Shown here: in pieces, positions 1 to 64,000 of the stretch | How positions within the stretch are numbered: the first letter of the stretch is position 1 | Layout of the letters: every line of letters starts with the position of its first letter | Virus record (IMG/VR): IMGVR_UViG_3300031555_006012 | Direction: 5' to 3' (one strand) | Length of the DNA: 64,000 nt | DNA from: an uncultured virus (IMG/VR IMGVR_UViG_3300031555_006012) | Taxonomy: Duplodnaviria > Heunggongvirae > Uroviricota > Caudoviricetes | The notes under the pieces: model-generated | The model's input: the letters and a program-made list of their open reading frames with translations, nothing else | Database searches by the model: none | What the model was told of the DNA's origin: nothing | Translations under genes and position numbers: made by a program

Positions 1-231
1 GCGAGGCGCAGTTTTCAGGCACTTGAGAGGCCGTGCCGGGGAGAAAGTGGAGATGGCGTGTTTGTATACGATTTGCTGGTGTCCATCGGTTTCCAGGATG
101 GCGACCGCGTCATCGTGCTTGAGGACGGTCCCTTTGAGCTGGAACCCGTTCATGAGATAAGCGACGACCGGGATCCTCCCTTCGACGAGTTCGTCCAGCG
201 TTTCGTTTTCCGTGGCTGTGCTAATGTGCAT
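1..231 (-). CDS. hfq: Hfq-family (Sm-like) RNA chaperone, divergent; 3' end runs off the window
   Basis: Manual translation from ATG 231: MHISTATENETLDELVEGRIPVVAYLMNGFQLKGTVLKHDDAVAILETDGHQQIVYKHAISTFSP. Contains YLxNGFQLKG and YKHAIST motifs; AAGGA RBS; not in ORF track because no stop lies in the window. Confidence 0.92.
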   Translation of the reverse strand, partial: MHISTATENETLDELVEGRIPVVAYLMNGFQLKGTVLKHDDAVAILETDGHQQIVYKHAISTFSPARPLKCLKTAPR

Positions 232-285
232 GATAATTCCTTCTTTCTGTATTAGGATGGGCTACCAATACGCCCGGGGCATTGA

Positions 286-678
286 CTAGCTAACGGGCTG
301 ATTCTTATCAACCGGGAACAGGAAGTCGGTGGGAAGGATCTGGATGGTGTAAGGGTATTCACACCCCACCTCGTCCGGGAAGTGGTTGTATTTGTCCGGG
401 ACGATGATCCGCAGAACCGTGCGCCCGGTTTCCTCGAACTCATTCAGCCGGACATCGCATTCCTCGTAGATGCCCTTTACCAGGTCGCCATCCTTAAACC
501 GCTCACCGTCCTGAACTTTCAGACCGAAAGTGTTAATGATCCGGCAGAGTTCCTTGTGGGGGTACGGGAGGACCATCTGGAAATCCATGTGGCCGTATTT
601 TTCCATGCCGTGGGTATGGAAGTTCACGAACTGGCCGTCGCAAACACCGTGAATGATCCAGTCAACCTTCTTTGGCAT
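286..678 (-). CDS. Hypothetical protein, DUF4262-like
   Basis: HTHGMEKYGHMDFQ motif; overlaps the upstream gene in an operon. Confidence 0.6.
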   Translation of the reverse strand: MPKKVDWIIHGVCDGQFVNFHTHGMEKYGHMDFQMVLPYPHKELCRIINTFGLKVQDGERFKDGDLVKGIYEECDVRLNEFEETGRTVLRIIVPDKYNHFPDEVGCEYPYTIQILPTDFLFPVDKNQPVS

Positions 679-1399
679 TCATGGCCTCCTGGATCGTATT
701 CTCAACCCGGTCCAGCAATTCGCTGATGTCGGCGGCATTTTTCTCCAGCTGCGGGAGGTAATCCTTGTCGATGTCATAGTCCAGATAAAGGCTGACCAGA
801 ATCGAATTCCAAAGCAGCATGCTGGAAAGGGGGCCAAGTTTTGGCTCAATTTCTTTTACTCGGGGCATCACCTTTGCCAACACCAAATTCCAAGCCAGGT
901 AGGCAGCATCCTCCGTGGGAATGTCAAAGCCGGACAGCCACTCGCGAACGGTGTGGGTTTCCGACTTGTCGCCGCAGTTGACATCATCCTGGAGCAGATA
1001 CTGGACTGTCGCGTCGCCCAGCTCACCCTGGTTGAATTTTTCTGTGTCAATCTTCATAAAGCGGCCCAGAGGGTACAGAGCGCACACGCTGGGTTTGGCT
1101 GCATGCACCTCGCACTTTCTGTTCTTCAGGAAAACGCACCGTTTGGCGTTGCCCTGGGGCTTAAGGCGGACAATCGGGATCCGGCTATGATTGCCAATGT
1201 AGGACTCACAGTAAGTTTGGAACATCTCCATCGGCTTCATTTTCAGGTACCTGGAAATGCGGTAAACATCCCGGGCGGTCAGCAGAATGTCCTCTCGGTC
1301 GACGCAGCACTTTCCGCACTGGGTGCAATGGAACTGGAATGTGTCATCCAGGCCCATGGCGATCTCGCCCATTCGCTCGACCATTTCTTCTTTTGTCAT
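662..1399 (-). CDS. YkgJ-family CxxCxxCC cysteine cluster protein
   Basis: FHCTQCGKCC...CVFL...CEVHAAKPSVCALYP. Confidence 0.85.
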   Translation of the reverse strand: MTKEEMVERMGEIAMGLDDTFQFHCTQCGKCCVDREDILLTARDVYRISRYLKMKPMEMFQTYCESYIGNHSRIPIVRLKPQGNAKRCVFLKNRKCEVHAAKPSVCALYPLGRFMKIDTEKFNQGELGDATVQYLLQDDVNCGDKSETHTVREWLSGFDIPTEDAAYLAWNLVLAKVMPRVKEIEPKLGPLSSMLLWNSILVSLYLDYDIDKDYLPQLEKNAADISELLDRVENTIQEAMNAKEG

Positions 1400-1908
1400 T
1401 CAGTATCTTCTCCTTCCATGAGTAGCAGCGCCGCAAGGGGGCTGTCGGCCTCCAGAGCCTTGCGCTCGGGACTTTCGGTCCATGCAGTGACCTCGGCCAG
1501 GTTATAGTCGTAACCGCGCTCCACAGTGGGGTTCTGGGGGTCGCGGTAGGGGTGGATGCCGAACGGAAGCTGGAACCCCTTGGGAAGCACCCAAAGGTGG
1601 TACAGGTCCATCACATCCACCAGGTTCTTTTTGCAGGGGAAAACTTCAATTGCAGTGGCTCGGTGGCCAAACAGTTCGTTCTTGATTTCCTGCTTGACTG
1701 CCCAGGGGATGTCGCCGCAGCCGATGCCCATGCGACCGATCGTGACATGCTCAATCACGCCCCACTCGGTGCGGATCAGGCGGCTGCTGACGTGGTATCC
1801 ATCGTCCGACTCCCAGTACCGATCCATCTCTTTTGCCCAGGTGCCTTGGTACAGACCGAACTGTTCATGCACTGCTTTCATGGGGAGGGATTTGTGCCAA
1901 GTCCTCAT
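1396..1908 (-). CDS. Phage-type hypothetical protein
   Basis: GGAGG RBS before ATG 1908; W..KQEIKNELFG...AIEVFP...LVD...YHLWV motif. Confidence 0.65.
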   Translation of the reverse strand: MRTWHKSLPMKAVHEQFGLYQGTWAKEMDRYWESDDGYHVSSRLIRTEWGVIEHVTIGRMGIGCGDIPWAVKQEIKNELFGHRATAIEVFPCKKNLVDVMDLYHLWVLPKGFQLPFGIHPYRDPQNPTVERGYDYNLAEVTAWTESPERKALEADSPLAALLLMEGEDTE

Positions 1909-1972
1909 ATTTGCACCTCCTTTCTCTGTGGCCCGGGGGCCAAATAAATATCCCCCTCGCGGGGTGTCCGTG

Positions 1973-2001
1973 ATGTTCGCTCTACTTCCACGAATTGTCA
2001 A
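1973..2001 (-). promoter_or_regulatory. AGAGC-type promoter core (TTGACA-N17-GAACAT)
   Basis: Same spacing and AGAGC-before-minus-10 signature as the repeated prophage element. Confidence 0.55.
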
Positions 2002-2041
2002 GTGGTATTTGAGCTATTTCGGACCCCGTGAGGGGGATATT

Positions 2042-2263
2042 TTATAATTGTGGCGAAGGGTCATCCGGGACCAGTTCCATGATGTCCTTCACCTGACAGT
2101 TCAGCGCCGTGCATACTCGACTCAGGATTTCGGTGGTCACATGACCACCTTTCCCCATTTTGGTAACAGACGCGGGACTGATACCAGCCAGGGCGCACAG
2201 GTCTTTCTTTTTCATGTCAAGGTCAATCAGCAGCTTCCATAGCTTTTTGTAACTTACCTTCAT
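2042..2263 (-). CDS. Cro/C1-type HTH protein
   Basis: VSYKKLWKLLID...DIME signature; GGAGG RBS. Confidence 0.85.
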   Translation of the reverse strand: MKVSYKKLWKLLIDLDMKKKDLCALAGISPASVTKMGKGGHVTTEILSRVCTALNCQVKDIMELVPDDPSPQL

Positions 2264-2298
2264 AGTTTGGCCTCCTTGTCGCCCTTTTGGTAGCTGAC

Positions 2299-2327
2299 AT
2301 TATTGCTCTACCTGGGGCGAAAGTCAA
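2299..2327 (-). promoter_or_regulatory. AGAGC-type promoter core (TTGACT-N17-AATAAT)
   Basis: Followed by GTCAGCTACCAAAAGGG, resembling the GTGTACTACCAAAAGG tail of the repeated element. Confidence 0.6.
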
Positions 2328-2342
2328 GCGGTATAGCCATGT

Positions 2343-2666
2343 TTATTTTTTGCTCCGGGAGCGGCGCTTGGGCTTTGGGGGTGGGATGCCCTTTGCGCGG
2401 CGTTCAGCCTGCCAACGCTCAAACGCCGCCTGGTTCTCAGGCACTTCATAGAAGGCAGTGATTTCGGGCAGCAAGGCCCTGGCGAGAGCTTCCATGGCGT
2501 ATTTGTCCGGGCGGACATTCTCTAGATTATAGGACTCGGTACTGGTGGTTTCGCCCCTTTCGTCGAAGTGGACGATTATCATGGGAACGCCCTGCGCGAT
2601 CAGATCCTCCTCCCGGGGGATGGGATTTTGCCGTTCAGAGCCGGAATCGTATCTGGACAAAATCAA
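2343..2666 (-). CDS. Hypothetical protein (start uncertain, alternative 2582)
   Basis: Operon-coupled ORF with basic C-terminus. Confidence 0.55.
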   Translation of the reverse strand: MILSRYDSGSERQNPIPREEDLIAQGVPMIIVHFDERGETTSTESYNLENVRPDKYAMEALARALLPEITAFYEVPENQAAFERWQAERRAKGIPPPKPKRRSRSKK

Positions 2667-3520
2667 TCATCCTCCTGGTCATCATTACAACCGTCGTACT
2701 CGGAGTCCATCATTTCATACTCATCAGCGGTCTTGCCTTTCTTATTAAAGAGCTTACCCCAACGCAGACGATTCTTCATTTTCCAGTTGTAGGCCAGGAG
2801 CATAGCCTCGGCGTAGCCCAGGGATCCGGCACGGCGATCTTTTGCTTGTCTGCCGATTTCCTTGGCAGAGTACCGACCAACCTTTTCTTTGAACAGGTCG
2901 TCCCGCATCTCATCGCCGAACGCTATAATAAGGCGGCACACACCGCGCAACATGTTGGAGGAGAGTGAGTTAGCCTCACCCTCCCAAGTGCCAACGCAGA
3001 GGCGAACCGTCCGGGTCAAAACATCAAAGCCGTGCTTCAGGTAGATTTCTTCCAGGGTGGAAATTGCGCAGATCGTCCTGGACCCCTTCGTGGGGCCAAT
3101 GACCAGGTCAAAGGATTCCACAAGGGATTTAATCATCAGCTGCATGTCGTTGCCCGCTTCGATGTTTGCTTTGAATATTTCATAGGGCAGCAGGGGCTTG
3201 ACATTCTTCTGCTGATTAGCAAAGGTGTCGGCTTCGACCTGGTAGTCCATGTCCTCAAAGACCATGCACCACACAGGAGTTTCCCGGGAGCCGGAAACGG
3301 CGGCTATGATTTCGATAGTATGCTGACCGTTAAAAACATAATTGATTCCGTCACGGCGGCTGACCTTGACCGGGTTAATCTGGTGAATGTCGAAATTCTC
3401 CACAGTGCGCCTGATATGCTTCTGAGAAAGGTTTCGCTGATAGTCCTGATTCGACAGCAGGTTCTTGATGGGGATTTTTTCAAATCGCACATCAGGAACA
3501 AACTTGCTCAGATCATCCAT
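2663..3520 (-). CDS. ParB/Srx-like N-terminal domain protein (DUF6551-like)
   Basis: DYQR...PVKVSRRDG..YVFNGQHT motif; GGAGG RBS before ATG 3520. Confidence 0.7.
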   Translation of the reverse strand: MDDLSKFVPDVRFEKIPIKNLLSNQDYQRNLSQKHIRRTVENFDIHQINPVKVSRRDGINYVFNGQHTIEIIAAVSGSRETPVWCMVFEDMDYQVEADTFANQQKNVKPLLPYEIFKANIEAGNDMQLMIKSLVESFDLVIGPTKGSRTICAISTLEEIYLKHGFDVLTRTVRLCVGTWEGEANSLSSNMLRGVCRLIIAFGDEMRDDLFKEKVGRYSAKEIGRQAKDRRAGSLGYAEAMLLAYNWKMKNRLRWGKLFNKKGKTADEYEMMDSEYDGCNDDQEDD

Positions 3521-4478
3521 AGTTTTCCTCCTTAAGTGCCGACAGCATGCCGTCGACCGTAAATAACAGGTGGTCCAGCTCATAAACGAGCCTCCACCGC
3601 GCTCTTTCACTGATTTTCTTGAAGTCGGTGTTCTTTTGGACGCGCTTTACGGAATCGGTCCAGGAAGGTACAGTGAGAGCCAAGCTGGCGACCTCTGCAT
3701 CAGGGTCGTACTGGGGGATCTCCTTAATGGAACCAGCAGGAGGTGCCACTTGGGCAGCACGGGGCTTATCGTCGTAGTGCAGCGCTTTGAATTTCAAATA
3801 TGTAGGTTCAGGTTCAACACCATTAAAAAAGTATTTACTCAGGCGGCTCAGCTCAGCGCGTTTCATGGCACCGATCTCCACCAGGTTTTCATGGGAAATG
3901 CGGAAATTGCCCTGGAGGATCATTTTAATGAAAGCTGGCTCGGCACCGTTGAGTTGATCGATCAGGCTGGCGTAGATGCTGTATTTCCGAACGGTGCCGA
4001 AGGAAATGTGGTACTCAGCACCGAGTCGTTCACATGTACGAGTGGCAGTGCTTTCATACTGGGCCGGAGCTAGATTAAGCTCCTCCGGGGCCTCACTATT
4101 TCGCGCTGCTTCTCGGTGAGCTGCTGCTTCTATGGCTCCCAGGACTTTTTCGGCAAGGCAGCGCTTGCCTATGAGGTATTTCCGCATTTCCTCGGTGAGA
4201 TCAGTCCTGGGCAGTTGGTCCTTGGCAATCCAGGCGATTGCTTCCTCGCGGTTCTTTACAGGAACGGCTTCCAGCTCCAGCTTAATGCGCCGACTGCGGC
4301 AGAACAGGTATGCTTCGTAGTCGACAAGGATTACATCCCCCCAGACACGAATGGGGATGGATTTCGATTGAGCCTGCATTTTCTTTTCCTGGGCCAGACG
4401 GCTATCCTCAGCCAACGGGGCCACCATCAGATTGAAGTCAGGGTTAATGCGTAGTCGTGGGGTGTTATGTGATGGCAT
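3513..4478 (-). CDS. Hypothetical protein with degenerate ParB-like N-terminus and HTH
   Basis: PIRVWGDVILVD...REEAIAWI..QL.R.DLT pattern; HTH-like ERLGAEYHISFGTVRKY. Confidence 0.6.
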   Translation of the reverse strand: MPSHNTPRLRINPDFNLMVAPLAEDSRLAQEKKMQAQSKSIPIRVWGDVILVDYEAYLFCRSRRIKLELEAVPVKNREEAIAWIAKDQLPRTDLTEEMRKYLIGKRCLAEKVLGAIEAAAHREAARNSEAPEELNLAPAQYESTATRTCERLGAEYHISFGTVRKYSIYASLIDQLNGAEPAFIKMILQGNFRISHENLVEIGAMKRAELSRLSKYFFNGVEPEPTYLKFKALHYDDKPRAAQVAPPAGSIKEIPQYDPDAEVASLALTVPSWTDSVKRVQKNTDFKKISERARWRLVYELDHLLFTVDGMLSALKEENYG

Positions 4479-4479
4479 G

Positions 4480-4857
4480 TCATCTCACCTTACCTATCCC
4501 AGTAAAAACTGCGTCATTCATGGGGAAACGGACAAGAAGCTCCCCGGGGATCAGCGTACCTTCAATGCGGTACTTACCCGCGGGTTGCCAGTCAGTGCAG
4601 ACCTGCCGTAGCTTACGGGTTAAGGCGGCACTGTATAGCTCGTAGCAGTTCTTGCCGAGGACGGACTGGGTCTTTACGCGATGCGCTCCCGGGTCGTTAA
4701 GTTTCGCGGGCATGATGCCAATGTACTTATTCTCCGGGTTTACGATCAGGAGAATGTACTCCGGCTGCTGCAAAGCGCTCAGAGTGGTACGGTGAATGCG
4801 GATGCGGTTCTTTGCCATGTCGATCAAGACCATGGGCTTTGTGGGGTTGTCGTTCAT
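4480..4857 (-). CDS. Recombinase-associated hypothetical protein
   Basis: Shares YILLIVNP..K.I.I pattern with the neighbouring ORF and the recombinase tail. Confidence 0.65.
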   Translation of the reverse strand: MNDNPTKPMVLIDMAKNRIRIHRTTLSALQQPEYILLIVNPENKYIGIMPAKLNDPGAHRVKTQSVLGKNCYELYSAALTRKLRQVCTDWQPAGKYRIEGTLIPGELLVRFPMNDAVFTGIGKVR

Positions 4858-4889
4858 AGTGGAGTCCCTCCAAATTTTGATGATATACC

Positions 4890-5555
4890 TTATTGCCCAG
4901 GCGCACTAACTTCCTTTGCGGGATCCTGGACACTGAATACGGTGTAGCCATCAAAGATGTTCACTTGGAGCTGCTTCCTATGCTCTTCCACGGGTAAGCC
5001 GAATTGGTTCTGCCATTCAGCCGGGAAAACGGGGGTGCGGGAGGTCTTTGGCTTTTCGCCCTCTTTGATGACACGCTGGTAGGTCTCTGTCGCCTTCAGG
5101 TCGAAGAGAATCAAATACTCTCCACCCCGGCGAATGATCTTACCGAGGAGCTTATATCGGTAGTTCGGGTTCCAGCCCATCATGGAGACAATTTTCGCGA
5201 AGAACAGTCGCCCGGTAATTTGGCGGGGCTTCCGCTTGCCATTCTTTGTAGTACACCAGGCAAAGGCGTCCTTGTCGTCCTCATGGCAGGGCCGGACAGC
5301 AAGGCTCAAGGTGTTGGGGTTGACCAGGAACTGCACAAATTCCACGGTGGGCATCTTTTTCAGGCAGGCAGTATTGAACTGGACCTTGCAGTTATTAAAG
5401 GAGACGGAAGGTTCGTAGATGTGAGAAAAGAACTCACCTCGAACGACCTGGTAGCCCTGGTAGCTGAAGTTCTCGTCCTCCAGTACCTCGGTGTCCGGGG
5501 CGGGCTGAAACTGCGGTACAGCAGGGTATCGGTAAAAAGGATCCTGATTGAACAT
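4890..5555 (-). CDS. Recombinase-associated hypothetical protein
   Basis: GYQVVRGEFF...FNTACLKK...VQFLVNP paralogous to the recombinase C-terminus. Confidence 0.7.
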   Translation of the reverse strand: MFNQDPFYRYPAVPQFQPAPDTEVLEDENFSYQGYQVVRGEFFSHIYEPSVSFNNCKVQFNTACLKKMPTVEFVQFLVNPNTLSLAVRPCHEDDKDAFAWCTTKNGKRKPRQITGRLFFAKIVSMMGWNPNYRYKLLGKIIRRGGEYLILFDLKATETYQRVIKEGEKPKTSRTPVFPAEWQNQFGLPVEEHRKQLQVNIFDGYTVFSVQDPAKEVSAPGQ

Positions 5556-5558
5556 GGG

Positions 5559-7424
5559 TTAACCCTCCTTGATGTCTTGACGAATATCTTCCATGAGCTG
5601 GCTGATGCTGCTCTTCAGAATGGATGGAGCCGTAACCTTCAGCTCGGATACCGAGTACGGCTCTGCCTGTTCGGAGAGCTGCCAGGTGCCGTCTGCTACG
5701 AAAGCAGCCAACTCGCGGGCCTGTGCATAATAATTGGAGCCAAAATTGTGCGCCCAGGTTGAGGGATAGGCAATGATGGAATTGCGACCGCTGGGTAGCA
5801 GATCATCCTCCATTTCGCCGTCCTCGGGGTCGACGCTATCTTCGGGCATGAACACCTCAGTCTCGTCCATATCAAACATGAGGACGGACTCTTTCCCTTG
5901 CTGGCGACGGATGCCACACACACGATATTTGAACTGGGGATCCCAGTCGAAGAGTTCATAGAAGGTATTAAGGAATGCGGTGCCGGAGAGCGCCTTGGGC
6001 TGGGTGGTACCATTGTTGTCCAGGCGAGTCCACTGCACGGCATTTCTCACGTCTTTGCTGCTGGCCCGGATCGCCAGTAGATGGTGCAGGGGGTGGACAA
6101 GCAGCTCCACATACTGGCAGTTGTCGCATTTTTTGAGACAAGCCTTGGCGAAGGTAACCTTTTCTGTAGAAAAACGGATCATCAGCCTGTTTTTAATGTC
6201 GAAGAACTGGCTGCGGGCAATCTCGAAGCCCCGGAGATCCAGCTCACCCATTTCTGGACCGCCCTCACCAGTTTGCCCCAGATCAGGTTCGTCGTCGTAG
6301 GCGCTCAAACAAGCCTCCAGATAGTTTTCTGCCGTAAAGCCGCTCCAACGGGGGTTGACTGAAACGAAGCCCTTCAGCGCACCTTCCTTGATGACCTGAA
6401 GCTCCGGGAGGATGCCCTTATTGCCGTACTTCGCATTATTAATAAGGTGCTGGACGGCAATGTAGTCATCCCGGGAGATGATTGCTTCGTGGCGATCCTT
6501 CCAACGATGCTGGGTGCGGTCGCCCTGGTTCTTCCGAGACTTGTGATCCAGGTAGCTGGGAGTGTAGGTCTTTCGGGTCAGCACATCGCCGCAATAGCGT
6601 TCGTTCCGAAGAATCTGGAGGATGGAGCCTGCGTTCCATGTACTGTTGCCACGCTTGGTCTCGCAGCCAAGCTCGGTGAGTGTGTCAGCGATCTCCTGAC
6701 AGGTGTACCCGAACAAGTACAAGAAGAATATGAGCCGGACAATTTTCGCCTCTTCTTCGTTGATCACGAGGTGCTTATCTTCGTCGTGGTCATAGCCTAG
6801 CAATACCGGGGTCAAAAGGATGCCGTGACTGAAGCGCATTTCAATGGAGGCGTTCATAATCGAACTCTTAACATGAGACTCTTCCTGGGCCATTGTGGCC
6901 GTGAAGTTCAGGCTCATTTCGGAGTTGTCCTTCAAAGTGAAGATATGTTCCGTCTCGAAGAACACACCAACCGGGGGGCGCTGTGCGTTGAGCATTCTCA
7001 CGATTGTCACGCAGTCCACGATGTTTCTTGCAAAACGAGAGACGCTCTTTGTGATGATCATGTCAATTTTTCCGGCCTTGCAGTCTGCGATCATCTTATT
7101 GAAAGCATCACGCTTGTTGAGCGATGTGCCGGAGATACCTTCATCGGCATAAATCTCAACAAGAGTCCAGTTCTCGTGCCGCCGGACCATGTCCTCGTAG
7201 TAGTTCTTTTGAAGTTCGTAGGAGCTGGTCTGCTGGATGTTATCGGTAGAAACACGCACATAGACGGCGACTCTTTTTGCTTCTTCATCGTAAAAGTCCT
7301 GTTGCTTCCGGGCCGGAATGACATCAGCGAGATCGGTTGAGAGGCCTCTGTAACGCTCTCTAATTTTCGCTTTTATCTGTTCTTTTGACAGGCCCTTGGT
7401 GTCAACTTTTTTCATGAGGCTCAC
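5559..7424 (-). CDS. Large serine recombinase with extra C-terminal domain
   Basis: VAVYVRVSTD catalytic motif, KSVSRFARN, recombinase domain ILRNERYCGD. Confidence 0.92.
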   Translation of the reverse strand: MSLMKKVDTKGLSKEQIKAKIRERYRGLSTDLADVIPARKQQDFYDEEAKRVAVYVRVSTDNIQQTSSYELQKNYYEDMVRRHENWTLVEIYADEGISGTSLNKRDAFNKMIADCKAGKIDMIITKSVSRFARNIVDCVTIVRMLNAQRPPVGVFFETEHIFTLKDNSEMSLNFTATMAQEESHVKSSIMNASIEMRFSHGILLTPVLLGYDHDEDKHLVINEEEAKIVRLIFFLYLFGYTCQEIADTLTELGCETKRGNSTWNAGSILQILRNERYCGDVLTRKTYTPSYLDHKSRKNQGDRTQHRWKDRHEAIISRDDYIAVQHLINNAKYGNKGILPELQVIKEGALKGFVSVNPRWSGFTAENYLEACLSAYDDEPDLGQTGEGGPEMGELDLRGFEIARSQFFDIKNRLMIRFSTEKVTFAKACLKKCDNCQYVELLVHPLHHLLAIRASSKDVRNAVQWTRLDNNGTTQPKALSGTAFLNTFYELFDWDPQFKYRVCGIRRQQGKESVLMFDMDETEVFMPEDSVDPEDGEMEDDLLPSGRNSIIAYPSTWAHNFGSNYYAQARELAAFVADGTWQLSEQAEPYSVSELKVTAPSILKSSISQLMEDIRQDIKEG

Positions 7425-7474
7425 CCCGTTTCTAGTTTCACTTAAAGTATAGAAAAAGTGGCCGAAAAAAGGAA

Positions 7475-7508
7475 ATAACCACAGGTATACAACTATACCT
7501 GTGGTTAT
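7475..7508. repeat. Perfect 15-bp inverted repeat upstream of the recombinase (operator or terminator)
   Basis: ATAACCACAGGTATA-CAAC-TATACCTGTGGTTAT. Confidence 0.8.
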
Positions 7509-7525
7509 GATTTTTGAAAAATTAT

Positions 7526-7876
7526 TTAGTTTTTAGAGGCTTTTGACTTTAGGATGGTGCCTTTCATTTCCTTCAACATGCGGATAAGGCTTTCTTTTTC
7601 AGCTGAAGAACATCCGTCTAGAATTCCTCTAATTTCATCCTCGTAGACGGCGTTAACTTCAGGAACCGATGTTCTGAGGAGCTTATCGGCAGAAATCTGG
7701 AGTGTCTCAGTAATTGCCATGAAAATGTCGATGCCGTACTTAGTTTTGCCGTTCTCAATGTCGCTCAAATGAGAAACAGAAATATCCAGCTTTTCAGCGA
7801 GAGTGATCTGGCTCATGCCAATCGCCCGCCTAGCTTTCTGGATGCGTTTGCCTACGGCCTTCAGATCATTTGCCAA
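7526..7876 (-). CDS. XRE-family HTH regulator
   Basis: GKRIQKARRAIGMSQITLAEKLDISVSHLSDIENG; TTG 7876 after GGAGGTG. Confidence 0.9.
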   Translation of the reverse strand: MANDLKAVGKRIQKARRAIGMSQITLAEKLDISVSHLSDIENGKTKYGIDIFMAITETLQISADKLLRTSVPEVNAVYEDEIRGILDGCSSAEKESLIRMLKEMKGTILKSKASKN

Positions 7877-7950
7877 CTTTACACCTCCCTGCAAACTTGA
7901 ACTACAGACCATTATATCGCCGATAGTAGAAATTTTAGAATAGCCGATAC

Positions 7951-7979
7951 TAGACAACTTCGCCGATAGTGTGTATAAT
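7951..7979 (+). promoter_or_regulatory. Sigma-A promoter TAGACA-N17-TATAAT with CGCCGATAGT box in the spacer
   Basis: Near-consensus hexamers with 17-bp spacing. Confidence 0.7.
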
Positions 7980-8004
7980 AGAGAAAAAATCAGCGCGATA
8001 GGAG

Positions 8005-8373
8005 TTGATTAGTACGCCAATTAACTATGAGAGAATCGGACGCAGGGTGCAGCAGCTGAGAAAAGCGAGAGGGCTGTCGCAGGCGGACCTTGCAGATATA
8101 ACAGAAATGTCCGTTGCATACATAAGTCATATTGAGACCGGGGTGAAGAGAGCGAGCTTAGAGTCAGTGGTTCGTATCGCCAATGCCCTGAATGTCACAG
8201 TGGACCAGATCCTGAACGGCAATCAGAAAGGAAACCCGAACGAGTATAAGAGTGAGCTGGGTGTCCTGATTGATGATTGTAATGGATACGAACGAGGGGT
8301 CATTCATGACATAGCGGAAGCCGTGAAAAAGAGCCTCCGCAGCCATGCAGATCTGTTCCCCCAGGAGGAGTAG
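8005..8373 (+). CDS. XRE-family HTH regulator
   Basis: IGRRVQQLRKARGLSQADLADITEMSVAYISHIETG. Confidence 0.9.
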   Translation: MISTPINYERIGRRVQQLRKARGLSQADLADITEMSVAYISHIETGVKRASLESVVRIANALNVTVDQILNGNQKGNPNEYKSELGVLIDDCNGYERGVIHDIAEAVKKSLRSHADLFPQEE

Positions 8374-8562
8374 ACTGACCTGAGTATAGTGTACCCAGAA
8401 CAGGCTGGAAGCACAATAAACCAGGGGTAAGAAAATCGCCCCCTGGTTATGCCGAAATGGCCCCTGGGAAAATCATAACTGTTATGATTTGGCCCAAACC
8501 ATTGACGGAACGGTAACTTTTGATAACAATATTAGCACGGAAAATAGCGGAGGTGTTTATAT

Positions 8563-9258
8563 ATGGTCCTATTCACTGGCGATACACATGGCGAGACAAT
8601 CAAGGTCGTTTCTACCATCAGGCGGCATAAGCTGGGTAGCACTGATGTGGTTGTCATCCTTGGCGATGTGGGCATGAATTATTATGGCAATGACCAGGGA
8701 GATAGCTGGCGTAAGCGCAAGCTCAACAGAGAAGGCGTACCGATCCTGTGCATCCATGGTAACCACGAGCGTCGGCCTTCCACGATCGACACCTATAAGA
8801 CAATTGAATGGCACGGCGGCAAGGTGTATGTCGAGGACGAATTCCCGAATCTGCTGTTTGCAATGGATGGAGAGGTCTACGACTTGGAAGGTCAGAAGGC
8901 CATCGCTATTGGCGGAGCCTACTCTGTGGACAAGTTTTACCGCCTTGCGCGGGGCCTGCATTGGTTCCCCGATGAGCAGCCGGACGCGGCCACCAAAGCC
9001 CGTGTGGAGGCAAAGCTGGAAGAGCTGGGCTGGGAGGTTGATATTGTGATGTCGCATACCTGCCCCACACGATATGTCCCGATTGAAGCGTTCCTCCCCG
9101 GGCTGGATCAGTCGACCGTTGACCACTCTACCGAAGAGTGGCTGGACACCATTGCCGAGCGCCTGAAGTACAAGCGTTGGTACTGTGGCCATTGGCATAT
9201 TGATAAGGTCGTGGACAAGTTTGTGTTCATGATGCATTGTTTTGAAAGTCTCGACTGA
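8563..9258 (+). CDS. Calcineurin-like metallophosphoesterase
   Basis: GDTHG, LGDVG, HGNHE, SHTCP, CGHWH motifs. Confidence 0.92.
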   Translation: MVLFTGDTHGETIKVVSTIRRHKLGSTDVVVILGDVGMNYYGNDQGDSWRKRKLNREGVPILCIHGNHERRPSTIDTYKTIEWHGGKVYVEDEFPNLLFAMDGEVYDLEGQKAIAIGGAYSVDKFYRLARGLHWFPDEQPDAATKARVEAKLEELGWEVDIVMSHTCPTRYVPIEAFLPGLDQSTVDHSTEEWLDTIAERLKYKRWYCGHWHIDKVVDKFVFMMHCFESLD

Positions 9259-9272
9259 AAGGAGTCTACAGA

Positions 9273-9905
9273 ATGGATGAACAATATTACTGCTTGACCT
9301 TGGATGACTATTCGGCACCTTCGTTTACCAGTTTCGGGAAAGCCTACTACGGCACCTTAACGCAGATCAAGGCGTTCATCAGTGGCCTGGAAGCAGACGA
9401 AAAACTGCGTGAATCGCATGCAGCGCTGATTACGGCTTTCCATGAATATGAGGCCGGAAACCACGAGGCAACCCACCCCGTGGCGTACCAGACGATCCCT
9501 TTGTTGGAGCCAGTTAAGCTGTATGGAACAGTAACCCAGCGCCTTGACAATTATCAGTGGGATCACCTGAATACCTGGCAGTGGCCGTACAAAATGCGGT
9601 GTGATGCGGTGGAGAGCCAGCACTTTTGGTTTGCAGCAGAAGGCTACTATGTCCGCTGCGTGACGGCACTGTTTGAAAACCTTTGCTACCAGGGCTTCCG
9701 GGACGAATGGTCGCTGTTGGACGGAGCATTTTGGGGCTTCCCCCACATCATTGAGAAGAGCGGAACGCTGGCTTCCAACACCCTGCTCGTCGAAGAAAAA
9801 CGCTTCCCCCGCCGGAAGGACCTCTTGGCAGATAAGGAAGCGTTCGCCGCAAAGAGGGATGTGGATTTTACTCAATTCTGCAATGACATTTTTGGAGATG
9901 GCTAA
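9273..9905 (+). CDS. Hypothetical protein
   Basis: AAGGAG RBS; operon-coupled. Confidence 0.7.
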   Translation: MDEQYYCLTLDDYSAPSFTSFGKAYYGTLTQIKAFISGLEADEKLRESHAALITAFHEYEAGNHEATHPVAYQTIPLLEPVKLYGTVTQRLDNYQWDHLNTWQWPYKMRCDAVESQHFWFAAEGYYVRCVTALFENLCYQGFRDEWSLLDGAFWGFPHIIEKSGTLASNTLLVEEKRFPRRKDLLADKEAFAAKRDVDFTQFCNDIFGDG

Positions 9906-10648
9906 TGAATAGGCGAAGCAGATGGTTCACCGTTGAATCAGTGACCGATTTGAATGGCACCCCAAAAACTGAATATCCGTATGAGGGCTTGCATGGCTTC
10001 TTGGGGTATATCCCTCATATTGAAGAAGGGTGCCTGATGGAGATCCATTATCCTTCTGACCCGGTGGTCCGGCTGACTACCACCCGGGTAAAAGAATACA
10101 GCCACGATGAGAAAAACCATACCCACACTATTCGTACTAAGAATAGTATTTATGTGCTGAAGGATTACTTCAACCCCGAGGCCCGGAAAAGAGCTACCGC
10201 CCATTTCTACATGAAAGCCCGCATCGGAACTGGTCCCTGGGGTGAGAACCCGGACCCTGAAGGACATCTGCTGGCCTATGGGCGGTACCGCACCAAAATC
10301 CACGAGCAGGATCTGCCGGATTGGTATATCGGCGGCTACATGTATAAGGGCCACGGGTTCATGTCGGCAAAGGGCGTAAAGGACCTGGTGTATCTCCCTA
10401 ACTATCTGTTCGACCATCTCTACAAGGACGATTTGCTCTTTGTTTCGTACGAGGAAACCATTACTCCTGTGGAGGAAGAAGGAGGCCGGAAGTGGTATGA
10501 AGGCTACGATGAGATCCTCTCCGGCCCGGTGATTGTGTCCTTCGCCCGAGCAGTTGGAGAGTACAGCGAATACGATGTTTCGGACATTCTGGAACAGATG
10601 AAGAAGAAAGAAGAGTGGTATCTTGAACACTTCGAGGAATGGAAATGA
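9905..10648 (+). CDS. Hypothetical protein
   Basis: TAATG overlap with the upstream gene. Confidence 0.7.
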   Translation: MNRRSRWFTVESVTDLNGTPKTEYPYEGLHGFLGYIPHIEEGCLMEIHYPSDPVVRLTTTRVKEYSHDEKNHTHTIRTKNSIYVLKDYFNPEARKRATAHFYMKARIGTGPWGENPDPEGHLLAYGRYRTKIHEQDLPDWYIGGYMYKGHGFMSAKGVKDLVYLPNYLFDHLYKDDLLFVSYEETITPVEEEGGRKWYEGYDEILSGPVIVSFARAVGEYSEYDVSDILEQMKKKEEWYLEHFEEWK

Positions 10649-10649
10649 G

Positions 10650-11012
10650 GTGGATTTGGCTCCCCAAGCATTGAAGGGACTGACTACCTATGACAGCTTT
10701 GTAGATTTCATCCGAAAAAACTCTGACCGGGTATTCCGTTACTGGGTGTATAAGAAATTGTTCACCCCGTATGAACAGGAAAAGCGGTTTATGGATGAGA
10801 GCCAATATGAGGACGATTACGCGAACTTTGGCGTTGTCAGTGAGCTAATCCCGCTGCCGGAGAATGACTTCCTCCTTGGTATCGCCCAGGTGTTTGAAAA
10901 CCTGGCAGATCTGGAAGAGGATCACGCGCATATTGACTACTACAAATTGAGTGAGATTCGTTTGGCCTATTATCCTAACGAACAGGAGGACTTTGAAAAT
11001 GCCGATCAGTAA
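10650..11012 (+). CDS. Hypothetical acidic protein (start uncertain)
   Basis: Operon-coupled ORF. Confidence 0.6.
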   Translation: MDLAPQALKGLTTYDSFVDFIRKNSDRVFRYWVYKKLFTPYEQEKRFMDESQYEDDYANFGVVSELIPLPENDFLLGIAQVFENLADLEEDHAHIDYYKLSEIRLAYYPNEQEDFENADQ

Positions 11013-11238
11013 TGGAACGGAAAAAGCAGAGCCGAAAACCAACTATGAGAGGATCCGTAGCATGTCGCCGCTTCAGATGGCAGACTGGCTGTTTCGCATG
11101 AAGGCTTTGTGCGACTGCTGCGCCAAGCAGTACATCTGCGGTATCCCCGAAGATAAAGTGACGGACGAATACTGCCTCGAAAATGTCATTCTGTGGTTAG
11201 GCCAGAAGGAGGCAACAAACGATGGAACGAGCAGATAA
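10999..11238 (+). CDS. Small Cys-rich phage-type protein
   Basis: TNYERIRSMS..QMADWL...CDCC....C; AGGAGG RBS. Confidence 0.65.
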   Translation: MPISNGTEKAEPKTNYERIRSMSPLQMADWLFRMKALCDCCAKQYICGIPEDKVTDEYCLENVILWLGQKEATNDGTSR

Positions 11239-11464
11239 AATTGAGTACCCCCAACTGCGCTGGCTTGATAGTGTGTATGTGGAGGTAAAACGAAAGGACA
11301 AGCTAGTTAAGCGGTGCTTTACTGACCTGACCAATGAGGAGCAAGAGGCATATCTGAGCAGAATGGACTTTGAAGGTGTCAAGGACCTGTGCTTGCTCAT
11401 GGCCGGGGCGGTGCGTGGCATTGGAGACATCTACGGGCTGTCCTTTGTTGGATTGGAGGAATGA
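11222..11464 (+). CDS. Hypothetical protein
   Basis: AAGGAGG RBS; overlapping operon. Confidence 0.65.
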   Translation: MERADKIEYPQLRWLDSVYVEVKRKDKLVKRCFTDLTNEEQEAYLSRMDFEGVKDLCLLMAGAVRGIGDIYGLSFVGLEE

Positions 11465-11865
11465 TTATGAAGATTATCGACTGGGATCGTAAAGGAAACA
11501 TGGTGCGCTTCTATCTTGGGGATGATGACTGCACCGATTATCACGGAGACGATTGGAACGATACCCCGTATGATTGCAATGCTGGAACTGTATATCAAGA
11601 GTACATCAAAGGTCACAGAGATGTCGTGTTCCCGTTTGATTCTTTGGTGCTTGAACCTTGTGACGGTGAAATGAACTGTCGGTTCTGTAAGGACGATATG
11701 GTCGAGGGTATCGTTCCCTGCATTATTGTTGTGCCTGGTCGCCTAGCAGATACCTCTTATGATGACAGTTATCGTTATTGGGCTGGGTGCAAAGGGGTAA
11801 AAGCGTACTATTTTAATGACCCGATGGAGCCTAGTGAGGAGATCGAGATTTGTACGGTGATTTGA
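11461..11865 (+). CDS. Hypothetical phage-type protein
   Basis: GDDWNDTPYDCNAG motif; ATGA overlap. Confidence 0.65.
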   Translation: MIMKIIDWDRKGNMVRFYLGDDDCTDYHGDDWNDTPYDCNAGTVYQEYIKGHRDVVFPFDSLVLEPCDGEMNCRFCKDDMVEGIVPCIIVVPGRLADTSYDDSYRYWAGCKGVKAYYFNDPMEPSEEIEICTVI

Positions 11866-11911
11866 AGATTGGCTATATCAATGCAGAAAAGAAAAAGAAG
11901 GAGGTGCAGCA

Positions 11912-12475
11912 ATGCTGAATTGGTTTTCACCCCAAGAGTACCCGCCCGACCCGTTTGTGTCGGTGTTGGTTTACATGCCTGGTGAGGCACCGTTGCCGAC
12001 TGTCCATGAGGGCTACATGAGCGACGAGGGTGTGTGGTGGTCCAACGGCGACTTCCGTACCGAGGACGAAATCAAGGGTTGGGCAACCATGCCCCAGTAT
12101 GAGTATCCCAGCCCCAAACTCTCCCTGGTCATGGAGCGGACGGACTTCCTCAATGGAATGCGGTCTGCCCACAAGCGCGGGTTTGTAGAAGGATATTCGG
12201 CCTGCTACGAACAGAAAGAGGTGTTTCAAATGAGTGGCCGATTGGAGCTGGATAAGCTGCCGCAGTTCAAAGAGTCAGAGCTGAAGAACCGCATGGAAGA
12301 TGTGTTCCAGCTCATCGACGAGGGTAAATCCCCGGTCGTGATCCACATGGAAAGCGGCAAAGACTTCATCGTGTTTGGGTGGGACGACTATTTTGAACGG
12401 TTCGGGTGCATCTATACGGATGAGGAAATTGCTGCGATCCGGGAGGCTTGTCGTGCCTACAGGGAGGCAGAATAA
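11912..12475 (+). CDS. Hypothetical fusion protein (DUF551-like N-terminus, possible Phd/YefM-like C-terminus)
   Basis: NWFSPQEYPP...VLV...GW; SELKNRMEDVFQLIDEGKSPVVI. Confidence 0.5.
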   Translation: MLNWFSPQEYPPDPFVSVLVYMPGEAPLPTVHEGYMSDEGVWWSNGDFRTEDEIKGWATMPQYEYPSPKLSLVMERTDFLNGMRSAHKRGFVEGYSACYEQKEVFQMSGRLELDKLPQFKESELKNRMEDVFQLIDEGKSPVVIHMESGKDFIVFGWDDYFERFGCIYTDEEIAAIREACRAYREAE

Positions 12476-12867
12476 TGCCGTCCACGAGGAGGTTGACGAG
12501 AAGAGATCCTGAACATCCGAATGTTGTTCACACAGAGTGCGAAAACTGCGTCAACCATGGCGAGAAATGCACCGGGTGGGACTGTGCCACTGTGCTGGCA
12601 AAGAGGCTGGCGGAGTTTGAGGATCATGGCGTCAACCCAGACCAGATTCGTAAACTTGAAGCTGTAGCACAAAATGCGGCCTTTGTAGTGAACGGGTACG
12701 CATTCGTCTGTCAATCTGAGTGCATCCAAGTTACGAACCTCAACAACCTGTCCAAAACAGCAAGCATTACCAGGCTCGGCCAGGTTTTGGATACAAGTAT
12801 GGATGATATTGAAATCAACATTGCTCTTGCATACTGGAACAAGAATAAGCAGTTTGCGGAGGATTGA
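12475..12867 (+). CDS. Hypothetical protein
   Basis: RLT...C..C...RLAEFEDHG..PDQI phage motif; TAATG overlap. Confidence 0.6.
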   Translation: MPSTRRLTRRDPEHPNVVHTECENCVNHGEKCTGWDCATVLAKRLAEFEDHGVNPDQIRKLEAVAQNAAFVVNGYAFVCQSECIQVTNLNNLSKTASITRLGQVLDTSMDDIEINIALAYWNKNKQFAED

Positions 12868-12883
12868 TAAGGAGGGCTGGAAA

Positions 12884-13456
12884 ATGATTCTCTTTACATC
12901 TGACCTGCATTTGGGTCATGCGAACATCATCAAACACTGCGACCGCCCATTTCGGGACGCAGACGAGATGGACGAGTTCCTGATTAAGAAATGGAACGAG
13001 AAGGTGTCTAGTAGCGACACAGTACATATTCTTGGAGACTTCATTTTCCGCAGCAAGCGGCCCCCGGAAGAATATCTCTCGGTGTTGAAGGGCAAGAAGC
13101 ACCTGGTGGTCGGAAATCACGATAAGGCGTGGATGAAGAAGGTGAACCTGGAGGACTGGTTTGAGAGCGTGGAAATGATGCGTTTTATGACCGATGGCCA
13201 GCGGAAGCTCACCCTTTGTCACTACCCAATGATGTCCTGGCCGTTCTCGAACCATGGAGGCTACATGGTTTACGGACACATCCACGATGACACTCGAATG
13301 GACTATTGGCCCATGATCGAAAGAAACCCGCTGATGCTGAACGCCGGAGCGGACATCAACGGGTTTGCACCAGTTACCTTTGAGGAAATGGTGGAGAACA
13401 ATTTGGAGCATCGCGCAAGAGTGGCAATGCAGCGTGTGTGCGAAGGGGCGGTGTAG
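12884..13456 (+). CDS. Phage-type metallophosphoesterase
   Basis: TSDLHLGH, LGD, GNHD, LCHYP, GHIH motifs. Confidence 0.92.
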   Translation: MILFTSDLHLGHANIIKHCDRPFRDADEMDEFLIKKWNEKVSSSDTVHILGDFIFRSKRPPEEYLSVLKGKKHLVVGNHDKAWMKKVNLEDWFESVEMMRFMTDGQRKLTLCHYPMMSWPFSNHGGYMVYGHIHDDTRMDYWPMIERNPLMLNAGADINGFAPVTFEEMVENNLEHRARVAMQRVCEGAV

Positions 13457-13460
13457 GCGT

Positions 13461-13964
13461 ATGCTTAACTGGGACTTGATAGCCACGAAACTGAGTGAAT
13501 CCCGGCCCGGTCACACAGGAAAATTCAGAGTGTTGATTTACTCTAGAATGTCGATGGTGAGCGGTCAGGAATCGGTAGCTGCAACGCATGTAAAATGGAT
13601 GCAGATGGCAGTAAACAGGGACAGCAGATTTGCTGTGCAGAAGGTCTACCAGGATTTCGGTGTGACTGCGAGAGACAGCTCGAAAATGCTGGGTTACCAG
13701 AAAGTGTTGGCAGAGTGCCAAGCGGGCAATGCCGATCTTGTTATGGTGTTCGACCTTTCCAGGCTCGGCAAGACCTATGATGATTTCATGGCAAATGTGG
13801 AACCGATCAGCCAATGCGACCCGGAAATAGGAGTCCTCATTCTTCACGATCAGGTGTTCTGCCTGGGAAGCCAAGCCCACGAATGGGCAAAGAAAATGGC
13901 AAGGGGCGATTATTCCTCTTGCCAGTTACCATATTATGTGGGAAGATTGGATTCCAAGAAATAA
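13461..13964 (+). CDS. Stand-alone resolvase (serine recombinase catalytic) domain protein
   Basis: IYSRMS...VYQDFG...DLVMVFDLSRLGK; no DNA-binding domain. Confidence 0.7.
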   Translation: MLNWDLIATKLSESRPGHTGKFRVLIYSRMSMVSGQESVAATHVKWMQMAVNRDSRFAVQKVYQDFGVTARDSSKMLGYQKVLAECQAGNADLVMVFDLSRLGKTYDDFMANVEPISQCDPEIGVLILHDQVFCLGSQAHEWAKKMARGDYSSCQLPYYVGRLDSKK

Positions 13965-14001
13965 AAAAGTAGCGGTCCCCCCGCTAAGAAAACCGCTACT
14001 T
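13965..14001. terminator. Probable bidirectional terminator
   Basis: AAAGTAGCGGT...ACCGCTACTTT between convergent genes. Confidence 0.65.
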
Positions 14002-14068
14002 TACACCCCGAAAAGGTGAGCCAGGAGTTACCCGACCACAGTGATTGTATCAAGAATTGATATCAAAA

Positions 14069-14284
14069 TCAAGAATGACAAGCGCGGGGCAAACAAAAAG
14101 AAAAGTCACAGCTCTGTGGCGGCAGGTCCCGCTTCCAGTTCTGTGACTTTCTTCTATTATAGGCTTTGCTGTTTTCAGGCTTCCGGGTGACGGGGTTCAG
14201 CTCACCCCAGGTTTGCCGTTTGGCCTGGTCGATCTTGCGCTTTTCCTTCTTGGACAGCTTTTCGTAGGGAATGAATTTTTCCAT
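14069..14284 (-). CDS. Small basic hypothetical protein
   Basis: GGAGG RBS; MEKFIPYEKLSKK...NPVTRKP..SKAYNR. Confidence 0.7.
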   Translation of the reverse strand: MEKFIPYEKLSKKEKRKIDQAKRQTWGELNPVTRKPENSKAYNRRKSQNWKRDLPPQSCDFSFCLPRACHS

Positions 14285-14369
14285 AATTCTGCCTCCTTGT
14301 ATTTGATTCTGGGTATAGTATATCAGACTTCAGCGGTGAAGTAATCAATAATTTGTAAATCTGGAGGCC

Positions 14370-15956
14370 TTATGCGGTGACCTCCAGACCGTTCTGGAAC
14401 TTGAACACCAAACGCCCATCGTGGTAGGCGGTGGCCTTTTCAATGGTGGCCAGCCAAAGGTGATCGTCAAACTCCTCCAGGGGTTCTTCTCTTTCCATCA
14501 GCTCGAAGAGGAAACCGCCGATCAGAGTGGCTTTGTTCGTGCGCTCCAATCGCTGCTGTTCCATTTCTTGCAGCCGCTTCGATGCGCTTTCGTACCGCCG
14601 CATAAGGCTCTCGTAGCGGTCTGCGTAGTCGACCTGGTCGAGGGCAGTGTTTGCATTCTGCTCGATACACTTTCTCAAAAGGCCTGCCACAATGGTCATC
14701 TCATCCGCAAGGCTCTGCATATCCGCATCGATTTGGTCGCAGTTGGTCAGGGCCTTTTGCATTACGATGGCGTCTGCAATGAGCGCCTCCCGGTCGGCAA
14801 AAACGCTGTTGTAGGCAGTTAGGAATCGGGCCTTAACATCTGCCTCATCCAATGTGGGGGTGCTGCACTGGTGGCCATCGTCGAACTTACTGTTACAGCG
14901 CCAGATCACCTTGCGGTATTTGCTGTTGGAGTGCCACACCTTCGAACCGTAGTAGTCTCCGCAGTCGCCGCAGACAATGCGGGCCGCGAGGACACTCTGG
15001 CAACTGTAGCGCCTGCCCAGGGACTTGCGGCGCTGGAACTCTGCCTGCACCGCATCGAACTCATCTGGGGCAACAATCGCCGGGTGACTGTTCTCGACAT
15101 AGTATTGCGGGACCTCCCCCTCGTTGACTTTCTGCTTTTTGGTCAAGAAGTCGACCGTGTACCGCTTCTGGAGAAGGGCATCGCCTTTGTACTTCTCATT
15201 GGTGAGAATGCTTTCGATGGTGGTCGGCGACCACTTGGTTCTACCCGAGGGGGTGGGAATCCGCTCATCGGTGAGGATTTTTGCGATGGAGCAAGGCGTT
15301 TTTCCGGCCATGAATAGGCGGTAAATTCGCAGCACCAATTCTGCTTCTTCCGGCACAATTTCAGGCAGGTCGTTGGCACCCTTGCGGTAGCCGAGGAACC
15401 GTTTGTAAGGAAGGGATACCTTTCCGTCTGCAAAGCGTTTGCGCATGCCCCAGGTGACATTCTCAGAAATGGAGCGGCTCTCTTCCTGGGCAAGGCTGGA
15501 CATGATCGTGATGAGCAGTTCGCCCTTGGAGTCGAGGGTCCAGATGTTTTCCTTCTCGAAGTACACCTCGACACCTGCATCTTTCAGCTTTCTAACGGTG
15601 GTCAAGCTGTCGACCGTATTTCGGGCAAAGCGGCTGACCGACTTGGTTACGATCAAGTCAATCCGTCCGGCCAGGGCATCGTCAACCATCTGGTTAAAGC
15701 CGTCGCGGCGTTTGGTGCTGGTACCAGAGATACCTTCGTCCGTGTAGACCTTCACAAATTCCCAGTCGGAATGGTTCTTAATGTACTGGGTGTAGTAGTC
15801 GATCTGGGCCTCGTAGCTGGTGAACTGCTCGTCGCTGTCGGTCGACACGCGGGCGTAGCCTGCGGTGCGGCGCTTGTGCTGGATCGACGCGGGCATGTGA
15901 TTGATAGGGTTAACGGTCGAGGGAATGACCGTCACCTGCCGGACTGCTCTTGCCAT
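14370..15956 (-). CDS. Large serine recombinase/integrase
   Basis: AGYARVSTD; KSVSRFARN; zinc ribbon CGDCG...WRC...C; coiled coil. Confidence 0.95.
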   Translation of the reverse strand: MARAVRQVTVIPSTVNPINHMPASIQHKRRTAGYARVSTDSDEQFTSYEAQIDYYTQYIKNHSDWEFVKVYTDEGISGTSTKRRDGFNQMVDDALAGRIDLIVTKSVSRFARNTVDSLTTVRKLKDAGVEVYFEKENIWTLDSKGELLITIMSSLAQEESRSISENVTWGMRKRFADGKVSLPYKRFLGYRKGANDLPEIVPEEAELVLRIYRLFMAGKTPCSIAKILTDERIPTPSGRTKWSPTTIESILTNEKYKGDALLQKRYTVDFLTKKQKVNEGEVPQYYVENSHPAIVAPDEFDAVQAEFQRRKSLGRRYSCQSVLAARIVCGDCGDYYGSKVWHSNSKYRKVIWRCNSKFDDGHQCSTPTLDEADVKARFLTAYNSVFADREALIADAIVMQKALTNCDQIDADMQSLADEMTIVAGLLRKCIEQNANTALDQVDYADRYESLMRRYESASKRLQEMEQQRLERTNKATLIGGFLFELMEREEPLEEFDDHLWLATIEKATAYHDGRLVFKFQNGLEVTA

Positions 15957-15958
15957 GG

Positions 15959-16348
15959 TTAGTCACCCCTCGCTGCTTTCATAATCTGCATGAGCAGTTT
16001 GAGCTGCTTAACCTGGGAGCCGTCAGCGTACTCAATGGTTGCTCCGGCTTCCTCCAGTTTGGTGAGCAGCTTGTGGTGCGGCAGAGGGCTGCGGGAGAGC
16101 ATGGAAGGGCTGGGAATCACAACCACAGTGTACTTGCCCTCCCGAGCGCCCTGGATCAGCTTGGCGAGGCCGATGCGCTTAGACAGCCGAGCGGAGGAAG
16201 CAATGTCGCTGTGGATGCAAACCAGTTCCCAGTCGGGGTGATCATCGACATACTTCTTCATAGTTTTGATATGGTGAGCCAGGATATCCTGGTTCTCATT
16301 GGCAATCCGAATGTACACTGCCACTTTCTTTTTTGCGGAACTTTCCAT
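15959..16348 (-). CDS. Degenerate resolvase-domain protein (catalytic Ser absent)
   Basis: VAVYIRIAN instead of YxRVS; PSMLSRS instead of SRxxR. Confidence 0.65.
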   Translation of the reverse strand: MESSAKKKVAVYIRIANENQDILAHHIKTMKKYVDDHPDWELVCIHSDIASSARLSKRIGLAKLIQGAREGKYTVVVIPSPSMLSRSPLPHHKLLTKLEEAGATIEYADGSQVKQLKLLMQIMKAARGD

Positions 16349-17660
16349 CTGGGTACCTCCTTAATGGTTCTTGTTGAAGTGCGGTTTGGCGGGCTGACTC
16401 TCTCATTTCCTGGGTCCAGCTCTCAGCCCTGGAGCGGTCTGGCCAGGTAGCCTCGGCAGTGTTGCCGTCGTGGAAAATGTAGGTCAGGGCATTGTGTTCC
16501 CCAACATGGATCTCCTTGACCCTTGCAAGGAATATCTCTGGGTCGAAGGCCGGAAGCCCAAGTACTTCTGCGGTAACCTCCATGAGCGTTTCTTCGGGGA
16601 TCTGCTTTGAGGTGGGGCAAAATTCTTTCCCCCGGGTATTGAAGGTGGAGCAGATCCAAACCGGGCCGCGGCTTACGGGTTTCCGGCGGTAACGCTTCCC
16701 ACAGCACTGGCAGATCAGCTTGCTGGTGAAGGGGTATACCGTGGGCCTCCTGGAGTTGTGGGCGTATTTTTTGGCCCGCTCTTTTCTCTCCATCTGTACC
16801 TCTTGGAATTCCTCCATGGGGATGATTGCGTCGTGAGATCCTTCCGCGTGGTACATGGGAAGCTGCCCGGTGTTAATGCAGGACTTCTTGCTGATGTGGT
16901 CTTTGATATAAGTCTTTTGCAAGAGCAGGTTGCCGGTGTAGGAGTAATTGCAGATCAGCCGCCGAACGGACTGCTGGAGCCAGATGCTGCCCTTGCGGGT
17001 GCGGATCCCGGCCTGGTTCAGGCGCTTGGCGATGGTGTAAAAACCCAGCCCCTCGCGGTACCAGGCGAAGACCTGGCGAACAACTTCGGCTTCCTCTTCC
17101 AAAGGCACATACACGCTGTCCTCAATTCGGTAGCCGAGAATTGTACCGTTCCAAGGCAGGCCGGATTTGAAGTTTGCCCGGATGCGCCATTTCTGGTTTT
17201 CACTGGCGGAGCGGCTTTCCTCTTGCGCGTAGGAAGCCAGGATGGTCATCATCAGCTCACCGTCCGCGCTCATGGTGTGAATGTTCTGTTCCTCAAAGAA
17301 CACATCCACACCCAGGTTTTTCAGCTCTCGAACCGTGGACAACAAGGTCACAGTATTGCGGGCAAAACGGGAAATGCTCTTGGTGATTACCAGGTCGATT
17401 TTTCCGGCGCGGCAATCCTCAACCAGACGGAGAAAATTGTCGCGGTTGTCCTTGGTGCCAGTGAGGGCTTCGTCGGCGTAAACACCTACATACTGCCAAC
17501 CGCCGTGGCTCTGGATAAGCTGGCTGTAGTAGCTCACCTGCGCAGAAAGGGAATGCAGCATCGCGTCCTTGCCGCTGGATACTCGTGCATAAGCGGCTAC
17601 CCGGGTCAGTTTGGGAATGGCTGCTGCGGGGAATTTTACCTGGCGAATAATGCGGTTCAT
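16296..17660 (-). CDS. Large serine recombinase
   Basis: VAAYARVSSG; KSISRFARN; CQCCG...WIC...C. Confidence 0.95.
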   Translation of the reverse strand: MNRIIRQVKFPAAAIPKLTRVAAYARVSSGKDAMLHSLSAQVSYYSQLIQSHGGWQYVGVYADEALTGTKDNRDNFLRLVEDCRAGKIDLVITKSISRFARNTVTLLSTVRELKNLGVDVFFEEQNIHTMSADGELMMTILASYAQEESRSASENQKWRIRANFKSGLPWNGTILGYRIEDSVYVPLEEEAEVVRQVFAWYREGLGFYTIAKRLNQAGIRTRKGSIWLQQSVRRLICNYSYTGNLLLQKTYIKDHISKKSCINTGQLPMYHAEGSHDAIIPMEEFQEVQMERKERAKKYAHNSRRPTVYPFTSKLICQCCGKRYRRKPVSRGPVWICSTFNTRGKEFCPTSKQIPEETLMEVTAEVLGLPAFDPEIFLARVKEIHVGEHNALTYIFHDGNTAEATWPDRSRAESWTQEMRESARQTALQQEPLRRYPDGKFRKKESGSVHSDCQ

Positions 17661-17687
17661 GGTTTCACCTCCCTTTGGTTAGTCGAC

Positions 17688-17716
17688 ATATTACCTCTGA
17701 ACTCCGATAATAGCCA
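17688..17716 (-). promoter_or_regulatory. AGAG-type promoter core upstream of recombinase (TGGCTA-N17-TAATAT)
   Basis: Degenerate copy of the repeated promoter core, followed by ACTAACCAAAGGGAGG. Confidence 0.5.
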
Positions 17717-17721
17717 GTTAT

Positions 17722-17883
17722 TTATCGGAAAATAGTAGACGATGTTACACCGTATTTTTTGGTCATAATTGTATCAATTATTGCGTACTCTTCAGTGGAA
17801 ATCACATGTTTTGACAGCATTTCGTTGGCAATCGACATGGCAGCTCGATACCTCTCAATGCGGCTTCTCAGATCCTCATCCAC
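17722..17883 (-). CDS. Small SHOCT-like protein
   Basis: GTG after GGAGG; ML..HVIS.EEY..I...M..KY motif. Confidence 0.65.
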   Translation of the reverse strand: MDEDLRSRIERYRAAMSIANEMLSKHVISTEEYAIIDTIMTKKYGVTSSTIFR

Positions 17884-18277
17884 GGTTTGCACCTCCCGTC
17901 CGGGATGCCTGGTAGCATGCCGGGGAACAGAACTTTCGGCCTGCATCGCCATAGCTGTCGAACTCTTTACCGCACTGCTGACAGCGTTTGTGGTAGAAAG
18001 CCTGTCTGTTCATCTTGTCCCGGTTGTCCTTCCACCAGGCCATGCGGCACTGATCAGAGCAATACAGCTTCTGCCGCTTATGCGGGGTCTGCTCGATACG
18101 CTTGCCACAGAAGCGGCATGTTGGTTCGACCACTTCAGCCAGAACCACAGGGTTGCGGCGGCAGAAGGTTTTCACAGAATTGAGCGGCAGGCCCGTCACG
18201 GTAGCAATCCGCTTATAGCCCAGGCCCTCGCGCTGCATCTTCATGATTTGGGCGCGTTCGGTGTCAGTCATAAGCAC
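17876..18277 (-). CDS. HTH plus zinc-finger regulator
   Basis: GLGYKRIATVTGLPLNSVKTFCRR; two CxxCGK...FCSxxC units. Confidence 0.8.
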   Translation of the reverse strand: MLMTDTERAQIMKMQREGLGYKRIATVTGLPLNSVKTFCRRNPVVLAEVVEPTCRFCGKRIEQTPHKRQKLYCSDQCRMAWWKDNRDKMNRQAFYHKRCQQCGKEFDSYGDAGRKFCSPACYQASRTGGANRG

Positions 18278-18359
18278 CCTCCTTTCTGAGGGTACACATC
18301 ACCCCTCACTGTTAGGCCACGGGAAGGGGCGTTTGGGGGGGTCCAAAAAGAAAAAATAA

Positions 18360-18462
18360 GCCATAAACCACACAATCACCGATCTGGATATTTGTGTAGT
18401 TTATGGCTCGGATATAACTTGCTATTTTGGCCTTTCAGAGCGAATATGTGTACTACCAAAAG
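18360..18462 (+). promoter_or_regulatory. Repeated element copy H (48-bp inverted repeat + TTGCTA-N17-GAATAT)
   Basis: GCCATAAACCACACAA-N16-TTGTGTAGTTTATGGC then TTGCTA at 18419. Confidence 0.8.
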
Positions 18463-18493
18463 GGTGAACACCCAACTCAAGGAGGACAAAGCA

Positions 18494-18865
18494 ATGACAA
18501 GATTTGAAAGAGAACTGAACGGTAGCCTGGGCGCTTACTGGAAGGCAGAGGCAGAGAAGGAGCTGGCAAGGGTCAAGGCAGACCTGGACGCAGGTAAGAT
18601 CACCATCGACGAGAACGGCATCGCCCGGAACTGCATCGGTCGGATCCTGATGGCGGACATGCTGGAGAAGCTGGCCATGATCACCGACCAGGTTGACACC
18701 GAGGCAACCACCGCCGCCAGGGAGGCCGAAGTTGCAAAGGAGCTGGCAGAGTACCGCAACAGAAAACGCAGCCACAGCCGCGAAGAGCTGGCCCAGATGC
18801 GGGCAGCATTCGGCCCCGGGGCAACGGTGGTCGATGTCCTTTCCGGCGAGAAGATTAGGCTGTAA
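18494..18865 (+). CDS. Hypothetical protein (cassette gene)
   Basis: AAGGAGG RBS; C-terminal MRAAFGPGATVVDVLSG motif. Confidence 0.75.
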   Translation: MTRFERELNGSLGAYWKAEAEKELARVKADLDAGKITIDENGIARNCIGRILMADMLEKLAMITDQVDTEATTAAREAEVAKELAEYRNRKRSHSREELAQMRAAFGPGATVVDVLSGEKIRL

Positions 18866-18881
18866 CCTCCCCACAAATACA

Positions 18882-18915
18882 AAAAGCCCACCGAGCGAAA
18901 TTGCTCAGTGGGCTT
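18882..18915. terminator. Bidirectional terminator
   Basis: AAGCCCACCGAGC-GAAATT-GCTCAGTGGGCTT between convergent genes. Confidence 0.7.
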
Positions 18916-18924
18916 AAATGCTGT

Positions 18925-20673
18925 TTATCTTCTGGCCTTGCGAGTGCTGTAGTTTTCGATGTGCTTGCCGCAATGGCCGATAATAATTTTATCCGCGATA
19001 CTGGGATCGTAGGCAAAGTAAATGCGGACAAATCTGGGGTCAGACTCCCTGACGCCACTTTTAATGTGTGCTTCGATGTCGATTTCCTGTCCGTCGTAGG
19101 TATCAACATACTGCCGCATCAACTTGGCATCAACACGCGTCTGGTGGCCTTCGCCGCGGGCTACATCCCAGCCAGTCTTGTTTTTGAACTCAGTGTAAGC
19201 CTGGGCGGGGTTGGATTTAACCAGGTCAAAGAGGTCAGTGGCGATGTGATAGAAGATTTCCCACAGCACCTCGCTCTTGGTTTCGCAGTCGTCCATGGAG
19301 CGGTATGCGCGTTCTGTGAATGCGATGCGCTCGGGGTATACAGTCTCAAAATACCGGGCGATGGAATGCGGTGTGTTGGGGTATTCAGCTATGCTGCGAA
19401 CCTGCCGGGTGGCGGCTTCAATCTGCCCCACCTGATTAGCACGGTCCCGATACATCTCAACCTGGACTCCGAGGTTGTAATTCTCAGTTTTGAGGCGGTC
19501 ATTCTCTTCTTGCAGCGCTCGGTTTGCTCGTTCGGCGGCTTCACGCTTGTCGGACTCCTCCAGGAAAGCGGAGGCTGCTTCATCTGCCTCACCTTGGCTC
19601 TGGGCGCGGATGCGGGCTATTTTGGCTTGGTGCAGGTCCGCTTCTAGCAAAGCTCTGCAATCGTCCATACGGAACAGGCTCTCGTAGAAGTGGACATCCT
19701 GGGCCATGGCTCTGCGGAACAGGTCAAGGACTTTCTCCTCGCCGTGTTCCTCAATAAACCGGGCAGACAGGAAGCGATGGCGGCTAGGATCGGATTCGTC
19801 ACCGACTTTGACATTCGGGCGGTATACACGAATGGCACCGCCGGAGCAGAGGTAGTTGCTGTTGCCCATGTAGTTCATTTCCCGGGTATAATCCAGGGAA
19901 TCAGCGTAGAAAACAATAGCGTTGCATGCCACGCTGCATGCTACTTTGGTAGGGTCGACCAGAACCTGGGCTTCGTCAGAATCCTCTGCCAAGCGCCGGG
20001 GGCTAATGTAAATCAGAGGAACCTCTCGCTCGGCATCAAGCAGGGCCTTCTCAAACACAGGGTAGTCACCCGGGTTGAGCTTAGTGGCGGTGAGCGCGAT
20101 TGGGCTGGAGCCTACGCTACACACAAGCTCCGTGTCCTCCAGTATTGTCCGTATAACACGGGGAACTGAGGGAGGCGGAGCGGGCATGCAGAAACCAATG
20201 AACCCGGCCATGTCGCTGTATGTGACAACATAGGATATTTCTGCTGAGTTGGGGGATGTAGCACGGTAGCCTATTTCAGTGATCCATTCGCGCGGGGCGT
20301 AGCCGTTTTCCGCTTCAGGCTTCTCTACAATTTTGCATGCCCATGAAACGGTGCTGGAGTCATCGCCCACTTGGTGGTACACGGATTCAGCGTATATTCG
20401 GTTTAAGTGTTCCAGGTCGTAGAACTTGCCGCCCTTCTTGAAATGGGACCAGCTTCCCATCCTGTACTCAATGACAGTCGGCTTTCCCCAGGGATTCCAC
20501 TTGTGGGTGATCCAGTTACGGATGTTCAGGACCAGCCGCCATAACAGGTCGTCAGGCTCCCAATTGGCGGTACGGATTGTGAACTTTGCCTTGTAAAACA
20601 TGGAGGCATTTAGGTCTTGCAATTTTAACACCTTCCTTCGTAATAGTCGAGGGTTTCCATGCGTGGACATCAT
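18925..20673 (-). CDS. Moron protein: unknown N-terminus, coiled coil, possible RelE-like RNase C-terminus (start uncertain)
   Basis: C-terminal HIK.G....RFVRIYFAYD....IIIGHCGKH pattern. Confidence 0.6.
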   Translation of the reverse strand: MMSTHGNPRLLRRKVLKLQDLNASMFYKAKFTIRTANWEPDDLLWRLVLNIRNWITHKWNPWGKPTVIEYRMGSWSHFKKGGKFYDLEHLNRIYAESVYHQVGDDSSTVSWACKIVEKPEAENGYAPREWITEIGYRATSPNSAEISYVVTYSDMAGFIGFCMPAPPPSVPRVIRTILEDTELVCSVGSSPIALTATKLNPGDYPVFEKALLDAEREVPLIYISPRRLAEDSDEAQVLVDPTKVACSVACNAIVFYADSLDYTREMNYMGNSNYLCSGGAIRVYRPNVKVGDESDPSRHRFLSARFIEEHGEEKVLDLFRRAMAQDVHFYESLFRMDDCRALLEADLHQAKIARIRAQSQGEADEAASAFLEESDKREAAERANRALQEENDRLKTENYNLGVQVEMYRDRANQVGQIEAATRQVRSIAEYPNTPHSIARYFETVYPERIAFTERAYRSMDDCETKSEVLWEIFYHIATDLFDLVKSNPAQAYTEFKNKTGWDVARGEGHQTRVDAKLMRQYVDTYDGQEIDIEAHIKSGVRESDPRFVRIYFAYDPSIADKIIIGHCGKHIENYSTRKARR

Positions 20674-20731
20674 ACCATAAAAGGTACCAATTATCCAGTT
20701 ATTTCGACGGTTTTCGACTATTTATTATTTC

Positions 20732-21535
20732 TTAAAGTGTGATAGTTTCGCTCCTGGAAGCAAGCCGCCAGAACAGCCAACGATCCAGGGCAATAAAGTC
20801 GGAATCCAGCCTCATTTGGGGCTGCTTGAACAGCATCCGAAGGGTCAGTGCAACAGCTGCTTCATGTTTGCAAAGGCCGGGATAGGGGCAATCACAAAAC
20901 ATGTCAGTGATCAGGCCATCTCGGTTATAGCAGAAGTCAATGCGGTACCACTTGGTGCCTTCTACAAAGGCGCAGCCAATACCGTTATGGATGGAAAGAT
21001 AGCGGACCCTTCCGTCAGCGCAGTAGTCGATAGCCCGGTGGGCGATCAGGTCCGTCAGCTCCTCGCAGGCTTCGATGTTATGAATGTCAATCGTGTAGCC
21101 CTCGCCGGAGATGACTTCATCGGGATCCTCGTCGTCCTTTTTCTCTTCGGCGGGAGGAATGACCCAGCTCCCAAACCGGGCGGGGCTGATGCAATCTGCG
21201 TCGTAACAAACCATCTTGTCTTGGATGCGGTCGAAGGAACCGTGGAAAGTCAGGTCCAGCTTGGCAAGCACACGCTGATAATCCGCAGTGTGGATTCTGA
21301 ACTTGGTGGTGACGGAAGCGACAACACCAGCTTCGCCTGCCATCTTTCCCGCGACATACACCACATCACCCTTTTGGAGATCGAAGCGATCATTGTAATA
21401 GGACAGGTCGCGGTTGCTCTCGGGGAAGTGGACTTTTACCAGGGACTTAACGGGGGTGTCAACAGCCGGAGCCTCAACAGCGATAGGAGCCTTATCCTCG
21501 CTATCACCGAAATGCATAAAACCGATTTTCTTCAT
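20732..21535 (-). CDS. SWIM zinc-finger protein
   Basis: FCDCPYPGLCKHEAAVAL. Confidence 0.8.
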   Translation of the reverse strand: MKKIGFMHFGDSEDKAPIAVEAPAVDTPVKSLVKVHFPESNRDLSYYNDRFDLQKGDVVYVAGKMAGEAGVVASVTTKFRIHTADYQRVLAKLDLTFHGSFDRIQDKMVCYDADCISPARFGSWVIPPAEEKKDDEDPDEVISGEGYTIDIHNIEACEELTDLIAHRAIDYCADGRVRYLSIHNGIGCAFVEGTKWYRIDFCYNRDGLITDMFCDCPYPGLCKHEAAVALTLRMLFKQPQMRLDSDFIALDRWLFWRLASRSETITL

Positions 21536-21562
21536 ATCAAGTCCTCCTTTGCGGTAGGGGTG

Positions 21563-22132
21563 TTAGTCGTTCAAATCGTCGATTGCATCTTCGACCTGGC
21601 TGATCTGGTCCTCCAGTTCATCGATGGAATCTTCCCATTCTTCGTGTTCATCGGAGTCCTCGTCGTCCGGCTCCTCATCCATCAGGTCGTCCAGCTTCTG
21701 CTGAAGCTCTGCCAACAGGGTCTGAAGCTCTTCCAGGGAAAGGTCGTCCAGATCCAGGTCCTCGGATTCGCGGATTTTGATGGATGCGCCGATCTTGATG
21801 CTGAAACCGTGGCTCCCGCTTTCACCTTCAGCGTCCTCTGCAATATCGGAGGGGATGCCAGCGTTGCACAGGATCGCCTTGATCAATGCGTTGGGGAGAT
21901 AAGTATCGCCGTCGTCGGTGAACACTTTCTTTGTGGCGTCCTCGGCCTCGGAAAGCAGCCATTCCATGGTGTAGCACTCAGGATCAAAATCAACGGCTTC
22001 CTCATCGTCGAGGCGGGCCATATACAGGCCGTTGTTCATTCCAGTCAGGTAAACCTGGTCCAGAAAGGTTTCCATCTGCTCGGCAGTCATTTTCAGTATC
22101 GCTTCATAGTTAGTCATTTCATTATCCTCCAT
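21563..22132 (-). CDS. Strongly acidic hypothetical protein
   Basis: D/E-rich, e.g. DDLMDEEPDDEDSDEHEEWEDSIDELED. Confidence 0.7.
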   Translation of the reverse strand: MEDNEMTNYEAILKMTAEQMETFLDQVYLTGMNNGLYMARLDDEEAVDFDPECYTMEWLLSEAEDATKKVFTDDGDTYLPNALIKAILCNAGIPSDIAEDAEGESGSHGFSIKIGASIKIRESEDLDLDDLSLEELQTLLAELQQKLDDLMDEEPDDEDSDEHEEWEDSIDELEDQISQVEDAIDDLND

Positions 22133-22134
22133 AT

Positions 22135-22716
22135 TTATAGGTCAAGGTTGTCTAGGACGGAATACAACTGGCCAGCGTTAAAGCTGCGATTGGTCGTTCC
22201 GCGTTGATATTGCCGGGTGTTTCTGCGAAGGTCGCGCTTACTGGTGGATTTGCGTTTGGCCCTCTCCTGTTCTTTCAGCCGGAATGCGTCGTGCTGGACG
22301 ATGTAGTCCAGGTATTCCACGATTGTCTTACACCGAATAGCTTGGGAGTGGTACCCAGGGATGATGCTTGGTATTTTTTCATGCTTCTGAAAGCTGTTCT
22401 TATGATAAAGGAACAGCTTGTTCGCCTTGCCGCTGACAATGATACGCCATTTGCTTCTGGGAGTGCAGACATGCAGCTGACCATCCTCCAGGCGGTAGGA
22501 CACACCGTTTTCCTGGCAGAACTGATCGACGGCCTTCTGCTCTCGACGCAAGCGCATACCAACCAGGGAGCAGCAGTTACACTGACGGTAGCCAGCTTGT
22601 CGGGCGGTCTCAGGGTCATCGAACTTCAGCTTGTAGTCTTTGCGGATGCGGCGGGCGATGTTGCAGTGAGAAAGATGGAATACTTTTTCACTACTTTTTT
22701 TGCTGTAGAATACCAC
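22135..22716 (-). CDS. Ada-like metal-binding domain protein
   Basis: KVFHLSHC...F...ETARQAGYRQCNCC. Confidence 0.7.
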   Translation of the reverse strand: MVFYSKKSSEKVFHLSHCNIARRIRKDYKLKFDDPETARQAGYRQCNCCSLVGMRLRREQKAVDQFCQENGVSYRLEDGQLHVCTPRSKWRIIVSGKANKLFLYHKNSFQKHEKIPSIIPGYHSQAIRCKTIVEYLDYIVQHDAFRLKEQERAKRKSTSKRDLRRNTRQYQRGTTNRSFNAGQLYSVLDNLDL

Positions 22717-22764
22717 GGGGGTTCATCTCCTTTCTGATTGTAGCCTTATTGTAAAACATTAATG

Positions 22765-22780
22765 GTCCGATAAAACGGAC
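22765..22780. promoter_or_regulatory. Palindromic operator candidate
   Basis: GTCCG-ATAAAA-CGGAC at the -35 position of a TACAAT -10 (minus strand). Confidence 0.45.
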
Positions 22781-22835
22781 TTATAAATAGAATGACAAAA
22801 AAACCACCAGGTTGTTAGGCCTGGTGGTTCGGGGC

Positions 22836-23042
22836 TTAATCGTCGTCAACTACGGAGTGGATATTAAGCCCAGTTGCAGCGGACAAGGCTGCTGCGCGTT
22901 CTTTCAGAAGGCTCCCAAACTCCCTGCGTTCAGATTCGCTGAAGGCTCCGGGGTGGGAAGCGGAGTATTCATCAATGGCGCTTTGGGCATTTGCCAAGCG
23001 TTCCAGGGCAGCGGGATCGTTTTTGAATTTCAGTTCTTTCAT
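22836..23042 (-). CDS. Small hypothetical protein
   Basis: GGAGG RBS; followed by hairpin and T-run near 22797-22829. Confidence 0.65.
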   Translation of the reverse strand: MKELKFKNDPAALERLANAQSAIDEYSASHPGAFSESERREFGSLLKERAAALSAATGLNIHSVVDDD

Positions 23043-23054
23043 GTTGGTTCCTCC

Positions 23055-23927
23055 TTATGCACAACACAGAGTTTTTTCAGCAGACTTCAGCAGATCATGG
23101 GTCTGCATGACAACAAAGTAGGTTTTCTGATGGGTCAGCCTTTCGGATGCGTCCAACTCATGGGTGACCTCGTTGCAAATGTGGCGGACACCGTGAAGTC
23201 GGTCCATGAACACATCTTCAATCGGGAGGAGTGCGTTATCTTCACAGATCTTGAGGTTTTCAAGCAAGCCATCGCCCGTGCTGTCAGTACCCCTGGCATG
23301 TTCCACAACGAGCCGGAGTGTTTCCTCCATGACCAGTCTGGAGTCATTTACGGCATAACGGAACTCACCAATATCGAGCTGCCGTTTGGCATCGCGGAGA
23401 CGGATGTAAAGACGCCCAAGGAGATCGATGTACTGGTTAGAAGTTCGTCCGGCCCGGTCAAAACCTGCCTCGCTGTAATAATCGCGTCCATACCCTTGAC
23501 GATCATAGCCTTCCCGGTTAAACCCGTTTTGGTCAAATCCATTTCTGTAATAACCTTCAGCATCACGGCCATATCGATCGAAGCCATCAGCGTCGAACCC
23601 GTCACGGTTAAATCCTCTGCGGTCGCGGCCGTTCCGATCGTAACCATCTGCCGTGAAACCGTGATGGTCGTAACCCTCGCAGTCAAATCCCTGTTCGTCA
23701 TAACCATGCTGATCGAATCCGTCCATGTCGAAACCCGCACGGTTGTAACCTGCGGGATTGAAGCCGAAGCTGTCATAACCCTCACGGTCAAAACCGAATT
23801 TGTCATAGCCGTCAGCATCATAGCGATTCTGATACTCGATCAGTTTGTCAACACCAACAGCAATAAGGGTAGCAATGGCCGCGCCCCCGGCGACCTTCAA
23901 TACGGTTCCTCGGTTCAGTTTAATCAT
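23055..23927 (-). CDS. Membrane-anchored G(F/Y)Dxx-repeat protein with DUF4145/HEPN-like C-terminus
   Basis: AAGGAGG RBS; hydrophobic N-terminus; about 24 five-residue repeats; SRLVMEE and RHICNEVTH motifs. Confidence 0.7.
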   Translation of the reverse strand: MIKLNRGTVLKVAGGAAIATLIAVGVDKLIEYQNRYDADGYDKFGFDREGYDSFGFNPAGYNRAGFDMDGFDQHGYDEQGFDCEGYDHHGFTADGYDRNGRDRRGFNRDGFDADGFDRYGRDAEGYYRNGFDQNGFNREGYDRQGYGRDYYSEAGFDRAGRTSNQYIDLLGRLYIRLRDAKRQLDIGEFRYAVNDSRLVMEETLRLVVEHARGTDSTGDGLLENLKICEDNALLPIEDVFMDRLHGVRHICNEVTHELDASERLTHQKTYFVVMQTHDLLKSAEKTLCCA

Positions 23928-24078
23928 AGTTATTTCCTCCTTAGGCCTCTTTGGCACCATGCATTGTATTCCTGACTTCTTGACAGCCCTAATTATATAT
24001 GATATCCTTTTGAATAACAATAGTATATATCCGTTATACATACATATCATTTCTGTGATAAATACGGAGGAAATTAGT

Positions 24079-24957
24079 ATGAATACAAATCGCAGAGGCA
24101 AAAAGAAAAATGATGTTGTCAATAGGGTGGCTGTGATATGGAATGAGCGTCTGTCGGATTTAATAAGAGACAGGTTCGGGTCCCAAAAGGAATTTGCAAA
24201 GGCGTACAAAGAAAAATATGGAACCGGCAATCAGGCAGATGTGAGCCGTTGGGTAAATGTTGGTAATGAAGCAGCCAAGGGTGAAGTAATCGGCTTTCCT
24301 TCGTATGACACGATGCATCGCCTCGCAGAATTCTTTGGGGTCTCAGTTGGGTATCTAACAGGCGAAACCGACTATGAGAGCTTTGAAATGGAGCGGGCTT
24401 GTGATTATCTTGGTCTTGACGAGTCTGCTGGCAGAGCGATTGAACGCATCACAAAGCTAAAGGGCGTTACCCGATTTGAGCGGTATGAGATGGAAAACTA
24501 CGGCAAAGCGCTGTGTTATCTTCTTGCCTCGGACCGCTTTGAAGATTTTCTCGGGGGAATTTGCCAGTATGCAGAAGCCCTCCATCGCCGGAAAAACCCT
24601 GTGGACTATATGAACAGTCCTGAGATATTAGCAATCAAACCCGGGGTGATGGATTTGGCGATGAAATACCGTGATATCACCTGTGAGGAAGAAGTTGACG
24701 ATCCTTCTGAAATAACAGATGAGGTTGTCGCGGCTATTAACCTTATTAACGATGCAGAGTCCAAGGCATATGGTCAAGAGTTTGCGTTGGAACAAAATGT
24801 AAAGCTGGCAAAATTCGAGCTTCAGGAGCGCTATTTTGGACTCATTGAGGAAGTAATTCGGGAGGATAATCTGGAGCAGATCCAGGCGCACTATTACCAA
24901 ACAGTTTCCTCCGTAGAAGAACTGAAGCGTTTTATTGCAAACGCAACACAAAAATAA
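24079..24957 (+). CDS. XRE-like HTH regulator with long C-terminal domain
   Basis: SQKEFAK...QADVSRW...LAEFFGVSVGYLTGETD; GGAGG RBS. Confidence 0.8.
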   Translation: MNTNRRGKKKNDVVNRVAVIWNERLSDLIRDRFGSQKEFAKAYKEKYGTGNQADVSRWVNVGNEAAKGEVIGFPSYDTMHRLAEFFGVSVGYLTGETDYESFEMERACDYLGLDESAGRAIERITKLKGVTRFERYEMENYGKALCYLLASDRFEDFLGGICQYAEALHRRKNPVDYMNSPEILAIKPGVMDLAMKYRDITCEEEVDDPSEITDEVVAAINLINDAESKAYGQEFALEQNVKLAKFELQERYFGLIEEVIREDNLEQIQAHYYQTVSSVEELKRFIANATQK

Positions 24958-24998
24958 AAAAAGCCCCTCAGAACAACCTGTAAAGTTGCTCTGAGGGG
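24958..24998. terminator. Terminator between convergent regulator and endolysin
   Basis: CCCCTCAGAACAAC...GTTGCTCTGAGGGG with flanking A-run. Confidence 0.7.
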
Positions 24999-25005
24999 TA
25001 TCGTG

Positions 25006-26436
25006 TTAATTGGGGATCTTCAGTTTCCAGCCAGTGTAGATGACATTGGAGGTCAGCCCGTTCAGGGCCTTAATTTCGGGATAGCGAGAGCCGTTGCCCA
25101 GGTACTTCTGAGCGATCTCCCACAGGGTGTCACCCTTCACCACGGTATGGACCCGGTAGGTCTCGGCTGCGGCCTGCTCCCCGGTGGGATAAATGGCCAC
25201 GCCATCGTTGGTAAAAACATAGGTGCCGGGGTTCCTGTCGGCGGTTCTCTTCGCGTTCTCCAGGATGCGATATGCGCCGATCTGGGACTGCTTGTCCGCC
25301 CAAGACTTACGGACCCGGTAATAACCAGTGGTCAGCTTGGCGGGATACTCGACGGCAGCGTACTTGTTGAAGTAGGTCTGACCGAAGGAAGCCCGCTGTG
25401 CCTGGACAGCAGCGCCCGTGTCGGCGGGGCGTTCGTACTTGGTCAGCACCTCGGTGGAAGCCTCCTCCACAGAGTTGGTGGTCTGAAGCAGCTTCAGCAG
25501 GGAGCTGTAGCTTTCGGTGAGTTCTTTCCAAAGGAAATCCAGCTGCAAGGTCAGGTCACCGACAGACTTGCCCTGGGCTTTGGCAAAATCCAGGAGCGCC
25601 TTCTTCCTGGAATGGTAGGTCCACTGAGCCAGGCCTACTCCGGCTCCATCATACTGGAAGTTCGTGTAGGTGCCGTTATCAACAGCGGCAATGTACTCGT
25701 CATCAGTGTAACCCAGCTTCTTCTCGAAGGAGTTCTGGAGATTGTTAGGCCGGAGACTGGATTCGGCATTCAGGTTGCCCATCATGCCAGCGGTGCCGTA
25801 GGCATTACCCAGCTTATCATAGAGGTAATCCCAGATGTACTTCTCGGCGTTGGAAATGGGTTCCACAGGGGTAGTTTCCGAGGCAGGCTTGTCCTGGGTT
25901 AGCAGTACGGTGACCTTGTCAGCCAGATCACCCAGGCGGGAATACAGCCAGTCGCCGGGGCAGCTCTTATTGGCGAACCAGCGATGGACCGTGATCACCA
26001 TCTCATCGGTGGCAGGCGCATAGGACAGCGTCTTGTCCTTGTCCCCGAACCACAGCAGCTTATTCTTGCCATTGCGCTTACAGATGTCCGCGCAGAGTTC
26101 AATGAGGCTGTTGTAGACTGCGTCATACATGGCGTAGGGGTGTTTGGTGTCGCTGGCGCATTCGATGGTAATGGCCCGATGGTCATTCTCCCGATTGGAA
26201 GAACACCAGCTGCGATCCTTTTCCTCACAGTACATACCTACCCGGCCATCCTTGTCGATGCCGTAGTTGGAGGATGCCTGCCTGGAGGTTTCTGCGAACA
26301 GAGCGCCCAGACTCTCCGCGCTGCACTGCCCCACAACGCAGTGGGGCGTGATGCGGTCAATGCAGTGGTTTCGAGGACTGGATCGGTTGGGGCTGATTTT
26401 GGTGTATGCCACCAGAGGGCTGTTGGTATAGGCCAT
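25006..26436 (-). CDS. Endolysin: Amidase_2 + phage lysozyme-like domain + LysM
   Basis: ITPHCVVG, ITIECA, HRWFANKSCPG; GMMGNLNAES...GLAQWT...YERP; VVKGDTLWEIA. Confidence 0.92.
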   Translation of the reverse strand: MAYTNSPLVAYTKISPNRSSPRNHCIDRITPHCVVGQCSAESLGALFAETSRQASSNYGIDKDGRVGMYCEEKDRSWCSSNRENDHRAITIECASDTKHPYAMYDAVYNSLIELCADICKRNGKNKLLWFGDKDKTLSYAPATDEMVITVHRWFANKSCPGDWLYSRLGDLADKVTVLLTQDKPASETTPVEPISNAEKYIWDYLYDKLGNAYGTAGMMGNLNAESSLRPNNLQNSFEKKLGYTDDEYIAAVDNGTYTNFQYDGAGVGLAQWTYHSRKKALLDFAKAQGKSVGDLTLQLDFLWKELTESYSSLLKLLQTTNSVEEASTEVLTKYERPADTGAAVQAQRASFGQTYFNKYAAVEYPAKLTTGYYRVRKSWADKQSQIGAYRILENAKRTADRNPGTYVFTNDGVAIYPTGEQAAAETYRVHTVVKGDTLWEIAQKYLGNGSRYPEIKALNGLTSNVIYTGWKLKIPN

Positions 26437-26741
26437 TACTGTTCACCTGCTTCTGCCGCTTCAGTGTGGGTCAACTGCTTTACAACCTGGTTGGTACCAG
26501 TTGCGGAGAGGCCACTTGCTGCGCCCAGCACGATCGCTACGAGAAGGTTCTGAGTTTCCATGACACCGGGGACGAAGTAGAAAGCGATCACGCCACAGAC
26601 CGCGCCCAGGACGCAGGCGATCAGAGGGATGAAGCGCTTGAACTTGTCGTCACCGCCCAGCGCGGTTTTGGCGATGTCGATGATGGTGTAGACGATAGCT
26701 GCCAGTGCGGGGATAGTAGTGATTTCATTAAATCCGTACAT
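26436..26741 (-). CDS. Holin
   Basis: Three hydrophobic segments, GAASGLSATG.NQ motif, adjacent to endolysin. Confidence 0.85.
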   Translation of the reverse strand: MYGFNEITTIPALAAIVYTIIDIAKTALGGDDKFKRFIPLIACVLGAVCGVIAFYFVPGVMETQNLLVAIVLGAASGLSATGTNQVVKQLTHTEAAEAGEQ

Positions 26742-26755
26742 ATTTCTTCCTCCTT

Positions 26756-27010
26756 TTACTTGTGTGCTTTTTCGTTGAGATAGGTTTCGATCTTGTCGAT
26801 GGCTTCGGTAACGGGGCCATTGCAACCCTGTTCCTTCAAACCCATGAGGCATGCGAGAATGCCCTGGGTAAGAATGGTCTGCTCTTCCTTAATGGCCTTG
26901 ATGTCCTTGTCCTGCTTTTCCTGCTTCAAGAACCATTTGTGTACGGCAAAGACAGCGCCGAAAACGACGCTAAGAGCAGTGATCGTTGCCGCCAGCGTAG
27001 TGATGTCCAT
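26756..27010 (-). CDS. Small membrane protein of the lysis module
   Basis: One TM, coiled coil, GLKEQGCNGPV motif. Confidence 0.7.
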   Translation of the reverse strand: MDITTLAATITALSVVFGAVFAVHKWFLKQEKQDKDIKAIKEEQTILTQGILACLMGLKEQGCNGPVTEAIDKIETYLNEKAHK

Positions 27011-27029
27011 AGGTGGTTCCTCCTTGTTT

Positions 27030-28133
27030 TTAGCTGTATAAATCCCAACTGCTCCCGTTGTCCACATAAGGGGCATACAGATCCCAACTGGAGCCGTTGT
27101 CGATATAGATTTGGTAACCCTCATAAGCAGAGCCGCTATCGATATACACCAGACCAAGCGACCCCCAAATGGCGTAGAGGGTCACATTGCTGCTAGGGGT
27201 ATAGCTTCCGGTCGTGCCGGAGGATGCAGTGCTGCTTGTAGCCCAGCCCAGAAACTCATAGCCACTCCGGGTGGGCGTCGGTAGCGCCACCGCTGCTGTG
27301 GTTGTAGACGAGGTATAAATGGCATACAGATACAACGCAGCGTTGGTGGAATAGGTGGCACCGGAATTATAACTGGTGCCAGTACCGCTGGAATTGGTGT
27401 TCCACTTACTGAAGGTATACTTAGTTGTTCTCGCCGCTGACAAGGAACTGCTGCTACAGGTTCCTCCGTTGGCATTCAGCGTTACCGTATATGATCCAGC
27501 AGAGGCATTGCTCTTGGTCGGCTTCGTGGTGCTGATAGTCGTGGACACACCATAGGTCTTGTAATGGGTACTGGGAGCGCCAGTGCCGCCATTGGCGTTA
27601 TACTGGATCGCATAGGTTTTTGTGGCATAGGTGATGGAAGATGAACCATTCCAGGAATTGTTCATACCAAAAATATGGCTGGTACTTTTGGTATACAAAA
27701 ACAGATAATACGAAGTATTCTTGCTGAACGAACCTGAAAAAGTCATGGTCACCGTTGTAGGTGAGGTAGAACTTGTAGAAATGCCAGTTTTACTTGCTTC
27801 ACTACCGATTGCATTTGTCCGAAAGTCGCTGTAGGTATCACTGGAGTCGCTGTCTGTATAAGTGGTACGGAGACTGCCATATAAGGCACCAGTGGTAGTT
27901 CCTCGGCTATAGGCTTCAAATGTGACAGACAAAGCGGAGATGCTGCCAACTTTGGTGTCATTTGGGGTAGTGACCTTAATGATGACACCATACTTGTTAT
28001 TGCCGCTGGGGTCAGATATGGACACATTAATGCCGGTACTACTACCATCTGCCTTCCATGTACCGTCTGAGGGGTACCATATTTTGTTGGCTCTCGCTCT
28101 CCAACCAATTACACTAGCATTCATTGTTGCCAT
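27030..28133 (-). CDS. Tail-tip/receptor-binding protein with InlB B-repeat-like units
   Basis: YNANGG, PTRSGYEFLGW, VTLYAIW; S/T-rich. Confidence 0.75.
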   Translation of the reverse strand: MATMNASVIGWRARANKIWYPSDGTWKADGSSTGINVSISDPSGNNKYGVIIKVTTPNDTKVGSISALSVTFEAYSRGTTTGALYGSLRTTYTDSDSSDTYSDFRTNAIGSEASKTGISTSSTSPTTVTMTFSGSFSKNTSYYLFLYTKSTSHIFGMNNSWNGSSSITYATKTYAIQYNANGGTGAPSTHYKTYGVSTTISTTKPTKSNASAGSYTVTLNANGGTCSSSSLSAARTTKYTFSKWNTNSSGTGTSYNSGATYSTNAALYLYAIYTSSTTTAAVALPTPTRSGYEFLGWATSSTASSGTTGSYTPSSNVTLYAIWGSLGLVYIDSGSAYEGYQIYIDNGSSWDLYAPYVDNGSSWDLYS

Positions 28134-28136
28134 GGC

Positions 28137-29054
28137 TTACACCTTCTTAAAGAAAATTCGGCCTTTTGTACCCGCCGTAGGCAGCGATGTGCCGTACTGG
28201 TTTGCGCTCAGTACCGTATAACCTGCCGCCAGAAGATTAGCAAGGCCAGTGGCACCGTTGGACGAGCCTGTGCCGCCTTTGGCTATGGTCACTGCTGCGT
28301 CAGCGATCTTTGCTGTGGTGACCGCAGCAGAGGCAATCTTTGCCGTAGTCACATTAGCGTCAGCGATTTTAACTGTGGTAACCGCTCCGCTGCCGATCTT
28401 TGCTGCGATCACTGCGGCATCCGCAATTTTAGCGGAGGTCACATTGGCATCCGCGATCTTTGCCGTGGTTACTGCGCCGTCCGCCAGTTTTTCTGTGGTG
28501 ACCGCTGCGGATGCGATCTTGCCGGAGGTCACAGCATTGCTGGCGATCTTTCCGGTGATCACGCAGGCGCTATCCAGATGGTCACTGCGGATCAAAGGAA
28601 GGTAAACCTCAGATGCAGCTGCCGTGGACACGATGGACGCAATTCCGGCGCTGCCCAGCGTCATCGTACAGAACACGAATTCATACTGGGTGCCCGAGCC
28701 GTTGATGTCCTCCTGGGTCAGCGTGGAGAATGCCGCCTCAGAGGAAGCGTACTGCACCACGAAATCTGCCTGTTCAAAAGTGTCTGTGGTCGCCACCTGG
28801 GTGAAGTCCAGCGTTAGTACGACTCTGGCATAACCGCTGGTGCCGCCGTCCACAGTGACCGTGGTGTTGGAGGTCAGCTTCATTTGTCTGCCTGCGGCGA
28901 TAAAATAGCCGGGGGCAATGGTCAGTGAGGTACCACTGAAAGACACCGAGCAGCCGCTCATAATACCGTCCGTTACCAGGCACTGAAACAGTCTGCCATG
29001 ATCCTTTGCTGTGACAGTCTGGTTGTCAAAGTTAATACCGTGAATATTGCTCAC
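28137..29054 (-). CDS. Baseplate/tail fibre protein with 10-aa repeats
   Basis: Repeated [13 protein letters not shown] units. Confidence 0.75.
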
Positions 29055-30016
29055 AGTTTGCCTCCTTTCAGGCGTTCTGTCAGAGTTGTAGCCAGTTCGC
29101 CGCTTTTGTAGTGGAATCTGTTGTCGGCAGAAGAAATGCCGATGTAGGAAATGTAGGAAGTCATAAGACCGCCATCCAGCCGGATCTTGGTGCTGTCATA
29201 CAGATCAAAGGCTCTTGTAGAGCGCCACTCGATCTTATGGCTGTTGGAATTTTGGGAAAAGATGTCACTGACCTGTTCGTCCATATCCATTTCGTCATCC
29301 AGAGCGACAACACGCCACTCACCATCTGCCCTGCGGATAGGGATATCTGTGGTAATGTCGCCGTCTTCTGTCAGGTAATAATCCACACCCACCCCGTTCT
29401 GGTAGGCAGTTACCTTCGCTACAGAGGATCGGCTGTAGGAGCGGGAGATTAGCTGAGATCTGCCGTCATCAAAAACGATGTTATGGGTGGGACGGGTACG
29501 CTTATAGATTTGGATCAACAGCGTGTCCTGTGATACAGAAAACTGCACCTGCACATCCCGGAGTCGGTTGACCTTTCGCATATAGGTTTTGAGGCTATAC
29601 AGGCCGTCGGTAACGGTCGGGCCAAGGAACTCAGTCACATCAGTGTTGCTGATCTGCAAGTACGGCATGGCGTAGGCATCGTCGGAAACAGCCTTATAGT
29701 GGTTTTCCAGTTCCTGCGCCAGATAATTGCCAATAGCCAACGTGCTTTCTGTATAGGGTAGCGAACGGTCAAAGACACATCGGATATCTGTAACATTGAC
29801 CACTGTCTGTTGCTGCTCCGGGGAAACTTGGTCGATGAGCCAGATATGCCCATCCATGACCAAAAAGTCTCCCTCGTTGCCCCGGCTCACCTGAGTGCCG
29901 CAGAGCGTAATGGAGCCGACATCGTCCTCTATGGATGCCAGAGGAACTTCCCAGGAGACCGCCTCTGCCGCAGCTACAGTTTTGAAGTTTTTTCTGCTTT
30001 TTACAAAGGCGATCAT
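29051..30016 (-). CDS. Tail protein (Tal/hub-like)
   Basis: Position after Dit-like gene; overlapping operon. Confidence 0.65.
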
Positions 30017-30018
30017 GG

Positions 30019-30891
30019 TTACACACTCCGATAGTAGTAATAGACACGAACTGTGGCGGTACCTTCCACCGCTTCATCTGCGGAGAGATACAGCGTACAG
30101 TCCTCGTCAATGGGAATCCGGGGGAAGGGTTCATAAGCCAGATCCAGGCAGGACACAGCATCCGTGACCTTTCCAGTGGCATCTGTTACGGTCACATAAC
30201 TGTTGCCGTACTTGGTGGAGACCTCCAGAGTATCACCATTGTTGGTGGTCAGCGTCAAAGCACAGGTACCGTAGACCTTGCCGGAGTCCGTACCCTGAAG
30301 GATCAGTTTGGGGTTGATGATTGCCCCAGTGTAGGTGAAAACAAACGCAGCCGGAATATGACCCTCCGCGCTGACATCCGCTGCCATACTGCCTGCATTG
30401 GAGGAACTGTAAATCAGACTCTCGTCATAGCAGAAGGAATATCTCAAAACGCTGCCCTCTTCGGAGGACATGGTCATCCGGGAGGGTGTTGCTGTATACC
30501 AGGGCGTTGTGCAGGCCATGGAGGTCGGCACTGACAGCCAGCGTGTATCTGTCAGTTCGGTCTTGGTCAGATAGTTCAGCTGAATGCCCCGGAAGAACTC
30601 CTTGGTGCCGTAGGGTTTATACACCAGGAACAGTTCTTCCGAGGCTGTACACCAATCCACAAACTCACGGTAATCTTCGTAGGCATTCCTGCCAATGAAC
30701 ACCAGGTCGCAGGCGACCGTCGTTTGAGGCTCCGACTCACCGCTGACCATGCGAAAGAAACCTTTATGCAGATCTGCAAAGGAGGGCGACAAAGAAAGCC
30801 CCAGACCTGTGGGATTGGAAAGGAAAATGCCAGACTCACCATTCAAGGCTCGTCTGACACCCAGGCCGTTTTCCATATAAAACTTTCTCAT
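30019..30891 (-). CDS. Distal tail (Dit-like) protein
   Basis: Immediately after tape measure. Confidence 0.7.
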   Translation of the reverse strand: MRKFYMENGLGVRRALNGESGIFLSNPTGLGLSLSPSFADLHKGFFRMVSGESEPQTTVACDLVFIGRNAYEDYREFVDWCTASEELFLVYKPYGTKEFFRGIQLNYLTKTELTDTRWLSVPTSMACTTPWYTATPSRMTMSSEEGSVLRYSFCYDESLIYSSSNAGSMAADVSAEGHIPAAFVFTYTGAIINPKLILQGTDSGKVYGTCALTLTTNNGDTLEVSTKYGNSYVTVTDATGKVTDAVSCLDLAYEPFPRIPIDEDCTLYLSADEAVEGTATVRVYYYYRSV

Positions 30892-33356
30892 ATTGCCGCC
30901 CCCAGTCTTGCATTGAATTTCACGAACAGGTAGTCGATGGTCGCCTCATCCAGCGTCTGCGGATAGATGTTGATAACGGTCTGTGCTGCTGTGGTACCGG
31001 GGATGCCGTTGGTGCCGATGCTGCCGTTCACATCGATCTGCGAAGGCAGGCTTGTAGACAGATCCGCAGCCAGACCATGCATAACATCATTGATATCCCC
31101 GGCCATAGCTTCAGCTGCTCTCACAGCATCATCGCCATTGTCCTCAATGGAGCCGGACAGGCCCTTCACCAGCATTTCGCCCACCCAAGCCATTTCACGG
31201 GATGGACTTCGGATACCGAAGAAATTGCAGATCCCATCCCAAATAGAACTGATCCAGGCGGACACCTTGTTCCATAACCATCCAGCAAGGGACTGGATAC
31301 CAGACCACAGGCCTCGAACCAGGTTCTGACCCACACTGCTCATTTGGGATACACCTTCACCAAACGCAGATACCAGTGCTGCAATGATCTGTGGGACCGC
31401 CTTGACGATCTCCACGATGATCTTGGGCAAATTGGAGATCAGGGCGATGAAGAGTTTTACACCAGCTGCAATGATCAGTCCCACATTGGCGGCGAAGGTA
31501 TTGACCAGCTCACCGACGATTTGCGGAACCGCCGTTACGATGATGCTGATGATCTGGGGCAGATTCTCGATAAGAGAAATCAGCAGTTCCACACCAGTGT
31601 CGATGATATCCGGGATGGAGTTCAGTAGATTAGTCACCAGACTGTCGATGATTTTGGGGATAGCCGTCAGGATCGTGGTAATAATCTGAGGTAGGGCTGT
31701 GATCAGTGAGGTCAGCAGCTGAATGCCTGTCTGGATGATCTGCGGAATGGAATCGATAATGAAATCAATAATGGAGTCGATGATCTCCGGCATAGCTTCG
31801 ATGATGACCGGGATGGAATTGAGCAGACCCTCTGCAAGCCCGGTGATGAGTTGCAGGGCTGCGTCCAGGACGAGGGGCAAGCTGTCCACCAGACCCTGTA
31901 CGATGGTGACTACCGCCTCCACCGCTGCCGGGATGAGTTCCGGCAAAGCCGAACCAAGACCGGAAGCCAAAGAGGTGATCAGCTGCAAAGCCGCATCAGC
32001 CAGCAGAGCCACATTCTCTACCAAAGCGTTGACGATGGTCATGACTGCTTCTACTGCCACAGGGATCAGCTGCGGTAACAGCGACATGAGCATCGAAAGC
32101 ACCTGGGTGAAAAGATCCGTAACCACAGTCATAAGGGTGGGAACCAGATCTGCCACGGCAGACAAAATGCCCCCCAAAGCTGTAGGTAGGGCGGCGATCA
32201 CATTTTCGATGATCGGCACCACATTCGTCACCACAGCCTGGAAGGCATCGACTACATTTTGGGTTAGATTGACCATATCAGCATCGGCATTGCCCAGGCC
32301 AGCTGTAAAAGAGCCAACCGCCGCTTCCAGCAGGCCAAGGGAGCCGCTTATGGTCTGAGTTGCTTCTTTGGCAAAATTACCTGCGTATTGCTCGGTATTT
32401 TCCAGGAACATCATCATGGCCATTTCGGCCTTCTCAGCCTGGGATGCCTTGTTCCAACAGAAGTCAAAGCCCTTTCCCAGGGCGTAGGCTTCAATGTTGG
32501 TGGCGTTCATGGCCACGCCAAGGTTATCCATCATGGTGAAGTTGCCCTTGGCGGCACCTGCGACGGACTCCATAGCCATGGACATATCAATGCCCATAAC
32601 GGATGCCATGTCTGCCGCTCTCTGCATGGCCTGAGTGGTCAGATCCAGACTTTTCTGCTGATCCAGACCACTGCCCTGGAACAGAGCGCCCATCTTATTG
32701 GCGGTTGCCAGATATTCACTCTGGGACAGGCCAAGGTTACGGTAGGCATCTTCGCCTGCCTTCTGGATTTCTGCTGCATAGTCACCAAAGACGGCAACCG
32801 AGCCGCCCAGGTTCTGTTCCAGCTCACCGAACTGCTGTACGACTTCCGTACCCAGCTTGATGGCGGCAGCACCAGCGGCAACCACAACAGTACCCATGGC
32901 GGTGCCGACTGTTTTCAGGACCGTACCCAGGCTCTTGAACTTGTCGCTGGACTTTTCTGCTGCATCGGCGGACTCTTCCAGTTCTTTGCCAAGGTCATCT
33001 GCTTCGTCTGTGGTCTGAGCCATTTCTCGCTCCATATCATTCAGAGCAGCCTCGGCATTATTCAGCTGGATCTGCCACTGCTGGGTACGGCGATCATTCT
33101 CACCGAAGGACTCCGTGGCATTTTGCAGCGCCTTACGCAGCATTTCGATTTTTTCCTTCTGCTGATCGATCTCCTTTGCAAGCACCTTGTGCTTTGCTGC
33201 CAGAGCCTCGGTAGAAGAATCATTTTTATCAAACTGGGAGGAGACCAGCTTCATTTCGGAACCCAGAACCTTGAAGGACTGGTTGATCTCAGAGAGGGCT
33301 TTCTTAAACTCCTTCTCACCCTCCAGACCAATTTTTAAGCCGAAGGTATCAGCCAC
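30888..33356 (-). CDS. Tape measure protein
   Basis: FGLKIGLEGEKEFK start, coiled coil, LP.II amphipathic repeats, FFGIRSPS. Confidence 0.93.
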   Translation of the reverse strand: MADTFGLKIGLEGEKEFKKALSEINQSFKVLGSEMKLVSSQFDKNDSSTEALAAKHKVLAKEIDQQKEKIEMLRKALQNATESFGENDRRTQQWQIQLNNAEAALNDMEREMAQTTDEADDLGKELEESADAAEKSSDKFKSLGTVLKTVGTAMGTVVVAAGAAAIKLGTEVVQQFGELEQNLGGSVAVFGDYAAEIQKAGEDAYRNLGLSQSEYLATANKMGALFQGSGLDQQKSLDLTTQAMQRAADMASVMGIDMSMAMESVAGAAKGNFTMMDNLGVAMNATNIEAYALGKGFDFCWNKASQAEKAEMAMMMFLENTEQYAGNFAKEATQTISGSLGLLEAAVGSFTAGLGNADADMVNLTQNVVDAFQAVVTNVVPIIENVIAALPTALGGILSAVADLVPTLMTVVTDLFTQVLSMLMSLLPQLIPVAVEAVMTIVNALVENVALLADAALQLITSLASGLGSALPELIPAAVEAVVTIVQGLVDSLPLVLDAALQLITGLAEGLLNSIPVIIEAMPEIIDSIIDFIIDSIPQIIQTGIQLLTSLITALPQIITTILTAIPKIIDSLVTNLLNSIPDIIDTGVELLISLIENLPQIISIIVTAVPQIVGELVNTFAANVGLIIAAGVKLFIALISNLPKIIVEIVKAVPQIIAALVSAFGEGVSQMSSVGQNLVRGLWSGIQSLAGWLWNKVSAWISSIWDGICNFFGIRSPSREMAWVGEMLVKGLSGSIEDNGDDAVRAAEAMAGDINDVMHGLAADLSTSLPSQIDVNGSIGTNGIPGTTAAQTVINIYPQTLDEATIDYLFVKFNARLGAAI

Positions 33357-33371
33357 GCTGCCACCTCCTTC

Positions 33372-33581
33372 TTAGATGCCGGGTGGGATGATCTCGTCAA
33401 TAAAGACCTCCCGTTTGGGCTTTGCGATACCGTTATATTGCTTATGGCACTCCCAGAGATCCAGGAGCAAGCCAAACGGCATCAACCAAACCTCATCCCA
33501 GGATAGATGAAGCTGGCCGATGCCGTAATAAAGAAGTCGAGTAAATAACTCTCCGTCACTTACTCGACTACCGCGTTTTTT
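33372..33581 (-). CDS. Tail assembly chaperone, -1 frameshift extension (gpT-like)
   Basis: In the -1 frame after A AAA AAC; EVWLMP.GLLLDLW motif. Confidence 0.8.
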   Translation of the reverse strand, partial: KKRGSRVSDGELFTRLLYYGIGQLHLSWDEVWLMPFGLLLDLWECHKQYNGIAKPKREVFIDEIIPPGI

Positions 33582-33943
33582 GTGTCTGCCTCGCTTTCGA
33601 TGTTCCGCTTCGTACCCTTCAGCAGACATTCCGTGATGGCATTCTTGAAGTCACCCAGCTCCACAGGGGTGGTCAGCAACTCCACCATTTCCTCCGTTAG
33701 CAGGGGACGGCGGGAGTCGGGATTCCTGAGGTTGTGAATCAGAAGGCTCTGATTTGCCAGCAGAGTGATGAGCCAGACGATTTCGGAGATCGCCAGTTCG
33801 AAGTTCTCAGACTTCATCAGCTTATCGCCCAAGTTCTCCAGCCCCCCATACCGGGCGGCGATATCTTTTGTGGCCTTGGTGGTGAGAATAAGGGCATACT
33901 CTTCGCCGCCGATAGTGATCACGGCACTACGCTCCATATCCAT
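33560..33943 (-). CDS. Tail assembly chaperone (gpG-like)
   Basis: Between major tail and tape measure; ends TKNAVVE. Confidence 0.85.
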   Translation of the reverse strand: MDMERSAVITIGGEEYALILTTKATKDIAARYGGLENLGDKLMKSENFELAISEIVWLITLLANQSLLIHNLRNPDSRRPLLTEEMVELLTTPVELGDFKNAITECLLKGTKRNIESEADTKNAVVE

Positions 33944-33957
33944 GAATCAGATCCTCC

Positions 33958-34560
33958 TTAAGCATCAGTGGGTGCGGCTGCACCATAGGTGGGTTCGTAC
34001 ACTTCGTTATACCAGTTGGTGATAACGGTGGCAGTGACATCAGCGTCACCCTCGGTTACTTCTGCCTTCCAGGGGTGCTTGCCGGAGTCATCAGGCTTGG
34101 TTCGCCGCATAATCGTACCTTCGATGGTGGGTGTGGAGAAGGTGATGCTGTCACCCTTGGTAGCCAATGCGGTGCCGGGGATACCGAACTTCACCTTATA
34201 CAGCCAGAAATACTTGTACTTGCCGTTGGCCTTCTTTGCCCGGAAGCCAATAGCCACGGGAGTACCACCATCCTCACTGCAATAGACCACAACACCGTTG
34301 CTGTCGATGGTGGAACCGCTGAGAACAGATGCGACGGTAGCGCCCAGATCATCCACACCCAGAGAAAGGGTGCCGTTCTTGAACTCCTTGACCACTTCCG
34401 CTGCGCCATCGTCTGCGTACAAAGTGGCTTCTGCCAGTTCCACGGACAGATCTGCGCTCATAGCCTTTGCCAGCTGAACAGGGGTACCATAGGTCTCATT
34501 GCCTTCCGCGTCCTCAGTAATGGACGCATAATACAGTTTATCCAGACCAATTGTTGCCAT
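33958..34560 (-). CDS. Major tail protein (phi13-like)
   Basis: IGLDKLYYA, LYADDG, VAIGFRA, WLYKVKF. Confidence 0.9.
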   Translation of the reverse strand: MATIGLDKLYYASITEDAEGNETYGTPVQLAKAMSADLSVELAEATLYADDGAAEVVKEFKNGTLSLGVDDLGATVASVLSGSTIDSNGVVVYCSEDGGTPVAIGFRAKKANGKYKYFWLYKVKFGIPGTALATKGDSITFSTPTIEGTIMRRTKPDDSGKHPWKAEVTEGDADVTATVITNWYNEVYEPTYGAAAPTDA

Positions 34561-34563
34561 AGG

Positions 34564-34905
34564 TCATTCCTCCATTTCATAAAATTTAGCCACATCAATG
34601 GCATAATTGTGATAGCCGGAATCGTCCTCATGGCCGATATACCGACGATCTGTAATGGTGATGTCCGCAGCCAAGCAGGCCCGGACCAGGGTGTTTTTCC
34701 ACTTGGTGTAGCTGCCTTTTGTGAAAAGAGACAGGCGTACCTCCTGGATCTCCATACCCGGCGTGTTATCCGCATGGAGGTCAAAGGTGTCCACCAAGGG
34801 AGTGAGAACCAGGTATTCGGATGGGGGTGTGTCTTTGAACACACCAGTTTCAACTGCGATGCCGCTTGTTTTGGCGATCGCATTCAGCTCAGACAAAAGG
34901 CTCAC
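34564..34905 (-). CDS. Tail terminator/completion protein
   Basis: Synteny; DSGYHNYAID. Confidence 0.7.
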   Translation of the reverse strand: MSLLSELNAIAKTSGIAVETGVFKDTPPSEYLVLTPLVDTFDLHADNTPGMEIQEVRLSLFTKGSYTKWKNTLVRACLAADITITDRRYIGHEDDSGYHNYAIDVAKFYEMEE

Positions 34906-35333
34906 AGCTTTGCAACCTCCTCTTCAAAGGTCTGCTCCATAACCCGCATGCACTCTGCGCGAGCAGCGGTCTTAGCGGGTTTTAGGAAAGGCCGAGCGGG
35001 CTGGCCGTGTTTCCCGTATTCGATAAGGTTTGCCAGCATGGCGTTGCTGCCCCCGTCTGACCGAGGTTCGGCGAAGCCAACTTTGATGTTGTGGTTGCCG
35101 TTTTTGTCGGCCTTTGTTGGGGACAGGCCAAGTGCGCCTTCCAGTTCACCAGTGGACCGGGATTTGTACTTGGTGTTTTTACCGACCACAGAGGCCAGAT
35201 TGCTTCTCACCTTTTCCAGTACAACTTTGCCACCAGCCTCCAAAACCTTCTCGGTAATTGTGTCGGTGTTGCTCCCCAGTTTAGAGAGCTTCAGAAGAAA
35301 CTCTTCTGGCATTTTTACATCGACTTTAGCCAC
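34902..35333 (-). CDS. HK97 gp10-like protein
   Basis: TGEL, EYG..GQPARPFLKPA. Confidence 0.85.
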   Translation of the reverse strand: MAKVDVKMPEEFLLKLSKLGSNTDTITEKVLEAGGKVVLEKVRSNLASVVGKNTKYKSRSTGELEGALGLSPTKADKNGNHNIKVGFAEPRSDGGSNAMLANLIEYGKHGQPARPFLKPAKTAARAECMRVMEQTFEEEVAKL

Positions 35334-35658
35334 TGGGCTTCACCTCCCGGGCAAGCACCTCGATATACATACCGCGGCCTTTCACATCTTCAATGCTGGT
35401 GATCTCAAAGCGATGGCCATCGCAGAGAATAACCATTGCAGTTGTAACTGTGGTATGCGGAATCGCACGGAAGCGGAAAAGGTCTGTAGCATCGGTGAAG
35501 GATGCACGATTGGCCCATTTCTCGCTGCCATGCCGCCCTTCGCGATAAGCGCGGACAGTTGCGACGGTGAAGTATTCCTCAGTACAGAAGCCTTCATCGT
35601 CAGAAACGGTTCGCATCTCCTGAATGTCGATAAAAGAATTCATATTCCCCAGGGACAT
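35326..35658 (-). CDS. Head closure/head-tail adaptor
   Basis: Synteny; FRFR...M.I...G.RFEI.SI. Confidence 0.8.
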   Translation of the reverse strand: MSLGNMNSFIDIQEMRTVSDDEGFCTEEYFTVATVRAYREGRHGSEKWANRASFTDATDLFRFRAIPHTTVTTAMVILCDGHRFEITSIEDVKGRGMYIEVLAREVKPSG

Positions 35659-35661
35659 ACA

Positions 35662-35976
35662 TTACACCTTCCATTCTCTGTCAAGACGGAGCAGCAGGTT
35701 AACGGTATTCCATACCTGCTGTCCGGCTTGGACATTATCGGCGAAAAAGCCGCCAGTGCTGCCATCCCGGGACTCGTAGAAATGGGATGACAGCATGATG
35801 ATGGCCTGTTCGGTAGTAGGCGGCATAGGAATTACCTGGTAGGTCCCCGCAGGGATGTGCTGGTAGCTTTCAGCATAGGAGATGGCGGCGGTGATATAAA
35901 TTCCCAGCAGGTCATCATCCTCGGAATGCTCCAGGATAAGGTTCTGTTTGACTTTCGTCAAAAGTTCACTCAACAT
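35662..35976 (-). CDS. Head-tail connector (gp6-like)
   Basis: VKQNL.LEH.EDD.LL..YI.AA; HFYESR. Confidence 0.88.
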   Translation of the reverse strand: MLSELLTKVKQNLILEHSEDDDLLGIYITAAISYAESYQHIPAGTYQVIPMPPTTEQAIIMLSSHFYESRDGSTGGFFADNVQAGQQVWNTVNLLLRLDREWKV

Positions 35977-35995
35977 CGCCGCCGCCCCCTTTCAC

Positions 35996-37192
35996 TTAGC
36001 CAGCCTTCATCTGGAGGCACTTGATGGCCTCGGGCAGAATCAGCTTGCCATCGACACGCTTGGTAGCCAGGAAGCCGACCTGGCCAGTGTCGGCGTAACG
36101 CTCGTTCAGGCGACGGAAGGAAATACCAGTTCGGTCGCCAATCCAGTAGTAGGAGAAGTCGCCGAACAGGATGGGCTTGGAGCCAGCAGCGACTTCAGGA
36201 GCGAAGGGAGAGTGGAAGATGGGCTTGCCCAGCAGGGTCTCGTGATCGCCCTCGTGGATAGCCTTCTGCCACAGATACTGGCCAGTGGTGTCCTTCAGCT
36301 TGCGAATGTACTTCATGGTGGCGTCGTTCATGACCCACACTGCGTTGGTGCGGTAAGGTGCGGGCAGAGAGTAGAACAGGTCGATCAGCTCGTCTGCGGT
36401 AATGGCGGTGGCAGACGCGGCGGTCACACCAACCTCGGCAGCGCCATCAGCCAGGATACCAGTGGGCTTACCAGAACCGTCGCCGATCAGGAATGCCTCT
36501 TCCTCCTTGTTACCGATGCGGCGGGAGAACTCGTCGATGAAATACTTCTCCAGGTCGAAGGCAGAGTCGTGCAGCAGCTCCTCGGAGACCTTGATCAGAG
36601 TGCCGACCTTGTGTGCGCCGATGTACTGCTGGCCGAAGACGTCATCGCCCTCGGGAATGGGACCTTCCTCCTCAACCCAAGATGCGGTACCGCGAGTGGC
36701 AACAACAGGGATCTTGTGCTGGCCGGAAGAGGTGTTAATGACCTTAGCCAGGGAACGGATAACATTCTTAGCGGTCAGGCCGACAACCAGCTCATTCTCG
36801 AAGGTATCGGGACACAGGTAGCCGCCTTCGGTGTCCACGCCAACCTGGAGAGCATTGCGGACTTCGTAGGTGCTACGGTCACGGACCTGCTGCCAGAAAG
36901 CAGACTTGTAGTTGTCGGATGCACGACCAACCTTGGTGTCGGTCTTGGCAGCCTCGGGCTTGCCAGTGATGGGGGTGGAAGTGGGAGCGTTCAGCTCACG
37001 GTCCATGGCCTCCTGGCGCTCCAGCTGCTTGATGGCGGTACCCAGGTCGACGACTTCCTTCTCCATGGCTTCGTAGGTGGCGGTGTCCTCGGGGGACATG
37101 ATGCCGGACTCATTGCGGTGGGATTCCAGGAAGGTCTTGGCCTTGGCCCAGGTGGTGTTGCGCTTCTCGCGCAGTTCGGTAATCTTACTCAT
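35996..37192 (-). CDS. Major capsid protein (HK97 fold)
   Basis: GGYLCP, VSEELL.DS, GDGSGKP.GI, FGDFSYY, RVDGKL. Confidence 0.96.
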   Translation of the reverse strand: MSKITELREKRNTTWAKAKTFLESHRNESGIMSPEDTATYEAMEKEVVDLGTAIKQLERQEAMDRELNAPTSTPITGKPEAAKTDTKVGRASDNYKSAFWQQVRDRSTYEVRNALQVGVDTEGGYLCPDTFENELVVGLTAKNVIRSLAKVINTSSGQHKIPVVATRGTASWVEEEGPIPEGDDVFGQQYIGAHKVGTLIKVSEELLHDSAFDLEKYFIDEFSRRIGNKEEEAFLIGDGSGKPTGILADGAAEVGVTAASATAITADELIDLFYSLPAPYRTNAVWVMNDATMKYIRKLKDTTGQYLWQKAIHEGDHETLLGKPIFHSPFAPEVAAGSKPILFGDFSYYWIGDRTGISFRRLNERYADTGQVGFLATKRVDGKLILPEAIKCLQMKAG

Positions 37193-37206
37193 AGTTGATT
37201 TCCTCC

Positions 37207-37932
37207 TTAAGGTTTGATGAGATTCAGTCTCTTTTCGAGATCTGCGATGGGAGTGCCTGCGGGCTGGGCAGGCGGGTTAACGGGTTCAGTAGTCTGCTGG
37301 GGAGTGGCTTTGCGGGACACCTTGGACAGCAGAGAGTTGGTCACAGCTCTGCGGCTGAAGGTGAAACTGTTCTCCACACCAGCGGGCTCTTCCTCAGACT
37401 TGAACAGCAGCTCGTCCGCAAAACCCAGCTCCATGGCCTTCTTTGCGTTCATCCAGGTTTCTGCGTCCATGAGGTGGGACAGCTTGGCGCGGGACAGACC
37501 AGTTTTGATTTCGTAGGCGTTGATGATGCTTTCCTTCACTTCAGAGAGCATATCAATGGCCTTCTGCATTTCGGCGGTGTCGCCGATCGCAACGGTCAAG
37601 GGGTTATGGATCATCATCAGGGCGGTGGGAGACATCATAACCTTCGTGCCAGCCATGGCGATAACGGAAGCAGCGGAGGCTGCGATGCCGTCGATCTTGA
37701 CCGTCACATTGCCGGGGTAATCCATAAGCATGTTGTAAATCTGAGCAGCGGCAACACAGTCACCACCGGGGCTGTTAATCCAAACAACAATGTCACCCTT
37801 TCCGGCTTCCAGTTCAGACCTGAATGCCTTGGGGGTGACATCGTCATCGAACCAACTCTCGTCGGCGATCGACCCACACAGATGCAGGGTACGAACTTCG
37901 CCGTCCTCAGTAAAGTTCCAGAACTTATTCAC
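37207..37932 (-). CDS. ClpP-type prohead protease
   Basis: INSPGGD, IAASAAS, MMIHNP, ETWM.A..A.ELGFAD. Confidence 0.95.
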   Translation of the reverse strand: MNKFWNFTEDGEVRTLHLCGSIADESWFDDDVTPKAFRSELEAGKGDIVVWINSPGGDCVAAAQIYNMLMDYPGNVTVKIDGIAASAASVIAMAGTKVMMSPTALMMIHNPLTVAIGDTAEMQKAIDMLSEVKESIINAYEIKTGLSRAKLSHLMDAETWMNAKKAMELGFADELLFKSEEEPAGVENSFTFSRRAVTNSLLSKVSRKATPQQTTEPVNPPAQPAGTPIADLEKRLNLIKP

Positions 37933-39217
37933 TTGGGGTTTCCTCCTCTTCAGTTTGATTTGGGGTATTGGTGGTCACTTGACCAGAAAAAATACCTGCA
38001 TCAGCCAGCTTGCACATGTTGCCGTTGATGAGGTACAGATCACCGCCCTCCTCGGCGGGGATGCGGTCCAGGTTCTCCAGCTCCCGGATGTCGTTGGCGG
38101 ACAGCCAACCGTTCTGACGAGCGGTGGCGTAGCCACTCATACGGGTCGCGTAGTCACCACGGAGCAGGCCTTCCAGGTTAAACTTGAAAAAGTATTCCTT
38201 CTTCTCTTTTTCGGTAAACAGAGTGCGGAAGAGCGTCTGTTCCCATCGAACCACCCAGGGGTCCAAGGTGTATTTGACGAACTCCAAGCTCTGCTGCTCA
38301 ATATTTGAGAAGCTGGACTTGTCCAGATCACCAACCATGTGGGGTGGCACACGGAAGATACGAGCGATCTCGTTAATCTGGAATTTTCGGGTCTCCAGGA
38401 ACTGTGCCTGTTCCGGGGAAATGGAAATAGGCGTATACTTCATGCCTTCTTCCAAAACAGCGATTTTGTTTGCGTTGCCGCTGCCGCCGAAGGTGGACTG
38501 CCAGCTTTCACGAACGCGCTGGGGATCCTTGATAGTTCCGGGGTGTTCCAACACGCCGCCCGGAGCGGCCCCGTTGGCGAAGAACTTCGCACCGTACTCC
38601 TCGCAGGCGATTGCCATGCCGATAGCGTTCTTCGCCATTGCGATGGGGCTGTAACCGACAACACCATCAAAGCCCAGGCCGGGGATATGCAACACTTGGG
38701 AAGGCGGCAGCGTAACAACGGTGCCATCCATGGTGGGTGCGTCGTCGGAGGTGGTGCGATACTTGTAATAAAGTCTGCCGTTCTGATCCCGGTCCACAGT
38801 CATGCGGTTAGGCATCAACGGGTACAACGCTACAACCTCTCCTTTGCCGTTTCGGATGATCTGGGCATAGGCGTTTCCCCACAGAAGCAAGTGGGTCATA
38901 AGCGTTTCTCGGAAAACAAAGGAACTCATCTCCGGGTTCGGCTCATCATGGAGCAGATGGTACAGCGGGTGGTCGATAGCTTTCTCTTTGCCGCCATCAG
39001 TCTTGTAGCGGTAAAGGTGCAGGGGCAGGCCAGCCAGGGCCTCGGACAAAATACGGACACAGGAGTACACGGCGGTCATCTGCATTGCCGAGCGCTCATT
39101 TACAGTTTTGCCGGAGGAGCTGGTACCGTTTAAAAACAGGTAGGCGCTGCCTGCGGTTCGGTTCTGGGGCTTATCGCGGGATTGGAACCAGCCAGAGAAA
39201 AGGCCCATGTCATTCAC
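37925..39217 (-). CDS. Portal protein (HK97 family; start may be 39208)
   Basis: AVYSCVRIL, LLLWGNAY, IARIFRVPP, SFSNIEQ. Confidence 0.96.
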   Translation of the reverse strand: MNDMGLFSGWFQSRDKPQNRTAGSAYLFLNGTSSSGKTVNERSAMQMTAVYSCVRILSEALAGLPLHLYRYKTDGGKEKAIDHPLYHLLHDEPNPEMSSFVFRETLMTHLLLWGNAYAQIIRNGKGEVVALYPLMPNRMTVDRDQNGRLYYKYRTTSDDAPTMDGTVVTLPPSQVLHIPGLGFDGVVGYSPIAMAKNAIGMAIACEEYGAKFFANGAAPGGVLEHPGTIKDPQRVRESWQSTFGGSGNANKIAVLEEGMKYTPISISPEQAQFLETRKFQINEIARIFRVPPHMVGDLDKSSFSNIEQQSLEFVKYTLDPWVVRWEQTLFRTLFTEKEKKEYFFKFNLEGLLRGDYATRMSGYATARQNGWLSANDIRELENLDRIPAEEGGDLYLINGNMCKLADAGIFSGQVTTNTPNQTEEEETPSE

Positions 39218-39274
39218 TCTCCTTAAAAATGGGTAGGAAAAAGCACCCTCTGTGGGGTGCTGTTCCTTCGTAAT

Positions 39275-41746
39275 TTAGGTGTACACTTTCAAACTCTTAA
39301 TGGTGATGCCTTTTTCGGTAGCATACTGGTTACTATAGCTGTAACCCTTATGGATACCCAACACATAGCCGAAATAGCCAGAAGCATTCTCGAAGGTAGT
39401 TTTGCCTACTTCCGCGCCATCCCGGTAAGCGGTAATAACCCCATCGGCTGTTTTACTGAGTTTATAGCTATGCTCCATGCCATCATGCGCAAACAACGAA
39501 CTGATATTTTTTCCAGTAGTATCCAGAGTGATAAGGCGAAGCTGGCCTGTGAGTTTGAAATCATTAAAACAGGGAGCAAGACAAGAAGATCCGTGCGTAT
39601 GACCATCCGTGCTGCTATCCACGCCGGACAGAATAGACCAGTACTGATAGTTGCTATCTGTTGTACTTGTTCCGCTACTGTCATAAGTGGCGATCGCGGC
39701 AGTCAGTTCCACATTCCAAGCCCCAGACACATCAATTGGGGTTGTCAATCTCAAACCATACCTCAGATCGGTATCGTTGCAGATCAAACCATCTTCACCG
39801 TAGGTCAGTGCATCGGCTGTGGAATCTCCCAGGCTAACTACGCCTTCGTCAATGTAGTCCTGCACAGTATGATTGACAAAATCCAGTTCCAGCAAAGTGG
39901 CCGAAGTGTTGTAATTTGCGGTGATACTACAGGTTGCCTGGATCTCACTGTTACCATCAGCAGTTGCGGTAATAACCACATCGCCCTGCTCCAGTACGGT
40001 CACAAGTCCGTTATCATCCACCGTGGCAGTAGCATTGTCGCTGGATTGCCAGGATACCCCCGTATTGGTAGCGTTGGCGGGTGTCACCGTAGCAGTCAGC
40101 TGAAGGGTATCACCTACATAAAGGGACGCTTCCGTTTGGCTAATGGTGATGGCGGTTACTTCAATTACGGACACGGAAACCTCAATATCCACGAACGCAG
40201 TGATGCTGGTATCGGCATCGGCTACTACGGTGATTCTGGCAGAACCTTCCGCAAGTGCCGTTACCAGACCATTCTTGTCAACCTGAACAATTGCAGGTGC
40301 GCTACTCTCATACAGTACATTTCGATTACTGGCTGTGGTGGGATAAACTGTAGCAGAAAGCTGGTAGGTGCTGTCCACGGACAAGGTCAGGGATGTAGTG
40401 TTCAGTTCAATGGAAGTAATCGTATCGCTGGCCAGCTTCTTCATCAGGTTCAGATCCACCCGGCTGGGGTCATAGAGAAATTTATCAACGGATCGTTCAT
40501 ATACCGTGGAATCATCATTGACCAGCGTATGGTATTCCAGAAGGATTGGCTTGGTTTTCTTCCCGGAATTGATGTAAATACCGGAATTGACACCTGCCTC
40601 TAACCCTGCCCGGACATATCCTTCCGGTTTATAGTGCCAACCATCGCGCATCAGATTACGAACGGTACCATCCTCTTCAATGAAACCTTTGGCTCCGGCA
40701 AACACGGTGGACACCAACACACAGTTGTTGTGTTCTTTGCCCAGCTGATTTTGGGCCTCAATAATGGGGGTATAGGTGGTATTATTGCCACTCTTATGTC
40801 CGATTCGGATAATGAAAGCCGTAGTCAATCCGGTATCTGCTGCCAGATGATCCACCAGATCAGAAAAATGTTCCTTGTAGTAGGCGGTTTTCTGCGCATC
40901 CGTTGTCAATGTGGCCTCATAGGCATTGGCATAATTATTGGTATTGCCGAGATAGTCGCCATCAGATTCACCCTGGCACCATACCATAAAGATTTCGCCA
41001 ACCTCGTATCCATTGCTGACCAGATTAGCTTTGGCATGGTTAACCGCATTTTTCATCGCCGTATAGTAGCTGTTTGCTGTAGTGGTAGGCTCACCCGTAG
41101 TGCTGTCCAAAACAAATGGAACAAACTTATTCAACATCGTGCCACCAGCACTTTTATAGCAGGCACAGGTTTTTCTCTTAGTGGTTTCGTAGTACGCATT
41201 CAGAAATGCCGGAATATACCCGTATGCACTGGAACCGTTGGCGCTGATCGGTTCCACAATCTGCAACGGCTCAGTTGCGGTTGTATTATTGAAGGTAAAG
41301 GCTCTGGTCATAGGCACAGACAAAATCAAATCCTCATCTGTGGAGCAGTCTGCCAGGGTAGCTCTACCGCAGCTGTTGGACTGACCTGCAAACAGAACAA
41401 TATCGACAGCATTTTCGTTGTGATCTGCTGTGTTCATGTACTGATGGTGAAATCGGGAAACATAATGCTTTGCCTGGGCATACAGATCCGATGCTCCGCT
41501 GTTAGTGGTAATATCACCGCTTCCCAAAATGCTCTGGCCATTGATAGTCTTAATATTGGAACCGCTCACCAAGGCATTCTGTTTTTTGCTGATTGCAGTA
41601 GTATTGCTCCTGATGGCGGCTTCATTCGCGGAGATGCCTTCTTCAATATGTTGGAAATGCTCCGCTTTGATGATGGTACCTTCCTGGGTCACATTCCCAT
41701 CTGAGTCTCGAATTTCATCCAGAAAGGTCTGTTTTTCATAGCTCAT
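39275..41746 (-). CDS. Fibre-like protein: SGNH/SASA-type esterase + two Ig-like (Big_2) domains
   Basis: AGQSN, WCQGESD, DGWHY; two L.ATV.P..A.N..V...SS....V..NGLVT repeats; LVSGSNIKTINGQSILGSGDI fibre motif. Confidence 0.8.
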   Translation of the reverse strand: MSYEKQTFLDEIRDSDGNVTQEGTIIKAEHFQHIEEGISANEAAIRSNTTAISKKQNALVSGSNIKTINGQSILGSGDITTNSGASDLYAQAKHYVSRFHHQYMNTADHNENAVDIVLFAGQSNSCGRATLADCSTDEDLILSVPMTRAFTFNNTTATEPLQIVEPISANGSSAYGYIPAFLNAYYETTKRKTCACYKSAGGTMLNKFVPFVLDSTTGEPTTTANSYYTAMKNAVNHAKANLVSNGYEVGEIFMVWCQGESDGDYLGNTNNYANAYEATLTTDAQKTAYYKEHFSDLVDHLAADTGLTTAFIIRIGHKSGNNTTYTPIIEAQNQLGKEHNNCVLVSTVFAGAKGFIEEDGTVRNLMRDGWHYKPEGYVRAGLEAGVNSGIYINSGKKTKPILLEYHTLVNDDSTVYERSVDKFLYDPSRVDLNLMKKLASDTITSIELNTTSLTLSVDSTYQLSATVYPTTASNRNVLYESSAPAIVQVDKNGLVTALAEGSARITVVADADTSITAFVDIEVSVSVIEVTAITISQTEASLYVGDTLQLTATVTPANATNTGVSWQSSDNATATVDDNGLVTVLEQGDVVITATADGNSEIQATCSITANYNTSATLLELDFVNHTVQDYIDEGVVSLGDSTADALTYGEDGLICNDTDLRYGLRLTTPIDVSGAWNVELTAAIATYDSSGTSTTDSNYQYWSILSGVDSSTDGHTHGSSCLAPCFNDFKLTGQLRLITLDTTGKNISSLFAHDGMEHSYKLSKTADGVITAYRDGAEVGKTTFENASGYFGYVLGIHKGYSYSNQYATEKGITIKSLKVYT

Positions 41747-41760
41747 AATTCTCGCTCCTT

Positions 41761-42801
41761 CTATGTTCTGCCCAGGACGAACTTATTCAGCACTGCGGTA
41801 CCCAACAATGCAGTACTCTCAGCTTCATACTCGGCGGTTGGTTCTTCGATACCCAACGCCTCTGCCAGAGCAGAAATATTATGTGTTTGGTCTGTAGTGT
41901 ACTGACCTGCGCGGAGAATGGAGAGAAGCAACTGCGCGGCTTCGGCAGTAAGTCGGCAAGAGGAACCGTTCATTTTCTCTTCCAACTGTAAAAATGCATC
42001 GCTTGCCCAAATCTCGTCCAAGGAAACCGCATCGATATTCTCACGCGCCTGTGTTTTCTGAGCGCTCGTTAGTGTTTGTTTAACATAGGACACAGCATAA
42101 ATAGGGCCGGATATTGCGGGTTTCGATACGCCACCCTCCATTGTCATCATGGGAATTTTTTTGTTCCCGTCTACCGGGTAGTAATATCGACTCCAGGAAT
42201 TGGTCGACCCTTCATAGATAGAGAAAGTGACATTATCGTCCCCCACACTGAAAAGTGGGGCTTCTTTTTCCCCATCCTTCACAGCAGTGACCCAACCGCC
42301 AGCAGCAAGATGCTCCTTGATTTCATGACTGCTGTGAGAAGCACTACTGGTAGCCGTATCAAGGGATACCACCAATAGTGTGCTGTTTCGTAACCGTGTC
42401 ACATTTTGCTGAATCTGCAACCAAGTTGGAATAGATGCATCTGTGGAGGAATCTCCTTCGGGGTTGGCGGCGTCATGCACAAGGCCCAATTTGGTCCACA
42501 GCGTAGGTACAATCAAAGTACCGTCTGCGGATACACCGTATAGCCCCATAAGGAGATATCGATCAGATGTCCTTGTGACTTCCGGAGGGATTATGACCTC
42601 GTCTTTGACATCAAGGACGTCTTTTGTGACTCCGTTACGGAAAACTGCTGTAACAGTCAGGCCCTTCCAAATATCATCAGTATATTGAATTTGAACTTTA
42701 CCACCGACAAGACCACTTGGTATTAAGCGCGAGGGTTTGGCTTTTGCGGTGGTACCGCTCACCTCGACCGTTGCAATAAACATAACTTCACTTCTTTTCA
42801 A
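41761..42801 (-). CDS. Structural adaptor/fibre-like protein (start may be 42783)
   Basis: W.GLT.TAVF...IIP.EV N-terminal domain; QTLT.AQK.QARENI motif. Confidence 0.65.
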   Translation of the reverse strand: MKRSEVMFIATVEVSGTTAKAKPSRLIPSGLVGGKVQIQYTDDIWKGLTVTAVFRNGVTKDVLDVKDEVIIPPEVTRTSDRYLLMGLYGVSADGTLIVPTLWTKLGLVHDAANPEGDSSTDASIPTWLQIQQNVTRLRNSTLLVVSLDTATSSASHSSHEIKEHLAAGGWVTAVKDGEKEAPLFSVGDDNVTFSIYEGSTNSWSRYYYPVDGNKKIPMMTMEGGVSKPAISGPIYAVSYVKQTLTSAQKTQARENIDAVSLDEIWASDAFLQLEEKMNGSSCRLTAEAAQLLLSILRAGQYTTDQTHNISALAEALGIEEPTAEYEAESTALLGTAVLNKFVLGRT

Positions 42802-42803
42802 GA

Positions 42804-44405
42804 TTAGATAAACAAAATGCCCCGGTCGTCATAGACCGAAGCACTGGTGTCGTTGCCACATCTGATCGCCCGGTCCAACGCCATCACTGTTGCAACAGCT
42901 CCGTCGATCTTTTCTGTGGATTTTTCTTTGTCGGGTTTAATATTGCCCGCTGGGTCGGTGCGGATGAAGATGTTATCCATCATCCAGCGCAACACTGGGT
43001 GACCGCCGTGAGCGATTCGCTCTTCCAGAACGAGCTTCATAAGCTCCTTGGTAGGGGGCGACATGTCTTTGAAGCCCTGGCCAAAAGGAACCACGGTGAA
43101 GCCCATACCCTCCAGGTTTTGTACCATCTGAACAGCGCCCCAACGGTCAAAGGCAATTTCGCGGATATTGAACTTCTCGCCCAGACGCTCAATGAACTTT
43201 TCTATGTAGCCGTAGTGGACCACATTGCCTTCCGTGGTCAGAAGGCATCCTTGTTTCTCCCAGACATCGTATGGTACATGGTCGCGCCGGACACGCAGAT
43301 CCAGGTTGTCCTCCGGGATCCAGAAGTATGGCAGTACCGTGTATTTGTCATCTTCGTCCTCCGGGGGGAAGACCAGGACAAATGCTGTGATGTCGGTGGT
43401 GGAGGAAAGGTCAAGACCACCGTAACACACACGGCCTTCCAGGGCTTCTTCATTTACAGCGAACGCGCATCGGTCCCATTTCTCCATGGGCATCCAGCGC
43501 ACCGCCTGCTTGACCCACTGGTTCAAACGAAGCTGCCGGAAGCTGTTCTCTTCGGCGGGGTTCTGCTTGGCGGACTCACAGGCGGCTTTGACTTTGTCGA
43601 TGCCGACCGTGATGCCGAGGGAGGGGTTGGCCTTCTTCCAGGTCTTGGGGTCGGTCCAATCGTCGTTCTCATCCGCGCCGTAAATCACCGGGTAGAATGT
43701 CGGGTCGATCTTCCGGCCTTCCAGAATGTCCTTGGCTTTCTGGTGGGTTTCATAACAGATGGAGCGGGTATCAGTTCCGGCTGTGGTGATGAGGAAGTAC
43801 AGAGGCTGCATACGAGCGTCACCGGACCCCTTGGTCATAACATCAAAGAGCTTTCGGTTAGGCTGGGTGTGCAGCTCGTCAAAAACGACGCCGTGGATGT
43901 TGAAGCCGTGTTTGGAGTAGGCTTCAGCGGACAAAACCTGATAGAAGGAGTTGGTGGGGGTGTAGACGATCCGTTTCTGGGAAGCAAGAATTTTCACTCG
44001 CTTTGCCAGGGCGGGACACATCTTCACCATATCTGCCGCCACATCAAAAACGATAGCGGCCTGCTGCCGATCGGCGGCACAGCCGTAGACCTCGGCGCGT
44101 TCCTCGCCGTCGCCACATGTGAGCAGAAGGGCCACGGCGGCAGCAAGCTCCGATTTACCCATCTTCTTTGGAATCTCAATGTAGGCGGTGTTGAACTGGC
44201 GGTAACCGTTGGGCTTAAGGGTTCCGAACAGGTCGCGGATGATCTGCTCTTGCCAGTCGATCAATTCAAAGGGCTTTCCAGCCCAGGTGCCTTTGGTGTG
44301 GCACAAGCATTCAATAAAGCCGACCGCATAGTCAGCGGCTTCCTGATCATAATGGGAGCCTTTGGCCATGAACTTGGTCGGCTTGTACTTTTTCAGCTTT
44401 CGGAT
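42804..44405 (-). CDS. terL: Terminase large subunit (probable ATC start at 44405; first ATG 44369)
   Basis: IPKKMGKSEL Walker A, VVFDELH Walker B, GGLDLSSTTD, KIDGAVA. Confidence 0.96.
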   Translation of the reverse strand: MRKLKKYKPTKFMAKGSHYDQEAADYAVGFIECLCHTKGTWAGKPFELIDWQEQIIRDLFGTLKPNGYRQFNTAYIEIPKKMGKSELAAAVALLLTCGDGEERAEVYGCAADRQQAAIVFDVAADMVKMCPALAKRVKILASQKRIVYTPTNSFYQVLSAEAYSKHGFNIHGVVFDELHTQPNRKLFDVMTKGSGDARMQPLYFLITTAGTDTRSICYETHQKAKDILEGRKIDPTFYPVIYGADENDDWTDPKTWKKANPSLGITVGIDKVKAACESAKQNPAEENSFRQLRLNQWVKQAVRWMPMEKWDRCAFAVNEEALEGRVCYGGLDLSSTTDITAFVLVFPPEDEDDKYTVLPYFWIPEDNLDLRVRRDHVPYDVWEKQGCLLTTEGNVVHYGYIEKFIERLGEKFNIREIAFDRWGAVQMVQNLEGMGFTVVPFGQGFKDMSPPTKELMKLVLEERIAHGGHPVLRWMMDNIFIRTDPAGNIKPDKEKSTEKIDGAVATVMALDRAIRCGNDTSASVYDDRGILFI

Positions 44406-44424
44406 AGTTGGTCACCTCCAGATC

Positions 44425-44740
44425 GAGGGGTTGTACCTTTGCGGTATAGGGTGTCGTACCCTTTACGGTTAAGGGTGTCCTCCCCTTTGCGGTAATAGGG
44501 GGTTACCCCTTTGCGGTATAGTGTACCGGGGGTTGCGGTTAGGTGTGTTCATGGGATCACATACCTTACGGTAAAGGGGTGTGTACCTTGCGGTTAGAAG
44601 TGTTCGGGGGCAGCGGTTAGAGGTGTAGCCCCCTTTGCGGTTAAGGGTGACGGGCCTTTACGGTTAAGGGTGATTACCCTTTGCGGTTACGGGTGACCCC
44701 CCTTTGCGGTAGAGGGTGTAGGAGGGGTTGCGGTAATTGA
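44425..44740. repeat. Tandem array of 13 units, about 23-bp period, core CCTTT(G/A)CGGT
   Basis: Cores start at 44436, 44460, 44484, 44508, 44530, 44563, 44585, 44608, 44632, 44655, 44678, 44701, 44725; distal copy 44845. Confidence 0.9.
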
Positions 44741-44879
44741 TACAAGGGTTGTGGGTGGTGACGCAACCCTTGTGGCTTTTGATGGGGTGCTTCTTGGTGG
44801 TTGGGAAGCGCCCCATCGTTTTGTATTCAGAAAGGGTGTCTACCCCTTTACGGATAAATAACAAAAAGGAGTGTTTTAC

Positions 44880-45125
44880 ATGTCAAAAGTTCTTCAGTGT
44901 AAAGATTGTACGCGGGTGTTTTCCTTCTCGGATGAAGATCAGTGTAGATTCCAGCAGCGCGGGTGGAAAGACCCCATTCGCTGCAAGCGGTGCATCGCAA
45001 AGGCAAAGGAGCGCCGCCAGAATCCGTACTGGGGATGGGAGACCACCATGGGTGATGATCTCCATGCTCCCAAGGGCCACAGACGCGTGAATTACCCGTT
45101 CCATGTAGTGGGCGGTTTCAAATAA
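44880..45125 (+). CDS. Zinc-ribbon protein (zf-trcl-like)
   Basis: LQCKDC...F.FS..DQ..F..RGW..PIRCKRC; AAGGAG RBS. Confidence 0.8.
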   Translation: MSKVLQCKDCTRVFSFSDEDQCRFQQRGWKDPIRCKRCIAKAKERRQNPYWGWETTMGDDLHAPKGHRRVNYPFHVVGGFK

Positions 45126-45137
45126 GGAGGTGACGAT

Positions 45138-45269
45138 ATGTTGACACTAATTGCGACGCTCATTGTGTGGGCAATCATCCAGGCGTTGTGCGGGAAGAAT
45201 CCCGGGCCGCTGATGGTCCTTTTTATCCTGTACGCAATTCTTAGCCTGGTAGCAGAAATCATGTACTAA
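45138..45269 (+). CDS. 43-aa two-TM membrane peptide (below ORF-track cutoff)
   Basis: AAGGAGGTG RBS; MLTLIATLIVWAIIQALCGKNPGPLMVLFILYAILSLVAEIMY. Confidence 0.75.
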   Translation: MLTLIATLIVWAIIQALCGKNPGPLMVLFILYAILSLVAEIMY

Positions 45270-45281
45270 TGGAGGTAGCGT

Positions 45282-45644
45282 ATGAATAACGAAAACTACG
45301 AAGCACAGGAACTGGACGAACTGATCGAAAGTATCAGCCAATGGATTCTTGAGGACGAAATGAAGCCGGGAATTCTAAACCCGCCAAGGGTGCAGCAGAT
45401 GCGGTTTTCCCACTCAGTCATGAAGAGGCTGACAACAGGCTCTGCAATGCAAGTCACATACACAATGCACGATCCCTTCCCGAGCATGGGGAGCATCACC
45501 GTGGAGGGTGATCACCTGGCATTCTCGGACTGCAAGTGGCTGGGGCGGGCGCTGGAGTTTGCCAGCAATGTGGAAGTGTATCCACTGAGCAACGGCGGGG
45601 TTCGGATGGTTTTAACTTTCCATGGCCTGGTAAAAAGGGCATGA
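45282..45644 (+). CDS. Hypothetical protein
   Basis: GGAGG RBS; operon-coupled. Confidence 0.7.
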   Translation: MNNENYEAQELDELIESISQWILEDEMKPGILNPPRVQQMRFSHSVMKRLTTGSAMQVTYTMHDPFPSMGSITVEGDHLAFSDCKWLGRALEFASNVEVYPLSNGGVRMVLTFHGLVKRA

Positions 45645-45744
45645 AAAAAAGCGACCCAACGGTCGCAATTCCTGAAGTGTGCCTCATGGTCAAACGCCAC
45701 GAAGCGTTGTAGCATGGTAGTAACCATTTGAAAGGAGTGCCGCC

Positions 45745-46014
45745 ATGCGTATGCAAAAAAGAGACATAATGAAAAAAGCCCTTCAGCAAGTAAATGCTGT
45801 AGAGCTGAAATGTTATCGTGAGAGAAACCAATTGACACAAGAGGCGATGGCCTCGCGGCTCAGGATGAATGTCCGAACCTACATTGACTTGGAACACGGG
45901 GCCAATCTGCCCAGCGCTACCACGCTCGCCCTGCACCTCACCTCGCTCCCCAAAGAGGAACAGGCGCGGTTCCTGGCCGCGGTAAAGGCGGCTGAGGAAC
46001 AAGCTCTGGGTTAG
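45745..46014 (+). CDS. XRE-family HTH protein
   Basis: LTQEAMASRLRMNVRTYIDLEHGANLPS. Confidence 0.85.
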   Translation: MRMQKRDIMKKALQQVNAVELKCYRERNQLTQEAMASRLRMNVRTYIDLEHGANLPSATTLALHLTSLPKEEQARFLAAVKAAEEQALG

Positions 46015-46316
46015 ATCCGAACCAGGGCAGCGTAGCGGGGGTAGTCGTAGCCGTCGCTCTGGACCGCAATGGCGGTGCGCTTGGTGCCTGCCTTGCGAAC
46101 CAGGATGCAGCGAAAGGTTCCGTTGACAACGCCTGTGTTCTGGGTGTGCTTGGCGATGAAATCGTAGTCGTCGTAAAGGTTCTCGGCGAAGCTGTCGAAG
46201 TTGGCCTTGGGGAGGGTGACCTCTGCGATCACCTGGATCTCGGCCTCATCGCCGTGCTTCTGGGCGCTTTTCAGACTGTCCAGGTTGATGGGCTTCCGTG
46301 CAAAATGTCCTCTCAT
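46011..46316 (-). CDS. Small cassette protein
   Basis: F.RKP...CILV...IAVQSDGYDYPRYAA motif; GGAGG RBS. Confidence 0.7.
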   Translation of the reverse strand: MRGHFARKPINLDSLKSAQKHGDEAEIQVIAEVTLPKANFDSFAENLYDDYDFIAKHTQNTGVVNGTFRCILVRKAGTKRTAIAVQSDGYDYPRYAALVRI

Positions 46317-46328
46317 GTCCGTTCCTCC

Positions 46329-46520
46329 TTACTTGCTGCTCTTGCCGAGTTCGTATGCTGCCTTGAGGGCGTCCATCAGGCCCCAAACCGGGACTTCGAT
46401 GAAGTCGTCGCTGTCGTTGTGAAGCTCTTCCAGGTGGCCCTGGAAGTCGACCGCTGCCATGCGGGCTGCTGCGATTTCGTAAAGCTGCTTTTCCAGTTTC
46501 TGCATTTCCTTCTTGCTCAT
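46329..46520 (-). CDS. DUF6900-like small protein
   Basis: LE..HNDSDDFIEV.VW.L..AL.AAYELG. Confidence 0.7.
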   Translation of the reverse strand: MSKKEMQKLEKQLYEIAAARMAAVDFQGHLEELHNDSDDFIEVPVWGLMDALKAAYELGKSSK

Positions 46521-46546
46521 TTTGTGTTCCTCCGTAATGTGTTTTC

Positions 46547-46683
46547 CTTTTGGTAGTACACATTATTGCTCTGAATGCAGAATATAGCAAGTTATATCTA
46601 AGTCATAAAGTACACAAAGATTGGGCTGCAGTATGGTGTATATTATGGCGACAACGAGGAACAGAGCCTTTCGGCTCCGTCCC
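46547..46683 (-). promoter_or_regulatory. Repeated element copy A with upstream terminator hairpin
   Basis: Arms 46602-46617 and 46634-46649; TTGCTA-N17-AATAAT. Confidence 0.8.
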
Positions 46684-46695
46684 AGGGGGAGTTGC

Positions 46696-46890
46696 TTACT
46701 TCTCCCTATGGGTCTTGGTGGGGATCGGGGGCTTCCCGGTAGTCAGCCATGCAAGCCAACACTGCTTGCAACTAACCAGGTCGCATTGAACCTGGCCGTC
46801 CCGCTCGAAGGGCGGGTGGCCCTTGCCGAACATCTCTGCCAGCTCCTCCGGGGTGGAGGATGCAAAGATCTCCATACCAGTTTTCGCCAT
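46696..46890 (-). CDS. Small cassette protein with Cys motif
   Basis: GGAGG RBS; C...SCKQCWLAWL. Confidence 0.65.
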   Translation of the reverse strand: MAKTGMEIFASSTPEELAEMFGKGHPPFERDGQVQCDLVSCKQCWLAWLTTGKPPIPTKTHREK

Positions 46891-46902
46891 GTGTACACCT
46901 CC

Positions 46903-47247
46903 TTACTTCCAGATGATTTCATAGCCCAGCCGCATCAGCTCCCGGATCTGGGTTACCAACTGATAGCTGACCATGTTCTCTTTCAGGGCGCAGGCTACGC
47001 TCATTCCCCAGTCTCCTTTACGCTCGGGATCCAGGTAAATGACATAGGCCTCGCCGCCGTCGCAGTAGCTGCTCTTTTCCTCGTAGGCCACACGGGCCAA
47101 GGGGCGGGCCTCACGGCGCTCATGCTCGTCGAGGATGTCGTACAAGCACTCGCCGTAAATGTCCTCCACCAGGGCGTCGACGCGGTCAGTGGCGCGGAAC
47201 AGGCCAGCGGCCTCCAGCTTCTGATTGAGTAGTTCGGTTTTCTTCAT
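46903..47247 (-). CDS. Small cassette protein
   Basis: GGAGG RBS downstream of element B. Confidence 0.7.
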   Translation of the reverse strand: MKKTELLNQKLEAAGLFRATDRVDALVEDIYGECLYDILDEHERREARPLARVAYEEKSSYCDGGEAYVIYLDPERKGDWGMSVACALKENMVSYQLVTQIRELMRLGYEIIWK

Positions 47248-47289
47248 GTTAGGTTCCTCCAGTTGAAATGTAATGTACCCCTTCGGGTC

Positions 47290-47417
47290 ATGTACATATT
47301 CGCTCTGAATGCCCTAAATAGCAAGTTATATCTGAGGCGTATACTACACAATGATTTCGTCCAGATATTGTGTAAATTATGGCTATAAGCCGGAACAGAG
47401 CCTTCTGGCTCCGTCCC
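47290..47417 (-). promoter_or_regulatory. Repeated element copy B with upstream terminator hairpin
   Basis: Arms 47336-47351 and 47368-47383. Confidence 0.8.
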
Positions 47418-47437
47418 AAGGGAAGTGCTGCGGGGTG

Positions 47438-47653
47438 TTATTTGATGCGCTGGATGTTCAGGGTGTGGTTCCGAGTAACCCGGATCCAACCGTCGTCCAT
47501 CAGCTTACTGCCATCGCTGCTCTGTACCTTAAAGGCCATGTCGAACGGCAGGGTTCTACTTCCGTCGTAGCTGATGATGACCTTGCCATCCTTCAGCTCG
47601 ACCTGATCGGCGTTGATGATAATCTGCATACATACACCCCCTTTCTCAGTCAA
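47438..47653 (-). CDS. Small cassette protein (start uncertain)
   Basis: Operon-coupled ORF. Confidence 0.55.
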   Translation of the reverse strand: MTEKGGVCMQIIINADQVELKDGKVIISYDGSRTLPFDMAFKVQSSDGSKLMDDGWIRVTRNHTLNIQRIK

Positions 47654-47948
47654 TCTTGACCGCGATGCTGTATCCGGCTGCGTCGAGGGCGCTTGCCAAT
47701 TTCAGCGGTTCGTCGGGAGTGTGGGTATACCCGTAGGAGTCGACCCAGCCAGCTTCCTTCTTCGTATAAAGGAAAATCGTGGGGGCGCAGCCTTCGTGGG
47801 TAATGGTAAGCGTAAGCTGCATGCCCAGGGGGAGGGTGTCCTCAATCGCCCGCCAGGTGTGGTGAAAGGTGGGGGTGTAAGGAACGCGGATGGGGTCTGC
47901 GCTGTTGCTGACCAGGTTGCCGGATGCGTTGGTGTAGGTGATCGCCAT
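47646..47948 (-). CDS. Small cassette protein
   Basis: ATG 47948 after AAGGGG. Confidence 0.55.
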   Translation of the reverse strand: MAITYTNASGNLVSNSADPIRVPYTPTFHHTWRAIEDTLPLGMQLTLTITHEGCAPTIFLYTKKEAGWVDSYGYTHTPDEPLKLASALDAAGYSIAVKID

Positions 47949-47961
47949 ATCCCGTGCCCCC

Positions 47962-48159
47962 TTACCGCTTGCTGCGGATCTCGGTCCGCTTGGCCTGCTG
48001 GGCGTTATAAAGGACCATGAAGTCCTCCCAGGAGATTTTGTAGCTGCTGCAATCCTGGGAAAATTCAATGCGGATGCCTTCGATCTCGTTCCGATCGGTG
48101 CAGGTCTCGATGCGCTTCAGGTAGGTGGCGGCTCTCTTGCTCAGTTTCTGCTTTTTCAT
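47962..48159 (-). CDS. Small cassette protein
   Basis: GGAGG RBS downstream of element C. Confidence 0.7.
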   Translation of the reverse strand: MKKQKLSKRAATYLKRIETCTDRNEIEGIRIEFSQDCSSYKISWEDFMVLYNAQQAKRTEIRSKR

Positions 48160-48175
48160 GTTGGGGTCCTCCGTT

Positions 48176-48314
48176 CCTTTTGGTAGTACACATATTCGCT
48201 CTACTTGCCCGAAATAGCAAGTTATATCTGAGGCATAATGTAAACAAAGATCGCGGAAGGAAACTGTGTATATTATGGCACTATACGAAGAAAAGAGCCG
48301 CGAGGCTCTCTTCT
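48176..48314 (-). promoter_or_regulatory. Repeated element copy C with upstream terminator hairpin
   Basis: Arms 48232-48247 and 48264-48279. Confidence 0.8.
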
Positions 48315-48331
48315 GTATGGTGGGGTAAAGG

Positions 48332-48694
48332 TTAGGCGCGGACCAGCCGGATGGCGGGAACCTTGGCCCGCTCGTTGGTGGCCCAGTCGTTGTAGTTGGC
48401 ATTGACCTGGGTCAATCCGTCCATCTTGAATCCCTGTGCTTCAAAGGCTGCCAGGGTGGTAATCAGGCTGGAGAAATTGCTGCTGATCGTGAACTCGGTG
48501 ATGCCGTTGGCATCGAAGGCGGCGGCGATGGCCTCAATGTCCTCATCCCAAATGACCTCGTTGAAGTCGATCAGGCTGTTGCCGTTCTGAATGCTGCGGC
48601 GGTAAGCCCAGAAGGCGGTGGGGTTGATGCCCTCGGCGCGGATGTCCTTGACCTGGTTGGCGATGGCGTTCTCGAATGCTGCGATCTTTTTCAT
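48332..48694 (-). CDS. Conserved phage cassette protein
   Basis: WAY..S...IDFNEVIWD...GITEFTISS.FSSLI motif; GGAGG RBS. Confidence 0.75.
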   Translation of the reverse strand: MKKIAAFENAIANQVKDIRAEGINPTAFWAYRRSIQNGNSLIDFNEVIWDEDIEAIAAAFDANGITEFTISSNFSSLITTLAAFEAQGFKMDGLTQVNANYNDWATNERAKVPAIRLVRA

Positions 48695-48717
48695 GGTGTG
48701 TACCTCCGTTTGTTTTG

Positions 48718-48849
48718 TTGTACACATATTCGCTCTACTTGCCCGAAATAGCAAGTTATATCTGAGCCATAAACTACACAAAGATGCAGCGCAGAGAGTG
48801 TGCATATTATGACGCTATACGAGCAAAAGAGCCGCGAGGCTCCTTTGCT
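48718..48849 (-). promoter_or_regulatory. Repeated element copy D with upstream terminator hairpin
   Basis: Arms 48766-48781 and 48798-48813. Confidence 0.8.
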
Positions 48850-48866
48850 GCTGTGCGGTTGGTGTA

Positions 48867-49190
48867 TCAGTACCCCATCTTGCGAACCCGGCGCTCAACT
48901 CGCTCCATCAACCATTCCTTTCCGCAGAAGCGGACATCCTTCATGAAACTGGAGGCTTCCTGGTTGAACTGGACGAATCCGTCGCCGTAAATGCTGTGGG
49001 TGGCTTCGTCATAGATCGCACTAACCAAACCATCGTGGTCGGCAAGTGCAGCCTTGGCGCTCTGGTACTCTTCGCTGTCTTCGGGGTTGTCCTGGAGCGT
49101 GTTCTCCAGTCCACCGATCGTGAACCGAGCTGCGTAGAGAATGTTGCGGAAGGCCTTCTGCTGGCGGGCGTTCATGTCTGCGTATTTCAT
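48867..49190 (-). CDS. Small cassette protein
   Basis: GGAGG RBS downstream of element E. Confidence 0.7.
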   Translation of the reverse strand: MKYADMNARQQKAFRNILYAARFTIGGLENTLQDNPEDSEEYQSAKAALADHDGLVSAIYDEATHSIYGDGFVQFNQEASSFMKDVRFCGKEWLMERVERRVRKMGY

Positions 49191-49227
49191 ATTCAAATCC
49201 TCCGAAAATGTGTTGTTCCCCTTGGGG

Positions 49228-49322
49228 TATGCACATATTCGCTCTGAATGGCTGAAATAGCAAGTTATATCTGAGCGATAAACTACACAATGATTTGGGG
49301 CCGGAATCGTGTAATTTGTGTA
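49228..49322 (-). promoter_or_regulatory. Repeated element copy E
   Basis: Arms 49275-49290 and 49307-49322 (one degenerate). Confidence 0.75.
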
Positions 49323-49323
49323 G

Positions 49324-49608
49324 TTATTCGGCGGCGGGATCCGTTTCCAGAATGGCCAGAATCATCTGGCCTCCAAGCCGGAAGCCTTCAATAAAGCCGT
49401 CCTCCTCAATCAGGGAGTCCAGGTAGTGGTGTTCGGCGATGTAGCTCTCGAACATGGCTTTCTGCTCCGGGGTGAGGGTTTTGCGAAATTCATCTGCCCG
49501 GTCGGCGGTTAACCGATCCTGAGCATACCGCTTGGTGGTCTTGTCGATGTTTCGGGAGCAGGGGTCGATCGCTCCACCGTACAAGTCGGAAATCAACTGG
49601 CGCAGCAT
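49324..49608 (-). CDS. DUF6809-like protein
   Basis: I.DLY.G.I.P...GFIEGFRLG. Confidence 0.7.
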   Translation of the reverse strand: MLRQLISDLYGGAIDPCSRNIDKTTKRYAQDRLTADRADEFRKTLTPEQKAMFESYIAEHHYLDSLIEEDGFIEGFRLGGQMILAILETDPAAE

Positions 49609-49793
49609 CAGCGTACCTCCCCAGTCAGAATGAAATGGCAGTACACTTCGCGATTGGCACGGGTCTTGAGGAATTCCACAAGGTCGTCAAAGCCCAGCTC
49701 AAAAGCGACCTGGTTAACCATGCGAATGTCGAACATGTTTGTCCGGCCAGTTTCACGCACTGCCAGAATTTGCTTACGGATGGTCTCGCTCAT
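49608..49793 (-). CDS. DUF5049-like protein
   Basis: ILAVRETGRTNMFD...Y.HFILTGE. Confidence 0.8.
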   Translation of the reverse strand: MSETIRKQILAVRETGRTNMFDIRMVNQVAFELGFDDLVEFLKTRANREVYCHFILTGEVR

Positions 49794-50248
49794 CGCTTTC
49801 CACCTCCAACGCTATCCGCAACGCCCCGCTCAAGGAACGCCGGGTCCAGGCCGTTATCACGATAGCCTTGCAGGATCGTGTTGTAGTAAGTGTAGCTCGG
49901 ACCGCCCAGGGGCCTGCCGTCATTCATGATGTAGACCATTGCCTTGGTGGGAATGCCATCCAGGTTGACCGTTACCGTTTCCTTGCGGTAGAGGAAGGGG
50001 TAGCCTTCGTAGTAGTCCAGGTTCTGCTCGTCCTTGGGGGAAATGGTCCAGAGCAGCACCGGGACCTGGTTGCCCTTTTTGGGCTCCACGGTGGCGACAG
50101 CGCCGCGCTGCCCGCCCCGGAACAGCAACTGGTAGTCCTGGAGCATTGCGGTACCCAGGCGCTTAGCGTCGGGACAGCGGCGCGACATTTGGCCCAGGTG
50201 CAGGTTGCTGCCGTAGGCCAGGTAAATTCTCTGCTTTTTTCTGTTCAT
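49790..50248 (-). CDS. Gamma-glutamylcyclotransferase-family protein
   Basis: YLAYGSNL...M.RRCP; LDYYEGYP. Confidence 0.9.
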   Translation of the reverse strand: MNRKKQRIYLAYGSNLHLGQMSRRCPDAKRLGTAMLQDYQLLFRGGQRGAVATVEPKKGNQVPVLLWTISPKDEQNLDYYEGYPFLYRKETVTVNLDGIPTKAMVYIMNDGRPLGGPSYTYYNTILQGYRDNGLDPAFLERGVADSVGGGKR

Positions 50249-50334
50249 ATTCGTTCCTCCTTTAGTCAGGGTTTGTTACCCTTCTACCACCTTAAGCCCG
50301 CCGAGGCGGGCAAGGGGGCCTGTGGCTAAGACCT

Positions 50335-51282
50335 TCAAGCAGCTCTGCCGCTGCGGAAGGCTGCGTCGCCGTCCAGGCGCTTGGTGTAAAGGTCCCGAGC
50401 TGTTTTGAACTCGTCGCCAATGAAACCCAGTCGGAGGAGCCAGGTGCGCATTGCGTACTTGGGGTTTTCAGTCTGCTGGGGCTTGGGGCTTGCGGAGCGG
50501 ACATCCTTTGCCATCTGGCTCAGTGCGAGGCAAAGCTGAATGTAGCTCTTGAGCTGGCCTGCGTGGAGGCCGTTCTGCTTGCCGTTTGCGGGAGCGTCGA
50601 ACTGGAAAAGTCTGAACTCAACCGTACCCTTTGTAAAGGTAGCGTGGAGGTTAAGCATGTGGTAGCGGCTGTCGTTGTAGTGGGTGTCGCGATCGTAGGA
50701 AGTGCCGTGGGAAGAATACCAAAGGTCGGAAAGATCTTCCAGGGTATCGGGCTTGTCCTGGTTTACTCTGGCGAGGAAAACCGGGTCGACCGTCTGGCAG
50801 TAGCGATCCATGCGGTTGCGGTCCAGGTTGAGGGCGCTTGCCAGGAGGCTTTCGTGGCTTGCCATGATGTTTGCCAGGTTCCGCAGGGTCCGGGCTGTGT
50901 GGCCCTTCGCGCCGATGTGGATGTGAACACCGCAGCCCCGGGTGGCGTCGCTCTTGGCTCCGGCCTTCCGCAGCTTGCGGATCAGCTCCTGGAGGGTTTC
51001 GATGTCGGCGTAGGTCAGAATCGGGGTGACCAGTTCGCACTTCTCTTCGCTGGGGCCGTGGATGCTGCTGTCGCGCTGGAATTTCCACTCGCGATCCTGA
51101 GCGTCCCATGCGCTCCAGGTTGCGTAGCCGTTGCGGTAGGCGGTGTCCGCGCTTCTGTTGGTGCCGAAATACTCGGCGGCGATCTTTGCAGCCCTCTCGC
51201 GGGTGATGTTGTTCATCTCGACCTCAACTCCGATGGTCTGCTTCTTCATTTCCTCAATCTGCTTTGCTACCTTTGCGTTCAT
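50335..51282 (-). CDS. Amidoligase (COOH-NH2 ligase type 2) family protein
   Basis: TIGVEVE, DSSI, ELVTPIL, CGVHIH, RY..LN, TVEFR. Confidence 0.9.
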   Translation of the reverse strand: MNAKVAKQIEEMKKQTIGVEVEMNNITRERAAKIAAEYFGTNRSADTAYRNGYATWSAWDAQDREWKFQRDSSIHGPSEEKCELVTPILTYADIETLQELIRKLRKAGAKSDATRGCGVHIHIGAKGHTARTLRNLANIMASHESLLASALNLDRNRMDRYCQTVDPVFLARVNQDKPDTLEDLSDLWYSSHGTSYDRDTHYNDSRYHMLNLHATFTKGTVEFRLFQFDAPANGKQNGLHAGQLKSYIQLCLALSQMAKDVRSASPKPQQTENPKYAMRTWLLRLGFIGDEFKTARDLYTKRLDGDAAFRSGRAA

Positions 51283-51312
51283 GCTATTTACCTCCGTAAA
51301 ATATGTGTTTTC

Positions 51313-51416
51313 CCTTTTGGTAGTACACATATTCGCTCTGAATGGCGTAAATAGCAAGTTATATCTGAGGCATAATGTACACAATGTTTCGGGGGCGAAA
51401 CTGTGTATTTTATGCC
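51313..51416 (-). promoter_or_regulatory. Repeated element copy F
   Basis: Arms 51369-51384 and 51401-51416. Confidence 0.8.
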
Positions 51417-51640
51417 TTTTTATCGGTGATTTTCTTACAAATGTCGACACCGTACACGACATTCAGCCCGGAGCCGTTATCCCAGTTAACGAGGATGCTG
51501 CCGATGGCGTCAACGCCGATCACAGTACCCTTGGTGCCGGGTGGCGGTGCTTGCGGATCGTCCATCTGGACCAGCTCCACGCGAGTGTCCTTGGGAAAAC
51601 TCTCCCGGAGGGCAGCGATGATGGAAGGATGAGGTCTCAT
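51410..51640 (-). CDS. DUF4314-like protein
   Basis: RVEL..MDDPQAPP.GTKGTV..VD..G.I.V.WDNGSGL. Confidence 0.85.
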   Translation of the reverse strand: MRPHPSIIAALRESFPKDTRVELVQMDDPQAPPPGTKGTVIGVDAIGSILVNWDNGSGLNVVYGVDICKKITDKKA

Positions 51641-51650
51641 ACTGATCTCC

Positions 51651-52445
51651 TTAGTTCTGCTCGTTCAGCTGGTGAATCAGGGCAGCATCGGCGAGGGCCT
51701 CGGCCAGGACCGGGTCCATATTTTCCGGGATTGCCAACGAGTTACCGGGAGCTTCTGCCTGATCGGCCTTTCGGGAGCCGCTCTTGAAAGCGGAGCTGCC
51801 GGAGAGGTTGGCCAGGAGAATCTTCCGTTCGGCTTTGAACTCATCGCCGATAAATCCGAGCCGGAGGAGGAAGCAGCGGAATGCGTACTTGTCGCTTTCG
51901 GCGGGTTTTTCCTTGGCAGTAACCCGCTTCTGCTTCCGAGCCATCTCACACATGGCTGCAATCAGCTTGGTGCAGGCTCCGATCTGTTCGGGGGTGGCGT
52001 CCGCGCGGATCCAGGGGAAAGTGACCGTCTCCTCGCCAATTTCAATCGGCAGGGTTTCAACACCCAGGGACTTCTTGATGAGGTGGGCCTTGGCGTCGGT
52101 CAGCTTCTGGATGTTGTCCAGGGCGCTCTCGGTGAAGGTGCTGCGGGGCATCGCAACACAACCGAAATCCTCGGTGGCGGGTTCTGCTGCGGCTTCGGCT
52201 GCAACCTCAGGTGCGTTTGCGGCGGTGAACCCTACCTCGCGCAGCTCCGCAATAAGCTGCTCGGTGGCGGCGGGGTCTGCCTGTTCGCCGGGAGTGACCG
52301 CGCCGTTTTTGTCGACATGGTAGGGGCCAACCTGGTAGGCAAAGCTGGGTGCGCCCAGGTACTTTGCGTCTTCTCCGGCGATGGCGGAGATGGCCTTGAC
52401 CAGGTCTTTGCGGGTGGTGCCAGTGCAGTTGAATTCGTAAGTCAT
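51651..52445 (-). CDS. Conserved phage hypothetical protein
   Basis: YLGAPSFAY; KYAFRCFLLRLGFIGDEFK, a tail also shared with the amidoligase. Confidence 0.8.
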   Translation of the reverse strand: MTYEFNCTGTTRKDLVKAISAIAGEDAKYLGAPSFAYQVGPYHVDKNGAVTPGEQADPAATEQLIAELREVGFTAANAPEVAAEAAAEPATEDFGCVAMPRSTFTESALDNIQKLTDAKAHLIKKSLGVETLPIEIGEETVTFPWIRADATPEQIGACTKLIAAMCEMARKQKRVTAKEKPAESDKYAFRCFLLRLGFIGDEFKAERKILLANLSGSSAFKSGSRKADQAEAPGNSLAIPENMDPVLAEALADAALIHQLNEQN

Positions 52446-52467
52446 TGTTGTGACCTCCTTGTGTTTT

Positions 52468-52565
52468 TTGGTAGTCACATATTCGCTCTGAATGGCCATA
52501 ATAGCAAGTTGTTTATCGACCAGACTATGTACAATAATCGGGCGGCAAATTGTGCATATTATGGC
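52468..52565 (-). promoter_or_regulatory. Repeated element copy G (degenerate arm, 15-bp spacer)
   Basis: TTGCTA-N17-GAATAT; arm 52550-52565. Confidence 0.7.
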
Positions 52566-52576
52566 CAGTCAGGAAA

Positions 52577-53827
52577 TTAGAAAAGAGGAATCTGGGACTC
52601 GTCTTCCACGATCTCGTCGTAGGCGTAGGTCAGACCGTCGCGGACAACGGACACGCCCGTGGAGCTGCCGACCTGCTCAATGTAACGGCGAACGATCACA
52701 TCACAGAACTTCTCGTCCAGTTCAATGGTGTAGCAGATGCGGTCGGTCTGTTCGCAGGCGATCAGAGTGGAGCCGGAGCCGCCGAAGGGGTCCAGGACAA
52801 CGCTGTTACTCATGGAAGAGTTCATGATGGGATAGGCCAGCAGAGGGATGGGCTTCATGGTGGGATGATCACCGTTTTTCTTGGGCTTGTCGAATTCCCA
52901 AATGGTGGTCTCCTTCCGACCAGTGTACCACTGGTGCTTGCCGTTCTTCTTCCAACCATACAGGCAAGGCTCGTGCTGCCACTGATAGGGAGACCGCCCC
53001 AGAACCAGGGATTGCTTCTTCCAGATGCAGCAGCCGGACAAATAAAAACCCGCATCGGCAAAAGCCTTGCGGAAGTTCAGCCCTTCGGTATCAGCGTGGA
53101 AAACATAAATGGACGCGTCATCAGCCATAGCGCCGTGCATCTGGGTGTACGCATCCAGAAGAAAGTTGTAGAAGGCATCGTTGGCCATGTTATCATTCTT
53201 GATTTTGCCAGCGGAACCTTCATAGTTCACATTGTAGGGAGGGTCCGTAATGACCAGATTGGCTTTGGTACCGTTCATCAGGAGGTCATAGGTTTCAGCC
53301 TTCGTGCTGTCGCCACAGACCAAGCGGTGACGGCCCAGCTTCCAAACATCGCCGGGTTTGGAGAAGGTGGGGTTCTTCAGCTCATCCTCCACATCGAAGT
53401 CGTCGTCTTTGACTCCATCCTTGACGCTGTCCTTAAACAGGTCGTCGATTTCGGCGGGGTCAAAACCAGTCAGGGACACATCGAAATCGGTACCCTGGAG
53501 ATCGGTGATCAACAGAGCCAACTTCTCCCGGTCCCACTCGCCGGAGATCTTGTTCAGGGCGATGTTGAGGGCTTTCTCTTTCTCCTCGTCCATTTCGACC
53601 ACAACGCAGTCAACTTCGGTGATGCCCATGTCCTGGAGAACCTTCAGGCGCTGATGACCACCGACCACACGGCCAGTAACCTTGTTCCAGATAACAGGCT
53701 CCACATAGCCGAACTGCTCAATAGAGCGTTTCAGCTTCTCGTACTCAGCGTCGCCGGGTTTCAGGTCTTTTCGGGGGTTGTAGTCAGCGGGCAGAAGCTC
53801 CGAGGTGTGTTTCTTTTCAATGATCAT
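52577..53827 (-). CDS. ParB-like domain + N4/N6 DNA methyltransferase
   Basis: YNPR, VVGGHQRLK; TDPPYN; HPTMKP; LDPFGGSGST. Confidence 0.93.
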   Translation of the reverse strand: MIIEKKHTSELLPADYNPRKDLKPGDAEYEKLKRSIEQFGYVEPVIWNKVTGRVVGGHQRLKVLQDMGITEVDCVVVEMDEEKEKALNIALNKISGEWDREKLALLITDLQGTDFDVSLTGFDPAEIDDLFKDSVKDGVKDDDFDVEDELKNPTFSKPGDVWKLGRHRLVCGDSTKAETYDLLMNGTKANLVITDPPYNVNYEGSAGKIKNDNMANDAFYNFLLDAYTQMHGAMADDASIYVFHADTEGLNFRKAFADAGFYLSGCCIWKKQSLVLGRSPYQWQHEPCLYGWKKNGKHQWYTGRKETTIWEFDKPKKNGDHPTMKPIPLLAYPIMNSSMSNSVVLDPFGGSGSTLIACEQTDRICYTIELDEKFCDVIVRRYIEQVGSSTGVSVVRDGLTYAYDEIVEDESQIPLF

Positions 53828-54606
53828 ACCAGACCCCACTCGGCGAATTTCTCAAAGCCGCCAATGGTGCGGATGAAAAGTCTCGCCGTTTCCACGATCT
53901 CATCGTAAGGGATACCGTTCACGGTTTCGTCGCCGATGGCGCAGCACAGCTCGATCGGGCGACCAGTACGCTGGGCTTCCAGCCAAGCATAGATATTGAC
54001 GCTCACATCTGCCTTGGACAGGTCCTTGCCATGCAGACCGCCGCCCGTAACAGAGTCAGCCATATCGCTGCCCAGCTTGCGGTTGGTAGCACCAGTGTCA
54101 ACATCGGTGCCGCCTGTCCAATCGCCCAGGGGATTGACATGTGCGGTCGGGTACAGACGGTTCAGCAGCTTGGAGCCGACATTGCTCTGGCAGATGATCA
54201 GCCGATCTCCATCCAGAATGTACTTGCCGTCATGAGGGCAAACATCGTAAATATCCCGGGCGATCCGGGAGAGGGTTCTCTGCTCGGCGGTCACAGGGAC
54301 ACCTTTGAAGATGCCGTTGTCACCGCATCGGAAACCCTTACTCTGGTTTTTTGCCAGGTGTTCGTCCTGGGGGGTGATCTGGATATCAGCCAGAAGGTTG
54401 CCACCGATGCGGTAGATGGCTCGGGCGACTTCCTTCTCTACCAGAGGAGCAGAAGTTTCAATGACCGCATGGCACACGCCATGTCCGATCAGCACCTCAA
54501 CTGCGATTTTGGGATCGTCCTGGGCGGCATAAGCCAGATCCACGATGGCTCCAGCGATCCTGTCCGCTACCTTGTCGGGGTGAGCGGGATTAACTTTTTC
54601 AAACAT
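53824..54606 (-). CDS. Short SAM synthetase (MetK)-like protein
   Basis: HPDKVADRI, GDNGIF, DGK, DTGATNRKL, GGGLHGKDLSKAD. Confidence 0.85.
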   Translation of the reverse strand: MFEKVNPAHPDKVADRIAGAIVDLAYAAQDDPKIAVEVLIGHGVCHAVIETSAPLVEKEVARAIYRIGGNLLADIQITPQDEHLAKNQSKGFRCGDNGIFKGVPVTAEQRTLSRIARDIYDVCPHDGKYILDGDRLIICQSNVGSKLLNRLYPTAHVNPLGDWTGGTDVDTGATNRKLGSDMADSVTGGGLHGKDLSKADVSVNIYAWLEAQRTGRPIELCCAIGDETVNGIPYDEIVETARLFIRTIGGFEKFAEWGLV

Positions 54607-54629
54607 GAAAGATCCTCCATTGTATTGAT

Positions 54630-55187
54630 TTACCGAGAGTTGCCCCTGCGAGCTTGAAGCAGACGTTCCATTGCATCGTCTTGGGGAGTGGAACCGCTGT
54701 ATTCGCCGGAGCAGTTCTCTTTGACGATTTGAAAGATCTCCATCCACAGACGGTTGGTCTGGGACATGAAGTTCTGACTCATAGCAACATAGGGGCTTTG
54801 GATCGCATTGCCCGTAGTGGGGTGCTTGGCTAGGAAACCGTACTCGGTAACGGCTTCTTCGCACTGGATCCAACGCGCCACGCTCATGGCGTAGCGTTCC
54901 AGAAGCTGCGGCGAAACCAGAGCGGTGCAGCGACGCTCTGCGAGCCACAGCCAAGTGGCTTCGTAGACATCAGCAGCGATCAGCTTCTTGCCGTCCTTCT
55001 GGGTGGCGGACAGCATGGCAGAGGGCTTGGGCATGGGCTGACCTTCTAAATCGGCTGTGTTTTCAAAGTCGATGACAGTCAACTTCCGTTTGCCCGGATT
55101 TCCATCTGCAATTTTGTCGGCGAGAGGCTTCTTCTTCGCTCCAGCTCCGACACGAGCGCCGCCACGGTTCGTACCGTCTTTTGCCAC
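54630..55187 (-). CDS. terS: Terminase small subunit (P27 family)
   Basis: RGGAR.GAG.K, GNPGKR, SPYV. Confidence 0.88.
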   Translation of the reverse strand: MAKDGTNRGGARVGAGAKKKPLADKIADGNPGKRKLTVIDFENTADLEGQPMPKPSAMLSATQKDGKKLIAADVYEATWLWLAERRCTALVSPQLLERYAMSVARWIQCEEAVTEYGFLAKHPTTGNAIQSPYVAMSQNFMSQTNRLWMEIFQIVKENCSGEYSGSTPQDDAMERLLQARRGNSR

Positions 55188-55189
55188 AG

Positions 55190-55305
55190 TTTCACCTCCT
55201 GACGGCGGGGCGGGTTAATACCCCGTTTGAAATCGCGATTTTGCACACGAAGGCCCAGGCCCGTTTGCCGGACTTTTTCCGGCGAAGATCTGACCGGGCC
55301 CTACC
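55190..55305. other. Candidate cos/packaging region
   Basis: GC-rich intergenic tract between HNH genes and terS, the usual cos position in HK97-like phages. Confidence 0.4.
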
Positions 55306-55308
55306 GGG

Positions 55309-56184
55309 TCAGCTTTCCATTAAAGATTCGTACTGGTCGAACTTATGCTTCCAGTAGTTGTTTTCCTGTGCTTTACTAGACCAGTCGATTTGAAATGCCG
55401 AGGATTCCTGGCGCTTGACGGAGTTGCAGATCCGATGAGCCAATTGGCAATTACTGTACGAGTGCTTACCACCGACAGACAACGGAACGATGTGGTCAAT
55501 AGTTCCGTCCCAATTGTCGTCAATGCCTTTGACAGGATGGACAGGTAGTCCGCAAATCTGACAGATACCACTATCGCGTTGGAAGATGGAAGTAAAATCA
55601 ACATCATCGACAAATGCAGCGTTAATCTGTTTTTTGCGACGCTTTTTCTGTTCCTTCATGTACTGTTTATGCCGATCGGTGCTATGTTCCACCCGGCGCT
55701 CATGCTTTTCCGAGCAAGTTCGGCAACAAAAAACAGAGTGCGTATCACCACACTCTGTCGTAAATTCTGTCCCACACTCTTTACAGATATGGGTGCGAGG
55801 AACATAGGCCTCAGCCCACTGCTCACGCTTTTGTTTGAGGTTCGCTTCGTAACAGCAATCCGTACTACAATATTTTTTGTTGGGAAAGTTCGTCACAAAG
55901 GTTTTCCCGCAATACGCACACTCTTTATGGTGCAGCGTTGGCGATGGCTTCTCTTTCTTCGGATGCGCAAGCGAATATGCGGCGTTCCGGCACTCAGGGG
56001 TGCAATATTTCATTCTGAATGCATTGGGTCTCCAGAACGGTTTTCCACAGTGCTGGCATGTGTAATACTTTTTTCTGGTCTCGTTAGACCTTTTTCTGGC
56101 GCATTCCGAAGAGCAGCATTTCTGGCCAGAGTCCTTTGCGATAAACATGCTCCCACAAACAACGCAGATGCGTTCAGTTTTCAT
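55309..56184 (-). CDS. Second HNH endonuclease with tandem zinc fingers
   Basis: Four CxxCG..F....(Y/F/C)CxxxC units; RD...CQICG; TIDHIVPLSVGG.H...N.QLAHRICN. Confidence 0.88.
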   Translation of the reverse strand: MKTERICVVCGSMFIAKDSGQKCCSSECARKRSNETRKKYYTCQHCGKPFWRPNAFRMKYCTPECRNAAYSLAHPKKEKPSPTLHHKECAYCGKTFVTNFPNKKYCSTDCCYEANLKQKREQWAEAYVPRTHICKECGTEFTTECGDTHSVFCCRTCSEKHERRVEHSTDRHKQYMKEQKKRRKKQINAAFVDDVDFTSIFQRDSGICQICGLPVHPVKGIDDNWDGTIDHIVPLSVGGKHSYSNCQLAHRICNSVKRQESSAFQIDWSSKAQENNYWKHKFDQYESLMES

Positions 56185-56551
56185 GATGGCCTCCATTCCG
56201 GTGCCAGCGATCACCGTCCAAGGCGGTGATGCGGGAGTGGCAGGGTTTGCAGAGCGCCATGAGGTTAGACTCTGCGTGTGTTCCACCACGGGACAGCGGC
56301 AAAATATGATGGATCTCTTCGGTGGGTGTCAATTTTCCATTCTTCTGACACTCTTCGCATAAGGGATGTGCGGCTGCATAGCGGTCTCGAATGCGTTTCC
56401 ACGCCCTTCCGTATCTACGGCGCACCGCCGGGTCACGGTCGAACTTCTCATAGCGTCTGGCCTCAAGCTTGGCATGCTCATCACAGAACCTACCATTGGT
56501 AAGCCTGGGGCAGCCAGGGTGAGAGCAGGGGCGTTTGGGTTTACTTGGCAT
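56174..56551 (-). CDS. Packaging-associated HNH endonuclease
   Basis: PCSHPGC, HPLCEEC, HHILPLSRGG, NLMALCKPCH. Confidence 0.92.
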   Translation of the reverse strand: MPSKPKRPCSHPGCPRLTNGRFCDEHAKLEARRYEKFDRDPAVRRRYGRAWKRIRDRYAAAHPLCEECQKNGKLTPTEEIHHILPLSRGGTHAESNLMALCKPCHSRITALDGDRWHRNGGHHEN

Positions 56552-56639
56552 GGAGATTCTCCTTTCTGAACAGTCCACGGACCTTATAGCGGAGGATGTA
56601 CCATAGCTGTTCCAAATAGGAAACTCTACGGTAGCCCAT
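56541..56639 (-). CDS. 32-aa peptide (below ORF-track cutoff)
   Basis: GGAGGTG RBS; MGYRRVSYLEQLWYILRYKVRGLFRKENLHAK, overlapping the HNH start. Confidence 0.55.
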   Translation of the reverse strand: MGYRRVSYLEQLWYILRYKVRGLFRKENLHAK

Positions 56640-56771
56640 GGCAGTCACCTCCATTCAGGCATGGAAAAAGCCTCCACAGGATTGCTCCCGGGAGGCTTCC
56701 CCATATTTCCTTGGCCATTATAATAATATCACACGGCCAATATGGCATTCAATGACTTTTACTGTCCTCTT

Positions 56772-57176
56772 TTAGGGGACCGTCACAGTTTCCAAAGCAT
56801 TCCTGTGCATGCGGAAGGTATGGTCGATGCTGTACCCCATCTCAACGGCGATCTGCTCCCAGGGCTTGAAGCACAGGTAGCGCAGTTCCAGAAGGGTCTG
56901 GAATTCGGGGTTCTTCACGGACTTGATAACCGCCACCATGTCACGCTTCAGATCGATCAGCTGATCAATGTCAGCATTGATGTCGTTTTCCAGGTCCACG
57001 ATTTTGACGATGATGTCCTGCATGCGATGCACATTGGGGCTTGCGCTTCCGGGCATGTCGCTCATGGTGGCGGTGGCCTTGGTGGTCAGGTCACGCAGGG
57101 CCATAACCTGCTCCAGCTTGCTGTTGATACGCTGGTCAAGGCGATATGCCTGGTTGAGATATTCTTTTGCGGTCAT
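56772..57176 (-). CDS. RinA/ArpU-like late transcriptional regulator
   Basis: AKEYL.Q; LLELRYL...WEQIA.EMGYS....R.H..AL. Confidence 0.85.
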   Translation of the reverse strand: MTAKEYLNQAYRLDQRINSKLEQVMALRDLTTKATATMSDMPGSASPNVHRMQDIIVKIVDLENDINADIDQLIDLKRDMVAVIKSVKNPEFQTLLELRYLCFKPWEQIAVEMGYSIDHTFRMHRNALETVTVP

Positions 57177-58528
57177 TTCGTTACCTCCATATTCGCCTTG
57201 ACGGCGTCGATAAGAGCGGATTGCGTTTTGTCCTTGTTTCGAAGAGCGGTCATAATCCGCTCATCTATTGTCCCTACGGCAATAATGTGGTGGATAACCA
57301 CAGTTTCGGCTTTCTGACCCTGCCGCCAGAGTCGGGCGTTTGCTTGCTGGTACAGTTCCAGGCTCCATGTCAGGCCGAACCAGATCATGGTGGAACCGCC
57401 AGCCTGGAGGTTCAATCCATGGCCAGCCGAAGCCGGATGGATGACCGCCACGGGGATTTTGCCATTATTCCAGTCTTTGATGTCCTGGGAAGAGGAAATT
57501 TCCCGGACACTGAAGCGCTTCTTGATGCGCTCCAAGTCATGCTTGAACCAGTAGGCTACCAGAACGGGTTTGCCGTTAGCGGCTTCGATGAGGTCTTCCA
57601 AAGCGTCAAGTTTACGATTGTGGAATTCCAAGTATCGCATGTCATCGCCATATACGGCACCATTCGCCATCTGGGAGAGTTTGCCTGCCAGGGCGGCAGC
57701 ATTTCCAGCGTCGATTTCCTCGCCTTGCAGGGAAACGACCAGATCGGCCTTCATGGTGTTATAGGTTTTCCGCTCCTTTTCGGAAAGGACCACTTTTACC
57801 TCGTTCATCACGCATTCAGGCATTTGGAGGTGGTCAACTGCCTTCATGGAAATCGTGATATCGGAGATAGCGCGATAAATGGCGTCTTCAGCTCCGGGAA
57901 GGGGCTTGTAGGAAAACACCACCTGGCCATTTCTTTTATCGGGGGCGAAATACTGGTTACGATAGTGGGTTATAAACCGACCCAGGCGCTTGCCGAGATC
58001 CAGCAGCCGGAACTGCGCCCAAAGGTCCATAAGACCGTTGGAGGAGGGAGTGCCAGTCAGGCCAACCATGCGTTTTACGGTAGGCCGAACTTTCAGCAGG
58101 CTGCGGAATCGCTTAGCTTGGTAGGATTTGAAAGAGGAAAGCTCGTCAATGACGACCATGTCATAGTCAAAGGGCAGGCCACTGTCCTCGACGAGCCATT
58201 GGACATTTTCACGGTTGATGATGTACACGCTGGCCTGCTTCTGCAAGGCGGCTTTGCGCTCCATTTCGGAGCCGACCGCTACCGAGTATGTCAGCCCATT
58301 GAGATGATCCCATTTCTGGATCTCAGTAGGCCAGGTATCCCGGGCGACGCGAAGAGGGGCGATAACCAGTACCTTGCGAACAAGGAAACTGTCGAGGCAC
58401 AGGTCATAAATTGCTGTCAGCGTGATCACGCTTTTTCCCAAACCCATGTCCAGGAAAACCGCCGCCACGGGATGCTCCAGGATGAAGTTGGTGGCATAGG
58501 ACTGGTAATCATGAGGACTGTATTTCAT
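57173..58528 (-). CDS. SNF2-family helicase
   Basis: LDMGLGKS, VIDELS, LTGTP, GHGLNLQ, ARLWRQGQ. Confidence 0.93.
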   Translation of the reverse strand: MKYSPHDYQSYATNFILEHPVAAVFLDMGLGKSVITLTAIYDLCLDSFLVRKVLVIAPLRVARDTWPTEIQKWDHLNGLTYSVAVGSEMERKAALQKQASVYIINRENVQWLVEDSGLPFDYDMVVIDELSSFKSYQAKRFRSLLKVRPTVKRMVGLTGTPSSNGLMDLWAQFRLLDLGKRLGRFITHYRNQYFAPDKRNGQVVFSYKPLPGAEDAIYRAISDITISMKAVDHLQMPECVMNEVKVVLSEKERKTYNTMKADLVVSLQGEEIDAGNAAALAGKLSQMANGAVYGDDMRYLEFHNRKLDALEDLIEAANGKPVLVAYWFKHDLERIKKRFSVREISSSQDIKDWNNGKIPVAVIHPASAGHGLNLQAGGSTMIWFGLTWSLELYQQANARLWRQGQKAETVVIHHIIAVGTIDERIMTALRNKDKTQSALIDAVKANMEVTK

Positions 58529-58790
58529 TCAGGATCTCTCCAATCTGATTGGGGCTATCAATGCAGTACACTGAAAAGCCAAGTGCTTCTAACTGTCTTT
58601 TTCGCCTTACCTGAAGGGGCCGGAGTTCTTTGCCCGGAGCCTTCAGCTCAATAAAGGCGATTTTGCCTCCGGGCAGGAGTACCAGACGGTCTGGCACTCC
58701 ATCTAAGCCCGGGCTAATAAACTTGGGGGCAAGACCGCCCAAATTCTTGACGGCCTTGACCAGTTTCGACTCAATTGTTTTTTCTCTCAT
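58509..58790 (-). CDS. VRR-NUC nuclease
   Basis: GVPDR..L.P.G...FIELKAPG...RPLQ. Confidence 0.92.
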   Translation of the reverse strand: MREKTIESKLVKAVKNLGGLAPKFISPGLDGVPDRLVLLPGGKIAFIELKAPGKELRPLQVRRKRQLEALGFSVYCIDSPNQIGEILNEIQSS

Positions 58791-59024
58791 GGGAACTCCT
58801 TGTTTCCGTGTTGTGTTTCCAAAGGGGTCTTCAGCCTTTACGCGCATATACGCGTGTACGGGTGCCTACTATCCCTTTTCTTTCTTTATCCATTACTTTT
58901 AATTAAGTAATGGGAAACATATGAAACACACCTCAAAAGTAGCCTAGCGGCCCGGGCGATGGGGTGTTTCCATGGGAGTTGCCCATCGCCCATTTGGGAA
59001 TCAGCGGAAACGCTCGGGCCGTTT

Positions 59025-61388
59025 TCAGCGTTTCCCATCGGAAACACGGACATAGGTCTTCTGAACGCCGTATCCGGGGATGCGGAGCTTGCCAGAAGCG
59101 CTGCCGCTGTACTTGGCCCAGTTGCCGAGCTTGTAAAGGATGCCTTCGATCTCGTAGGAGTCGGTCTTCTTCATGGACTCCCGGGGCTTACCGAAGCACT
59201 CGCACCAGATCTCCATGGCGCACACGCGGGTACGGCGCACAGTTCCTTCATGGGTGGCTCCGGCGAACTCGCTGCCGCTCAGGAAGTTGCGACGCTGGAA
59301 CAGGTCGAACTTATCCCAGCCTTCAGGCAGCAGACGATCCAGGTATTCCTGGACAAGGCCTTCACGGGCATCGCTCTCCATGGCCTCACGCTGCTGGTCA
59401 TAAGCAGCTGCGGCAATTTCGCCCTTCAGGAACAGCTCCTCTCCACGGTTATAGTATTCGATGGCCTCGGCCCAGATCTGATCGGGGTCCTTCAGCTCCC
59501 AGGAATGATACTTGCCATTACCAGTAACATTGACAGGCCAGAAGCGACGGTTACCAGTGATGTCACGGAGGAAACCTCCATCGCTGTTGGTGGTACCCAC
59601 GATCACACAGGAGCGGGGGTGGCTTTCAACGGTGGTGCCGTAGGCGTGGCGGTACTTATCGTCAGTACGGGTGATGAAGGATTTTACGACTTCCACATCC
59701 ACCTTCTTCATGCCAGTCAGCTCGGACAGCTCCAGGAGCCAATAGCCCTGCAACTTCTCGGGTGCGGTTTTGTCCTTCATGTCGGAGATGGAGAGGGAGT
59801 CAGAGAACCACTCACCACCCAGGATGGAGAACAGCGTGGACTTTCCCTTGCCCTGCGGACCGTTCAGAACCAGAATGGAGTCGAACTTGATGCCGGGACG
59901 ATAGATGCGGGCGATGGCGGCTACCAGAGTTTTGCGGGTGACAGCCCGGACATAGGGAGTGTCCTCGGCACCGAGGTAATCAATCAGCAGAGTGTCCAGA
60001 CGAGGGATGCCGTCCCATTTCAGCGTAGCGAGGTACTCCTTGATGGGATGGTACAGCCGTTCGGCAGAGGTGACAGCCAGCAGCGCATCCTTGAACTTAG
60101 TGGGAGACCAGATGCCGTAGGTCTTTTCAAAATACAGCTTGGCGCAGGCCACATCGGTGTCATTCCAACCAGGCTTGACCTGAGGCCAGGGCAGCTTGCC
60201 CGTCACATCCAGCATGCTCTTGAACTGGTTAAAAACGATGGGATGGAGGTTGGGGTCGTGACGGAGAATGGTGCAGATGTTGTTCAGGGTGTCCTTGATG
60301 GCACCGTAGCGGTCCAGCTCCAGAGCAGCCTGCCAATCCTCATCAGTGAACTCAGCATTTGCCTGGGCTATGCGGTCCTCGGCAAACACAGCTTTGACCT
60401 TATCGTCCTTCAGTGCGAAGTCGATCATGGCGGTGTAAGAGGGCAGCTTGGACACGGGGGTGTCGGGAGCTGCCTTGTCGTCCAGATCCCGGAACTTGTG
60501 GAGCCGGACCAGATCAAAGGCGTTCAGAAGCTTGCCGCACACGGGGTCGGTGGCGTGATGGGAGTACGCGAACTTGTCATCGTAGATGACCACACCCGCG
60601 CTGCTGTCGGCGGGGATGTAGTCGTAGCGACCGTTCATTGCGGAGGGGGCATAGATGTCGGACAGGAAGGTGTCAATGGCATCGGAGACGGCGTAGGCGC
60701 GATTGAACGCACCGATAGGACCGGGTTTCGTCAGAGGGTCGGCCTGCTCGGAAATGCTGCGGCGAACGGCCTCAGACTGCCGGGAGGAAACAGGCCAGGT
60801 GGAGGCATCGCGCCAATCCGCATACTTGGAAAGGTACTCGTCGGGATCCAGGTCATCGCCGTCCTTGACCTGGTAGAAGAACTCACCGTTGGCAGAGGTG
60901 GAGGGCCAGTACATAAGGCGGCAGGCCTCGTAGGTGGTGTCGTCGAACAGGTCGATGCCGATCTCCTTGGCGACCATACGAGCTACGGCGGGATACTCTT
61001 CCTCGGTGACTTCCCGGAGCAGAGGGATGAGCAGACGCAGGCGGGGCTTCTCAGGCGTGTGCTTGTGGGTGGAGTAGACGCAGCACTTGAAGTCGTGCAG
61101 CATGATGATGGCGTCCCAGATGTTGGGCTCACCGTAGTCCATGTCCAGGGTCAGCATGGAACGGCACAGGACCATGCCATTCTTGCGGCGACCTTCCCGG
61201 AGGTGACCGCCTACGAAACCGCCCACATCCTTGATGGAGTCCTGGGAACCCTTCTTCAGCTTACGGTACTCTTCGACGGTTTCGGTGGTGCGGATCGTGT
61301 TGCTGACCTTATTGCAGAGGTCCTCCCAGGAGATCTCGCGGTTCTTCCATTTCTTATCCATGCGGCTGTTGCCGACTGCAATTTTCAT
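59025..61388 (-). CDS. VirE/VapE-family primase-helicase
   Basis: LTLDMD, STHKH..EKPRLR; GPQGKGKST; FLRD.TGNRRF. Confidence 0.92.
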   Translation of the reverse strand: MKIAVGNSRMDKKWKNREISWEDLCNKVSNTIRTTETVEEYRKLKKGSQDSIKDVGGFVGGHLREGRRKNGMVLCRSMLTLDMDYGEPNIWDAIIMLHDFKCCVYSTHKHTPEKPRLRLLIPLLREVTEEEYPAVARMVAKEIGIDLFDDTTYEACRLMYWPSTSANGEFFYQVKDGDDLDPDEYLSKYADWRDASTWPVSSRQSEAVRRSISEQADPLTKPGPIGAFNRAYAVSDAIDTFLSDIYAPSAMNGRYDYIPADSSAGVVIYDDKFAYSHHATDPVCGKLLNAFDLVRLHKFRDLDDKAAPDTPVSKLPSYTAMIDFALKDDKVKAVFAEDRIAQANAEFTDEDWQAALELDRYGAIKDTLNNICTILRHDPNLHPIVFNQFKSMLDVTGKLPWPQVKPGWNDTDVACAKLYFEKTYGIWSPTKFKDALLAVTSAERLYHPIKEYLATLKWDGIPRLDTLLIDYLGAEDTPYVRAVTRKTLVAAIARIYRPGIKFDSILVLNGPQGKGKSTLFSILGGEWFSDSLSISDMKDKTAPEKLQGYWLLELSELTGMKKVDVEVVKSFITRTDDKYRHAYGTTVESHPRSCVIVGTTNSDGGFLRDITGNRRFWPVNVTGNGKYHSWELKDPDQIWAEAIEYYNRGEELFLKGEIAAAAYDQQREAMESDAREGLVQEYLDRLLPEGWDKFDLFQRRNFLSGSEFAGATHEGTVRRTRVCAMEIWCECFGKPRESMKKTDSYEIEGILYKLGNWAKYSGSASGKLRIPGYGVQKTYVRVSDGKR

Positions 61389-61810
61389 GCGGATACCTCC
61401 TTCAGGTCGGTGGTGAAGTAGCGGATAGGCTGGCCCTTGCGCTTGGCTTTCTCAATTTCAACGGCCATGCCCTTGGAGATCGTGTCACCAAAGACCCACA
61501 GCTCACTGCACTTGGAAAGCAGCACGATGTCCATGAACAGGGCCAGTTCCCGCTCCTTTGCGATGCGGTCGTCCATGAACTGGGTGAAGTAAATATGGGG
61601 AGCCAGAGGGATGTAACCGCTATCCACTGCGAAGCGGCAGTAACGGCGGGCGTTCTCCTGGTTCCGCGCAACCTCCCCGGAGAGCGGAGAGCAGATGTAC
61701 ACAACCGGACGGTAGGCTCTTGCGGCCTTGGCCTCGCGCTCAATGTTGGAGAAGGCTTCAAAAGCGGTGGGGTCATAGTAGCCCTCGGAGTTTCGCATAT
61801 TAACACCCAC
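61385..61810 (-). CDS. DUF4406-like (nucleoside deoxyribosyltransferase-like fold) protein
   Basis: VYICSP..G; P.APH; C.ELWVFG..IS.GM..EI. Confidence 0.8.
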   Translation of the reverse strand: MGVNMRNSEGYYDPTAFEAFSNIEREAKAARAYRPVVYICSPLSGEVARNQENARRYCRFAVDSGYIPLAPHIYFTQFMDDRIAKERELALFMDIVLLSKCSELWVFGDTISKGMAVEIEKAKRKGQPIRYFTTDLKEVSA

Positions 61811-62024
61811 TGGAACCACCTCCGTAATAAAGTTCGATCAAGTCGGTGCGACCTTCAGACAGAAGCCGCTCCATCGTGCGGCGGCTTTCTTCCTCGCATC
61901 TCTCCTTCGTTTTGAAGAAGGGACAGGGTTTGCCGTTAAAATTGTTCGATTTCAGGATCACACAGTGGGATTCCCGACAGGCCGCACAACGGTCCAATTT
62001 GCAAATAGGGTGATTATTACTCAT
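61800..62024 (-). CDS. Small Cys-rich protein
   Basis: C...RC.AC...C.IL...CPFFKT. Confidence 0.6.
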   Translation of the reverse strand: MSNNHPICKLDRCAACRESHCVILKSNNFNGKPCPFFKTKERCEEESRRTMERLLSEGRTDLIELYYGGGSSGC

Positions 62025-62031
62025 CTTTGTA

Positions 62032-63972
62032 TCAATCCTTCTTATAGAAATCACAGACATAACCGTCTGCGCGGAGAAGCAGCCCGTTTGCCCATGCGGG
62101 GGTCTGTCCCATAACGGTGCAGATGTCGTCGAGGGAGGTTTCAGCGGGGGCTTCAATAACAACTTCATCGTGGACATGCATCACAATCTTGTAGCCAGCG
62201 GCTTCCAAGCGAACCATCGCTTCAGCGAGGATGTCTCGGGCGGTGGCCTGGACGATGTTCTCCACGAACTTAGGGCCGTAGCTCTCAATGCGGAGCCACT
62301 TCTTCTGTTCGCCGACACCCTCGAAAGTGACGGACTCATTGCCATAGCGGTTAATACCCATCTTGGGCTTGACATAGGCCAGCTTTCTGCCGGAGGGCAA
62401 CACAATGAACATGATGCCGCTCTGGTAAATGAAACGGATGCCGTGGGTTTCGGTGGCATTGCGGTCACGGACGCAGGTGGAAGCAGCGCGGTCAACATCC
62501 CACCAGAAGCGGACGATGTTAGGATTGGCCTGCCGCCACATGTCGACGAGGGGCTTCAGCTCTGCTTCCTGGAGGCCCATGTTCAGAGCGCCCATTGCCT
62601 TCAGCGCACCAACGGAACCGCCGTAGCCAAGGGCCAACTCTGCAATCTTGCCTTTCTGGCGAAGATGGCCGTTCACGCCATGCTTCTCCACAGGCACATG
62701 GAACATCTGGGATGCGGATTCACAGTAGATGTCCTTGCCCTGGGCAAAGACCTCCTGTCGCCACAGCTCTCCGGCAAGCCAAGCGATGACGCGGGCTTCA
62801 ATAGCGGAGTAGTCAGCTACGAAGAAGCGGTGGCCATCAACAGGAACGAATGCGGTGCGGATCAGTTCGGAGAGGACCAGGGGGACGGAATCATAAAGCA
62901 TCTCAACCTCGTCAAAGAAACCGTCGCGGATGAGACTCCGGGCTTCCTCTAAATCAGGGAGGTGGTTCTGCGGGAGATTCTGTACCTGGATCAAACGGCC
63001 TGCATAGCGGCCAGTGCGGGCAGCACCGTTGAACTGGATGAGTCCCCGGGCGCGGCTATCGGAGCCAACCACAGATTCCATGGCGTTGTACTTCTTGACG
63101 CTGCTCTTCGCCAGTTCCTGTCGCAGGGACAGCGCCAGCTCAACTTCACCGTCGGCCTTTTCCAGCAATTCCAGAACGGCTGCTTTGGAGAGAGATTCAG
63201 ATTCAAAACCACGCTCTGCCAACCAGGCTTTGAGCTGGGCAGGGCTATTAGGGTTATCAAGCCCGGTGACGGACCGAGCTATATCCATGTGTGTCCGCTT
63301 GAACTGTTCATCGCACTCAATGGCTCTGCGGACAAGGGTCATGTCCAGCTTGATGCCACTGTCGTTAATCAGCTGGTCCAGACGGTAATTGTTCCACTCA
63401 CTGTCCATTACGGGGAACTTTTGCAGCCGATCTTGAACCGCGATCTCCACATCCACATCACGCGCGTTGTAGGTTTTGAAGCGGTCCCACTTCTCGGGAG
63501 CATCGGAGGGATAGTGCCGGAAGGTAGAACCGTCCTTATTCTTGGCAGGGGTGCAGAAATAACGAATGAGGTCTTTGCCTTCCTTGAGCTTCTGCTTTTC
63601 CAGACCCAGCACCGCACCGACACCTTCCAGGGACATGGGCAAACCGAGGGTCGATGCCCAAACCATGGAGCAGCGCCAGGAGGTTGGCGACAGGTACTTA
63701 CCAGTAGGCATGCCCAGGTACTTAGAGATACAGACACGCTCAAACTGAGCGTTGAAAGCCCATTTCAAAACGGAGTCGTCTTTCAGGGCGGCGAGGATTT
63801 CAGGGGGGATTTTCTCTCCGGCAGCAATATCCACAACCTGGGTTTTCCCGTCGTCAACGGCATAAGCAAACAACAGGATCTCAAAGGGCGGAGATTCGGC
63901 GTAGTGGTAGACACCACATTTCGCCAGGTTTTGGTCGGAGTAGGTTTCGATATCAATGTGGATTTTCTTCAT
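62032..63972 (-). CDS. Phage family A DNA polymerase
   Basis: IDIETYS and FNAQFER exonuclease motifs; ADYSAIEARV; RQKGKIAELALGYGG; HVHDEV. Confidence 0.95.
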   Translation of the reverse strand: MKKIHIDIETYSDQNLAKCGVYHYAESPPFEILLFAYAVDDGKTQVVDIAAGEKIPPEILAALKDDSVLKWAFNAQFERVCISKYLGMPTGKYLSPTSWRCSMVWASTLGLPMSLEGVGAVLGLEKQKLKEGKDLIRYFCTPAKNKDGSTFRHYPSDAPEKWDRFKTYNARDVDVEIAVQDRLQKFPVMDSEWNNYRLDQLINDSGIKLDMTLVRRAIECDEQFKRTHMDIARSVTGLDNPNSPAQLKAWLAERGFESESLSKAAVLELLEKADGEVELALSLRQELAKSSVKKYNAMESVVGSDSRARGLIQFNGAARTGRYAGRLIQVQNLPQNHLPDLEEARSLIRDGFFDEVEMLYDSVPLVLSELIRTAFVPVDGHRFFVADYSAIEARVIAWLAGELWRQEVFAQGKDIYCESASQMFHVPVEKHGVNGHLRQKGKIAELALGYGGSVGALKAMGALNMGLQEAELKPLVDMWRQANPNIVRFWWDVDRAASTCVRDRNATETHGIRFIYQSGIMFIVLPSGRKLAYVKPKMGINRYGNESVTFEGVGEQKKWLRIESYGPKFVENIVQATARDILAEAMVRLEAAGYKIVMHVHDEVVIEAPAETSLDDICTVMGQTPAWANGLLLRADGYVCDFYKKD

Positions 63973-64000
63973 AAGCCCTCCTTAAGGGGTGGGTGGCAGA

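Follow-up and report, generated by a model that had tools for sequence, protein, structure and literature searches.

A cassette array between DNA-packaging genes

What controls, and what moves, the seven small accessory-gene cassettes that lie on the minus strand from 52565 to 46011 between two DNA-packaging genes? The window, which is the whole 64,000-nt stretch of DNA analysed here, comes from a Ca. Heliusvirales-type prophage of a gut bacterium; the phage carrying the array is temperate and siphovirus-like, with a host in Bacillota, and the array fills its terS/methylase-to-terL gap. The best explanation, to which we assign a probability of roughly 0.6, is that each cassette is preceded by a composite regulatory head, that the heads place the cassettes in one regulon, and that homologous recombination operates between heads. 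An earlier note on this DNA had proposed unit heads recognized by a protein, and either att-type, integron-like exchange or homologous recombination between the repeats; this interpretation was supported in part, and the att/integron part was not upheld.

The common order within a head is inverted repeat, 11-nt gap, TTGCTA-N17-GAATAT, leader hairpin and RBS. Searching the whole window for AACTTGCTAT-N11-AGAGCNAATAT with at most 3 mismatches revealed nine matches (minus strand: 52479, 51329, 49235, 48726, 48192, 47296, 46562 and 17688; plus strand: 18416) compared with a mean of 0.00 in 100 shuffles, and the array of headed cassettes is therefore real. A profile built from units of relatives recovered the identical nine sites (E <= 1.1e-9; next match, E = 1.4), and a repeat search of the window detected a 74-nt family with 7 copies and a 130-nt family with 6 copies. 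The features are as follows, with promoters given as sequence matches.

52577..55187, minus: upstream frame of the array, with terS (54630-55187)
53824-54606, minus: upstream frame, protein like the N-terminal part of SAM synthetase
52577-53839, minus: upstream frame, ParB_N-N6/N4 DNA methylase
52446..52565, minus: head 1; repeat 52519-52565 (15-bp spacer), -35 TTGCTA 52502-52507, -10 GAATAT 52479-52484, GTGAC/GTCAC leader hairpin around the RBS
51410..52445, minus: cassette 1; 264-aa amidoligase-like protein 51651-52445 (PHROG 2443; no Pfam match), DUF4314 protein 51410-51640
51283..51416, minus: head 2; repeat 51369-51416, promoter 51329-51360, then leader hairpin
49324..51282, minus: cassette 2; Amidoligase_2 50335-51282, GGACT/AIG2 cyclotransferase 49790-50248, DUF5049 49608-49793, DUF6809 49324-49608
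49191..49330, minus: head 3; repeat 49275-49322 with degenerate left arm, promoter 49235-49266
48867..49190, minus: cassette 3; 107-aa protein, no family match
48695..48845, minus: head 4; GC-rich hairpin (-20.4 kcal/mol), repeat 48766-48813, promoter 48726-48757, GTGTAC...GTACAC in the leader around the RBS
48332..48694, minus: cassette 4; DUF7698 protein, 120 aa
48160..48310, minus: head 5; hairpin (-16.5 kcal/mol), repeat 48232-48279, promoter 48192-48223
47438..48159, minus: cassette 5; proteins of 65 aa, 100 aa and 63 aa, the last with a weak DUF6799 match
47248..47420, minus: head 6; hairpin (-21.0 kcal/mol), repeat 47336-47383, promoter 47296-47327
46696..47247, minus: cassette 6; proteins of 114 aa and 64 aa, no family match
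46521..46690, minus: head 7; hairpin (-20.9 kcal/mol), repeat 46602-46649, promoter 46562-46593 with -10 AATAAT
46011..46520, minus: cassette 7; DUF6900 protein 46329-46520, 101-aa protein 46011-46316 with a weak DUF6329 match
42804..44369, minus: downstream frame of the array, terminase large subunit
18361..18865, plus: eighth unit; repeat 18361-18407, promoter 18416-18447, 123-aa gene 18494-18865
17688..17719, minus: ninth copy; promoter only, without repeat

Each cassette holds 1-4 genes, and the units at 46562, 47296, 48192 and 48726 are preceded by GC-rich hairpins (-16.5 to -21.0 kcal/mol) that form two matching pairs, both as described earlier. Heads 4 and 5 share 85% identity over 130 nt, and in head 3 a further left arm, this one perfect, lies about 10 bp beyond the first (to 49330), 25 nt from the right arm. 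The eighth copy, previously placed near 18360, is divergent from an HTH/zinc-ribbon gene (17876-18277); homologues of the protein that this gene encodes occur in 14 of 23 long viral records. The ninth copy, absent from the earlier list, comes immediately after the stop codon that ends a SHOCT_2 gene (17722-17952), and it would drive the large serine recombinase gene that follows (16296-17660).

Conservation and geometry of the head

Window repeats read TACACAA-N16-TTGTGTA in 7 of 8 cases and have N15 in the remaining one, in agreement with the spacer lengths first reported, and the distance to TTGCTA, previously put at about 11 bp, is 11 nt in 8/8 units (five resolved by script, three read from the printed sequence and alignment). 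A weight matrix restricted to the arms, for which 45 repeats of other phages served as the training set, detected 7 sites in the window and 0 in the shuffled window; the repeat at 52519-52565 was missed by this fixed-spacing matrix because its spacer is 15 bp, and no repeat-like site was detected elsewhere in the window, integrase flanks included. The constant central G noted earlier holds in the window, where the gene strand has C at spacer position 9 in 7/7 N16 copies, but not among relatives, where C occupies that position in at least 26 of 50 repeats and G in 17.

Stretches with the exact promoter pattern numbered at least 136 in IMG/VR and at least 137 among bacterial genomes, and all 23 long viral records carried the head (1-5 copies each, on a single strand within any record). 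The exact motif is kept across phages of Oscillospiraceae, Lachnospiraceae, Anaerovibrio, Selenomonas and Acetobacterium hosts, which belong to different Bacillota classes. We further examined 276 non-redundant units, 147 with and 129 without a repeat. The spacer measured 16 bp in 140 repeats and 15 bp in 7, and the right arm started, relative to ACTTGC, at -25/-24 in 134 and at -35 in the other 13, giving only two classes among the 147; the two distances differ by 10 bp and thus lie one helical turn apart. Distance class and orientation to the promoter were fixed in 147/147, and in six whole relatives the repeat matrix matched only at cassette promoters. The heads are portable, as the 170 units with a callable first gene precede at least 38 first-gene clusters.

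Double-stranded site or hairpin

An inverted repeat of this kind could act as a hairpin in RNA or single-stranded DNA, functioning in processing or attenuation, or as a single-strand promoter like those of plasmid leading regions. Its 16-nt arms could pair, head 2, the only window repeat with a self-complementary spacer, forms a near-perfect 21-bp hairpin, and the cassettes are co-directional inside the late region, so that read-through RNA would include the repeat. Analysis of 50 unique repeats argues against pairing: arm-to-arm complementarity was 4.28, compared with 4.28 from column composition (2663/5000 permutations reached the observed value), covariation between the arms was absent, the spacer formed 1.58 of 8 symmetric pairs (1.77 in shuffles), and the spacer flanks were asymmetric. 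Moreover, the outer halves of the two arms have differing consensus sequences, the repeat matches no Rfam family, the -35 and -10 lie outside it, and every context examined is a tailed phage and not a conjugative element. A hairpin function is accordingly very improbable. The lack of arm covariation, the non-self-complementary spacer and the strict geometry together point to a predicted double-stranded protein-binding site, and the protein-DNA recognition proposed earlier agrees with the fixed geometry, conserved arms and unconstrained spacer.

Cassette boundaries and recombination

Large serine recombinases use att sites of comparable size with imperfect dyad symmetry. The repeats, at about 48 bp, resemble such sites and might allow integron-like capture or exchange of cassettes; the window encodes two large serine recombinases plus recombinase fragments, and cassette content differs among relatives. 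Comparison of 182 units gave 5 mosaic pairs sharing only the upstream side and 19 sharing only the downstream side (pairs not independent). Upstream breakpoints fell at the outer edge of the left arm in 10/19 pairs and between repeat and promoter or at the promoter in 8/19, and downstream breakpoints fell in the leader or start-codon region in 5/5. None lay within 8 bp of the repeat centre (0/19 upstream, 0/5 downstream), and both repeat arms move along with the downstream gene. One clean unit-bounded indel was resolved, with a head at either end of one cassette: G002 has two heads flanking the cassette and locus L086 a single chimeric head. The crossover falls inside the leader, outside the repeat, where the two heads match exactly over 23 nt.

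The central bases of the repeat are also variable, its distance and orientation to the promoter are fixed, the window contains no further repeat-like site, and the integrase promoter has no repeat. The att-site reading is thus largely refuted and scarcely credible as an account of the array, since breakpoints avoid the repeat centre and the arms stay with the downstream gene. Together with the head-bounded indel, these breakpoints instead support homologous recombination, the alternative raised earlier. Cassettes would be added, deleted and swapped in this way because the heads constitute direct repeats of about 110-130 bp.

Promoter, leader and the sign of regulation

The core promoter, described earlier as atypical, matches the consensus at 4/6 positions in TTGCTA and 3/6 in GAATAT. 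Only one of the seven array units (head 7) reached 9/12 sigma-70 consensus positions, and the consensus scan returned 2 sites compared with 3.1 expected. The leader hairpin begins at the G immediately 3' of GAATAT, and leader nucleotides 1-3 were paired in 71/111 leaders compared with 290/1110 shuffles. The 5' arm would be too near the -10 to be part of the transcript; therefore, either the start or the -10 has been misassigned, or the hairpin functions in read-through RNA.

These features raise the idea that ACTTGCTAT-N11-AGAGCGAATAT is read not by sigma-A but by a factor that the phage specifies, either a sigma-like protein or a specificity subunit of the polymerase, with RNA starting at the G after AATAT, a hairpin at its 5' end and the repeat as an accessory enhancer. 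Such a factor would suit the unbroken conservation up to the base before the hairpin, the inclusion of the first G and T in the hairpin, the invariant AGAGC before the -10, which has no role in a sigma-70-type promoter, and the persistence of the exact motif across host classes. The phages also encode sigma region-4-like proteins (DUF1492), but in only 12 of the 23 records; furthermore, scanning 83 window ORFs revealed no recognizable polymerase gene, and neither terS, terL nor the structural genes have the motif upstream. Two features suit sigma-A, namely a spacing of 17 between -35 and -10 and a -10 that keeps its A and final T. We consider this reading unlikely.

A repressor operator is possible, if rather doubtful. 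A phage regulator bound to both arms, perhaps together with a TGTGTA-like word at the start region, would silence the cassettes in one phase, e.g., lysogeny, and entry or induction would switch them on jointly, as early genes for counter-defence or DNA modification. The core promoter is conserved without the repeat in 129/276 units, so the core may work unaided. GAATAT occurs in 141 units with and 110 without the repeat, so compensation for a weak -10 does not by itself account for the repeat, and absence of the repeat was not cleanly linked to a better -10 hexamer. The third TGTGTA-like word was present in 89/146 units with and 30/129 without the repeat, an association uncorrected for, and confounded by, the relatedness of units heading the same gene families; it would fit repression via a third contact as well as activation. 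The cargo and neighbours also suit this reading: the window cassettes encode amidoligase, gamma-glutamyl cyclotransferase and many DUFs, relatives carry a nucleotide-modification-associated domain (Nmad4), and methylase and SAM-synthetase-like genes lie upstream, so that the predicted products appear consistent with DNA modification or counter-restriction. Against repression, the repeat is wholly upstream of the -35, with 11 bp separating the -35 from the end of the right arm, a position typical of activators rather than repressors, and the alternative 10-bp offset is predicted by face-of-helix activation; looping predicts the same.

We therefore return to the composite head as the preferred reading. 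Every unit would be an independent accessory transcription unit, or moron-like cassette, occupying the plastic terS/methylase-terL gap of a Ca. Heliusvirales-type temperate phage. Where present (4/7 copies), the GC-rich hairpin would terminate the preceding unit. The 47-48-bp pseudo-palindrome, with two AT-rich arms of about 15 nt, TACACAA and TTGTGTA cores and a free 16-bp spacer, is a candidate double-stranded site for a putative dimeric regulator. The promoter 11 bp on (21 bp in some relatives) would be a sigma-A-like, sub-consensus TTGCTA-N17-GAATAT, followed by a short leader predicted to fold into a hairpin and then the RBS. The regulator may contact RNA polymerase at the promoter from one helix face, and we lean towards activation, by analogy with phi29 p4 or class I sites. 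A common regulator of this kind would make the repeat-bearing cassettes one regulon.

Comparison with known systems

Like integron attC arrays, the cassettes are tandem, small, variable and co-oriented, each with an imperfect inverted repeat. Unlike integron arrays, each cassette has its own promoter, repeat length is fixed without selection for pairing, junctions lie outside the repeat, and no tyrosine integrase was seen. Morons of temperate phages carry their own promoter and terminator inside a late operon, and the cassettes are likewise independent small units with accessory cargo, located between conserved late genes and variable among relatives. Classical morons each have an unrelated promoter, whereas the array uses one standard head before at least 38 first-gene clusters, with seven units in tandem.

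The closest known analogues are phi29 p4 sites and T4-type PeSL cassettes. In phage phi29, the regulator p4 is a small DNA-bending dimer, and the inverted repeats that it binds have a 15-bp spacer (PMC3100819). The p4 sites and the present repeat are alike in being imperfect inverted repeats with short AT-rich conserved arms, a non-conserved spacer (15 versus 16 bp) and asymmetric halves, adjoining phage promoters. The arm sequences are unrelated, p4 binding is known while the head site is predicted from its letters, and phi29 has four sites in one control region whereas the array has one per cassette; no p4-family match was detected among the 83 window ORFs scanned against Pfam.

PeSLs (promoter-early stem-loops) are mobile regulatory cassettes of T4-type phages, in which the motifs mediate shuffling (Arbiol et al. 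2010, PMC2839356; Comeau et al. 2014, PMC4122927). PeSLs and the heads are both short, repeated intergenic motifs in which a terminator hairpin, an AT-rich segment before the -35 and a promoter are combined with an RBS and start codon. Both cluster ahead of small genes of unknown function in a plastic region, and both bound indels or swaps between relatives that are attributed to homologous recombination between motif copies. PeSLs belong to a lytic T4-type myovirus and the heads to a temperate siphovirus-like Bacillota prophage; unlike PeSLs, the heads have a promoter below sigma-70 consensus and a hairpin in only 4/7 copies. The heads also contain an extra fixed-geometry pseudo-palindrome, free of pairing selection and without counterpart in the PeSLs described in these papers, which therefore points to a dedicated regulator.

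Architecture of the cassette head

The cassettes in the window are preceded by a recurrent head, which is a real and strongly conserved cis-regulatory element of a very common gut phage lineage. Its copies lie at the following positions:

52565 to 46011, minus strand: array of heads 1 to 7 with their cassettes, each unit named by its promoter coordinate
18361-18865, plus strand: eighth unit
17688-17719, minus strand: ninth copy, a promoter without the repeat, before the serine integrase gene

On the minus strand, each unit runs from an inverted repeat, preceded in four copies by a GC-rich hairpin, through a gap, promoter and leader to GGAGG and ATG. In the window, the repeat reads (G)CCATAAnnTACACAA-N16-TTGTGTAnTTTATGGC, the promoter block comprises TTGCTA, a 17-nt spacer with AGAGC at its end and GAATAT (AATAAT in one copy), and the leader starts with GTGTAC in most units. 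The promoter pattern gave nine window matches with up to three mismatches against 0.00 expected from 100 shuffles: seven in the array, one at 18416 (+) and one without repeat at 17688 (-). All nine align from the repeat through to ATG, with the ribosome-binding site and start codon closing the motif, and a profile built from units of other phages recovered exactly these nine (E <= 1.1e-9; next match, E = 1.4). A matrix of the arms only, trained on 45 foreign repeats, found seven sites in the window and none in the shuffled window. All eight repeat-bearing units place TTGCTA 11 nt beyond the repeat, and in seven of them the arms stand 16 bp apart (five units resolved by script, three read off the printed sequence); in the eighth, at 52519-52565, they are 15 bp apart. 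Four of the seven array heads have a GC-rich hairpin in front of them (-16.5 to -21.0 kcal/mol), in two matching pairs with short T-tails; the remaining three have weak folds upstream.

The earlier note had described these heads, their spacer of near-constant length and the paired hairpins, and it did so correctly; the constant central G that it reported in the spacer holds within the window but fails in relatives. Two repeats have features of their own: unit 49235 carries an additional left arm about one helical turn further out, and head 2 (51369-51416) is the sole repeat with a self-complementary spacer, giving a near-perfect 21-bp hairpin with a 4-nt loop. A scan of the window with Rfam 15 returned no match at gathering score, and two chance-level matches (E up to 1) fell in 46000-52700.

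Host phage and genomic setting

Scans of the window with Pfam, PHROG and NCBIfam identified a tailed temperate phage. From 64000, the minus strand encodes a family A polymerase, VapE-type primase/helicase, SNF2 helicase, DUF1492 regulator, two HNH genes, terS, a SAM-synthetase-like protein, a ParB_N-methylase and the seven cassettes, below which follow a short plus-strand block and then terL, portal, protease, capsid, tail and lysin. Past the lysin lie the eighth unit, an HTH/zinc-ribbon gene, a SHOCT_2 gene and two large serine recombinases. All window copies of the head sit in the terS/methylase-terL gap or beside the integrase. The nearest viral record (G001), an 18.8-kb fragment, carries only the integrase-side copies. 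The only GenBank phages with similar DNA or heads were "NatCom" gut phages, which made up 12 of 13 records in one search, the exception being the unannotated MT837391, and 20 of 21 in another. The nearest of them, NatCom_991 included, have the gene order of the window and the taxonomy line Ca. Heliusvirales. The nine markers named for this lineage in the text of PMC11283538 are TerL, portal, major capsid, head protease, DNA polymerase I, helicase, nuclease and two unknowns; Pfam matched TerL, portal, capsid, a ClpP-type protease, family A polymerase, SNF2 helicase and, weakly, VRR-NUC in the window.

Across 15 stretches of 14 viral records, c1a-/amidoligase-type genes were found in 15, terL in 14 and the ParB-methylase in 12 (three stretches end at a contig edge), and the promoter copies were always inside the terS/methylase-terL block. 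The same context was seen in all four bacterial genomes examined (Ihubacter, Anaerovibrio, Acetobacterium and Blautia; 62 of 159 called ORFs scanned). Other genes of the window around the packaging module and the integrase were as follows:

44880-46014, plus strand: array-terL interval with genes for a treble-clef zinc-finger protein, 43-aa and 120-aa proteins and an XRE-type HTH protein
39275-41746, minus strand: 823-aa protein with sialate O-acetylesterase (SASA) and several Ig-like (Big_2) domains, between terL and portal
17876-18277, minus strand: HTH/zinc-ribbon ORF (PHROG 2308)
17722-17952, minus strand: SHOCT_2 ORF
13461-13964, plus strand: 167-aa ORF holding only the start of a serine recombinase catalytic domain
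5559-7061, minus strand: serine recombinase ORF without that start

The plus-strand block has no counterpart among the 15 array stretches of relatives, and with the SASA/Big_2 gene the packaging/head module of a gut phage shows one more accessory insertion. The HTH/zinc-ribbon and SHOCT_2 ORFs overlap by 77 nt in different frames, and the order HTH/zinc ribbon, SHOCT, promoter, serine recombinase was also found in relatives. The last two ORFs have the appearance of a single gene that an inversion or insertion has divided; the intervening segment of ~6.9 kb bears XRE genes and metallophosphatases.

Distribution of the head and its cargo

The exact promoter pattern, with its 22 specified bases, was counted in no fewer than 136 stretches of IMG/VR, and species-representative bacterial genomes contributed at least 137 more. 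Bacterial titles among the matches listed were mostly Oscillospiraceae, Lachnospiraceae and other Clostridia, with some Negativicutes, and a few short contigs from otherwise-labelled bins are probably mis-binned. The two 7-nt repeat cores alone (14 specified bases) were unspecific, matching 119 viral stretches with the promoter beside the repeat in only four; these matches are no guide to free-standing repeats. All 23 long viral records carry one to five head copies, on a single strand within each record, and the window count (7 + 2) is at the top of the copy-number range seen in relatives.

The first genes behind 170 non-redundant units in which one could be called fell into 38 clusters. Pfam matched six of 28 first-gene representatives (Nmad4, DUF7678, DUF6900, DUF6809, DUF4314 and, below cut-off, Imm63), leaving 22 without a family. 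The Nmad4 cluster is the second largest (17 units: L003:1182-1457, a locus in a relative, and 16 other loci) and is missing from the window. The Amidoligase_2 protein and the 264-aa protein of the first cassette match the same PHROG and have in common a 75-nt stretch of 75% identity (50395-50469/51825-51899); they are diverged paralogues in neighbouring cassettes. At two loci in relatives (L142 and L149, in records G008 and G024), the amidoligase gene is interrupted by a three-gene insertion (403, 326 and 340 aa) on either strand.

Promoter and leader

Measured against the sigma-70 consensus of the scan tool, TTGCTA agrees at 4/6 and GAATAT at 3/6 positions (7/12 in total); head 7 (46562) alone reaches 9/12 and passes the sigma-70 scan. 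Relatives also contain the variant TGGATA with TAATAT. None of the other sigma-factor or activator consensus motifs compared by eye fitted.

Of 111 distinct leaders, 71 fold from the very first bases, compared with 290 of 1110 shuffles, and their stems differ yet remain complementary (GTGTAC/GTACAC, GTGAC/GTCAC, GTGT/ACAC). The leader hairpin looks like an RNA feature. Its 5' arm begins directly after GAATAT, too close for a transcript from that -10 to include the arm. The transcription start or the recognition elements may accordingly be misassigned, for instance if a phage-specified factor reads this promoter, or the leader hairpin may serve read-through RNA.

The repeat as a predicted protein-binding site

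The repeat is present in 147 of 276 non-redundant units, 140 of which have a 16-bp spacer and seven a 15-bp one. Counted from ACTTGC, the right arm starts at -25/-24 in 134 units and at -35 in 13, and at no other offset, so the sole tolerated displacement is one helical turn. In 50 unique repeats, core positions are 86-100% conserved and complementary, which follows from the conservation of both arms. Variable arm positions form 4.28 complementary pairs against 4.28 from column composition, a value reached by 2663 of 5000 permutations, and spacers pair at 1.58 of 8 positions against 1.77 in shuffled spacers. Moreover, the two arms follow different consensus sequences in their outer halves and at their inner flanks. 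Across six whole relatives, the repeat matrix matched cassette heads exclusively and no other intergenic regions. The combination of no selection for pairing with strong selection on half-site distance and phase is the signature of a dimeric DNA-binding protein, and the repeat is on this signature a predicted binding site for such a protein.

Frpo-type single-strand promoters of plasmid leading regions carry -35 and -10 within a long hairpin of the transferred strand, in a conjugative context. This candidate was rejected, given that -35 and -10 of the head lie outside the repeat and that all contexts examined were tailed-phage packaging modules. A closer likeness is offered by protein p4 of phage phi29, which the text of PMC3100819 describes as binding CTTTTT-15 bp-AAAATG sites beside its promoters. 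In both, inverted half-sites stand a set distance apart around a spacer that is free in sequence; the repeat of the head also keeps a fixed helical phase to the promoter. No match to the p4 family was found among 83 window ORFs scanned.

Regulation and candidate regulators

We lean towards activation as the role of the repeat, the predicted site of a regulator that would make the repeat-bearing cassettes one regulon. Activation is favoured because the whole repeat is placed ahead of -35, its helical phase is constant and the core promoter is weak. In 129 of 276 units the same core promoter stands alone, with no repeat, for example before the integrase and c1a-type genes of relatives, which argues against the repeat as a simple crutch. 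Compensation by the repeat for a poor -10 was rejected, as GAATAT was counted in 141 units with and 110 without the repeat, and TAATAT in four with and nine without. A repressor or a looped complex acting at the repeat would suit another finding, namely that units with the repeat more often have the word TGTGTA at the start region (89 of 146, against 30 of 129 without the repeat, a raw count that ignores kinship); the position and phase of the repeat argue instead for the activator.

Candidates for this regulator in the window are the DUF1492 protein (56772-57176), the HTH/zinc-ribbon protein (17876-18277), the XRE protein (45745-46014) and the ParB_N-methylase (52577-53839). Co-occurrence singled out none: the HTH/zinc-ribbon protein was present in only 14 of 23 records (11 of 15 near-complete ones) and DUF1492 in only 12 of 23, seven above cut-off, so that neither is universal. 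At the DUF1492 position of other relatives, proteins of 149-153 aa showed at best faint hints of sigma region 4 (E 0.03-0.09, three of five). The XRE gene, which lies beside the array, had homologues at only two of 136 loci and in not one of the 15 array stretches.

Array evolution and evidence for recombination between heads

A direct view of cassette turnover came from a pair of relatives in which one locus (L086) has one head and a viral record (G002) has two heads flanking a cassette. The single head follows head A through the repeat, promoter and first part of the leader and then head B, and the switch falls in a 23-nt identical stretch. This chimeric head records a cassette lost or gained through homologous recombination of direct repeats, an alternative that the earlier note had named alongside exchange at att-like sites.

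When 182 units with long flanks were compared, both flanks were common to 51 pairs, the upstream flank alone to five and the downstream flank alone to 19; the latter 24 mosaic pairs are not independent, and some of their breaks may simply reflect divergence. At the junction of mosaic pairs lies a homologous head, with 75-98% identity in the 19 downstream-only pairs. Homology of these 19 starts where the left arm begins on its outer side in ten, at -44 in one, between right arm and promoter in three and at the promoter in five, and that of the five upstream-only pairs ends in the leader in three and just past the start codon in two. None of the 24 breakpoints fell within 8 bp of the repeat centre, and both repeat arms stay with the downstream gene. 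Comparing cassette content and breakpoints among relatives, a check proposed beforehand, showed that contents vary, with junctions from the outer edge of the repeat to just past the start codon and none near the repeat centre. On breakpoint positions and the chimeric head, att-site or integron-like exchange was rejected, the large serine recombinase att site for want of any crossover at the repeat centre among the 24 breakpoints. Nor does the repeat mark the ends of the integrated element as an att site would: outside cassette heads, the repeat matrix had no match in the window, beyond which the right end of the prophage lies.

By blastn, the array is 67-82% identical to the six whole relatives, which makes them too distant for breakpoint mapping. 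Metagenome contigs identical to the window covered the cassettes at a word depth of ~4-8 in three runs, their pieces stopping at heads because repeats make assemblies stop. Contig joints at head edges (for example 44338 to 46653, 46682 to 48698 and 48715 to 52466) had sides <30 or intervening unknown letters and were not counted as evidence for exchange or circles. An 88.9-kb IMG/VR record (G016) holds two related phage copies whose arrays differ next to terL (106 + 108 aa vs 96 aa), behind similar heads.

A tentative platform for accessory genes

By our searches of main texts, the head is undescribed, and nothing is in print on the control of Ca. Heliusvirales accessory genes: the main text of PMC11283538 contains neither "promoter" nor "inverted repeat" (0 occurrences), and a literature search by motif string gave papers unrelated by title among the matches listed. 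The function of almost all these accessory genes is unknown, and the lineage is placed by the text of PMC11283538 among the most widespread phage lineages of the human gut.

We tentatively propose, at a probability of roughly 0.3, that heliusvirus-type gut phages are a plug-in platform in which the head is read by a phage-supplied factor and also serves as a recombination portal for accessory cassettes. The head would then consist of a terminator, a 48-bp regulator site, a promoter with its own conserved recognition block and a leader hairpin; a phage-supplied factor would let it work unchanged in hosts from different Bacillota classes, and cassettes would be gained, lost and traded through the same head. 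If true, this would be an integrase-free functional counterpart of the integron for small counter-defence and DNA-modification genes. As it stands before at least 38 first-gene clusters, the head may offer a sequence tag by which accessory cassettes of gut phages can be located and their limits set, its 48-bp site a defined bait for fishing out the regulator, and the whole a natural portable expression cassette for Clostridia-type hosts.

Comparison with known modular systems

Integrons hold promoterless cassettes with attC sites of variable length that fold as single strands, next to a tyrosine integrase. An attC array was rejected for the cassettes here, each of which has its own promoter motif and a repeat of fixed length with no selection for pairing; among the ORFs scanned, there was no tyrosine integrase, only serine recombinases.

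Array evolution instead matches the PeSL model of T4-type phages, whose shuffling motifs are outlined in the texts of PMC2839356 and PMC4122927. As in that model, the head is a repeated intergenic promoter motif ending in the ribosome-binding site and start codon of the next gene, it is concentrated in a plastic region and stands before small genes without known function (Pfam assigned no family to 22 of 28 first-gene representatives), and indels or replacements between relatives are bounded by motif copies (one indel and 24 non-independent pairs). The PeSL motif includes a stable stem-loop (terminator), and a GC-rich hairpin precedes four of the seven array heads. Exchange between neighbouring PeSL motifs also yields mini-circles, a feature for which the metagenome data here consisted of assembled contigs. 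The two differ in that the PeSL promoter is identical or close to the host sigma-70 consensus, whereas the head promoter (7/12) is not. By kind, the head joins a predicted regulator site next to a promoter with shuffling motifs like PeSLs, each known in its own right, and extends PeSL-type modular shuffling from lytic T4-type phages of Gram-negative hosts to temperate phages of Bacillota.
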